From IMG/VR virus record IMGVR_UViG_3300045597_000172: a stretch of DNA of 34,652 nt; one strand, 5' to 3'. The notes beneath the pieces are model-generated. The model saw nothing but the letters and a program-made list of their open reading frames with translations. It had not been told where the DNA came from and did no database searches. Origin of the DNA: a virus. Its lineage: Duplodnaviria; Heunggongvirae; Uroviricota; Caudoviricetes. The translations under genes and the position numbers were made by a program. Numbering within the stretch: the first letter of the stretch is position 1; the number at the start of each line of letters is the position of its first letter. Below, piece after piece: positions 1 to 34,652 of this stretch.

Positions 1-2070
1 AATTACCTGATTGACTGATCGTACCACCCGCACCGTTAATATTAGTTGCGGCTGACTTAGCAGTTGAAGTAACATCAGCGTCAGCAGAACCCGTAGCAGA
101 AACCATTGCTGATTGATGACTGGCAATACTTGCAATTTCTTCACTGGTCATGCTGTTTGTGTTAATAGCTGAACCAGCTTTTTCAACTCCACCGGCATTA
201 CTGATTGCGGCACTGTTTGAAGCAACCGTATCGGAAATTACCTTATCAGCAGAAGCTGTTTGACTCATGTTAGCATCTTGACTAGCAACCGTCGAAGCAA
301 TCTCACTAGGTGTCATGTTATCAGCCGTATTAAAATTACCTGATTGACTGATCGTACCACCCGCACCGTTAATATTAGTTGCGGCTGACTTAGCAGTTGA
401 AGTAACATCAGCGTCAGCAGAACCCGTAGCAGAAACCATTGCTGATTGATGACTGGCAATGCTTGCAATTTCTTCACTGGTCATACCGTTTGTGTTAATA
501 GCTGAACCAGCTTTTTCAACTCCGCCGGCATTACTGATTGCGGCACTGTTTGAAGCAACCGTATCGGAAATTACCTTATCAGCAGAAGCTGTTTGACTTA
601 TATTGGCATCTTGACTAGCAACATGGGATGCAATTTGACTAGTCGTCATATTATCAGCTGTGTTAACATCACCAGATTGACTGATTGTACCACCATTGCC
701 AGTGATATCAGGTTCAGCCGACTTAGCAGTTGAAGTAACATCTGCATCAGCTGAAGCCGTAGCCGAAATCATTGCTGATTGTGAAGCTTGAATACTTGAG
801 ATTTCAGAAGGCGTCATCGAACTAACATCGATTGCTGATCCCGCCGACATCTTACCACCAGCAGAATCAACTGTTGGTAATGCTGATGTAACTTCTGAAA
901 CCATTGCTGAATCCGCAGAACCAACCGCAGAAACATTATCAGTAGTACTCTTCGCAATACTGTCAATTTCAGAAGATGTCTTACCAGTAACATCCGTTGC
1001 TGATTTTTCAACTAACGAACCGCCAGCATTACTAATGTCCGCAGAATTAGCATCAACCGTAGATTTAATAGCTGAATCAGCAGAACCTGTTGCATTAACA
1101 TTATCAACCTGACTCTTAGCAACTGAAGCAACTTCACTAGCTGTCATATCGTCAGCAGTATTAACATCGCCAGAATGACTAATCGTACCACCAGCATTAC
1201 TAATCACATCACTGTTAGACTTAACAGCACTCGTAATGTCTTTATCCCCACTAGCTGTTGCTGAAACCATTTCAGCTTGCTCACTAGCCAAACTTGCGAT
1301 TTCCTCACTGGTCATACTTGAAGTATCAATTGCTGATCCGGGCTTTAAAACACCAGACGCATTTGATACATCAGAAGCTGCCGCAGAAACTGCATCTGAA
1401 ACCTTAGCATCGGCTGAAGCAGTCTGACTAATGTTATTAACCTGTGAATCAACACTTGATGAAACATCAGATTTTGTCATGTTGTCAGCAGTATTAATTG
1501 CTGAACCCTTACTTAATGATCCACCAGCCGCATCAATAGCACTTGTATAAGTATTAGACGCTGACATAATAGCTGAATCAGCAGAACCAGTAGCGTCAAT
1601 CATTTCAGCCGCTTTTGAAGCAGATTCAGAAATTTCTTCACTGGTCATACTTGAAGTGTCAACTGCTGATCCGGGTTTCAATACACCGCCGGCCTGAGAA
1701 ACAACATCAGAATTATTAACAACCGCATCTGAAACAGTCTTATTAGCAGAACCCGTTTCAGAAATGTTGTTAACTTGACTTTTAGCAAATGAATCAATTT
1801 CTTCAGATGTATTACTAGAAACATCCGATGCAGATTTAGCAGTAATTGAACCGCCAACTGCTGACGTTACTGAACTTGCACTGCTAACAGCCTGATTAAT
1901 TGCAGAATCAGCTGAAGCTGTTTCAGAAATATTATTAACTTGACTTTGACCAGCAGATGCAACTGATTGTGCTGTCGAACTAGCCGTAGCACTATGAACC
2001 GGAACAGTTTCCGTACTTTGCTGATTAACCGTACCACCAGCATCTTCAACATCATTATGTGAAGCCGTAA
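1..2070 (-). repeat. Intragenic tandem repeat array, about 12 units of 165/168 bp (55/56 aa), with a 333-bp higher-order period
   Basis: The T(A/G)SAD-type motif recurs at about 81, 246, 414, 579, 747, 912, 1077, 1245, 1410, 1578, 1743 and 1908. Positions 1-~280 are nearly identical to 334-~613. Confidence 0.9.
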
Positions 2071-2455
2071 CAGCACTTGCTGTTGCAGTATTTACCGAAT
2101 TAACTGTTGAAGTCGCAGAAGTCGTGTTACTTGGTGTTGTTGGAGCTAACACCGAAGAAGATCCCTCTACTTTAGACGTTGCAGTTGAATTCGACACTGA
2201 AGCAGTTGTGTTAGCAGTAGACGCCGCACTGCTTGTATTACTCGTAGCAGCAGAAGTATTAGCATCATTAGTAGAAGTAGTTTGTACTGTATCAGCATGA
2301 GCTGTAGTTCCATTCATTCCCCCACCAATTACTGCGGCCCCCATAGCCAAAGTTCCAAGACCAACAACTTTCCATTTACCGTTTGCCTTAATTAACTTCT
2401 TACGTTCAACGGTGTTTGTCTTAGAATCGAGTAATTTGGTATTGTTCTTACTCAT
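1..2455 (-). CDS. Large secreted Ser/Ala/Thr-rich repeat surface protein with KxYKxGKxW-like signal peptide (3' end outside window)
   Basis: Not in the ORF track because there is no stop in the window. ATG at 2455 with RBS AGAGGAG. Translation MSKNNTKLLDSKTNTVERKKLIKANGKWKVVGLGTLAMGAAVIGGGMNGTTAHA-DT gives a KxxKxxGKW motif, hydrophobic core and AHA cleavage site, then an S/T/A linker and tandem ~55-aa repeats. Confidence 0.9.
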   Translation of the reverse strand, partial: MSKNNTKLLDSKTNTVERKKLIKANGKWKVVGLGTLAMGAAVIGGGMNGTTAHADTVQTTSTNDANTSAATSNTSSAASTANTTASVSNSTATSKVEGSSSVLAPTTPSNTTSATSTVNSVNTATASAVTASHNDVEDAGGTVNQQSTETVPVHSATASSTAQSVASAGQSQVNNISETASADSAINQAVSSASSVTSAVGGSITAKSASDVSSNTSEEIDSFAKSQVNNISETGSANKTVSDAVVNNSDVVSQAGGVLKPGSAVDTSSMTSEEISESASKAAEMIDATGSADSAIMSASNTYTSAIDAAGGSLSKGSAINTADNMTKSDVSSSVDSQVNNISQTASADAKVSDAVSAAASDVSNASGVLKPGSAIDTSSMTSEEIASLASEQAEMVSATASGDKDITSAVKSNSDVISNAGGTISHSGDVNTADDMTASEVASVAKSQVDNVNATGSADSAIKSTVDANSADISNAGGSLVEKSATDVTGKTSSEIDSIAKSTTDNVSAVGSADSAMVSEVTSALPTVDSAGGKMSAGSAIDVSSMTPSEISSIQASQSAMISATASADADVTSTAKSAEPDITGNGGTISQSGDVNTADNMTTSQIASHVASQDANISQTASADKVISDTVASNSAAISNAGGVEKAGSAINTNGMTSEEIASIASHQSAMVSATGSADADVTSTAKSAATNINGAGGTISQSGNFNTADNMTPSEIASTVASQDANMSQTASADKVISDTVASNSAAISNAGGVEKAGSAINTNSMTSEEIASIASHQSAMVSATGSADADVTSTAKSAATNINGAGGTISQSGN

Positions 2456-2693
2456 AAAACGTATCACTCCTCTTTATTTTTAAAATCAAACAAGTTTGAT
2501 CGAAAAAAAATTTAAACGAAAAAATTAGTGGATGAACACAGCATTAATTCGTTCAGTTAACATTGTAGCAGACCTTTTCAAAAAAGTATATGAAAATCAT
2601 CATAATTTGGTCACATTTGATAGAAAAAGCCAAATGCGTCGTCTACAATCCTTTAAATGAACCAGATTTTACAAAATTGGAGCAAAAAGGAAA

Positions 2694-2730
2694 CAAAAAA
2701 AATAGAATTACGCCAAAACGCAATTCTATT
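2694..2730 (-). terminator. Intrinsic terminator after the muramidase gene
   Basis: Stem AATAGAATT.CG / CG.AATTCTATT followed by a T run on the minus strand, just downstream of the stop at 2758. Confidence 0.7.
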
Positions 2731-2757
2731 GGTAATAAAAGACTTATAAACAATTCA

Positions 2758-5166
2758 TTATTTCACGCGCAAAACTTCTCCAACCGTTATCAAATTAGCA
2801 TTACGAATTCCATTCAATGATTGTAACTTAGCAGTTGTCGTTCCATAACGATAAGCAATTACCGACAAACTGTCACCACTACGAACCGTATAATAAGTCT
2901 TTGACGAATTTGATGATGTCGTATTTGGTGAAGTAGTAGACGTCGAACCCGAAATTACCAGTTTCTGTCCCACACTGATCAGGTTAGCATTCTTGATATT
3001 ATTCGTTGATTGCAACTTAGCAGTTGTTGTCCCATACTTAGCGGCAATTCCAGACAAAGTATCCCCACTTTTTACAGTATAAGTAACTGTGTTGGATGAA
3101 GTATTTGATTTTGTAGTTGAACTACTCCCAGAATTATTAGTCGTATTTGACGATGTATTAGTCTTAGCGGTAGTCGAACCTGAAACCGTCGTTGTTTTAG
3201 TACCGACTTTAAGAACTTGTCCAACACTAATCAAATTAGCGTTCTTAATTCCATTCCATGACTGCAATTGAGAAACTGTCGTACCGTAATTCTGAGCGAT
3301 TGTCGATAAATTATCCCCACTCTTAACCGTGTATGTCACGTTTGAAGTCGTAGTTGTTGGTGCAGTAGAAACAGTTGTCGTCGTTGTCTTAGTACCAACT
3401 TTAAGAACCTGTCCAACATTGATCAAGTTAGCATTACGAATACCATTCCACGATTGCAATTGCGAAACAGTCGTACCATAACGTTGTGCAATTGTTGAGA
3501 GATTATCACCGCTCTTAACCGTGTAAGTTACATTTGTAGTTGTAGTAACCGTTGTCGTAGTCGCAGTTTTATTCCCCGTATTACTTGTAGTCGTATTGGC
3601 AGTTGTGTTACCAGAACCAGTTGTTGTGGTAGTTGTAGTAGTCGAACCAGTCGTGTTTGTTGTCGTACCTGTATCTGCACTAACTAATGTATTTGTACCC
3701 GCGCTATCTTCTAAGAATCCAGAATAATCAATCGAAACATCCAAATTACCTGAATAGTATCCAGCTGGTAACTTAGCCGTTGATGCATCTTGCCAAGCAC
3801 CATACGATGTATTTCGTAAACTAGATGACGATGGTGAATACAAATATTGTGCGATCCAAGTTTTAGAAGATCCAACCGTAGCTGAAACCGCATCACGCTC
3901 AGTATAATAAAGACCCGTATATACGCCATGATTTGTATATCCTGCATTAGTCAAGACTTTCCAAAAATCATTTAAGTAAGTACCCTCATCTGAAACTTTC
4001 GTTGCATCAGCTTCCATATCAGCAATGATTAAAGTTTTTGTATTAACCCGGCTTGCTTTCAGAACACTTGCAAAATAAGTTCCCTCAGCAGTAGCCGTAG
4101 TCGCATTACCAAATTGAGCAAAATGATAAATATCAACATTCAAGCCGGCCGCATTTGCATACTTAACTTCCTGTAAGAAATATGGATTTGTATATGATGT
4201 ACCTTCAGTAGCCTTAACGATAATCGTTTTAACACCCAACGCCTTTAACTTATTAAAGTCATTTTGCGTCATTTCACCTTGATAAGAAGAAACATCTACT
4301 GCATCAACACGAGGACGACTCGTATCACCAATCGTCCAAGAATCAATCGATGGTGTTGCCAATAACGCTTGATAAGTTACAACATTCGGAACTACTGTCG
4401 CAACGGTACTCTTAGCACTAACTACAACATCTGTTGAAGTTGCACTACTTGTATTAGTAGACGTTGCCGCTACCGAACTGTTAGCCGTACTTGATGTATT
4501 TTCACTAGCTGCAACTGAACTAGCAACTGATGAACTTGCCGTACTTGCACTAGTAGAAGTCGTAGCACTCGCTGTACTTGAAACAGCCGTAGATCCTTGA
4601 CTAGACGCCACCGAACTATTAACAACACTAACGGCACTCGAAACTTTTGCAGTTGAAGAAACATCACTAGCTACATTCGAACTAGCTACATTCGAAGTTG
4701 TTTCAGAACTAGCCTTAGCTGCACTAGACGTTGCCGTAGAAGCATTCGTTACCGCACTGCTACTAGCAGTAGCACTTGATGAAACAGCACTTGAACTGCT
4801 CGAACTAGCACTATCGTTCGTAGAACTAACTGCACTAGCCGAATCCTGCTTAGTTGTCGTAGCATCACTACTCGTCGAAGTTGCAGCCGTACTTACCGCA
4901 CTCGAACTCGCACTAGCAGAACTTGCTTTTGACGAAGCACTACTTGAACTAGCACTCTCTGCTGAGCTACTAGAGCTAGAATTTGAACTTGAAGAACTTG
5001 ATGCACTAGAAGAAACTACACTTGACAAAGTCGAATCGGCTTTAACAGTATCAGCATGTACATTCATTACTGAATTAGTACCTAAAATTGCAGTTGCAAA
5101 CAATAATGATGCTAGAACCCCCACTGGTTTTGAAACCAAATTACTATTAGATTTACTAGAATTCAT
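2758..5166 (-). CDS. GH25 muramidase with four LysM domains (cell wall hydrolase, VirB1-like role likely)
   Basis: Signal peptide ending VHA-DT and a long Ser-rich linker. GH25 motifs DVSSYQG, IVKATEG, YHFA, IADME. Four YTV(K/R)SGDxLSxIAxxYGTT...N.I.NANLI.VG..L LysM repeats. Confidence 0.95.
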
Positions 5167-5266
5167 AACTAAAAATCATATCCTTTCTTACCCATAAAAA
5201 TATAAATAATCGATATTACACTCATAATTATACGCCTAAAATCAAAAAATTGTAACATAAATTGCA

Positions 5267-5300
5267 AAAAAAAGAAGTTATGACATAACATCATAACTTC
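5267..5300 (-). terminator. Intrinsic terminator after the VirB6-like gene
   Basis: GAAGTTATGA-loop-TCATAACTTC followed by a T run on the minus strand. Confidence 0.8.
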
Positions 5301-5306
5301 AATTTA

Positions 5307-8300
5307 TTAAATTCCGATCGTCCGTCCAGTATCATTTCCCAAATGCGCTACCGAATTTGATTTAGAACTAGCTTGAGGTTTCCAAGTACCGTTCATCAAA
5401 TTAGAAGTGCTTTCCGAAATTGCGTTATGCGCTGAACTAACCGCCTTAGTATCATTAACGACCTTAGACGACAAGCCAGACTTAACGGCACTTTGCCGTG
5501 CAGTATCAAGATGAGAAGCTGCATTTTTAGCTTGTACCGAATCAGAACCATAACGAGACGTTGCCGAACTCAAATCATTCTGTGCATTATAAACAGAATT
5601 CATCGCATTGTCAGCCGTACCAACCGAAATTGATTTTCCATTCGTGCCACTACTCAACCATTGCGATTGCGGAGATCCACTCGAAACAGCTTGCTGCTTG
5701 TAATCACTCAATGCATTTGACTGCAAAGAACTCAAGTTGTTATTAGCTGTTTGCGCACGTTGACTCAACGTTTGATTATTTGGATTAGCAGATGCTAACG
5801 AATTAGCATTATTCGCCGTAGCAGTCGCATTTTGAATATCACCCATTTGTGACTGAACATTTTGCGCTGACATATCACTATTAACCGGAACATTAGTTGA
5901 TAAATCATTTGAAGTCGATTGACCAAGGCTCTGCGAATTATTAGAATCTCCAATCGAAGACCCTAACTGCGTAGCACGTGCGTTTTGAGTTTCATCACCA
6001 TTTCGATTATCACCCAAACTATTGCTCTGACTACTATCGCCTAATGCATTATTAGCAGTTGAACTCGAATCACCTAGCGTTGCACCGTTGTTAGAATCAC
6101 CAATTGAATTTTCAGCATTACTATCACCTAACGTTGCTCCATTAGTATTTGAATCACCCAACGAATTATTAGTGTTTGTGTCACCAGACAAACCGTTTTG
6201 ATCGCCCGTTCCATTTTGGCCAACACCCAATTCATCGGCTAAATGATCTTGTTGCATTGACGAATCAGCAATTGCCGCACTAGTTGTCGCAGCATTATCA
6301 CGATCTGCTAAGCCATTCGAATCTTGTCCAATGCCATCACTTGCCGAGCTACCCAAGTCATTTGCATTCACATCTGAACCAAGACTGTTCATATCACCAT
6401 TTTCATTAAGCTCATCACCAGCATTCTGCGAAGCCTGAGTCGTATCGTCCGAATTTTGATCCAAATTGTTTTCATTTGAATTCTGGTCTTCCAAACCATT
6501 CTTAGTCAAACCGTTTTGGTCTGTATCACCCTGATCATTTTGTGTCAAGTTGTTCTGATCTTGGTTTAACCCATTTTCATCACCATCTTGATTTGTTAAA
6601 TCATTAGCATCAGAATTCGTTAATTGATCTTGGTTAGCCTCAGTTAATTCATCATTCTTACCAATTGAATTCAAATCGCCAGCATTTTGATTAGAATCTG
6701 TTGGTGAATAACTTGTATTCTGCAAACCATTTTGATTCTGATCCTTTGCTTGTTCTTTAGAAGCATCCGTCAAACCATTGCCATTTGCAGTTTTTTCAGG
6801 ATTCTGCAAGTTATTGTTACGATTATTATCAGACTTATTAGCAGCATTTTGACTCTTGTTATTATTGTTAGTCAAAGCAGAAGTACCCGTGTTAGTACGA
6901 GATGCCGCATTACCAAGCTTGTTAGCACTCGAATTTGAATTTTGACGTGAATTGTTATTCTTTTCTTTCTCTGATTCCTTACCAGTTTCTTTATTTGCAC
7001 TCGTACTTCCTAACGAACCAGCACCTTTAGCTAACGAACTCAAACCGGTTGTACCACCAGCTAACAAAGCACCCATACCAGCCGTTTTAGCTAAACCAGC
7101 CGCATTATTAGCCCAAGTATTGTCGGTATTAGAGTTCTGCATCACAGCACCACGCGTACCAGAAGAACCTTGTCCTGATAAATTACCGAAGGTTGCCATA
7201 ATCTTGTTTACAGTTTCTTCAACCAAACTTGACATTGAAGCAACCATTACCCCACGATATCGCAATAATAAGTAAGCTAACCACAACAAGAACACACCAT
7301 ATGCAATGTTTGCAGCTCCTTGAATTGTCGTTAATGAAGCACCCGATGCCAAACGACCAACCGAAGTATCACCTTGCATACTAATCAAATTAACAAATCC
7401 ACTTGTGATTCGACCACTGATTAAAGAATCTGAATACTCCGCTACCGAAATATACGCAAGTTGAGCAATTAAGTACATTACTGCGGATCCAAAAACACCA
7501 ATGAACAATCCAGCTAGAACTGAAATAAATTGAACACCGCCCTTTAAACTCATCAAAGCGGTCTGGAATGTTGCCATCGTAATTGCTGGAATTGATTGAA
7601 TGATTGTCTTCAAAACTTCTAACAAATAACCAACTACCAACAACGCCAATCCAACCATCATCCCAAATGCCCAAACCAGATTACCAGTCGAAACAATCCC
7701 GGTACCAACTAAAACCGTCGCACGATGTTCAGGTTGCGCAACATCATTTGAAAGATTTTCAGTATCCGCAATTGTCATCTTATCATCCGAAGCAGTTGTT
7801 AACATATAAGCATAAGTACCTAACGTTGATAAACCACCAGATGTATCAGTACCATCCATCGTGTTAGAATTTGGACGGAAAGTTGTACCGGTAATAATCG
7901 CAGAATTATTAGCCGAATTAACCCGATTAGTACTGTAATAATTATACTTACCTTTAACTAATTCCGCCGATAAATCAGATGCTCCGTTTGAATCTTTACT
8001 ATTAGCAGCTTTCGCAGCTTTTCTAATTGCCGGATCAGCCGCACTTGCATAATCAGCAGCCGTAATTGACGAACCGGATGTCCAAGACTTCAAAACAGAC
8101 TTCGCATAATCATCAACACTTGTATTACCAGAACTATTAGAATTTGATAACGCATCACCATTATTAGAAACAGTATTATACAAACTGCTTAATCCATTAA
8201 TTCCGGCACCCTTGTAATTAATTGATAAAATCTGACTATGCGTTAACGGGATAGCTTTTTTATTATCAAATGAAGAATTCAATGTTACATCACTTGGTAA

Positions 8301-9368
8301 ACCTAAACGTGAATTCATAACCCAGTTATTATAATCGACATACGCACCATACACCGCATAATTTGGTACTGAATTACTTTGTGTCTCAAACGCATCCTTA
8401 ACATTATCAACCGTTGCACCGAAGAATGCTAAACCAAAGACTGGTAAAACTGTCCAAACAAACAAACGTTTTAATAAATTTGCAAAGACGTTAAGTAACG
8501 CACGTCCCGGACCAATGTGAGCAGTACCGGTACCAATCGTCACGCCCATTGCCGCTAACGCAATTGACACGGCTAAAATAATACCGCAAATTGCCCAGCC
8601 AACACCTTTCATCAACTGATAAAGTTGGTAAACAGCATTCGCTAAACCAGAAAAGACAGCATTTGAAGAACCTGCTCCATATAATGCCCAGTTAATCGGA
8701 TTAATTGCTGAAAGAATTGATAATGCAATCTTAAATAATGATTCCGCAGAATCAAGCACAAAGTAAGACAACTGCATTACCCAACCGCCAACTTTGTCAA
8801 TTACACCAACACTCGTAAAACCAGACTTAACTGGTTGATCTAATCCAGTTGACTGTAATGCGTATGCAAATCGGCCAGCAACTTTATAAGCATCCCCGCT
8901 ACCAGAACCGGCACCTCCAATTAAAGAATTATAAGAAACTGTCCATGACGAATTGTTATTCTTTTCCCAGACATCAGTATTACCATTCCCCATAAATCCC
9001 CAAACGTTTAAATAATCGCCACCGGAAATTGCAGTTTTGATTGTTGCCTGATCTTTCTTACTCGAACTATCAGTATCACTTGAAGATGACTTATTCGTAC
9101 TTACTGCGGACTCACTTAGTTGTGATAAAGCTGTATTCCAAGCCGACGCGTCGTCAGACGTCGAACTAGAGCTACTACTTGAATCATCACTACTGCTACT
9201 CGATGACGAATCAGTAGTATCAGCATGAACTGTCGTAACTGCACCCGGAACAACACTCTGAATCGCAAAAGTAGAAGCAGCCACACAAACTGTTACTAAC
9301 GGCATCAATAACAGCCACAATAAAGCTAAATGTCGGAATTTTCGTGTTTTTGTACTCGTATCAATCAC
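5307..9368 (-). CDS. Large polytopic membrane protein, VirB6/TcpH-like conjugation channel component with a long N/Q/S/D-rich C-terminal tail
   Basis: GTG start with AAAGGAG RBS. Two clusters of hydrophobic helices are separated by a large soluble loop and followed by ~600 aa of low-complexity tail. It lies between a VirB4-like gene and a cell wall hydrolase, the usual Gram-positive T4SS order. The family call rests on topology and context. Confidence 0.7.
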   Translation of the reverse strand: MIDTSTKTRKFRHLALLWLLLMPLVTVCVAASTFAIQSVVPGAVTTVHADTTDSSSSSSSDDSSSSSSSTSDDASAWNTALSQLSESAVSTNKSSSSDTDSSSKKDQATIKTAISGGDYLNVWGFMGNGNTDVWEKNNNSSWTVSYNSLIGGAGSGSGDAYKVAGRFAYALQSTGLDQPVKSGFTSVGVIDKVGGWVMQLSYFVLDSAESLFKIALSILSAINPINWALYGAGSSNAVFSGLANAVYQLYQLMKGVGWAICGIILAVSIALAAMGVTIGTGTAHIGPGRALLNVFANLLKRLFVWTVLPVFGLAFFGATVDNVKDAFETQSNSVPNYAVYGAYVDYNNWVMNSRLGLPSDVTLNSSFDNKKAIPLTHSQILSINYKGAGINGLSSLYNTVSNNGDALSNSNSSGNTSVDDYAKSVLKSWTSGSSITAADYASAADPAIRKAAKAANSKDSNGASDLSAELVKGKYNYYSTNRVNSANNSAIITGTTFRPNSNTMDGTDTSGGLSTLGTYAYMLTTASDDKMTIADTENLSNDVAQPEHRATVLVGTGIVSTGNLVWAFGMMVGLALLVVGYLLEVLKTIIQSIPAITMATFQTALMSLKGGVQFISVLAGLFIGVFGSAVMYLIAQLAYISVAEYSDSLISGRITSGFVNLISMQGDTSVGRLASGASLTTIQGAANIAYGVFLLWLAYLLLRYRGVMVASMSSLVEETVNKIMATFGNLSGQGSSGTRGAVMQNSNTDNTWANNAAGLAKTAGMGALLAGGTTGLSSLAKGAGSLGSTSANKETGKESEKEKNNNSRQNSNSSANKLGNAASRTNTGTSALTNNNNKSQNAANKSDNNRNNNLQNPEKTANGNGLTDASKEQAKDQNQNGLQNTSYSPTDSNQNAGDLNSIGKNDELTEANQDQLTNSDANDLTNQDGDENGLNQDQNNLTQNDQGDTDQNGLTKNGLEDQNSNENNLDQNSDDTTQASQNAGDELNENGDMNSLGSDVNANDLGSSASDGIGQDSNGLADRDNAATTSAAIADSSMQQDHLADELGVGQNGTGDQNGLSGDTNTNNSLGDSNTNGATLGDSNAENSIGDSNNGATLGDSSSTANNALGDSSQSNSLGDNRNGDETQNARATQLGSSIGDSNNSQSLGQSTSNDLSTNVPVNSDMSAQNVQSQMGDIQNATATANNANSLASANPNNQTLSQRAQTANNNLSSLQSNALSDYKQQAVSSGSPQSQWLSSGTNGKSISVGTADNAMNSVYNAQNDLSSATSRYGSDSVQAKNAASHLDTARQSAVKSGLSSKVVNDTKAVSSAHNAISESTSNLMNGTWKPQASSKSNSVAHLGNDTGRTIGI

Positions 9369-9390
9369 ACCGTTCGCTCCTTTCCTTTAC

Positions 9391-11433
9391 TTATTTATCA
9401 GCACTAGACATTAAGGATCCTTTAGGATGTTCACTTAATAAATCGCCGTGCCGTGTTCCCATATTCATATCAAGCGCAAACAACACGTTATCAATTCCGC
9501 GTGACAAATAATAAATACTATCACCATACTGAGAACCACCATAATCAATAATAGCAGATATCAAACCCTGCGGTAAGTTTTGCTGAATCAACTTTTGATA
9601 TTTAGCAATAACAGGTTTATTAAAACCGCCAAGCATCGTCCAATCAGCAAAATCCAGTTTATTAAATGCAGCATCGTCTAAACATTTATCGGGACTATCA
9701 TATAAGAAAACTAATCGTACTCCGCGTTGCGTCAATTCATCAAACAAATCGGATGTGTATGTTTTAACCGAATCAGACAACTGATCAACCCCGTGTAAAA
9801 TTACGACATCCCGTTCATCTAACGTATCAGTTGCATAACGAACAGCATTTAAAAATTGCGCCATTGCAATACCAACTCCACGTTTTCGTAAACTAGAAAA
9901 ATCATAAACCACTTGCGGTGACTGACTAGCCGAATCAACATCATCATTCGTGACAACATTAAATAAATCCCCATTATCACGTAACATCATATTAAATGCT
10001 GATCTGACACGCTCAATTCGTTCTACTAATCGTTGATTATTCTGTTCACTAGCAGCATCCATTGCTTGGTTTAAATAAGCCACAAACTTGTCTAACTTTG
10101 GATACTGAAAATGAGGTAAACCGACAAGCTTTAACTTTTCAGCATTTTCTTTAGGATTATCAACCAACATATCTTCATCTTTATAATACTGCTGAATAAT
10201 ATTGGTAAATACATCATTCAAATCAACATCATCAACCGATGGCGAAATCTGCTTAATCATCAACTGTAATTTCTGGGCATGCGTTGGAAAGTATGAGTAT
10301 TGACGACTCTTACGTGTATCAGTTCCAAATAACTCAAATGGATTAATCGCACCCTCATGTTCACCACCATTTAACGAAACAACTGTTGTAATATCACTCA
10401 AATCAGCACCAAGATTTTGTGGTTTCGCACCATTCAAAACTAAATGAATAACCCGATGATTATTAATTAACGCAGATTGTGCCAAACGAACACCTAACAA
10501 TGTTGTTGCACGCGTACCAACATCAAATTCATTTGCAGTAACATGTAACATTGTCGGTTTCGCTGAATGTGCCAAAACAATCCGTGTATCATAATTGTCC
10601 AAATCCATTAACACCGCAGTATTATTTACATCACCAACCATTTGACCAATATAGTCACCATTTGGATCAGTAATGCCACGCGTTAAGACTTCATAACCAC
10701 CTGCATATTCTGAACTTGTCGCCATTGGATGATTTCCCAATTGAACATCCGCTGTTTTAAGTAAATTCTGGAAATCATTGAATTGTTGGCCCTCATAAAC
10801 TTCAAAATGTAAGCCATCAAAATGCGTTGAAATCCACTGAGAATAACGAAAAATAGCAACATCTAAATCATGCAACGAACGTGCTGTAATCAATATTTTA
10901 TACTCAGTCGAGCCATACATATCACCATCTGCTAAATCATTAGCAATGATCTGATTATCATTCTTACGGGTACCAACCTTACGTTGCTGCGCATTACCTG
11001 CCGCCGTATCACCTTCCATCGAAGTCGATGAATCAGCTTTACCTTGTTTGTCAGAAGTCCATGATTTTGATTTGTTCTCTAACATATCAAAAAATTGTCC
11101 GTGAGCACCAAAGACCGCAGTTGGACTTTTTTCACCATCCCGATCATTTAAAATATATGATTGTGGAATTAATAAAATCTTCCAAAAGGGCGTCAGTGCA
11201 CGGTCGGCTTGATCAGACTCAACCAACGTCAAAATCCGGCCGTATCTGGAACCATATCGAAAATAATTTGAATAAAATCGATAACCACCACGAGAAACAA
11301 CATCACGTAAATCATTGTCACGAACAAATAAATGTTTGTCACGTTCCTTTTGTTCACGCTTTAAACGTTTGCGCGTTGCCGCATCCATTTTTGCTGTTTG
11401 ATCATGATCGTTATTACGATGAAATAACGCCAT
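9391..11433 (-). CDS. VirB4-like conjugation protein with degenerate Walker motifs
   Basis: VirB4-type landmarks occur in order: DPNGDYIG...VLMD, RVIHL, INPFE, VVYDFSSL, VVILHGVDQL, RGVRLVF. There is no GxxGxGK(S/T) and no hhhhDE. Operon context supports the call. Confidence 0.7.
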   Translation of the reverse strand: MALFHRNNDHDQTAKMDAATRKRLKREQKERDKHLFVRDNDLRDVVSRGGYRFYSNYFRYGSRYGRILTLVESDQADRALTPFWKILLIPQSYILNDRDGEKSPTAVFGAHGQFFDMLENKSKSWTSDKQGKADSSTSMEGDTAAGNAQQRKVGTRKNDNQIIANDLADGDMYGSTEYKILITARSLHDLDVAIFRYSQWISTHFDGLHFEVYEGQQFNDFQNLLKTADVQLGNHPMATSSEYAGGYEVLTRGITDPNGDYIGQMVGDVNNTAVLMDLDNYDTRIVLAHSAKPTMLHVTANEFDVGTRATTLLGVRLAQSALINNHRVIHLVLNGAKPQNLGADLSDITTVVSLNGGEHEGAINPFELFGTDTRKSRQYSYFPTHAQKLQLMIKQISPSVDDVDLNDVFTNIIQQYYKDEDMLVDNPKENAEKLKLVGLPHFQYPKLDKFVAYLNQAMDAASEQNNQRLVERIERVRSAFNMMLRDNGDLFNVVTNDDVDSASQSPQVVYDFSSLRKRGVGIAMAQFLNAVRYATDTLDERDVVILHGVDQLSDSVKTYTSDLFDELTQRGVRLVFLYDSPDKCLDDAAFNKLDFADWTMLGGFNKPVIAKYQKLIQQNLPQGLISAIIDYGGSQYGDSIYYLSRGIDNVLFALDMNMGTRHGDLLSEHPKGSLMSSADK

Positions 11434-11501
11434 TGAAAATCACCTACTCTTTTTATATTAGCTAATAACATTGCAGTCTAATTGTACCATACTATCACAA
11501 C

Positions 11502-11527
11502 AAAAAAAGCCCCGATCCTATCGGGGC
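11502..11527 (-). terminator. Intrinsic terminator between the PrgI/TcpE-like and VirB4-like genes
   Basis: GCCCCGA-TAGGA-TCGGGGC followed by 7 T on the minus strand. Confidence 0.8.
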
Positions 11528-11596
11528 CTCGCAAATTGTGATGATTTTGCAACATATTGTGACGATCAACATCTTGATGTGCCAAAATACATTTTT

Positions 11597-12550
11597 TTAA
11601 TTATTTTTCTTATTATCATCCTGATAATCATCAAAAATCGAATTCAATAATTTCTCAACTTGATACGGCTCATTCAACGGCAAGCCATTCGTATCACGTC
11701 GTAACGGCTCATTTGTCAAGACCGTTGCCGACTTCAAATAATTATTAGTTGCACTCGCCGCCGAATTTGAAATTGTTTTCGCAACCATCAAGGCATTATC
11801 AGGTGTACCACGAACAATTAAATACTGACGAATCATTGAAAAATTAGTACCAACTGTATCGCGTAGAACCTGACCCTGTTTCTTAACAATTTGTCTTAAT
11901 CCGGGACTATCAATTTGTAAATTGTGTAATTGATCCAACTTGGATTGAATCTGAGTATGCACATCCTGCGTAGACGCTTGCGTTATTAAAGTCAAACCCA
12001 CCATTGACGGTAAGTTCTTATAAATTGTACGAGCATCTTTAATTACATTGTGTTGATCTTGTTCGAAAATCATTGAACTAGCATTACCAACAACATCAAA
12101 AACAATCCCGACTTCACCGCCTGTAAAGTGTAACATTCCATCTTCAGTTACACCATCTTTACTTTTAAGTCCTAGAAAATTACGTAACCGCGCACCGTCA
12201 TCTAAAAGTCCAGTTTTAACATTCCGGCCATTTGGAGACCAATATTGAAACGCAACTGGTAAATAACTCATCTTATAATTCAACGTCTTTGTACGCGTTA
12301 ATAACGACCAATAACAGCCAATAAATCCAACTGTAAACAATAACCACCCGAAAAAGCCACCATACCGAACAACGGATCTTGAAAACAAAACCGCATAAAG
12401 AAAAATAGCACCCATCAAATAAATAAATGTTGCTAATGTAATTGGCTTTTTAGCAATTGACAAACTCGTACTAGAACCCAATTGAATTTGTGAATCTAAT
12501 TGCGACTTTGCTAAACTTGTCCGAATCGCATAAGCATTTCTTACTGGCAT
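11597..12550 (-). CDS. PrgI/TcpE (VirB3-like) conjugation membrane protein with soluble C-terminal domain
   Basis: Two N-terminal TM helices followed by a soluble domain (EDGMLHF..GEVGIVFDVVG...RQYLIV), directly upstream of the VirB4-like gene. Confidence 0.6.
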   Translation of the reverse strand: MPVRNAYAIRTSLAKSQLDSQIQLGSSTSLSIAKKPITLATFIYLMGAIFLYAVLFSRSVVRYGGFFGWLLFTVGFIGCYWSLLTRTKTLNYKMSYLPVAFQYWSPNGRNVKTGLLDDGARLRNFLGLKSKDGVTEDGMLHFTGGEVGIVFDVVGNASSMIFEQDQHNVIKDARTIYKNLPSMVGLTLITQASTQDVHTQIQSKLDQLHNLQIDSPGLRQIVKKQGQVLRDTVGTNFSMIRQYLIVRGTPDNALMVAKTISNSAASATNNYLKSATVLTNEPLRRDTNGLPLNEPYQVEKLLNSIFDDYQDDNKKNN

Positions 12551-12593
12551 CTACTAAACCACCTTTCAATTTATCAAACACAAAACTTTAATT

Positions 12594-12767
12594 TTATGGT
12601 CTGCATAACTCATTTGCAAACTTCAAGATTTCTTCATCCGTACCTTTTTTCAAAACATGTTTTGGCCACGCTTGAACTTCCGGTGGTAATCGAAGAATTG
12701 ATTGTGCTAACGATTCCTTTGCAGCCTCAATATCTTTAATTGTAAAACGTACTTTATCTTCACTCAT
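12594..12767 (-). CDS. Small hypothetical protein (57 aa)
   Basis: Below the ORF-track cutoff. MSEDKVRFTIKDIEAAKESLAQSILRLPPEVQAWPKHVLKKGTDEEILKFANELCRP, with RBS AGGAGAG, filling the gap in the operon. Confidence 0.75.
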   Translation of the reverse strand: MSEDKVRFTIKDIEAAKESLAQSILRLPPEVQAWPKHVLKKGTDEEILKFANELCRP

Positions 12768-12793
12768 TAAAAAATCTCTCCTATCATGTCATG

Positions 12794-14629
12794 TTAACGA
12801 CTCGACCCTGACCAACGTCCAACTTCAATTTCAGCACTACCCTCTTTATCATTTGGCAAATCAATCGCCATTTGACCCTTAACACGCACACCAAGATCTT
12901 TTAATGACGGCCATTTGATAATGACTTCACTTATTTTAGAAACTAAATGTTCATCAATCCGTCGCCGGATTTCACGTCCACCACCATTAGTAGTTTCATT
13001 TGAACCTACATGTTCTTTAACAATGAAACGTTTAACATCTTGATCAATGTGCAATGTCACACCATGCTTTTGATAAACCAATTTTGATAAATCATGAAAC
13101 TGTGCATCACAAATCTTATTACGAGTCGATTCACCAATCGGTGCAAACGGAACAATCTGATCAAAACGTCCTAGTAATTCAGACGGAAATTGCGCTTGCT
13201 TAGATCGCAAAGCACGAGTAATCAATTTCATATAAGCTCGTAACATTTTATGTTGACGTTCACGTTCTTCAGCATCGGTACGATTAACATCTTGTACATG
13301 TCCATACATTGACTGCAAATCTTCATACACATTCGCCCCGGCATTAGTCGTAAAGATAATGTACGTATCCTTAAAACTAATTTCACGACCATGTTCATCA
13401 GTTAACCGCGCATCATCCAAAACTTGCAGCATCAACTTAGAACAAACCGATGCAGCCTTATCAATTTCATCTAACAAAATAATTGAACTCGGACGTTCCC
13501 ACACCGCCTCAGTCAAAGAGTCTTTCAACAACGTAACCGAACGTGGTTCCGAAAATTCACTCATATCAAAACGAATCATGTTAGATTCAGAACCATATAA
13601 GACTTGCGACATCGTTTTGGCCAAAGCTGTTTTACCAACACCAGTTGAACCAGTAAACAAAAAAGAACCACGCGGACGAGTACGATCATTCAAATCGGCA
13701 ACCGAAACATATAACCGTTCTGCCATTGCCTGTACCGCCAATGTTTGATCAAACACCTTAGCATTTAACTGTTCTTCAACATTATCAACATCAACTTGAT
13801 AATCAATATCCGTACCAACTGATGCCTTAATCATTTTTGCTAACAGCTTTTCATTCAACGGATCGTTAAATGTCCGATGCCAACCACCCATTGCATCCAA
13901 TAAACGTAACGATTTACGTGGCTGATGCTGACTAGGCAACGCCCGATCAGTAACTTCCACAATCCGACGCAACAAATGATCATCGACGTATTCACCCGGA
14001 AAACCAACTGCCATATAATTTTTAAGAGCTTTTAAAGTATCATCAAATGACAATTCCGGTAAAGAAATTCGTTCCAAACGTTCAGTTAAAGCTTCGTTAG
14101 GCCTAACATACTTATTGTATTCTTCGTAAGTTGTTGCCACAATAATCCGCAAACCACGCGCACCTGAATTTGCTAACACAGGCTTAATTGCTTCCATTGC
14201 GGCAGGACTAATTTCCATAATTAAATGAAATTCATCCATGAATAATACCAATTCCTTATTATGTTTCTTTTGATATTCAACAACTTCATCAACTAACTTT
14301 GTCAACCGACTACCCATTTGTAAAGTACCATCAGCACCATTATCTGAACTTGTCATCAAAGACAAACGCACTTCGTAATAATCACGGTTCGTATCACGTT
14401 CCGCCACACCATACGCCACCGTAGTCTTACCAGTTCCGGCTTCACCGACCAAGGCAACGTTTGAAATTTCAATTCGATTGAGTGTGGCCAAAACCAGATT
14501 GACAATATCTTCACGACCAACCATTTTACGTTTTCCGGGATTAACAACCGGTTGCAAATATTTATTCATCATGGGAAATTCAGACGTGGGCGTACTGGAT
14601 TGACTTACAGATTTATTTTTATCTACCAT
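12794..14629 (-). CDS. ClpB/ClpC-type double AAA+ ATPase lacking N-terminal Clp repeats
   Basis: NBD1: VGRE, LVGEAGTGKT, LFMDEFH, ATTYEEY, ALTERL. NBD2: FTGSTGVGKT, RFDMSEF, LLDEIDKA, LQVLDDARLTD, FTTN, ELLGRFD, GGREIRR. Confidence 0.93.
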   Translation of the reverse strand: MVDKNKSVSQSSTPTSEFPMMNKYLQPVVNPGKRKMVGREDIVNLVLATLNRIEISNVALVGEAGTGKTTVAYGVAERDTNRDYYEVRLSLMTSSDNGADGTLQMGSRLTKLVDEVVEYQKKHNKELVLFMDEFHLIMEISPAAMEAIKPVLANSGARGLRIIVATTYEEYNKYVRPNEALTERLERISLPELSFDDTLKALKNYMAVGFPGEYVDDHLLRRIVEVTDRALPSQHQPRKSLRLLDAMGGWHRTFNDPLNEKLLAKMIKASVGTDIDYQVDVDNVEEQLNAKVFDQTLAVQAMAERLYVSVADLNDRTRPRGSFLFTGSTGVGKTALAKTMSQVLYGSESNMIRFDMSEFSEPRSVTLLKDSLTEAVWERPSSIILLDEIDKAASVCSKLMLQVLDDARLTDEHGREISFKDTYIIFTTNAGANVYEDLQSMYGHVQDVNRTDAEERERQHKMLRAYMKLITRALRSKQAQFPSELLGRFDQIVPFAPIGESTRNKICDAQFHDLSKLVYQKHGVTLHIDQDVKRFIVKEHVGSNETTNGGGREIRRRIDEHLVSKISEVIIKWPSLKDLGVRVKGQMAIDLPNDKEGSAEIEVGRWSGSSR

Positions 14630-14647
14630 CCTACAATCTCCCCGTCA

Positions 14648-15358
14648 TTATTTGAAAAATGGTTCCTGAACCGAAGTTCCATCAGCAACATTTTCACTTT
14701 TTGCCGTTGGCTGAATTTCAACATCTTCGGATTTCGCAAAATCTTCAGCATGATATTCTGATTGATTTTTTTCAACCAATTTATCATGTTCGGCATTCAA
14801 TAAAGATCCCGCATCAAAATCAGCAGAATCTGTATTTTCAAATTCATCATTAGATTCAGAAGAATTTTCTGCTTCATTATCTTTGATAACCGCAACTGCC
14901 TTTAACCTTGGAACTTTAGGAACTTCAGGTGTCTGAGAAACGTCTTCTGAGGACAAGTTCGGATCATCTTCTGGTAGATTGTCCATCTCCGAAGTCTCAG
15001 ACCGTGTCTCTAAACTCTTTTCAGTAACCGTTTCTTCACCCGGCAAACTTGCGACGTCGTCAGAATTAGAACCTTTAATGTTTACAACTTCGTCATGCGA
15101 ACCCTTATCTTTATCTACCTTATCCAAACCAAGTGCATCACGAACTTTCTGGTCTGTAATTTCCTTTTTTTCAGGCACTTGGATTTTAGGAGCATGATAC
15201 GCAACTTCATCCGCTGCACGTTGATGATCAAAAAATCCATCAATTTTTGCTAACATTTTTTCATACTCAGTCGCTGAAAAAACTAACAAATCACCAGTTC
15301 GTAAAGCATGATCGTAACTACCATGCAAAACATTTTTAACATCATTTAATGATTCCAT
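14648..15358 (-). CDS. Hypothetical protein with acidic, probably disordered C-terminal half
   Basis: 236-aa ORF with AGAGAGG RBS, co-oriented with and 18 bp upstream of the Clp ATPase. Confidence 0.8.
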   Translation of the reverse strand: MESLNDVKNVLHGSYDHALRTGDLLVFSATEYEKMLAKIDGFFDHQRAADEVAYHAPKIQVPEKKEITDQKVRDALGLDKVDKDKGSHDEVVNIKGSNSDDVASLPGEETVTEKSLETRSETSEMDNLPEDDPNLSSEDVSQTPEVPKVPRLKAVAVIKDNEAENSSESNDEFENTDSADFDAGSLLNAEHDKLVEKNQSEYHAEDFAKSEDVEIQPTAKSENVADGTSVQEPFFK

Positions 15359-15478
15359 TAAAAAAACCTCTCTTTTTCAATTTTTGATTTTAAATCTCAT
15401 GTTTATAATAACAAATTAGAAAATAATAAGCCAGCTAAGATTGATGCAATTCAATCAATCATCCGGAAATTAGCCAAA

Positions 15479-16018
15479 TTATTTCAACCAATCTGAATAA
15501 TCAACCTCTTCTTGTGACTGTTCATCAGCTGGACTCACAACCTCATTCGCAACTAACTCAGAAGTTCTCGTACCTTTTACACCAAACTTTTGTTCAAACT
15601 TCTTTTTAGTCCGCCAATCATCTTCCGCAATAAATAAGCAACAATTTTTGTCAGTTGTTTCATTTCCATCTTCGTCAAAATAATAAGATTCAACATTCCG
15701 ACCATTAACTGCAATTCGACTAATAAAAACAAATCCAAAAACTGCAACCGTATCCGGCACACGCTTTAAAGTCGCTAACGACTTTGCCATCGATGGAAAC
15801 AACCGTTTCGCTTGCGAAAGCCCCTTATCACTCAACGTTATCAATTTGTCATCCGTTTGTTCTAAACAACCCTGCGTTACTAAACTCTTCCAAATACTAA
15901 AATCTAAATTATAATGATCTAACACGGATTGCGGAACCGGATGCTGATAAAATCGTAACGAAAGATAAAGTCCTCTTCGCAACTGTTTTTCAGTTTTTGT
16001 CATTTTACTAGTCGTCAT
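15479..16018 (-). CDS. Hypothetical protein, possible N-terminal winged-helix
   Basis: Likely start MTTSKM at 16018 after GAGGGA. WKSLVTQGCLEQTDDKLITLSDKG resembles a wHTH wing (weak). Confidence 0.7.
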   Translation of the reverse strand: MTTSKMTKTEKQLRRGLYLSLRFYQHPVPQSVLDHYNLDFSIWKSLVTQGCLEQTDDKLITLSDKGLSQAKRLFPSMAKSLATLKRVPDTVAVFGFVFISRIAVNGRNVESYYFDEDGNETTDKNCCLFIAEDDWRTKKKFEQKFGVKGTRTSELVANEVVSPADEQSQEEVDYSDWLK

Positions 16019-16029
16019 AAAAACATCCC

Positions 16030-16551
16030 TCATTTATTTAATAATTCATCACGTTTTTTCATAAATTGTGCTTCCGTTATTACGCCATCATCAAACAATT
16101 TTTTATACTTTGAAATTTCATCAGCGTCACTAACGACACTCGCATTATTTAAACCATTTGACCATTGTAATAACGCCGCATCAACATCTTTTGAAAATTG
16201 TTTTGCTTCCTTCACAAAAACATTTCTAACAAATGTATTATCCGCACCATTCGTCACGATCAAGTTGCAAAACCAAATCCCACTAGAATGCGAAATCGCA
16301 TTTACCGCTCTTAATGGAATATCTGAAATCTTCAACCCATAAACCACCCCAGCATCCATGAAAATAATTCGCCGTGGCGTTAACACTATCAAGACCGTAT
16401 TCCAACCCCCAGCAAAACCCCTAACTGCCGCTAAAGGTTCCTCATTGTCCGGCAACATGTCAGCTAACGCTCGTAACTCTTTTTTTACAAATGCAAAATC
16501 CGTATAGCCATGCCGATTCAAACACTGAACCACGCTTTTATATTTGCTCAT
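16030..16551 (-). CDS. Bacterial PH-domain protein with C-terminal SHOCT domain
   Basis: L...EEPLAAVRG...LIVLTPRRIIF...IPLRAVNAI fits the bPH domain. ADEISKYKKLFDDGVITEAQFMKKRDELL fits SHOCT. Confidence 0.88.
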   Translation of the reverse strand: MSKYKSVVQCLNRHGYTDFAFVKKELRALADMLPDNEEPLAAVRGFAGGWNTVLIVLTPRRIIFMDAGVVYGLKISDIPLRAVNAISHSSGIWFCNLIVTNGADNTFVRNVFVKEAKQFSKDVDAALLQWSNGLNNASVVSDADEISKYKKLFDDGVITEAQFMKKRDELLNK

Positions 16552-16591
16552 CTGAAAAATCCTTTCTTATCAAATCAAAATTGACTTACGA

Positions 16592-18604
16592 TTAACGTTC
16601 CATTCCACTTAACGTTTTCAAATGTCGTTCAACCAAGGTTTCTTGCTGGCGTTCATTTAAAACGTAACCATCACGTTCAATAGCGGGGTCAGGACGCGAA
16701 GTAACAGGCGTATCATCGGGTGTTTGCAACAACTTAAACTGCTTGTTCAAATCCTTTTGCGCATACTGTAACCACGCAGGATCAACCTGTCCCGTCTGCT
16801 TAAAATAATCGTGAGCCGACAATAACTTTTCAGCTCGCTGCGAAATACGTTTCCGCAACGCCAAATTAACCTCAAAATTCATAGAACCCGCATCCAGAAT
16901 CTCGTGAGCATCAACAGAAATCAAATCAGGATCATCACGCATTAATTTACGATCATAAATGGAATTCGTTTCAGGCGGAACTGGTAAAATACCATCATCC
17001 GCAGTCTTAAACTTCAAATCTTTAGTGCCTAATCCGCCCCACGAAGTTGCGTCCATTTCATAATCTTCAAGTTCTTGCAAATAATCAGCTAACCAAATTC
17101 TTTGCTGTGGACTCAAGCCATCCGGTTTAGGGTGCTGGTTACGGGTCAAGTTGGTGGCAATTAACTCACCTTCTTGGTCCGACACCGTCTTTTTAACAGC
17201 ATGGACAGTATGACTATCTAACGGATAATGTGGATCCGCTTGTGCTTTTCGTAATTCTTTATAATCCGGACTTTGCGTAACTGGTCCATCATATTGTTTA
17301 GCTAAGCCTTGCATAATATCCGGACGGGCTAAAAGACGTTGCACATAATGATCTCTTAATCCGGGAGCACCCAGTTTTGGCAATAACTCTTTACGATGCT
17401 GCAATAATACCTGACGACGATTATCAAGTTGCACTTGACGTGCTCGATAAATCGCATCAACACGCGGACGCTGATAACCCCGATATTTTTCAACAATCTG
17501 CATTTGATGTTGATACTCATAAGCCATTGCCTCTTTAACCGGTTTTGATTCCGTTACCGCTTGATTAACCGCATCGACTTGATTATAATGTTTCAACTCT
17601 TTACGAATTAACGTTGCACGTTTCATTGCTCTAATCTGACGCCGACTTCGTCTTTGTCCTTGACTTAACGTATGACTTCTAGTATCACGCCGGCCAACGT
17701 CACGCCAATCCTGCTGTATTTTTTCTTTCAAATTATCACGCTGACGTTCAGACAAAGTTCGCTGATCAAACATTTGCAAATTCATCACATATTCATCCAG
17801 TGACTGCCGATCCAAACGTAACGCACTTTGATATAATTCATGTTCCAACAATTTGCGCTTGAACTTTGCATTTTGCTGGGTGGTTTGTGCCACCGTTTTT
17901 AACATCTTAGTATTATTCAAATGCGGTCCATTTTGTAATAAATGCATTTCAATCCCGTCAATAACTGATTTTTTCAACTGCTGATTCAAAAAACCACGGT
18001 CATCCTTAACTTTCGGATCACGATCCCATAAACAAACGTGAGCATGAACCTGTTCGGTATCGATTTGAATCGCACCTACAATTTGAGGATTATGCATCGT
18101 CGTCTGATTAAGCATTGATTTCATACCATCTTGAATAGCTTCTCGTAAACGTTGCTGATCTAAATTTCCATGTAAATCTCCACGTAATACTGGCTCTTTG
18201 ACACTGTTATTCAAAACACCATGGTCTTTTAAATAACTAGTTCGAAATGAAATTACCATTTTACGAACCGTTCCGCCACGGTCATACGCACCTTGACAAT
18301 CGTCTGCTAATTTATCCTGCTCTTGACGTGATAAACTTGCATTTTCTAAATCAAAACCAATTCCAGCATAATGTAATCGATGATTCAAAATATTAACCGC
18401 GTCCTGATCTTCAGGCGAACGCAACTTTGAAAGTAACTCTAAATAATCAGCTTGCTGGTCATTCGATGTAACCAAAGGCTCTACTGCATAATCACGCAAA
18501 ATATAACCTTTGATAAATGCTTTTGTAAATTTTTTGGCTTTACCGGCCGATGTTGAACTCTTGTTAGTAAATTCGTTTCTAACAACGATGTCTGAACCAT
18601 CCAC
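16592..18604 (-). CDS. Conjugative relaxase, MobL/MobP2-like
   Basis: GTG start with GAGGTG RBS. N-terminal IVVRNEF, candidate catalytic Tyr in GYILRDYAVEP, KMVISF..YL..HG, and HUH motif GAIQIDTEQVHAHV, followed by a helical C-terminus. Confidence 0.85.
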   Translation of the reverse strand: MDGSDIVVRNEFTNKSSTSAGKAKKFTKAFIKGYILRDYAVEPLVTSNDQQADYLELLSKLRSPEDQDAVNILNHRLHYAGIGFDLENASLSRQEQDKLADDCQGAYDRGGTVRKMVISFRTSYLKDHGVLNNSVKEPVLRGDLHGNLDQQRLREAIQDGMKSMLNQTTMHNPQIVGAIQIDTEQVHAHVCLWDRDPKVKDDRGFLNQQLKKSVIDGIEMHLLQNGPHLNNTKMLKTVAQTTQQNAKFKRKLLEHELYQSALRLDRQSLDEYVMNLQMFDQRTLSERQRDNLKEKIQQDWRDVGRRDTRSHTLSQGQRRSRRQIRAMKRATLIRKELKHYNQVDAVNQAVTESKPVKEAMAYEYQHQMQIVEKYRGYQRPRVDAIYRARQVQLDNRRQVLLQHRKELLPKLGAPGLRDHYVQRLLARPDIMQGLAKQYDGPVTQSPDYKELRKAQADPHYPLDSHTVHAVKKTVSDQEGELIATNLTRNQHPKPDGLSPQQRIWLADYLQELEDYEMDATSWGGLGTKDLKFKTADDGILPVPPETNSIYDRKLMRDDPDLISVDAHEILDAGSMNFEVNLALRKRISQRAEKLLSAHDYFKQTGQVDPAWLQYAQKDLNKQFKLLQTPDDTPVTSRPDPAIERDGYVLNERQQETLVERHLKTLSGMER

Positions 18605-18625
18605 TTAAAATCACCTCACTGTTTT

Positions 18626-18985
18626 TTATAAACCTAGTGGCTGTAACGGCTCAATGACTGTTGAAAAATTAAAGTTTGTTAACCAGATCAAACCGACCAT
18701 CAATAATCCATTAAAAAAGACCAAACCTAAAATCCAACGCGTACTATACAATAATTTGATTTGTTTTTCCTGACACTTATCATTCATAAGTACCATTAAC
18801 AACTCTGGAATAAACGTTATTGTACCTAACGCTAGTCCAAAAACAAACCACCATCTTGAAACTGATAAATCAACATTGTTCAGCCAATACACCGTCGAAA
18901 CTAACAGCCAAACCGCTAAGTCAAAAGACAAAGCCTTCCATGGTGTACTTGGTAAATTCTTTAACGCAATTCTATCTAAAATCAT
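18626..18985 (-). CDS. Small membrane protein (3 TM)
   Basis: 119-aa hydrophobic ORF with AGGGGG RBS. Confidence 0.8.
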   Translation of the reverse strand: MILDRIALKNLPSTPWKALSFDLAVWLLVSTVYWLNNVDLSVSRWWFVFGLALGTITFIPELLMVLMNDKCQEKQIKLLYSTRWILGLVFFNGLLMVGLIWLTNFNFSTVIEPLQPLGL

Positions 18986-19004
18986 ACTACAATCCCCCTA
19001 ACTA

Positions 19005-19349
19005 TTAATTTGCGATTTGATAAACAACCGGACGCATTGCCAAAACTAATAACAATAACGTTACTGCCATGGTTGTCCGAAATCCTAACAACCACCAATA
19101 AAATTTGCGAATTGCAAAATAACGTTCCAATCGATGACGGATCAAATAATACATGCCCAACATCACTAACACAATTCCCATCATAAGTGCAAATTTCCAA
19201 CCATAATCAAGTGTTTTACGATTAAGTAATAATAACATCCCGCAACAAAAATCAAACAGTCCACTTGCCGTAATTAACAATTTAGTTTGAACTACTTGTT
19301 TTTGATTCATCAATGATTTTGGTTCTTTGCGTTCAGACTTTTGGTTCAT
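19005..19349 (-). CDS. Small membrane protein (3 TM)
   Basis: Start moved to ATG 19349 (MNQKSERK) after AAGGAGG. Three hydrophobic segments. Confidence 0.8.
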   Translation of the reverse strand: MNQKSERKEPKSLMNQKQVVQTKLLITASGLFDFCCGMLLLLNRKTLDYGWKFALMMGIVLVMLGMYYLIRHRLERYFAIRKFYWWLLGFRTTMAVTLLLLVLAMRPVVYQIAN

Positions 19350-19458
19350 TATAAATCCCTCCTTGAGCGTCAGTTTTAGACATACTCGTACTTTTATTAT
19401 ACCACACAATTAGGCTCATAAAACACATCGCGGCGTCGAATTTTAAACAGATAATTTC

Positions 19459-19489
19459 AAAAAAAACTTCGTAACTAAATACGAAGTTT
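19459..19489 (-). terminator. Intrinsic terminator downstream of the IS right end
   Basis: AAACTTCGTA-TTTAGT-TACGAAGTTT followed by a T run on the minus strand. Confidence 0.8.
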
Positions 19490-19661
19490 AAAACACTTAA
19501 AGGTTATTAACGGTTTTTAAAACATTTTTGATTTTTTTAACAACGTTTTTTGGTGCGTCAACATTACATGCCTGATAGATTTGCGTTAATACATACTGCG
19601 GATTGTTAGATCTTCCAATATTTTGAACTTCTACGGTACAGGCTGTTTTACCGTCAAAATA

Positions 19662-19800
19662 GTCAATTACTCGTCACTAAAGTAACAAGCTTGTAACTCA
19701 CACTAACTTAGTAGTCCAAACGTCTTAACGACTCCTACTTACGTGGTTACATCATCGGATGATTGACAGCACCCGTTTAAGCTAAAGAATATATCCTTAA
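19662..19800 (-). ncRNA. TnpB omega RNA (reRNA) scaffold; the guide would be the flank starting at 19661 (UAUUUUGACGGUAAAACAGC)
   Basis: Non-coding stretch between the tnpB stop and the right end, with an upstream GTCAA complementary to the terminal TTGAC and the subterminal hairpin. This matches established TnpB locus architecture. The 5' end is uncertain and may overlap tnpB. Confidence 0.7.
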
Positions 19801-20996
19801 CTTGTTAATTTTGTGAAACTAGTTGGTTTCTTAGTAACCCAATTAGTACCTAATGATTGAATGTTCATTGCTCCAATTCGATCATCATTACTACGATAGC
19901 CACAATGTTTACAACAATATTCATGCGTAACATGATTACGAGCATCTTTATCAATCATGCCACACTTCGGACAGCGCTGACTGGTATAATGCGCATCTAC
20001 TTTAAGCACAATGGAACCTTTCAGTTCAGCTTTATAAAGTAAGAATTGTTCCAATTGATAAAACGCCCAGCTAACTTGTTCGTAACGTCTAGTCTTAACT
20101 ACTTTTTCAGTTGCAAAACGAACATTCGTTAAATCTTCAATCGTAAATATCGTACCAGTACTGTATCTATCAACGAGTGTCTTAGAAATCTGATGATTAA
20201 TGTCACTCATCCAGCGGTTTTCTCGTTGACCAATTTTCTTTAATCTACGTTTTGCCGATTTAGTACCTTTAGCTTGCAATTGTTGACGTAACTTTTTAAA
20301 TTTACGTCTTTTACTAATAATCGCTGAACCCTTAACAAAAGAAGTTTTGCCTTTTTCATCATAACAAGTAGCCAGAAATCTTAAACCTCGATCAATTCCA
20401 ACTACATGTTTAAGATTATCCTTACTAAATTCAGAAGTCTTTACAGTACAAGCCACATGCAAAAAATAATGTCCGCACAGTTTAACTAATTTAGCAGTAC
20501 CAAGCGTGCCTGTTTTAAGGTAGTTTTCAAAACCTTTAGCCGTATAATTAATTTTTTGTCTAGTAGCTATCGTATTAATCGATAGTTGATCTTTAACGAA
20601 TGACCAATCTCTAACAGAGACCAAATCACATTGCGGACGATTAAACGAAACCGGTTTTTGTAACCAAGTTAAATCACGTTTAATCCTATAATTCGTATTT
20701 GAATCCGTGTCATGATATTTAAAAGGCTTCTTGCTTAATTGGGTATCAAGTGTTTTATATCTAGCTAAAACAGTCTTAAAAACCGATTGCGTCATTTGTG
20801 ACTTTAAACCAAACCTTTCTCTAATCAGATGATAAAGATGTGATTGTAATCCAGATTGTCTAGGTTTAAAGTTGTTTTCAAAATAATAATTAGACACCAA
20901 ATTGCAAGCAAGCTGATATTGTTTCATTGTAGTTTCAAGTACGTTAGTTTGCTCAGTAGTTGGATATAAACGTAATTTTAAGGTAACAGTTGCCAT
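19797..20996 (-). CDS. tnpB: RNA-guided endonuclease TnpB
   Basis: N-terminal KLRLYPTTEQ. RuvC-I VVGIDRG, RuvC-II FTIEDL, zinc finger TSQRCPKCG...CKHCG, RuvC-III NDDRIGAMNI. All three acidic catalytic positions are present. Confidence 0.96.
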   Translation of the reverse strand: MATVTLKLRLYPTTEQTNVLETTMKQYQLACNLVSNYYFENNFKPRQSGLQSHLYHLIRERFGLKSQMTQSVFKTVLARYKTLDTQLSKKPFKYHDTDSNTNYRIKRDLTWLQKPVSFNRPQCDLVSVRDWSFVKDQLSINTIATRQKINYTAKGFENYLKTGTLGTAKLVKLCGHYFLHVACTVKTSEFSKDNLKHVVGIDRGLRFLATCYDEKGKTSFVKGSAIISKRRKFKKLRQQLQAKGTKSAKRRLKKIGQRENRWMSDINHQISKTLVDRYSTGTIFTIEDLTNVRFATEKVVKTRRYEQVSWAFYQLEQFLLYKAELKGSIVLKVDAHYTSQRCPKCGMIDKDARNHVTHEYCCKHCGYRSNDDRIGAMNIQSLGTNWVTKKPTSFTKLTS

Positions 20997-21197
20997 ATTA
21001 ACTCACCTCTTTTCACTATATACTACTATGACATAATCATAGTGAAAAAACTCAAAATTTAAAATACAGAAAGGAAGTGAAGTTGCTCAAGAAAACAATT
21101 CCTCCTAATAATTAATTACTAGGTTTCCTTGTCTAGCAATTCCATGAAACCTCACTACTAATTAACTAAGCAACCCACCAAAACCGCTTAGACTTCG

Positions 21198-21866
21198 TTA
21201 TTTGGCCTTCACGTTCTGAGTTAAGAATTGTTTTAATTCATGATTGGCAGTTTTATACGTATATTGCTTAACAAACTTTCCACGAACTTCAATTCGTGCC
21301 GAACCATCGTTGTTACATGTAATTAACGTTACGATCTTTTCCGGTGTATCCGAAACAACCCCAACATCCGTCGCCGGAATTTGCTGCACTAACGTCGTCT
21401 TATACTCATACACATGCTTCAAATCACTCAAATAAATGGTCTGTCCAACTTTTGCGGAAGTATATAACGGACCAAACAAAATCGTCGAACCTTTGTGCAT
21501 ATTATGTCCAGCTAATGCATAGTTGCCAACACCCATCTGTTGATCTTTTCGTAACGTACCCGCACCCTGTTTTAACGTCTGATTATTGACACCCTCTGAA
21601 ATCGGTACACTCAAATTAATTTGCGGAATTGCAACAACCCCGATAAAATGTTTAGCCTTAAATTGCGCATCAACCACATCCCACGTACTTAACGCTTTAA
21701 CATTTTGAAAATTATAAGACGCGTGCTTGTTAGAACTAGTCGTTTCAATCTGAGAATGTTGTTGTGATAAGAACCAACTTGCAATTTGATGATTAAAAAT
21801 CAACGCACACCCCACTATCAACAACATCGTTACTAAAAACCATTTAATTACTCGCAAAAATTTCAA
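21198..21866 (-). CDS. srtA: Class A sortase
   Basis: N-terminal TM, GNYALAGHN, VTLITC and downstream Arg (ARIEVRG). Start moved to TTG 21866 after AAGGGAG. Confidence 0.93.
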   Translation of the reverse strand: MKFLRVIKWFLVTMLLIVGCALIFNHQIASWFLSQQHSQIETTSSNKHASYNFQNVKALSTWDVVDAQFKAKHFIGVVAIPQINLSVPISEGVNNQTLKQGAGTLRKDQQMGVGNYALAGHNMHKGSTILFGPLYTSAKVGQTIYLSDLKHVYEYKTTLVQQIPATDVGVVSDTPEKIVTLITCNNDGSARIEVRGKFVKQYTYKTANHELKQFLTQNVKAK

Positions 21867-21890
21867 CCCCAGCACTCCCTTTTTTAAATG

Positions 21891-21920
21891 AAATAAAAAC
21901 CCGTGACAACTCGTCACGGG
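21891..21920 (-). terminator. Intrinsic terminator-like hairpin upstream of sortase
   Basis: CCCGTGAC-GAGTT-GTCACGGG followed by TTTTTATTT on the minus strand. Confidence 0.7.
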
Positions 21921-21944
21921 AAAATATTTTCAAGCTGCAAAACA

Positions 21945-22979
21945 TTAACGATCCAAGCCATTGTCATCATGTTCTTGTTGATGTTGTGCTGTTTGACGTT
22001 TAATCACTTTTTGCTGTTGCTGCGTCTGACTAGATTGTCGTGCCTTACCAAAATCATCAACATACGCACGACGTTTACGTGCGGCAACAGGTTGCTGAAC
22101 GTTTTGTAGCTGTGCCATTAATGACTTCATATCAGTTGGCTGTTCAACTGGTGCAACAACTTCTGATTCAACTTCAACGACTGGTGGCAAATCATTCTTT
22201 ACCGCAACCTTGTCTGCTTTAGACTCAACGTTAGGTGTCGCCGAAACAATTTCAGATTTTTCCGACAAGGCTAGACTAACTTCATCTTCGACATGGACAT
22301 CTGGTAATTTAATATCCGCGACGGCCTTTTTAGCGACATTTTCAAGTTTAACATCACGTTTCTTCGTAATTGGATCACTAGCAAGTGCCTTAAAGCCTGA
22401 AGATAATACCTGTTCCAAATTACTTCGTTTCGACACTTCTCGCTCTGGCGTAAATGTTTCATACGCCTGTAAATCCTTGCCAATAAAGTAATCATGCCCC
22501 GTAACAGCTTTAGCATGATGATTACCAACGGCAATTTCCAATTGTGAATCCAACACACGAGCAGTTGTTAAATTAACACGGGTTTGTCGATAAAATTCTT
22601 TTTCCGTTAACAGCTCTTTGACTTTTGCTAAATACGTTGCCGGATCAACATATAAACCACCCTTAACCATCTGCAAAAAGTCTTTGACACCTAACGCAAA
22701 AGTTAAATATCCATCTCCAACCGGAGATTCTTCATTGTTGAAATAAATAGCCTTTCCGTTTTTTTGGTTAAAACCAAGCAAGTTAGTATTCAACGTTAAC
22801 ATCCACTGCCGTGGTAAACCTAAACTTAACGTAGCTGGCTTTAACTCAACATCTTTAATTTGATACTGAGCCAACGTCGAAAAATCATCCGACGTCACTT
22901 CATCAGCTTGTGCCAAAACGTTTGTAATCGCCAAAGCATCGTTTGTATTTGTACCTTTAAAACCATAATTAGCAGGCAT
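21945..22979 (-). CDS. Hypothetical plasmid protein
   Basis: Start moved to ATG 22979 (MPANYG) after AGAAGGA. Gln-rich C-terminus ending DDNGLDR. Confidence 0.8.
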   Translation of the reverse strand: MPANYGFKGTNTNDALAITNVLAQADEVTSDDFSTLAQYQIKDVELKPATLSLGLPRQWMLTLNTNLLGFNQKNGKAIYFNNEESPVGDGYLTFALGVKDFLQMVKGGLYVDPATYLAKVKELLTEKEFYRQTRVNLTTARVLDSQLEIAVGNHHAKAVTGHDYFIGKDLQAYETFTPEREVSKRSNLEQVLSSGFKALASDPITKKRDVKLENVAKKAVADIKLPDVHVEDEVSLALSEKSEIVSATPNVESKADKVAVKNDLPPVVEVESEVVAPVEQPTDMKSLMAQLQNVQQPVAARKRRAYVDDFGKARQSSQTQQQQKVIKRQTAQHQQEHDDNGLDR

Positions 22980-23050
22980 TAAATTTCCTTCTTTCTGTTC
23001 TTTCCATCCAAGCAATTCATAACTACGCAAAAATATGTGCAATCGGCCGA

Positions 23051-23716
23051 CTAATTATTATTAATCTGAACATTGAAAGACAATTCATCATCAATTGTTT
23101 TCAGTGGTGCGCCACTAATTGCATATTGACGAGCTTGCCGATCAGTAAACCAATTTTCTTGACGCCAATCTGAAAGCGCCCGTTTGAAACCAGCATTTTT
23201 AAGTACCAAATCTGGAACTTCTTCCGGAACAACATCACAACGACCATCTGGTAATGCCTGTACTTGTGCATTCAAATTAGCGGGAATCCAATGATGCTTT
23301 GCCCACTCCGCAACAACCGCTTTGAAATTGTTACTATTTTCAAAAATTGTTTGCGGATCGAGTACATCCGGACGGTTCAAATCAATAACATGGTTTAAAA
23401 AGTCCAAATCTGTCCACTGACGATGATCAACAAGGAACTTATGCGGACGTTGTTCAGTGTCAGTTGCCGTGATTTTGTTAATCACGTATTCACCAGCCAA
23501 ATGGGGATGATCCACCATGTTAGTTGCCATTTGGACTTTTGGAACCACCCCAATTACAACCTTATCATCTTTCGTCACATACGCATATGCTTCATAAATC
23601 AAACATGGTAATTTTTCACCCGGCGCAGTTTTCATTAATGGCTTATCGGGGTCATTAAACAATAAAATCTTCTCATACTCATTTGAATCTTCATCAATCC
23701 ATTCACGTTTTGCCAT
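23051..23716 (-). CDS. Hypothetical protein
   Basis: Long co-oriented ORF, likely start MAKRE after AGAAAGGG. No recognised motif. Confidence 0.75.
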   Translation of the reverse strand: MAKREWIDEDSNEYEKILLFNDPDKPLMKTAPGEKLPCLIYEAYAYVTKDDKVVIGVVPKVQMATNMVDHPHLAGEYVINKITATDTEQRPHKFLVDHRQWTDLDFLNHVIDLNRPDVLDPQTIFENSNNFKAVVAEWAKHHWIPANLNAQVQALPDGRCDVVPEEVPDLVLKNAGFKRALSDWRQENWFTDRQARQYAISGAPLKTIDDELSFNVQINNN

Positions 23717-23751
23717 ACTTGATACCAACCCTTTCTATTTGTGTTTCATTT

Positions 23752-23916
23752 TCATCGTAGTTTTGAATAGACCGCAATTACAACTGGACCTAGAATCAAC
23801 ACCAACATCAAAATTTCAAACAAGATACGTTTGAATTTGCCGTCTGAATCACGAAAGACTCTACGCCCACGCTCATCATAACCGCGTTTTGTTTTTGACT
23901 TCGTTGGCTTTATCAT
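23752..23916 (-). CDS. Small single-TM basic protein (54 aa)
   Basis: Below the track cutoff. MIKPTKSKTKRGYDERGRRVFRDSDGKFKRILFEILMLVLILGPVVIAVYSKLR, with RBS AGAGAGG. Confidence 0.7.
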   Translation of the reverse strand: MIKPTKSKTKRGYDERGRRVFRDSDGKFKRILFEILMLVLILGPVVIAVYSKLR

Positions 23917-24008
23917 CGAATCATCCTCTCTTTATTTGACAATTCAGTCATCGTTAGATTATCAGAAATTCGTTATAAAAACAAGACCAATCATCGAGAC
24001 GCCCTCGA

Positions 24009-26015
24009 CTATTTATCGCCAAACAGTTTTTCCAAAGCGTCATCAATTTCGGATTTCTTACGATCACTTAACGGTTCTGAAACAAAATTGTCATCGTCAT
24101 CATCGCTTTCTTGATGATCTGCTAAGTAAGCACGTTCCGCTTGGCTTAACGCAATCGATAGATACGAAGATGCATCTCGATATGCGTCTGAATGAACGTA
24201 CTGTGATAACAACGTATCATCAACCGTTTGATCGGTTAAGAAAATCAATTTCTCAGCACGAGTCAACGCGGTATAAAGCAGTTGACGAGTTAGAAAACGA
24301 ACGGATGTTCCAGATTTCAAATAATAAATCACAACTGGAATTGTTGAACCTTGCGCTTTATGAACCGTCAAAGCATACCCTAATGATAAATTATCGATTG
24401 TTGCATATTGAGAATCACCGTCTGTATCAGGCAAGTTATTATCATCAACATAAAAATCAAACTCTAAATTTCGACTACTAGATGCAACATGTTTAAATTC
24501 GACACGGATACGCGGATGAACACCCTGATCAAAAACTTTTTTAACCCGACCAACAAAGCCATTAAAAATATTAGCCGTTTTATCAGAATCAGCTAAGACA
24601 GCATGATACATGTTATGAGTTACTAAAACCTTATCACCCTCAAAGAATTGCAATTCATGCGCCCGCAAAACAGGTTTACCTTTAGAAAACATCCGTTGCA
24701 ACTGTTCGTTAAACCAATCAACATCCTCATTTTTTGGTGTGATTAAATTAACATCATCCATTCCAAATTTATTGGCAGCCGCTTGATAAGCGAATAATCC
24801 AAACCGGCGATTTTCAACTTGGCGATATTTTAACGTATCGTCATCACTGAAATCAGTTGGTTCTTCAACCGCCCGTAAAGACGTTGCGTGATCTAATAAG
24901 TGACCCTCACCTTGACGAAAGACATGTGTCAACGTATGCGTGTAAATCGATTGCGTTACCGAAGACTTTAGGAAATCCGGAAATGCAGTTAACATCCCGA
25001 CACCCTCAACCGCTGGCAACTGCGCCGGATCACCAATCATGACAACATGCGTTTTTGGACTTAATAAGTACAATAACTTTAATAAGTCTGCTTCTGAAAC
25101 CATTGAAATTTCATCAATAATTAAATATGGTACTCGTAAATGAACGCCGGCATAAACTAAACCGGCAATCGTACGTGATGGCATGTGCGTGATCTGCGTC
25201 AAGTTAAAACATGCTTTACCCGCAATCGCGCATAACTGAGCATCTTGTGCCGTTAATTGCAAATAATTCGTCAATGCTTGAACTAACGTTGACTTACCAG
25301 TACCTGCATAACCAGTCAACAAGCTAACCCGTGAGCTAATCAAATTACGCACAACATCTTGCTGTTCAGCTGATAATGGAACGGCCGATGCCTTAACCGC
25401 TTCTTTTAATTTAGCTTCATCAACTGTAGCAGGTTCAATTTCAGAACGTTCAATTAACATATTAGCAAGTCGATTAGTATTTTCATAATACTCACGATCA
25501 ATAATCCCACCCGGAACATGTTCGTAAACATCACTTTCGCGAATCAACTTATCTAATTCACTAACAAGTTTCAGATTTTCAATTTCACTATTCATATCGG
25601 GTGTGTTTGATAAAACAACTTTTTCAGCTTCATCAAGCACCATCGATTCGTTCATAATTGCCTGTCCATTACTAATTCCAGATGCCAAAACCGCCTTGAC
25701 CATTGCGTCAACCCGACGTTTTTCAGCATAACCAACATGCCAAGGATGATCATCCGGCAAATCCGTAACAACGGAATCGACTAATAAAACGGTAATTCTG
25801 GGAATCTCTGATAATAAATATGGATTTTCTTCTAAAACATTACGCATTCTAAACAATCCACTTACCAGATCAGCTTTTGAATCAAGACCTCGTAAATCAC
25901 GACGATAATAGTTTGCGATTCGCTGCAAATTAGCATCTGTAAAATATTGCCTAAGTTGTTGATAGATAGCCGATTTGCGTAACAGTGGCTTCGAGTTAAC
26001 TCGTTTTGCAATCAT
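24009..26015 (-). CDS. RecD2-like SF1B 5'-3' DNA helicase
   Basis: LSAEQQ, TGYAGTGKST, IIDEISMV, IGDPAQLPAV, LTHVFRQ, IFNGFVG, LGYALTVHKAQGS, LLYTALTRA. Confidence 0.93.
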   Translation of the reverse strand: MIAKRVNSKPLLRKSAIYQQLRQYFTDANLQRIANYYRRDLRGLDSKADLVSGLFRMRNVLEENPYLLSEIPRITVLLVDSVVTDLPDDHPWHVGYAEKRRVDAMVKAVLASGISNGQAIMNESMVLDEAEKVVLSNTPDMNSEIENLKLVSELDKLIRESDVYEHVPGGIIDREYYENTNRLANMLIERSEIEPATVDEAKLKEAVKASAVPLSAEQQDVVRNLISSRVSLLTGYAGTGKSTLVQALTNYLQLTAQDAQLCAIAGKACFNLTQITHMPSRTIAGLVYAGVHLRVPYLIIDEISMVSEADLLKLLYLLSPKTHVVMIGDPAQLPAVEGVGMLTAFPDFLKSSVTQSIYTHTLTHVFRQGEGHLLDHATSLRAVEEPTDFSDDDTLKYRQVENRRFGLFAYQAAANKFGMDDVNLITPKNEDVDWFNEQLQRMFSKGKPVLRAHELQFFEGDKVLVTHNMYHAVLADSDKTANIFNGFVGRVKKVFDQGVHPRIRVEFKHVASSSRNLEFDFYVDDNNLPDTDGDSQYATIDNLSLGYALTVHKAQGSTIPVVIYYLKSGTSVRFLTRQLLYTALTRAEKLIFLTDQTVDDTLLSQYVHSDAYRDASSYLSIALSQAERAYLADHQESDDDDDNFVSEPLSDRKKSEIDDALEKLFGDK

Positions 26016-26037
26016 TTAATTCACCTCACTTTCAATG

Positions 26038-26418
26038 TTAATCTTTTTCGAGAATATTTTTTAAAGCATCTGTCAGCACCTTTGAAAAATTCAAGTGCGC
26101 TTCACGACCAGCTTCAACTAAATAACGCGGAATCGTTACGGAACGTTTAACCGAAAGCTTTTCTCGCTTGGCCAACAGATGTGAAACGTCAACCGCGATC
26201 AAACTTAAAATCTCGCCGTCATGCAATTCAGGAATTTCAATATTTTCCGGCGTGCTATTTTCAACAATATATTTTCCGATTGCACTTTCTGCCAGTAATA
26301 AACCATCCGGTACTGATTCCCCTTTTACAGTTTCCGAAATTGCCGGTACAGTCACCGTACAACCACCATCCGCCAGATCATGAATAATAACTGGCAATGC
26401 TATTTTTTTACTTCCCAC
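26038..26418 (-). CDS. HicB-family antitoxin-like DNA-binding protein (no hicA)
   Basis: PVIIH...VTVPAI....GESV.DGL..AESAIG (HicB N-domain) and VKRSVTIPRYLVEAGREAHLNFSKVLTDAL (RHH-like C-terminus of Firmicute HicB). Start moved to GTG 26418, downstream of the promoter. Confidence 0.82.
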   Translation of the reverse strand: MGSKKIALPVIIHDLADGGCTVTVPAISETVKGESVPDGLLLAESAIGKYIVENSTPENIEIPELHDGEILSLIAVDVSHLLAKREKLSVKRSVTIPRYLVEAGREAHLNFSKVLTDALKNILEKD

Positions 26419-26476
26419 TGATAACACGTCCTTTTTAATAATCTCTAATGGGCTACGCCCTGTTTCTACACTATTT

Positions 26477-26505
26477 ATTATACGCATTATTGTGCGCATA
26501 ATCAA
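26477..26505 (-). promoter_or_regulatory. SigA promoter with overlapping inverted-repeat operator
   Basis: TTGATT-17 bp-TATAAT on the minus strand, overlapped by TTATGCGCA-N6-TGCGTATAA (8/9 inverted repeat). Confidence 0.75.
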
Positions 26506-26526
26506 GCCGATAACAAAAAAAACCGC

Positions 26527-26630
26527 AAAAAAATACGAAACCTCGTCGTCACGAAGTTTCGCTCAATCCTCATTGTTTCAAAAAGGCTGATCACGCCCGG
26601 TCTATTACGACCGCCCGATCAACATCAATT
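26527..26630 (-). ncRNA. Candidate ~100-nt structured small RNA
   Basis: Promoter TTTATA-16-TATACT with TG extension (26637-26664). GC-rich stem TGATC..CGGTC-GTAATA-GACCG..GATCA. Terminator hairpin CGAAACTTCGT/ACGAGGTTTCG plus T7. No RBS-led ORF. Confidence 0.5.
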
Positions 26631-26738
26631 AACGTTAGTATAACATGAAACAAGCAAGTATAAAAGACCTTTGATTAATAAACGATTACAATTATAGAAA
26701 AAAGATGTATCATTTATATAGAAACGGAGGTGAACAAA

Positions 26739-26933
26739 ATGAAAAATAAGATAAAAATATTTAAAACACCGTTGTTGTTGAATGACAAAAGCTTCGAAGA
26801 ATCTCTCGATGAATTAGAAGATGAAATAAATGAATTTACAAACAACAATAAAATTCTAAAATTCATAACAAACGTACAGTCTAACGAACTCCAAATAAGA
26901 TACATCATAACAATTCTGTACGAAGAAAAATAA
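26739..26933 (+). CDS. Small protein resembling Cse60/DUF2758 family
   Basis: GGAGGTG RBS before ATG 26739. Pattern KIKIF...LEDEINEF....I.....I.ILYEE. Followed by a terminator. Confidence 0.7.
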   Translation: MKNKIKIFKTPLLLNDKSFEESLDELEDEINEFTNNNKILKFITNVQSNELQIRYIITILYEEK

Positions 26934-26951
26934 CTCATCACTATACATGTT

Positions 26952-26983
26952 TAGACATCTCACTTTTGTGAGGTGTCTTTTTT
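26952..26983 (+). terminator. Intrinsic terminator
   Basis: AGACATCTCAC-TTTT-GTGAGGTGTCT followed by a T run. Confidence 0.85.
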
Positions 26984-26995
26984 ATACACTGCACC

Positions 26996-27024
26996 TTGCC
27001 ATTTCTTACTGTCAATAGTATAAT
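26996..27024 (+). promoter_or_regulatory. SigA promoter
   Basis: TTGCCA-17 bp-TATAAT upstream of 27066. Confidence 0.8.
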
Positions 27025-27065
27025 TTAGATATACAAAACATTCTATCAATAGGAGATTTTATATT

Positions 27066-27629
27066 ATGCAAATCCAAAAAGTAATCGAAAAGAAAACTCT
27101 TGAGAAACTCGTGCAGCAAAGATTAATCGTAAAAATCGATGAATTTCAATACCGCTACCGTTCCACAAATGGCTATATTGAAATGATCTTTGCACCCGGT
27201 GACTTGTTATTACCGCCGGAACGACAATCGCTTGGTTCACATAAAGTCGAACACACGATTGACAGTCTGGTAAATCAAGCTCGTGATATGCTAGACTGCT
27301 ACAATTTTTATCAAATCCTAAGCGATTTTGTTGATAATCAATGGATTTCAGATGAACTAACGCAAAACATCAAAACCATTGCACAAAACAGTCACGCATC
27401 CGTTCCAACCCTCAACAAAATTGCAAAAAAATATTATGAGTTTCTACATTTTGGTTATCCAACGTGGGAACATCAAAGTGTTGCTAAAGAATTCGGCATT
27501 TCTGTACCGACTCTCAAAAAGTATCTCAAAGAAATGAACCTGTACGATCCATCAAAGCAAAAACATCAAGGCAACAAAAACCTAAATCAACCGAAAGAAG
27601 ATGAAAAAAATGATGCCAAAACAAACTAA
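27066..27629 (+). CDS. Hypothetical protein with C-terminal helix-turn-helix
   Basis: AGGAG RBS. HQSVAKEFGISVPTLKKYLK fits the HTH consensus. Confidence 0.8.
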   Translation: MQIQKVIEKKTLEKLVQQRLIVKIDEFQYRYRSTNGYIEMIFAPGDLLLPPERQSLGSHKVEHTIDSLVNQARDMLDCYNFYQILSDFVDNQWISDELTQNIKTIAQNSHASVPTLNKIAKKYYEFLHFGYPTWEHQSVAKEFGISVPTLKKYLKEMNLYDPSKQKHQGNKNLNQPKEDEKNDAKTN

Positions 27630-27759
27630 ACGTAACAACAATCCGCACTGGCAAAAACTCCAGAAAAAACGTCTCACCGAACCACTCTACGATCCCTCAG
27701 TTGGCCGCAAACGTAATGATCTTAACCGTCAGCAATCATTCATCAAAGTTGCAAAATAA
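27601..27759 (+). CDS. Small basic protein (~49-52 aa)
   Basis: MKKMMPKQTKRNNNPHWQKLQKKRLTEPLYDPSVGRKRNDLNRQQSFIKVAK overlaps the upstream stop and ends exactly at a terminator. Confidence 0.55.
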   Translation: MKKMMPKQTKRNNNPHWQKLQKKRLTEPLYDPSVGRKRNDLNRQQSFIKVAK

Positions 27760-27795
27760 AAAAGCCCGTCACAATATTTGTGGCGGGTTTCTTTA
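27758..27795. terminator. Bidirectional terminator between convergent genes
   Basis: A run, GCCCGTCACAA-TAT-TTGTGGCGGGT, then TTCTTT. Confidence 0.85.
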
Positions 27796-27816
27796 ATGCT
27801 ATAACGGTTGCTTACA

Positions 27817-28044
27817 TTAAAATGGTGCCGGTCTCGATGATAATGAATTAAATAATCCTTGTGAATTCATATTATCATACATATGACTACCAATCACTTG
27901 ACCATTGATTACAAATGTTGTGCCTTGTAAATTAGCGTTTCGAATATCATCAAAATACCAAAAACGGCCACTTATCGAATAGCCACCAATAATTTTGCCA
28001 CTTGGACCAGTTCCAGCTTGAATAATTGTCTCGATTATGTTCAC
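27817..28044 (-). CDS. Small hypothetical protein, paralog of 31912-32139
   Basis: GTG start after GAAAGAAG. Gap-free similarity to the ORF at 31912. Confidence 0.8.
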   Translation of the reverse strand: MNIIETIIQAGTGPSGKIIGGYSISGRFWYFDDIRNANLQGTTFVINGQVIGSHMYDNMNSQGLFNSLSSRPAPF

Positions 28045-28173
28045 CTTCTTTCAAATACAATAATGATGATTATTTTTTTTACAATTTCTCAATTTGCTTC
28101 ATGAAATCATACGATTTTTCTGTTTCACAAGCAGACTCTAACTGTCGTGAATCCTATTAGACACACTACATCA

Positions 28174-29301
28174 TTACTTACCAGACTTCGTCCGATTATC
28201 ATCGGCGCACAACATCTGACAATTTTCGGCAACCGTTTTGCCGCCCTTAGACCACGGCACAATATGATCGGCCTGCATTTCTTTAAACTCAAAATGGTTG
28301 TCACACATAGGACAAATACCATTCTGACGCTCATATGCTTCACGCGCCTGTGCTAGACTGAAACCGCGAATCGATAGCTTACGTTCATTACCGGTGAGTA
28401 CATAATCATAAATACCAGCTTTTTTCGTTACATCATCGTCAATCATCAAAGCCTTAATCCGTGCTTCAATTTCGTCAGGATCGATAACATCGTTCTTATG
28501 GGCGTCATATAACGGACCCCACGGCACCTGTTTCATTTCTTTTGACCGCTTGACTGTAAACGTGTCTTCAATCCAGTGCATCATCTGATTCCAATAACGC
28601 TTCAACGCGTTAGCGTTGTCGTCATGTTGATGTTGAGCCATATATTGAGCCGGATCGCCGCCGTTCATCCAATCAAGAGCCTTTTCAAACAGCTCTTGAC
28701 GAATCGGATTGCCTTTAACATAGTCTTTTGACACTAACACCCCGGCGGCATTTGGCTTTGAGAAAAACGCTTTTGCATCTGTCACAAACGGTCCAGAATA
28801 AACGGCGTTACGCAATTCTTGATCCGTGAGCTTTTCACCGACGGTATTGATCACATTAAACCAATCCAGCTTTTCAGCTTCGGTACCTTCACAGAAATAC
28901 ACTTGCAACTTGTAATTAAGCAGCGCAGTTCGTTCATCGTCAGTCAAATTGTGAAAGAACTTCGGACTGTCACCATCGTGAAGCTCAATTGCAAACCCAT
29001 TATCGACATACTGACAAATCGACACCGTACGTTGTTGACCATCAATCAATTCATAAGTGTCGTCCGAATCATCGTCCGGCGTTCCGTTATTGTTAACCGA
29101 CCAATACATCGTATTCAGTGGAAACCCGCCAAATACTGATCGAATCACCGCATCACGCTGCTTGTCATTGTAAACAAACTCACGTTGATACGGCGGCCGA
29201 ATATTAAGCCGAGAATCGTAACCGGTAACACCGTTTACGGCATTATCTTGATAATTTTGTGTGAGATCTCGAATCGAAATCTCGTGTAAGTTAATTTTCA
29301 T
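28174..29301 (-). CDS. DUF262 (ParB/Srx-like, GmrSD N-terminal type) plus HNH endonuclease
   Basis: PPYQREFVY, ELIDGQQRT and FNVINTVGEKLT..ELRN (DUF262). C-terminal CPMC...ADHIVPWSKGGKT..ENCQMLCADDN..KS (HNH). Confidence 0.92.
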   Translation of the reverse strand: MKINLHEISIRDLTQNYQDNAVNGVTGYDSRLNIRPPYQREFVYNDKQRDAVIRSVFGGFPLNTMYWSVNNNGTPDDDSDDTYELIDGQQRTVSICQYVDNGFAIELHDGDSPKFFHNLTDDERTALLNYKLQVYFCEGTEAEKLDWFNVINTVGEKLTDQELRNAVYSGPFVTDAKAFFSKPNAAGVLVSKDYVKGNPIRQELFEKALDWMNGGDPAQYMAQHQHDDNANALKRYWNQMMHWIEDTFTVKRSKEMKQVPWGPLYDAHKNDVIDPDEIEARIKALMIDDDVTKKAGIYDYVLTGNERKLSIRGFSLAQAREAYERQNGICPMCDNHFEFKEMQADHIVPWSKGGKTVAENCQMLCADDNRTKSGK

Positions 29302-29357
29302 TTATCGTCACGAGAACCTTTCCATTTATTCCAATCATCACCTGAACACAACCCAAT

Positions 29358-30377
29358 CTAATCCACATGACACTTGCGAATAAACAACCGTTTATATACT
29401 TTTTTACCATCAATCAGAGCTTGTGCTATACCACTATCTTCATGCCACAAGCCTTTCGAAACGCCCTTACCTTCACTTTCAGTAGCACCAATAATTTCAA
29501 ACTGATCCGGATTGTACTTATCAATAAACGTGATCGGCACGCCCATCACCCCATCGTAATCTTCGGGAATATTAACAACTTTCGAAACCTCAATGGCGTC
29601 ATAGTTATCATAGTGCGGGTAGTCCGCCTCGTGTCCCTTATACCGCCGGAACAGATCCAGTGTTTCGTGACGCTTGTGGGTGTCTATGTTGGTAAACCAA
29701 TCGATATTACGCATTTTAAACTGTTGGTGCCCATCAGCTCCCGTACGAACACTGGCACTATCGTTGAACTCATACCCATCTGGTACCGTGAACCACTTGT
29801 CGCCACCATTATTATATCCAAGCCAAAGATCGTTGGATTGAATCAATGAAAAAATCTCCTTGTACGTAATAGAATTAGCGCTACCCAACACAATAAATTG
29901 TTTGCCATACTCAAACAGTTGTGCCACATACTCACGAAACAAGCTAAACGGTGGATTCGTCACAACAATGTCCGACTCCTTCAAAAATTCAACACAGGCA
30001 TCCGACCGAAAATCGCCGTTGCCTGTTAACGGTTCACGTAATGCCTTCAACGCATCATAATCGATATCGGCATTGTTTACTAACACCGTATCGATGTTTT
30101 CCGGCGTAACCGTTAACGAGTACGAATCACTACTTGGCGAACTCTCACTAACATAATGTGTCGTAATCAACTTCTTGAGCTTCAAGAAATTAAAATTCAA
30201 CACGAAATAAACAAAGAAATTACTAGACTCCGGATCGTCACAATTACAATAAATTGTCTTGCCGGCAAACTGATCACGGTAATGCTTCAATTCTTTTTCA
30301 ATATCAGTCAACTGAGTATAAAACTCATCACGCTTAGCCTTTTTTGCTTCTTGTAACTTTTTACTTGTATTTACCAT
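29358..30377 (-). CDS. Adenine-specific DNA methyltransferase, M.EcoRI family (copy 2)
   Basis: DEFYTQ, IYCNCDDP, GDFRS, DIVVTNPPFSLFREY, WFTN, YDNYDAIEV, GVMGVPITF.DKYNP.QFEI. Start moved to ATG 30377 after GAAAGGTG. Confidence 0.93.
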   Translation of the reverse strand: MVNTSKKLQEAKKAKRDEFYTQLTDIEKELKHYRDQFAGKTIYCNCDDPESSNFFVYFVLNFNFLKLKKLITTHYVSESSPSSDSYSLTVTPENIDTVLVNNADIDYDALKALREPLTGNGDFRSDACVEFLKESDIVVTNPPFSLFREYVAQLFEYGKQFIVLGSANSITYKEIFSLIQSNDLWLGYNNGGDKWFTVPDGYEFNDSASVRTGADGHQQFKMRNIDWFTNIDTHKRHETLDLFRRYKGHEADYPHYDNYDAIEVSKVVNIPEDYDGVMGVPITFIDKYNPDQFEIIGATESEGKGVSKGLWHEDSGIAQALIDGKKVYKRLFIRKCHVD

Positions 30378-30500
30378 CTGATTCACCTTTCTACCGCATT
30401 CCTGCAACGGTGCCCACCCATAACATTAACAATTAATATGACGTTTTCAATACGAAGAACATTATTCTCGATCATCGTCATCACCTGAACACAACTCAAT

Positions 30501-31490
30501 CTAATTCACATGACACTTGCGAATTAAAATGCGAGCATATTTACGTTTACCGTCTACATACATGCGACCCTTTTCAACATCGGACATAAACGCATCTAAC
30601 CCCACAATTTCAAACTGATCCGGATTGTACTTATCGATAAACGTAATCGGCACACCCATTACACCATCGTAATCTTCGGGAATGTTAACGACTTTACTGA
30701 CTTCGATTGCGTCATAATTATCATAGTGCGGATAATCCGATTCATGACCCTTATAACGACGGAACAGATCCAAGGTTTCGTGACGTTTGTAGGTGTCCGT
30801 GTTGGTAAACCAACGAACACCCTTAACACGAACAAACTTATGGCCATCGCCATCAACACGCGTTCCAGTAGCCGTCAACGGATAATCATCGGGCACCTGA
30901 AACTCACGATCACCACTGTGAATACTTGGGCCAAGCCAAATTTCATTCGCCATAATGTGACTAAACACATCTTTATATGTAACCGCATTGATATTACCAA
31001 TAATAATAAATTGCTTTCCGTATTCAAACAGTTGTGCTACATACTCATGGAACAAACTAAACGGTGGATTCGTCACGACAATGTCGGACTCCTTTAAAAA
31101 CACCACACAGGCATCAGACCGAAAATCCCCGTTGCCTGTTAACGGTTCACGTAATGTCTTCAATGCATTATAATCGATATCAGCATTGTTTACTAACACT
31201 GTATCAATATTTTCCGGCGTAACCGTCAACGAATACGAATCACTACTTGGTGAACTCTCACTAACATAATGTGTCGTAATCAACTTCTTGAGCTTCAAAA
31301 AATTAAAATTCAACACGAAATAAACAAAGAAATTACTAGACTCCGGATCATCGCAATTACAATAAATTGTCTTGCCGGCAAACTGATCACGATAGTGCGT
31401 CAATTCCTTTTCAATATCAGTCAACTGAGTATAAAACTCATCACGCTTAGCCTTTTTGGCTTCCTGTAACTTTTTACTTGTATTTGCCAT
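30501..31490 (-). CDS. Adenine-specific DNA methyltransferase, M.EcoRI family (copy 1)
   Basis: Same motifs as copy 2 including NPPF, with GAAAGGTG RBS. Confidence 0.93.
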   Translation of the reverse strand: MANTSKKLQEAKKAKRDEFYTQLTDIEKELTHYRDQFAGKTIYCNCDDPESSNFFVYFVLNFNFLKLKKLITTHYVSESSPSSDSYSLTVTPENIDTVLVNNADIDYNALKTLREPLTGNGDFRSDACVVFLKESDIVVTNPPFSLFHEYVAQLFEYGKQFIIIGNINAVTYKDVFSHIMANEIWLGPSIHSGDREFQVPDDYPLTATGTRVDGDGHKFVRVKGVRWFTNTDTYKRHETLDLFRRYKGHESDYPHYDNYDAIEVSKVVNIPEDYDGVMGVPITFIDKYNPDQFEIVGLDAFMSDVEKGRMYVDGKRKYARILIRKCHVN

Positions 31491-31642
31491 CTAATTCACC
31501 TTTCTACCACTGCACCTGCGACTATCACCACTACAATCGGCGATGTTCCAAAGCCAGTCACTGTACCCCAACCACATCGCATATCTCACGCAGAATCACT
31601 GTTGCGCCACGATAACCACAAAAAATTTAAGATCGTTATTTT

Positions 31643-31798
31643 TTATTTTTTTGTAATAATGATTCGAGACATTGATTCATCTAATTCGATTTTGACCTGA
31701 TCACCATTTCTAAGATGCAACCAATCACAAATTTTCGACGGTAATCGAATACCTAATGAGTTACCCCAAGCTGTGACTGATCTAACTTCTTTCTTCAA
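31643..31798 (-). CDS. AbrB/MazE/SpoVT-family DNA-binding protein (51 aa)
   Basis: VTAWGNSLGIRLPSKICDWLHLRNGDQVKI. TTG start at 31798 after GGAGGTG. Confidence 0.88.
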   Translation of the reverse strand: MKKEVRSVTAWGNSLGIRLPSKICDWLHLRNGDQVKIELDESMSRIIITKK

Positions 31799-31863
31799 TC
31801 TAACACCTCCCATAATAATATCTATATTATATATCATTTGATAAAGTAATACTATCATAAAAT

Positions 31864-31891
31864 AAAAAAAAACGTTACGAATTATCGTAAC
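31864..31891 (-). terminator. Intrinsic terminator
   Basis: CGTTACGA-TAAT-TCGTAACG followed by a T run on the minus strand, after the 31912 stop. Confidence 0.8.
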
Positions 31892-31911
31892 GAATATTCC
31901 TAAAAATCATC

Positions 31912-32139
31912 TTATAAAAAACACTTAGGCGCAAGTCTACCAGTCAAGTTACTTAAAAAACCATTGACATCAACAAAATCATACTGTTGCGAATCGACGA
32001 AATCCTCACCAATTAACAACTCAAACTTATTCATATTAAGGTTACGCAAACGACTCAACTTCCAAAATGAACCATCTACCATATAAACACCAATAACTTT
32101 ACCAGCTTTATTCAAAGCTCGTTGTAAAACAACATACAT
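31912..32139 (-). CDS. Small hypothetical protein, paralog of 27817-28044
   Basis: AAAGGA RBS, own terminator, and similarity to the 27817 ORF. Confidence 0.8.
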   Translation of the reverse strand: MYVVLQRALNKAGKVIGVYMVDGSFWKLSRLRNLNMNKFELLIGEDFVDSQQYDFVDVNGFLSNLTGRLAPKCFL

Positions 32140-32168
32140 ACCACAATCATCCTTTCAAAAAAAGTAAA

Positions 32169-33047
32169 CTAAGAAATATAACGGCCATGACATTTTTTAA
32201 ACTTGATACCTGAACCACACGGACATAATTCATTACGTCCAATTGAGTCATTATCAACAAGACGTTTTAAAACTGATTTTGAATCAACAATCAAATTAGA
32301 AATATTTTTAACTCTGGATAAATAATCGGAACTAGTAAAATCACCAACCTCAGACATCAATGCAAATGATCTAATATTTTTAACAAGGATATTAGTGCAT
32401 TGCAAACAACTTACCAAAAAACAATAATTTTCACAAAACGAAGCCAAGTCTATTTTTTTATCCTCACAAAGAATAGAAACAAAAATAGGCAAAACAGTAA
32501 GGTTGTAAAAGAATGGAGTCTGTTTAGAATTCAAAAGATTTCCGACTAACATACCATTTTCGTGATAAATATGTTTATCTAACGATTGTGTATGAAGATA
32601 AAAATCATCAATGAGTTTTTTTCTATCAACGGAATTAGAGATAGGAAATCCTAAAAGTTGATCCAAAGAATAAATGTCAGAACGTAAACCCAAAACCGAC
32701 AAAATTCGAGATTCAAACAAAGAATCACCCAATTTATCGACATCCAAGCAACATTCATTTGGAAAAACATTATCAAGACTATTGATTGTTGGAATATAAG
32801 AATTTTTTAATATTCCATTATTTTTGACCATATGCTGAAAATAAGAAAATTTATCAATACACTTATAAGAATCGGTTTCAAAAACAAAAAGTCTTTTAGG
32901 ATTACTAGCTGCAATCGTTAATAAAGAAGTCATGGTATCCTTAAAAGTCGTAACTGGAATAGCCCAAACCGGATAAAACCCTAATGACTCATTGAAAACT
33001 AATCTATCCTTACTTGGAAAACTGGGTTGAAAAGTAATAAATTTCAA
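32169..33047 (-). CDS. SEC-C metal-binding motif protein
   Basis: C-terminal IGRNELCPCGSGIKFKKCHG. TTG start with AGGAGG RBS. The rest is unrecognised. Confidence 0.85.
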   Translation of the reverse strand: MKFITFQPSFPSKDRLVFNESLGFYPVWAIPVTTFKDTMTSLLTIAASNPKRLFVFETDSYKCIDKFSYFQHMVKNNGILKNSYIPTINSLDNVFPNECCLDVDKLGDSLFESRILSVLGLRSDIYSLDQLLGFPISNSVDRKKLIDDFYLHTQSLDKHIYHENGMLVGNLLNSKQTPFFYNLTVLPIFVSILCEDKKIDLASFCENYCFLVSCLQCTNILVKNIRSFALMSEVGDFTSSDYLSRVKNISNLIVDSKSVLKRLVDNDSIGRNELCPCGSGIKFKKCHGRYIS

Positions 33048-33091
33048 AAAAAAACCTCCTAAAAAGAATTGACTGCATGTTTAATATACCT

Positions 33092-33649
33092 CTACATATG
33101 TTTTTTGGGAAAATAATACCGTGACGAACACGAGACATCCTGATTATATGGCGCATCAATTAACGTTAATTCATATTGCTTACTAATCACCGGATGTGAT
33201 AACAAAGACGTCATGATTGCGCCACGATCGTCAAAAAAACGGTCTCCTGCGAGTTTTAAAAGCGCTTGAGTCTTATTATGTTGTTGCATGATCAAAACGT
33301 CATACGGTACGTTAAAATGCTTCAAACGACGTCTAGTAACATCATAGTATTTCAAATCGCGTGCCGTTAAGATTACAATCTTAATTCCACGTTCGTGCCA
33401 GCGTTTTATATCACGCAACAATGCCGTATTGATTTGCTGTGTCGCAAAAGCGTCCGGCAAAATTGAACTAAAAAACTGAACATCTTTTGAACTATGATGA
33501 TCCAGTTTATAAACCTCAAATAAGTCATACTGTGTAATTTCACGTATTTTCAGATGAGTGTGCGTATAATTGTTCAACGCTGCTATCAAAGGCTTAATCG
33601 TAAATAATGTACCGTCCAGATCAAATACGTATGTCAATTGTTTTGTCAT
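33092..33649 (-). CDS. HAD-superfamily phosphatase, 5'(3')-nucleotidase-like
   Basis: Motif I FDLDGTL, motif II ILTAR, motif III Lys (NKT), motif IV FFDD. Confidence 0.85.
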   Translation of the reverse strand: MTKQLTYVFDLDGTLFTIKPLIAALNNYTHTHLKIREITQYDLFEVYKLDHHSSKDVQFFSSILPDAFATQQINTALLRDIKRWHERGIKIVILTARDLKYYDVTRRRLKHFNVPYDVLIMQQHNKTQALLKLAGDRFFDDRGAIMTSLLSHPVISKQYELTLIDAPYNQDVSCSSRYYFPKKHM

Positions 33650-33657
33650 TTACTCAC

Positions 33658-33912
33658 CTAATTTCTACTTGTCAACTGTCCAAACTGCTGCAACATTTGT
33701 TGCAAAATACCCCATGCCCACGTACTAAATTCAGACCAGAGCTTTAACACCGTACTACCAATCTGATCAACATCCGCTAAAAATTTGTTTAATGAATCCG
33801 ACCCGCTAATTACAATGGTATTGGTCAAAGCCAAGACGACCAAAATGCCAATTACTAAAATAACCATGCCGATTATCAAACCCGTTCCGAATAACGTTGA
33901 TTTTTTCTTCAT
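33658..33912 (-). CDS. Small membrane protein
   Basis: Basic N-terminus, one TM and an amphipathic helix. Tightly packed in the operon. Confidence 0.75.
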   Translation of the reverse strand: MKKKSTLFGTGLIIGMVILVIGILVVLALTNTIVISGSDSLNKFLADVDQIGSTVLKLWSEFSTWAWGILQQMLQQFGQLTSRN

Positions 33913-33936
33913 CCCCCATTCACACCTTTCATTAAA

Positions 33937-34530
33937 TTATCGCAAATCAGCATGTTTAACCAATTTTCCGAATTTGATTTTGTTATTGTGATTAACAAGA
34001 ATGTTACGATTGCCAGACTTAGCAGCCTTGAAATATTCACGTTCCAGTCTAGTTGCATTAGGTTTCAAGCCACGATACACATACGTAAAGTACGTCGGTT
34101 TCTTAGTATGCACAGTCTTCGTCACAATCGATTTTGAATTATGTATCGCATATACATGGTTATCAGTCACAATATAACGAACGCGTTGCATTCCAGATCC
34201 ATTAGAACCATTAACTTCGTCACTAACTATTTTATCAACTTTGACAGGTGCATGCCAAGTCGAAATTGAAGCTACACAACGTGACGTTACGCCATCAAAA
34301 GCAAAAGCCCATGATAATACAACAGTTAAAAACAAAAAGCCTACGAAACCGCCAAGAAAACGCATCGTGGGTTTCACATGTCGATTCTGCCTAATATTAA
34401 TCAACCAATTTTTAATAAAGAAAAATCCGGAAATCATCATCAAAACATAAAACCCAAAAATTAAACTAAACAAAAAACCCGTATGCAATTGCAAAAACAT
34501 AAACCAATGATAAATCATTATTAACGACAC
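33937..34530 (-). CDS. Membrane protein (2 TM plus basic soluble domain)
   Basis: Hydrophobic N-terminal half. RBS GAAAGG at ~34530-34535, exact start uncertain by a few codons. Confidence 0.75.
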   Translation of the reverse strand: MSLIMIYHWFMFLQLHTGFLFSLIFGFYVLMMISGFFFIKNWLINIRQNRHVKPTMRFLGGFVGFLFLTVVLSWAFAFDGVTSRCVASISTWHAPVKVDKIVSDEVNGSNGSGMQRVRYIVTDNHVYAIHNSKSIVTKTVHTKKPTYFTYVYRGLKPNATRLEREYFKAAKSGNRNILVNHNNKIKFGKLVKHADLR

Positions 34531-34611
34531 CCTTTCTATACGCTATTTACACAACCAAGAAATATATTTTGCATATCAAAACCCCTTAATGTCAATACTT
34601 TAATTACTTTT

Positions 34612-34639
34612 AGTATATCATTTGTATTTCATTTTGCAA
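34612..34639 (-). promoter_or_regulatory. SigA promoter
   Basis: TTGCAA-16 bp-TATACT with TG extension. Confidence 0.6.
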
Positions 34640-34652
34640 TACGAAATAAAAA

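Follow-up and report, generated by a model that had tools for sequence, protein, structure and literature searches.

A VirB4-fold protein predicted to be a pseudo-ATPase co-occurs with a Clp-like AAA+ ATPase in a Gram-positive transfer module

Gene content of the locus

The window, i.e. the whole 34,652-nucleotide stretch of DNA that was analysed, carries on its minus strand the genes for a MobL relaxase, small proteins, a Clp-like AAA+ ATPase, a VirB3-like protein, a VirB4, a VirB6-like protein, a GH25-LysM hydrolase and a sortase-anchored adhesin, in this order; a virD4 gene comes next, outside the window. The features are as follows:

2..2467, minus strand: repetitive surface protein, N-terminal 822 of 2437 aa; LPXTG anchor at the C-terminus in the matching public contig
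2758..5166, minus strand: GH25 muramidase carrying four LysM repeats, a VirB1 analogue that supplies the transfer apparatus with its cell-wall hydrolase
5307..9368, minus strand: VirB6-like polytopic membrane protein (by position and topology), 1353 aa, with a long low-complexity C-terminus
9391..11433, minus strand: HG-VirB4, a VirB4-fold protein (P0001) by fold and sequence homology, 680 aa
11506..11530, minus strand: terminator-like hairpin, 11 pairs and a T tail, in the 163-bp gap from the VirB3-like gene to HG-virB4
11597..12550, minus strand: VirB3-like membrane protein (P0003), 317 aa, with a two-helix TM hairpin and a soluble alpha/beta domain
12594..12767, minus strand: 57-aa ORF between the clp-like and VirB3-like genes, called in public records
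12794..14629, minus strand: Clp/Hsp100-type two-ring AAA+ ATPase (P0002) by motifs and alignments, 611 aa
14648..16551, minus strand: three small genes between the clp-like and relaxase genes (14648-15358, 236 aa; 15479-16033, 184 aa; 16030-16551, bPH and SHOCT)
16592..18604, minus strand: MobL/MobP2-type relaxase, 670 aa
21198..21917, minus strand: sortase

Of the 91 sequences searched, about 70 have the VirB3-like gene immediately upstream of HG-virB4 and about 73 the VirB6-like gene immediately downstream. The three small genes are conserved in close relatives only. The weak best fold matches of the VirB3-like soluble domain are to the N-terminal region of VirB4. Because of the terminator-like hairpin in the gap upstream of HG-virB4, transcription as one operon cannot be assumed. 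The repetitive surface protein is likely a mating adhesin, and the sortase presumably anchors it through its LPXTG motif.

Just past coordinate 1 we found a VirD4-type coupling protein with PF02534/PF12696 domains and the Walker A (TRAGKGQT) and Walker B (YMLDEV) motifs of the VirD4/TraG family. It comes in three pieces, jointly collinear with a 1292-aa T4CP of S. aureus (relatives encode VirD4-like proteins of 1200-1500 aa), the gene being split by a group II intron and by a 514-nt insertion without explanation. Whether the protein is intact depends on splicing of the intron and on this insertion. With a coupling protein present, the Clp-like ATPase is not the sole motor candidate of the element.

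A VirB4 homologue without nucleotide-binding motifs

The product of 9391-11433 is a true VirB4 homologue. A Pfam search of the protein returned no family at threshold, and the NCBIfam match, VirB4_plasma, was sub-threshold (E 3e-4). The best Foldseek matches of its AF2 model (pLDDT 79) were to TrwK/VirB4 of R388, over the full length (E ~1e-15), with the T. pseudethanolicus VirB4 also among the top matches (TM 0.77). VIA-align superposed the model on 4ag5_A with a Z of 31.7 (rmsd 3.0, 352 residues), the runners-up being DndH (22.6), HerA (20.3) and TrwB (15.4). Both methods recover the two-domain VirB4 fold, an N-terminal domain followed by a RecA-like C-terminal domain with a helical bundle. 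At the sequence level, a Walker-intact Lactiplantibacillus VirB4 is matched by BLASTP (E 4e-20) and by hhalign (probability 99.8%, E 1e-28), and tblastn hits annotated VirB4 genes of Priestia. The surroundings are also those of a virB4 gene, with VirB3-like and VirB6-like membrane proteins, a relaxase and a coupling protein.

That this protein has lost its nucleotide motifs had been proposed from the letters alone, and the proposal held. All the quoted motifs are in the translation: IVLAHSAK (285-291), VGTRATTLLG (305-314), VVILHGVDQL (543-552) and LYDS (577-580). BLASTP pairs VGTRATT with the canonical AGMGKST, placing Ala309 at the Walker A lysine, so the GxxGxGK[ST] signature of the VirB4/TrbE/CagE family is absent. 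The hhhhDE signature of Walker B is absent too: the strand 543-547 (VVILH) is followed by Gly548, and His547-Gly548 replace Asp-Glu, in a register against the canonical YMNIDEGE that was set by eye because hhalign ends at residue 533. The sensor TQ has become Tyr578-Asp, and the NPFE motif is retained.

The loss is a property of the whole family. None of 25 aligned homologues (29-80% identity) has GK[ST] at the Walker A site, and the P-loop region varies among them in length and sequence; D542, H547, G548 and Arg573 are invariant in the same alignment, and an acidic residue at 550 is conserved. A wider survey covered 169 clusters at E<=1e-30. There, about 125 full-length proteins representing clusters of 50% identity lack a P-loop at the Walker A position, and the first correctly placed one appears only at rank 146 of 150, by which point the matches have turned partial. 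Most representatives carry an hhhhHGx[DE] motif instead. Together with a dN/dS of 0.027 against a 95%-identical relative (dS ~0.9), which reveals strong purifying selection on the gene, this shows that the motif loss is due neither to chance nor to decay. With the whole VirB4 fold kept and the P-loop Lys and Walker B Asp-Glu gone, the VirB4 of this lineage would be a pseudo-ATPase.

According to a 2025 review, Gram-positive VirB4 homologues keep all signature motifs (PMC12857230). HG-VirB4 shares with PrgJ (pCF10), TraE (pIP501), TcpF (pCW3), ConE (ICEBs1) and 4AG5 the two-domain fold and detectable sequence homology, with canonical Gram-positive VirB4s their length class (~640-680 aa), and also their neighbours (VirB3-like upstream, VirB6-like downstream, hydrolase, adhesin), yet its entire clade lacks the Walker A Lys and the Walker B Asp-Glu. 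An intact VirB4 elsewhere would have spoken against a loss of function in the system, and we found none in ~55 of the 107 kb of the element. Four complete plasmids of relatives, pGKT2 among them, likewise gave none, and so did the surroundings of the locus in five genomes. A precedent of another kind is the vir homologue T4SS of Rickettsiales, where RvhB4-II is reportedly a conserved VirB4 paralogue with degenerate nucleotide-binding motifs accompanied by an intact RvhB4-I. In our case, in contrast, the searches above turned up no further VirB4, and what accompanies HG-VirB4 is a Clp-type ATPase.

A Clp-like double ring linked to HG-VirB4

This ATPase, placed by the initial annotation about 1.4 kb upstream of HG-virB4, is encoded on the same strand at a distance of 1361 bp, and its two rings have intact Walker A and B motifs as claimed (GEAGTGKT and FMDEF in ring 1, GSTGVGKT and LLDEIDKA in ring 2). 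The rings also retain sensor-1, Arg fingers and sensor-2, and a D2-small domain is present, the make-up of class I Hsp100/Clp proteins, and the orthologue alignment is invariant at G65/K68/T69, D132/E133, G332/K333/T334, D387/E388 and R488. Among PDB sequences it is closest to ClpB and ClpC (E ~1e-55), with which, as with ClpA, it shares the two AAA+ rings and the D2-small domain. It differs from them in several respects. The N-domain is absent, the protein opening directly at NBD1 (the alignment begins at ClpB residue 157), and so is the M-domain, about 38 residues standing in place of ClpB 400-565 (the ~165-residue D1-small/M-domain region), so that both absences noticed at the outset are real. 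No ClpP-docking IG[FL]-type loop is found in the last AAA+ module, the sole [ILVM]G[FL] being a VGF at 208 in D1. Equivalog scores are 4-5 fold under the family cut-offs for ClpA (247 vs 993 bits) and ClpB (238 vs 1232), and far under that for ClpV/TssH (244 vs 885).

The pore loops differ as well, and their state goes beyond what had been noticed before. Neither ring has the pore-loop Tyr (KYR in D1, GYVG in D2): the D1 loop reads G[ST]V[QE]MA.RL, with Gln or Glu in place of Tyr and then an invariant Met, and ring 2 has lost the GYVG loop altogether, which shows as a 12-residue gap when HMMER aligns the protein to ClpB and is shared by 20/20 orthologues. A role as a classical threading unfoldase, as suggested originally, is therefore doubtful. 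The gene itself is constrained (dN/dS 0.052 against the relative, dS ~0.9). In some orthologues a LAGLIDADG intein sits precisely within the D2 P-loop.

AAA+ ATPases are dedicated parts of other secretion machines, namely ClpV in the T6SS and EccA in the T7SS, and here likewise a member of a general chaperone family is tied to such a machine. Like the protein described here, ClpV is an Hsp100 with two rings, but it is generally known to bind substrate through its N-domain and to thread VipB, whereas our protein has neither the N-domain nor the pore-loop Tyr.

The initial annotation had proposed to check whether the clp linkage is conserved. The link between the Clp-like ATPase and HG-VirB4 proved specific and recurrent, and the co-occurrence is nearly obligate in two phyla. 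The eight best plasmid matches are identical for both proteins (Rhodococcus, Streptomyces, Gordonia and five Staphylococcus), E. faecium plasmids coming next in both cases. A Clp-like orthologue (E<=1e-60, housekeeping ClpB/C giving ~1e-35) was present in 15/15 genomes with HG-VirB4, and neither gene was found in 120 other genomes of the Nocardiopsis family used as controls. Among 201 Streptomyces genomes, seven have both genes, one HG-VirB4 alone, none the Clp alone and 193 neither (Fisher p = 3e-12, genomes treated as unrelated). The clp-like gene was never seen without HG-VirB4 in 321 control genomes, and the pairing spans Firmicutes and Actinobacteria at only 28-46% identity. The distance between the genes ranges from 1.4 kb to 250 kb: in Lactobacillales and Kurthia forms the clp-like gene directly precedes the VirB3-like and virB4 genes, and in Streptomyces and some other actinobacteria 70-250 kb separate the two.

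Distribution of ATP work in the module

We consider, with a probability of roughly 0.55, that the window holds the core of a Gram-positive conjugative T4SS of a distinct and widespread lineage, in which HG-VirB4 serves as a structural platform and ATP work is split between VirD4 and the Clp-like double ring. HG-VirB4 would form a hexameric platform beneath the VirB3/VirB6 membrane complex, VirD4 would drive delivery of DNA and relaxase, and the Clp-like double ring would do the assembly or gating work normally done by VirB4 (together with VirB11 in Gram-negatives). Because both pore-loop Tyr are missing, which speaks against the usual Hsp100 mechanism, the latter probably docks onto or remodels machine subunits with no polypeptide threading. 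From the original proposal of a scaffold VirB4 in a Clp-powered T4SS, the dead, conserved VirB4 and the Clp linkage stand and the unfoldase is weakened; it is the co-occurrence of the two genes that suggests a takeover of VirB4's energy input by the Clp-like ATPase. The 70-250 kb gene separation, the Streptomyces genome with HG-VirB4 only, the hairpin and plasmid pELF2 (see below) count against such a division of labour.

Several of these points fit a less probable but serious competitor, in which VirD4 is the only motor of transfer and VirB4 has a purely structural role. The Clp-like ATPase would then be a conserved accessory with no part in energizing the channel, for instance one that chaperones the VirB6-like protein or the giant adhesin, or that helps the element to establish itself in the recipient. 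A coupling protein with Walker A/B here and in relatives, the highly variable gene distance, the genome without a Clp-like orthologue and the missing pore loops all agree with this view. Against it stand the nearly obligate co-occurrence across two phyla at such low identity, the lack of any clp-like gene without HG-VirB4 in the controls, and the position of the gene immediately ahead of those for VirB3-like and VirB4 in Lactobacillales and Kurthia.

If the platform reading is right, HG-VirB4 and its pore-loop-less partner may, more tentatively, constitute a separate class of monoderm mating-pair formation, with VirB4 (the T4SS ATPase thought universal) as a scaffold and an Hsp100-derived ATPase as an essential, non-threading component. 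Many plasmids and ICEs that are currently typed as non-mobilizable would then owe their transfer to this unrecognised apparatus, namely staphylococcal plasmids of 55-65 kb, catabolic plasmids of actinobacteria, islands of Streptomyces and some of the pELF plasmids. The pairing itself marks a large branch of DNA-transfer machines in Gram-positive bacteria, clinically relevant plasmids included, of which we found no description in the literature searched.

It is improbable that HG-VirB4 still works as an NTPase through a non-canonical site (e.g. His547/Asp542 and the acidic residue 550), leaving nothing to replace: the conserved residues around the former Walker B, NPFE and Arg573 would suit such a site, but neither alignment register offers a Lys or a Ser/Thr pair at the P-loop, this region is variable across the family and, to our knowledge, no RecA-type ATPase works without the P-loop Lys.

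We give similarly low credit to the idea that the HG-VirB4/VirB3-like/VirB6-like/Clp-like module is a device for mating-pair formation or surface-protein export beside a separate DNA translocase, and not a DNA channel. Hydrolase and adhesin genes do regularly follow the module. Against this idea, in the window, pGKT2, a Rhodococcus plasmid and an S. aureus plasmid the module sits among genes for a MobL relaxase and a coupling protein of the VirD4 type, the make-up of an ordinary conjugative T4SS, with no FtsK-type protein. In pGKT2 the HG-VirB4 system is the only transfer system, and a passage of PMC5640721 cites Jung et al. 2011 for transfer of this plasmid to three genera, which also speaks for the platform reading.

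The case in favour is pELF2 of E. faecium. Its transfer needs traC, traD and traG, which lie at 71.5-80 kb and encode two FtsK-type proteins and one small membrane protein (PMC13492992). Yet pELF2 itself, which has no VirD4 (TraG-D_C) match, also carries Clp-like and HG-VirB4 homologues, in a separate cluster at 30-43 kb that lies 30 kb from these genes and was outside the set of tra genes tested in that work; a word search of the paper returned no mention of Clp, AAA or Walker. Since the essential FtsK-type genes lie elsewhere, the module could be accessory in this plasmid. The Clp-like match on NZ_CP012462, a copy near-identical to that of pELF2, has 28% identity (E 5e-59).

Gene content of the window and identity of P0001

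Every gene in the region lies on the minus strand. In transcription order, the inventory is the following.

Genes of the window (coordinates, strand, product)
24009-26015, minus: RecD-like helicase (first in transcription order)
23051-23728 and 21945-23042, minus: two proteins without assigned function
21198-21917, minus: sortase
19797-20996, minus: TnpB insertion
16592-18604, minus: MobL/MobP2 relaxase
16030-16551, minus: small bPH+SHOCT protein
15479-16033, minus: small 184-aa protein
14648-15358, minus: small 236-aa protein
12794-14629, minus: Clp-like ATPase P0002
12594-12767, minus: 57-aa ORF
11597-12550, minus: two-TM, VirB3-like protein P0003
9391-11433, minus: VirB4-like protein P0001
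5307-9368, minus: polytopic, VirB6-like membrane protein P0004, 1353 aa
2758-5166, minus: GH25 muramidase with four LysM repeats
2-2467, minus: repetitive surface protein, start only (last in transcription order)

This is the customary gene set of a Gram-positive conjugative type IV secretion system (T4SS). Several metagenome assemblies contain the element, one of them a 107-kb JGI contig that holds the window at about 32-67 kb, and none of the PLSDB plasmids is close to it at the DNA level (megablast with 9391-18604). A look-up of the 197-aa ORF at 33937-34530 returned no record. A strong terminator-like hairpin (11506-11530, minus strand; 11 pairs, 6 of them GC, with a T tail) sits between the VirB3-like gene and the VirB4-like gene, and from its sequence may act as an attenuator or mark the boundary of a transcript. 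In P0003, the soluble domain that follows the TM hairpin has its best, weak fold matches in the VirB4 N-terminal region (Foldseek E about 0.01, prob 0.96; Atlas TM 0.57); judging from the model, P0003 may combine VirB3 and a VirB4-NTD-like domain in one fusion.

P0001, P0003 and P0004 received no family from Pfam or NCBIfam: for P0001, NCBIfam gave only a sub-threshold partial match to the mycoplasma VirB4 model, and a phmmer search of PDB sequences returned no match, even at E 10. The AlphaFold2 model of P0001, built on 25 homologues (pLDDT 79), matched R388 TrwK/VirB4 over its whole length (Foldseek E about 1e-15) and the C-terminal domain of T. pseudethanolicus VirB4 (Foldseek TM 0.75-0.77). 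An independent structural aligner gave Z 31.7 against 4ag5_A (rmsd 3.0, 352 residues), with DndH (22.6), HerA (20.3) and the coupling protein TrwB (15.4) all clearly lower. At the sequence level, a Walker-intact 641-aa VirB4 from a Lactiplantibacillus plasmid aligned with P0001 by BLASTP (E 4e-20) and with the P0001 family profile by hhalign (probability 99.8%). The structure matches and the sequence alignments together settle the VirB4 identity that the initial annotation had proposed.

Loss of nucleotide-binding motifs

In the BLASTP alignment, VGTRATT (residues 305-311 of P0001) stands opposite the Walker A motif AGMGKST, with Ala309 at the lysine position. The model agrees with this register, as the helix that normally starts at the Walker A lysine starts at 309; the hhalign register lies 13 residues earlier, and again no Lys or Ser/Thr is in place. 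Where the Asp-Glu of Walker B is expected, strand 543-547 (VVILH) ends in His547-Gly548, and the 'TQ' sensor position is occupied by Tyr578-Asp. GK[ST] was found in none of 25 aligned homologues (29-80% identity, Firmicutes and Actinobacteria), across which D542, H547, G548, R573 and Y578 are invariant.

A profile search, run exhaustively over 1.84 billion representatives, yielded 169 clusters at E<=1e-30. Most of the ~125 full-length proteins among the best 150 clusters carry the motif hhhhHGx[DE], and not until rank 146 of these 150 does a match have a P-loop where one is expected; from there on the matches are partial and belong to ordinary VirB4 proteins. The dead motifs first read in P0001 are thus a property of a whole clade, which we name HG-VirB4 after them and which has members in both Firmicutes and Actinobacteria, in no fewer than 169 clusters (50% identity). 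Compared with a 95%-identical relative, HG-virB4 shows a dN/dS of 0.027 at dS 0.89, a substitution pattern indicating that the gene is not decaying.

The Clp-like double ring and its pairing with HG-VirB4

P0002 matches the Pfam families AAA_2, AAA and ClpB_D2-small, and its closest solved relatives are ClpB and ClpC (E about 1e-55). Both rings have Walker A and B and, as first described, the N-domain and M-domain are missing: the alignment starts at ClpB residue 157, and ~38 residues replace the ~165 in which ClpB has its M-domain coiled coil and the end of D1-small. In 20-23 orthologues the Walker A and B motifs of both rings are kept or invariant, as are sensor-1 (ATT, TTN), the arginine fingers (R184, R488) and sensor-2 (GGGR). 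By these motifs, P0002 is an Hsp100-derived double ring that most likely hydrolyses ATP. The label 'unfoldase' that it had initially been given is doubtful. In the D1 pore loop, KYRG is replaced by G[ST]V[QE]M[AG] throughout the family, and the D2 loop GAPPGYVG is lost through a 12-residue deletion in every orthologue, with both pore-loop tyrosines gone; the protein therefore lacks the standard grip for polypeptide threading. The IGF-type ClpP loop is also absent, and ClpA, ClpB and ClpV equivalog scores are four- to five-fold under their cut-offs. A Clp-like ring without pore loops is an interesting case of how AAA+ rings can work.

Some orthologues, such as the 983-aa P0096, carry a LAGLIDADG intein exactly within the D2 P-loop, where it separates GVGK from the T. 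Inteins occupy such sites in proteins whose active site must stay. In actinobacteria, the open frame that contains the orthologue is in many cases 960-1560 aa long and matches P0002 in two pieces (Streptomyces, Actinomyces, Parvibacter and other genomes).

The eight best plasmid matches are identical for P0001 and P0002, with E. faecium plasmids next in both lists. Five of these eight are staphylococcal plasmids of 55-65 kb; Rhodococcus fascians pGS01, a Streptomyces plasmid and Gordonia pGKT2 show 31-33% identity to P0001 and 38-42% to P0002. We then took 15 genomes chosen solely for holding HG-VirB4 (Evansella, Paenibacillus, Arthrobacter, Nocardiopsis, Kribbella, Pseudarthrobacter, Streptomyces, Promicromonospora, Plantibacter, Actinomyces, Parvibacter, and MAGs labelled Lachnospiraceae, Eubacteriales and Muribaculaceae). 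A full-length P0002 orthologue was present in all 15 (E 1e-60 to 1e-138), against about 1e-35 at best, in D2 only, for the housekeeping ClpB/ClpC of these genomes. In one-contig cases the two genes are mostly on the same strand, 13-25 kb apart, and an Actinomyces MAG has two copies of each, every pair on a matching contig. Among 121 genomes of the Nocardiopsis family, either gene occurs in one, the index genome. Of 201 Streptomyces genomes, seven have both genes, one has HG-VirB4 alone, none the Clp-like gene alone and 193 neither (Fisher p 3e-12, a value that overstates independence, as the elements are related). Motif loss and clp linkage are therefore both kept across homologous elements, and the pairing of a dead VirB4 with a dedicated Clp-type ATPase, as originally proposed, is a clade-wide trait. 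The sole exception seen, HG-VirB4 without a Clp-like orthologue at Streptomyces G172:C1:7029811-7031589 (rechecked), may be a decayed element.

The trio of VirB3-like, HG-virB4 and VirB6-like genes is found in ~70 of the 91 sequences searched, and the clp-like gene lies just upstream of it in the window, Ligilactobacillus equi and Kurthia. An 'AAA family ATPase' beside HG-virB4 in Rhodococcus and Gordonia turned out to be a UvrD-like helicase; the true P0002 orthologue is ~24 kb downstream. On Streptomyces, Kribbella, Promicromonospora and Pseudarthrobacter chromosomes the two genes are 70-250 kb apart on one contig and the same strand (at 1.76 against 1.92 Mb in one example, G131:C1), a spacing that implies either integrated elements of very large size or a pair of linked islands. 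Complex prediction for residues 10-611 of the Clp-like protein and the C-terminal domain of HG-VirB4 (262-658) scored 0.00, a value that counts neither for nor against direct binding.

Other motors, proposed mechanism and plasmid typing

A second, canonical VirB4 was not found in the ~55 kb read of the element's 107-kb contig, near the locus in five genomes, or on the complete plasmids pGKT2, pGS01 and the S. aureus plasmid. The window itself holds no coupling protein; a VirD4-type gene (PF02534) follows a 2437-aa adhesin gene ~5.5 kb past window coordinate 1, on the public contig. The Clp-like ATPase is thus not the lone motor candidate. The VirD4-type gene (L094:7732-14800, L094 being the public-contig stretch beyond coordinate 1) is in three pieces, collinear with residues 106-559, 557-867 and 866-1105 of a 1292-aa staphylococcal coupling protein, with Walker A (TRAGKGQT) in the first and Walker B (YMLDEV) in the second. 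At the first break, about L094:9417-12153, lies a group II intron (Rfam RF02004 E 9e-22, RF00029 E 3e-10, GUGCG at the junction). Pfam does not identify its 684-aa ORF as a reverse transcriptase/maturase; the ORF matches DUF723, DUF4379, DUF7487 and, weakly, a DNA-methylase. The second break is a 514-nt insertion (L094:13120-13633) without Rfam match or GUGYG at its border, whose flanks are collinear with the staphylococcal protein (residues 867/866). In relatives, the same contig or plasmid encodes a VirD4-like protein of 1235-1530 aa whose gene is unbroken; screening the Evansella genome with PF12696 turned up no coupling protein.

Work on type IV secretion uses VirB4 as its universal marker and phylogenetic backbone, and regards the VirB4 ATPase as indispensable. 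The only degenerate VirB4 that we know of, RvhB4-II of Rickettsiales, reportedly stands beside an intact paralogue. We propose that HG-VirB4 would form a structural hexamer below the VirB3-like/VirB6-like membrane complex, that VirD4 would deliver the MobL-DNA complex, and that the Clp-like double ring would carry out ATP-dependent assembly, gating or recycling, work that otherwise falls to VirB4, and to VirB11 in Gram-negative systems. Remodelling or docking is favoured over relaxase unfolding because of the missing pore-loop tyrosines. Of the initial interpretation, the dedicated Clp-type pairing stands, and the idea that Clp powers the system stays a hypothesis. ClpV (T6SS) and EccA (T7SS) are the functional analogies; P0002 is not a ClpV family member by score or domain make-up. 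If the proposal is true, a large selected clade without catalytic residues means that a VirB4 ring can be purely structural, and a secretion machine can exchange its motor for one from another ATPase superfamily, the step that T6SS took with ClpV. The HG-VirB4/Clp-like system is a variant of type IV secretion with good prospects for direct testing. According to a December 2025 review, Gram-positive VirB4 homologues keep all signature motifs (PMC12857230); a word search of it gave no mention of Clp, AAA+ or 'degenerate', and a survey of T4SS classes includes no such Clp-like component. The pairing is not described in the literature searched, a body outside which most subscription journals fall.

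The clinically important linear vancomycin-resistance plasmid pELF2 of E. faecium (NZ_AP022343.1) carries the module at about 29.9-43.0 kb, in the order Clp-like, 1213-aa, 718-aa, LPXTG, VirB3-like and HG-VirB4:

31075-33024: Clp-like
40148-41014: VirB3-like
41029-42999: HG-VirB4

This module lies outside the tra operon analysed in PMC13492992, whose essential genes traC, traD and traG (72.7-77.7 kb) are FtsK-type. pELF2 gave no TraG-D_C match. On this plasmid the module may be accessory, or may serve alongside another DNA translocase, which leaves some weight to a rival reading of its role. The VirB4 query used on the other plasmids returned no VirB4 at all from pELF2. No FtsK-type protein was found on pGKT2, whose transfer from Gordonia to Gordonia, Rhodococcus and Nocardia is reported in a passage of PMC5640721 citing Jung et al. 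(2011); this suggests that such a system works, and is the best available sign of it.

Assignment of the E. faecium matches to pMG1/pHT-beta plasmids was dropped, one being pELF2 itself and another having a near-identical cluster, and the staphylococcal plasmids, which are MobL, were rejected as members of the pWBG4 family (MobC-type relaxase and det genes). The clade seems invisible to standard typing: typing tools call many of these plasmids non-mobilizable or merely mobilizable, so plasmids of staphylococci, enterococci and actinobacteria may have more capacity for transfer than is assumed. MOB-suite typing in PLSDB gives these calls for NZ_CP150776.1, NZ_CP012462.1, NZ_AP022343.1 and NC_018580.1; the same four plasmids hold a relaxase, a coupling protein and the HG-VirB4 T4SS.

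Follow-up and report, generated by a model that had tools for sequence, protein, structure and literature searches.

Twin EcoRI-family methylase alleles beside a single DUF262-HNH nuclease: a candidate modular restriction-modification cassette on a conjugative element

The window (the whole 34,652-nucleotide stretch of DNA analysed here) contains a four-gene operon on a conjugative element, comprising an AbrB-like regulator, two EcoRI-family adenine methylases (M1 and M2) and one DUF262-HNH nuclease (R). We give an even chance to the reading that M1 and M2 each serve the shared nuclease as a subunit for both specificity and protection, nearer to the Mod subunit of Type III systems than to HsdS. 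An EcoRI-family methylase would read DNA through swappable variable regions (VR1 and VR2) and methylate adenine within its own motif, while its conserved N-terminal half would bind R at the ParB-like NTPase domain. The nuclease would be confined to unmethylated copies of the motif read by its bound methylase, and two methylase alleles would thereby give one nuclease two specificities, each allele bringing its own protection. Just short of even, in our estimate, is the broader proposal that methylase and DUF262-HNH nuclease form a distinct restriction-modification class, in which a monomeric gamma-type methylase reads the DNA and docks a specificity-less HNH nuclease, and arrays of two to three alleles provide several specificities.

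If this is correct, a restriction enzyme would be coupled through a ParB-type NTP switch, new specificities could be gained without risk to the host as each methylase arrives with its own protection, and a compact two-protein scaffold would exist that could be retargeted by exchange of its VR blocks. Annotation tools treat the cassette as an ordinary Type II pair. The array described here constitutes a natural experiment, with one nuclease and two methylases set beside sister elements that carry a single methylase (L002 and L174).

Organisation of the cassette

An open reading frame check recovered M1, M2 and R, all on the minus strand, and agreed with the first-pass annotation that a single DUF262-HNH nuclease follows two methylases. 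The features are as follows:

31643..31858, minus strand: small gene of AbrB/MazE fold (SpoVT-AbrB) at the head of the cassette (PF04014, E 1e-7)
30501..31490, minus strand: M1, EcoRI-family N6-adenine methyltransferase, 329 aa, allele VR1-a/VR2-a (PF13651, E 6.6e-125; PADLOC MTase_II, E 1.6e-120)
30813..31004, minus strand: VR1 of M1, aa 163-226, beta-hairpin region (36% identity to VR1 of M2)
30525..30599, minus strand: VR2 of M1, aa 298-322, short allele (hypervariable block across the family)
29358..30377, minus strand: M2, EcoRI-family N6-adenine methyltransferase, 339 aa, allele VR1-b/VR2-b (PF13651, E 4.8e-123)
29700..29891, minus strand: VR1 of M2 (from the M1/M2 comparison)
29382..29486, minus strand: VR2 of M2, 35 aa (from the M1/M2 comparison)
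28174..29301, minus strand: R, nuclease of DUF262, helical middle and HNH, 375 aa (PF03235, E 3.7e-21; PF01844, E 1.1e-12)

The reading frame of M2 spans 29358-30407, and its true start is almost certainly the internal ATG at 30377, because the ribosome-binding site (GAAAGGTGA) and its spacing match those of M1. Between M1, M2 and R there is no terminator-like site, and promoter-like sites do not exceed the shuffled expectation. A terminator-like hairpin (31873-31892) lies just upstream of the AbrB-like gene, which is the probable transcriptional controller.

Mosaic structure of the twin methylases

Both methylases are clear members of PF13651 (M1 417 bits, M2 411 bits, against a curated cut-off of 26.4, over profile positions 2-344 of 345), and both match PADLOC MTase_II at E 1e-118 to 1e-120. 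Each carries NPPF at aa 141-144, and M1 retains all 50 columns that are invariant among 42 relatives, as does M2 by a four-sequence alignment. The two proteins alternate between constant and variable blocks: they differ at only 6 of the first 162 residues and at 4 of 71 in a middle block (WFTN...FEIxG), whereas VR1 retains 23 of 64 identical residues (36%) and VR2 is hardly alignable (8 of 25), with identity returning at IRKCHV and in ~26 nt common to the 3' flanks past each methylase stop. This layout and its counts had been noted by eye in the first-pass annotation and were reproduced exactly. The same pattern appears in the DNA, where identity per 30-nt window is 87-100% in the constant blocks, 33-60% in VR1 and 10-43% in VR2; judged on sequence, the mosaic is not due to chance. 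The two copies show dS of 0.40 over aa 1-162 and 1.09 over the middle block, with dN/dS of 0.04 in each, indicating that both are old and under purifying selection.

Across the methylase family, three blocks are hypervariable, namely aa 76-120, VR1 and VR2, the last ranging in length from ~10 to 180 aa. From their position and variability, VR1 and VR2 likely set specificity as the DNA-reading parts of the enzyme. The AF2 model of M1 (pLDDT 86) matched only generic Rossmann/gamma-type methyltransferase cores in Foldseek and VIA searches (TaqI, HsdM and MmeI; against TaqI, Z 9.0 and rmsd 3.4 over 164 aligned residues), so that VR1 and VR2 could not be placed on a solved DNA complex; a PDB sequence search with the methylase gave no match.

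The variable regions could instead be tolerant surface loops without a role in specificity, with one motif recognised throughout the family. At dS of 0.4-1.1, unconstrained drift could in principle bring VR1 down to 36% identity, but the recurrence of conserved VR classes on very different backbones makes this explanation highly improbable. VR1 of M1 is ~81% identical to that of a Chloroflexota methylase (P0149) whose N-terminal part is about half identical to M1 and which is 60% identical overall, and the VR2 class of M1 recurs in the second methylase of L. paracasei L003 (76%). VR2 identity of at least 70% is also seen where nuclease identity drops to 51%, and the wide length range of VR2 likewise speaks against mere drift within loops. 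VR1 reassorts independently of VR2, and both do so independently of the nuclease: VR1 of M2 is near-identical to that of the single methylase of L174, which has a different VR2.

A nuclease of DUF262 and HNH domains

R pairs a ParB/Srx-like DUF262 domain, in which the DGQQR motif (aa 87-91) is invariant across the nuclease family, with an HNH domain at aa 330-373 that carries CxxC...CxxxC, D345-H346, N360 and N369. Pfam places the latter in PF01844/PF14279 and finds no DUF1524 in R; there is no domain beyond these two, neither an SF2 helicase nor a PD-(D/E)xK fold. For the AF2 model (pLDDT 88), the nearest solved folds in Foldseek are BrxU, ParB-CDP, SspE and the Gme HNH, all weak matches (best BrxU, E 1.3e-3), and a PDB sequence search retrieved the HNH motif only (E 0.0025). 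GmrSD, BrxU and SspE share with R an N-terminal DUF262 with DGQQR, a helical region and a His-Me finger nuclease. However, they are ~560-770 aa in length compared with 375 aa for R, they carry DUF1524 where R has a classical PF01844 HNH with a Cys4 zinc site, and they are stand-alone modification-dependent enzymes, whereas R is encoded right after its cognate m6A methylase in the loci examined. The suggestion that DUF262 plus HNH is the architecture of GmrSD and SspE thus fails at the nuclease domain.

The PADLOC model REase_II (PDLC03418) matches R over its full length (1-372/372, E 6.6e-125). PADLOC's Type II nuclease models are, we assume, derived from REBASE, and as R is filed among orthodox Type II enzymes, a characterised member that cuts a fixed site alone may exist. 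Over 70 loci, R contains no hypervariable block; it may have no specificity of its own, and its cleavage may be gated by NTP.

Distribution and methylase arrays

The methylase-nuclease cassette is represented by >8000 protein clusters and is carried by hundreds of species of bacteria and archaea as well as by plasmids and phages. Among 160 loci collected, a PF13651 methylase lies directly upstream of the nuclease in essentially every assessable one, and in 81 of 116 the two genes either overlap or have almost no gap between them. The expectation that an M.EcoRI-type methylase pairs with a PD-(D/E)xK enzyme was therefore not borne out, as PF13651 methylases repeatedly adjoin a DUF262-HNH nuclease in the loci and plasmid records searched. 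One full methylase with one full nuclease was found in 118 of 170 sequences (duplicate places counted); a single methylase is the rule for the family and two methylases a derived form.

The cassette itself is already catalogued, with PADLOC listing the nuclease as a Type II restriction enzyme. New here are the recurrent arrays, four alleles on one backbone, N-terminal covariation, the predicted complex and selection on both copies. A full-text literature search found no paper on the methylase and DUF262-HNH pair or its mechanism, the papers on Menshen, GmrSD and C. jejuni that it returned concerning other DUF262 proteins, and an Atlas search gave generic names only. A metagenome search seeded with M1 yielded no relative above 60% identity, and a PLSDB megablast with the cassette and 24 kb of the element had no match; the close relatives L002, L174 and L170 were obtained by exact look-ups.

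Arrays in which two or more methylases precede one nuclease occur in at least eight independent lineages (the window, L003, L092, L100, L112, L120, L134 and L144). Between these loci R is 48-80% identical, and L112 has three methylases. In every case, the paired methylases carry different VR alleles. The N-terminal modules, on the other hand, are matched within loci: in 6 of 8 arrays, the nearest of 158 N-terminal modules is that of the protein's own twin, including L120, even though the remainder of the protein there ranks 156 of 158, whereas in L100 and L134 the twins are not each other's nearest.

Asymmetric recognition sites are classically served by two methylases with one nuclease, and the first-pass annotation had offered as its alternative that each methylase modifies one strand of such a site, with R recognising that site as in Type IIS systems. 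The differing VRs of all twins fit this arrangement. It is nonetheless very unlikely given the prevalence of single-methylase cassettes: an M1-type allele (VR1 and VR2 classes) is the sole methylase beside the nuclease in a Chloroflexota genome, the VR1 class of M2 occurs alone, with another VR2, beside the nuclease of L174, a nuclease 96-98% identical to R accompanies single methylases of other alleles, and one array has three methylases.

Exchange of methylase alleles over a constant nuclease

Comparison of the window with L002 and L174 separates the history of the methylases from that of the nuclease. R is 96-98% identical among the three, with scattered differences, and yet this one backbone carries four methylase alleles (VR1/VR2 a/a, b/b, c/c and b/d), the third and fourth belonging to the single-methylase sister elements. 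As the flanks of the three loci are homologous, one methylase is ancestral and two are derived. Similar exchanges were found elsewhere: R is 99% identical between L013 and L014 with VR2 at 15%, 96% between L116 and L127 with VR2 at 25%, and 96% between L073 and L068 with VR1 at 27% and VR2 at 85%. Overall, VR2 falls below 35% identity in 28 of 42 locus pairs whose nucleases are at least 85% identical. The proposed check for VR alleles that reassort while the nuclease stays conserved thus came out positive, with unrelated VR alleles beside nucleases 96-99% identical, and the nuclease shows no sign of the orthodox Type II trait of recognition determinants that change along with those of the methylase.

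The part of the methylase that does follow the nuclease is its N-terminal module. Nuclease identity correlates with that of methylase aa 1-75 (rho 0.48) and aa 76-120 (rho 0.30), as against VR1 (rho -0.11) and VR2 (rho 0.15), and 94 of the top 100 inter-protein MI-APC pairs fall in methylase aa 1-120, compared with one each in VR1 and VR2. Linkage alone does not explain this covariation, because the codons for aa 1-120 lie at the end of the methylase gene most distant from the nuclease gene, although it could partly reflect the ends of recombination tracts.

A predicted methylase-nuclease complex

Structure prediction of methylase with nuclease, suggested earlier as a check, returned a complex scoring 0.71, compared with 0.00 for the best control; among 80 solved complexes 58 attain this level, as do 2 among 110 mismatched pairs. 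The alignments used had their rows paired by locus and lie outside the calibration of the predictor. Separate runs shared at least 80% of their contacts and partner pLDDT was 83, for chains of which neither has a solved sequence relative nearer than the HNH motif. The predicted interface involves methylase residues 23-31, 56-64, 101-105, 234-245 and 268, and nuclease residues 20-21, 46, 101-120, 179-190 and 238-242. It falls on the constant blocks common to M1 and M2, with 2 of 21 interface residues differing between them. The prediction speaks for contact, a weaker claim than dependence of the nuclease on the methylase.

These results bear on an explanation that dispenses with a complex, whereby R would be a relaxed or non-specific nuclease held off by m6A in any context and the second methylase would only add further marks. 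In GmrSD, BrxU and SspE, DUF262 domains sense modifications and NTPs, and SspE responds to phosphorothioate; the nearest folds to R include BrxU and SspE, and mark-sensing of this kind would also leave the nuclease independent of the VRs, as observed. In contrast, the clean margin of the predicted interface over controls, the covariation of the nuclease with one specific part of the methylase, the matching of twin N-terminal modules within loci and the pairing of the nuclease with one methylase family in essentially all assessable loci count against it, and we consider mark-sensing unlikely.

Comparison with known restriction-modification systems

For methylases acting as specificity subunits of a shared nuclease, a close parallel would be Type III (Mod and Res, e.g. 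EcoP15I), where methylase and nuclease are likewise separate genes of one operon, the methylase holds the variable recognition region and the nuclease, as in our favoured reading, is NTP-dependent without specificity of its own. The components nevertheless differ: Res combines an SF2 helicase with PD-(D/E)xK where R has a DUF262 NTPase and HNH, Mod is of the beta class where M1 and M2 are of the EcoRI family, and the complex is here a predicted one. From orthodox Type II systems such as EcoRI, with which it shares a PF13651 methylase and full-length PADLOC MTase_II and REase_II matches, the cassette differs in a nuclease that is not PD-(D/E)xK and stays constant while methylase recognition blocks exchange, and in its predicted interface.

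Type I systems with multiple or shuffling hsdS genes, and the M1/M2 pairs of Type IIS, also have several specificity-bearing genes per nuclease and conserved blocks flanking variable modules. The first-pass annotation had cast VR1 and VR2 as recognition modules and the methylases as interchangeable specificity subunits in the manner of HsdS. The former idea gains from VRs that are variable and reassorting family-wide, a constant R and the predicted complex; the analogy is inexact, because here, as in Type III Mod, the catalytic methylase itself houses the variable modules, and a separate S subunit is lacking. As M1 and M2 are direct repeats, recombination between them would delete a copy, and would not invert the intervening DNA. 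Type IIS differs in turn, as single-methylase forms are the norm in this cassette family.

The surrounding element

The cassette lies on a conjugative element encoding a MobL relaxase, a GH25-LysM hydrolase and a Clp-type ATPase. This setting invites the suggestion that one methylase is orphan-like and pre-methylates the element against related cassettes in recipients, with R working with the adjacent methylase or alone, and the same element indeed has single-methylase relatives. Such a passport role is quite unlikely, however: comparable arrays occur in at least seven other lineages, both copies keep the predicted docking surface at dN/dS 0.04, and M1, M2 and R are not separated by a terminator-like site or an excess of promoter-like sites.

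Genes for a HicB-like protein and a RecD-like helicase follow the cassette, and together with the conjugative context these neighbours rule out a phage packaging HNH of the kind found beside terminase genes. The relaxase of the element has only distant relatives on plasmids. At the head of the cassette, the AbrB-like gene has a 77% identical copy at the same position ahead of the single methylase in L002, and a further copy is found in L174.

A methylase-nuclease cassette

The window (38% GC) carries a cassette formed by four co-oriented minus-strand genes:

31643-31858 (-): AbrB/MazE-fold gene, 71 aa, heading the cassette
30501-31490 (-): methylase M1, 329 aa, full-length PF13651 EcoRI_methylase with NPPF
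29358-30407 (-): ORF of methylase M2, full-length PF13651 EcoRI_methylase with NPPF
28174-29301 (-): nuclease R, 375 aa, PF03235 (DUF262/GmrSD_N, DGQQR motif) and classical PF01844 HNH

The true start of M2 is most likely the ATG at 30377, giving 339 aa and a start region common to both methylases (GAAAGGTGA-N6-ATG). A terminator-like hairpin lies upstream of the small AbrB/MazE-fold gene; M1, M2 and R are not separated by any terminator-like site, and shuffled sequence gave promoter-like matches at least as often. The small gene, a possible C-protein-like regulator of methylase and nuclease expression, heads every cassette in the window's clade (31643-31858 (-) in the window; L002:1006-1200 and L174:3192-3386 in two single-methylase loci on the same backbone), the L002 copy being 77% identical to that of the window. 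Two 75-aa paralogues flank the cassette (27817-28044 (-) and 31912-32139 (-); 30% identical, E 2e-15), and the downstream one also follows the nuclease in L002 (92% nucleotide identity) and L174.

Old twin methylases and recurrent arrays

Recounting M1 against M2 reproduced the figures of the first-pass annotation exactly: six differences in aa 1-162 and four in the 71-aa middle block, with 23/64 residues identical in variable block VR1 and 8/25 in VR2. Identity returns at IRKCHV and continues ~26 nt past the stop codon, and the mosaic is as sharp in DNA as in protein. Synonymous divergence (N-terminal block 0.40, middle block 1.09) excludes a recent duplication and, with dN/dS of 0.04 in both, indicates that selection keeps the constant blocks alike in two old alleles; both copies look functional. 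As direct repeats with high-identity blocks of 213-486 nt (29358-31490), M1 and M2 could recombine, an event that would excise ~1.1 kb and yield one chimeric methylase (e.g. VR1 of M1, allele a, with VR2 of M2, allele b), a one-way path to new allele combinations.

Two methylase genes followed by one nuclease gene occur in the window, in L003 (Lacticaseibacillus paracasei) and in L092, L100, L120, L134 and L144, while L112 has three before one nuclease (L112:1620-5913) and L118 a partial extra copy. A frameshift divides the middle copy in L112 in two (2715-3593 and 3520-3711). Nucleases of these arrays are only 48-80% identical between loci, so the arrays arose several times. In all 8 array loci the constant blocks of a locus's methylases are mostly 58-97% identical, VR1 19-64% and VR2 0-20%. 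Ranked against 158 methylases, a methylase's N-terminal module lies closest to that of its own twin in 6/8, including L120, even though the remainder of that protein comes 156th of 158. Arrays are infrequent: ~0-1 among 80 genome loci collected with the nuclease as seed and ~7 among 80 metagenome loci collected with M1, the latter a sample that favours them.

A constant nuclease with varying methylases

Across 70 loci the nuclease had no hypervariable block, only a pair of short, indel-bearing loops. Three blocks vary in the methylase, namely aa 76-120, VR1 (185-226) and VR2 (298-318), the last ranging from ~10 to 180 aa. The first-pass annotation proposed testing whether VR alleles reassort while the nuclease stays conserved; in the collected homologous loci, nucleases 96-99% identical accompany unrelated VRs:

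Table. Identity of nuclease (R) and methylase variable blocks in pairs of loci
L013 / L014: R 99%; VR2 15%
L116 / L127: R 96%; VR2 25%
L073 / L068: R 96%; VR1 27%, VR2 85%

Where R was at least 85% identical (42 locus pairs), VR2 fell below 35% in 28 and VR1 below 45% in 20; in the other direction, VR2 alleles sharing 70% identity or more were paired with nucleases as low as 51% identity. The VRs would, by inference, act in DNA recognition. The cleanest case is the window's own backbone: L002 and L174 have its AbrB-like gene upstream and 75-aa gene downstream, nucleases that match R at 96% and 98% identity, the differences being scattered, and one methylase each, of a further allele, which makes four VR1/VR2 alleles (a/a, b/b, c/c and b/d) on one backbone. 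One methylase is the ancestral state, and the window's array is derived. Between the window and L174 (window 28174-31490), DNA identity is 97% in the nuclease gene but only 87-90% in the constant methylase parts, pointing to an older or more recombined history for the methylase genes than for the adjoining nuclease.

These loci bear on the alternative offered in the first-pass annotation, that each methylase serves one strand of an asymmetric site. That reading fits poorly, given that one methylase is the rule and the same nuclease is found with lone methylases that carry other alleles. In a Chloroflexota genome, an M1-type allele (VR1 ~81% identical to that of M1, VR2 of the same class) is the sole methylase beside a nuclease, and the VR1 of M2 stands alone in L174.

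Nuclease-methylase covariation and a predicted complex

Nuclease identity correlated with that of the methylase over aa 1-75 (rho 0.48) and 76-120 (0.30), and not with VR1 (-0.11) or VR2 (0.15); where R was at least 85% identical, identity over aa 76-120 was 88%, the background being 36%. Paired MI-APC analysis of 125 pairs (Neff ~100) placed methylase aa 1-120 in 94 of the 100 highest-scoring inter-protein pairs, and VR1 and VR2 in one each. Simple linkage explains this poorly, because aa 1-120 are encoded farthest from the nuclease gene. An M1-R complex predicted from locus-paired alignments scored 0.71 (runs 0.71, 0.68 and 0.72; best of three controls 0.00), a mark reached by 58/80 solved complexes and 2/110 mismatched pairs, counts that are only rough here because author-built alignments were used. 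Runs shared at least 80% of contacts, with a partner pLDDT of 83, and no similar solved complex was detectable by sequence. From the predicted contacts (methylase 23-31, 56-64, 101-105, 234-245 and 268; nuclease 20-21, 46, 101-120, 179-190 and 238-242), the methylase would dock on the DUF262 domain via blocks common to M1 and M2, which differ at only two of its 21 interface residues (T31K, Y234H). The model supports binding without demonstrating it. Structural searches identified a gamma-type N6A core in the methylase and likened the nuclease to BrxU, SspE and ParB plus a small HNH.

Were the nuclease purely mark-sensing, in the manner of SspE, its constancy would be accounted for, but the predicted interface and the covariation with the N-terminal module would not. 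An orphan passport role for M1 or M2 is possible on a conjugative element, yet explains neither the recurrence of arrays elsewhere nor selection on the predicted docking surface. Since each rival leaves evidence unexplained or fits poorly, we prefer a reading of methylase-guided restriction in which M1 and M2 are interchangeable subunits, giving it an even chance of being correct. Functionally, Type III Mod/Res is closest to methylase-guided restriction; the window cassette, however, has a ParB-like NTPase and HNH rather than a helicase and PD-(D/E)xK nuclease, and the lack of a helicase rules out membership. GmrSD membership is likewise ruled out, since R is without DUF1524 and a cognate methylase accompanies it in essentially every locus assessed. 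Orthodox Type II agrees with the catalogue entry but is at odds with the covariation test.

Spread and genomic context

The methylase-nuclease cassette itself is common and already catalogued: PADLOC REase_II model PDLC03418 spans the full length of R (E 6.6e-125), and both methylases match MTase_II. A full-text literature search found no paper on the EcoRI-family methylase and DUF262-HNH nuclease pair. By tblastn the two genes are adjacent on plasmids of many phyla. The nuclease has >8000 relatives among the matches listed. Almost without exception in the 80 + 80 loci, the methylase lies directly upstream of the nuclease, the genes overlapping or nearly abutting in 81/116. Hosts include CPR bacteria and archaea. 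Nucleases in Woesearchaeota, Nitrososphaerota, Pacearchaeota and Saccharibacteria genomes (L042, L057 and L085 in archaeal MAGs, and many CPR loci) are 52-57% identical to the window copy, not below bacteria generally, suggesting broad horizontal spread.

The window is a conjugative element, with the following features:

2758-5166: GH25 hydrolase with four LysM
12794-14629: Clp-type ATPase, double AAA
16592-18604: MobL relaxase
19797-20996: TnpB
24009-26505 (-): HicB-like gene and, 22 nt on, RecD-like SF1 helicase

No close relative of the window was found in PLSDB, nor any megablast match there to the conjugation region (1-24000). The HicB-like gene has no obvious HicA, and the RecD-like helicase also matches PADLOC candidate-system models (PDC-S68, RecD_like). 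Two recorded contigs (107 kb and 237 kb) contain the exact M1 sequence.
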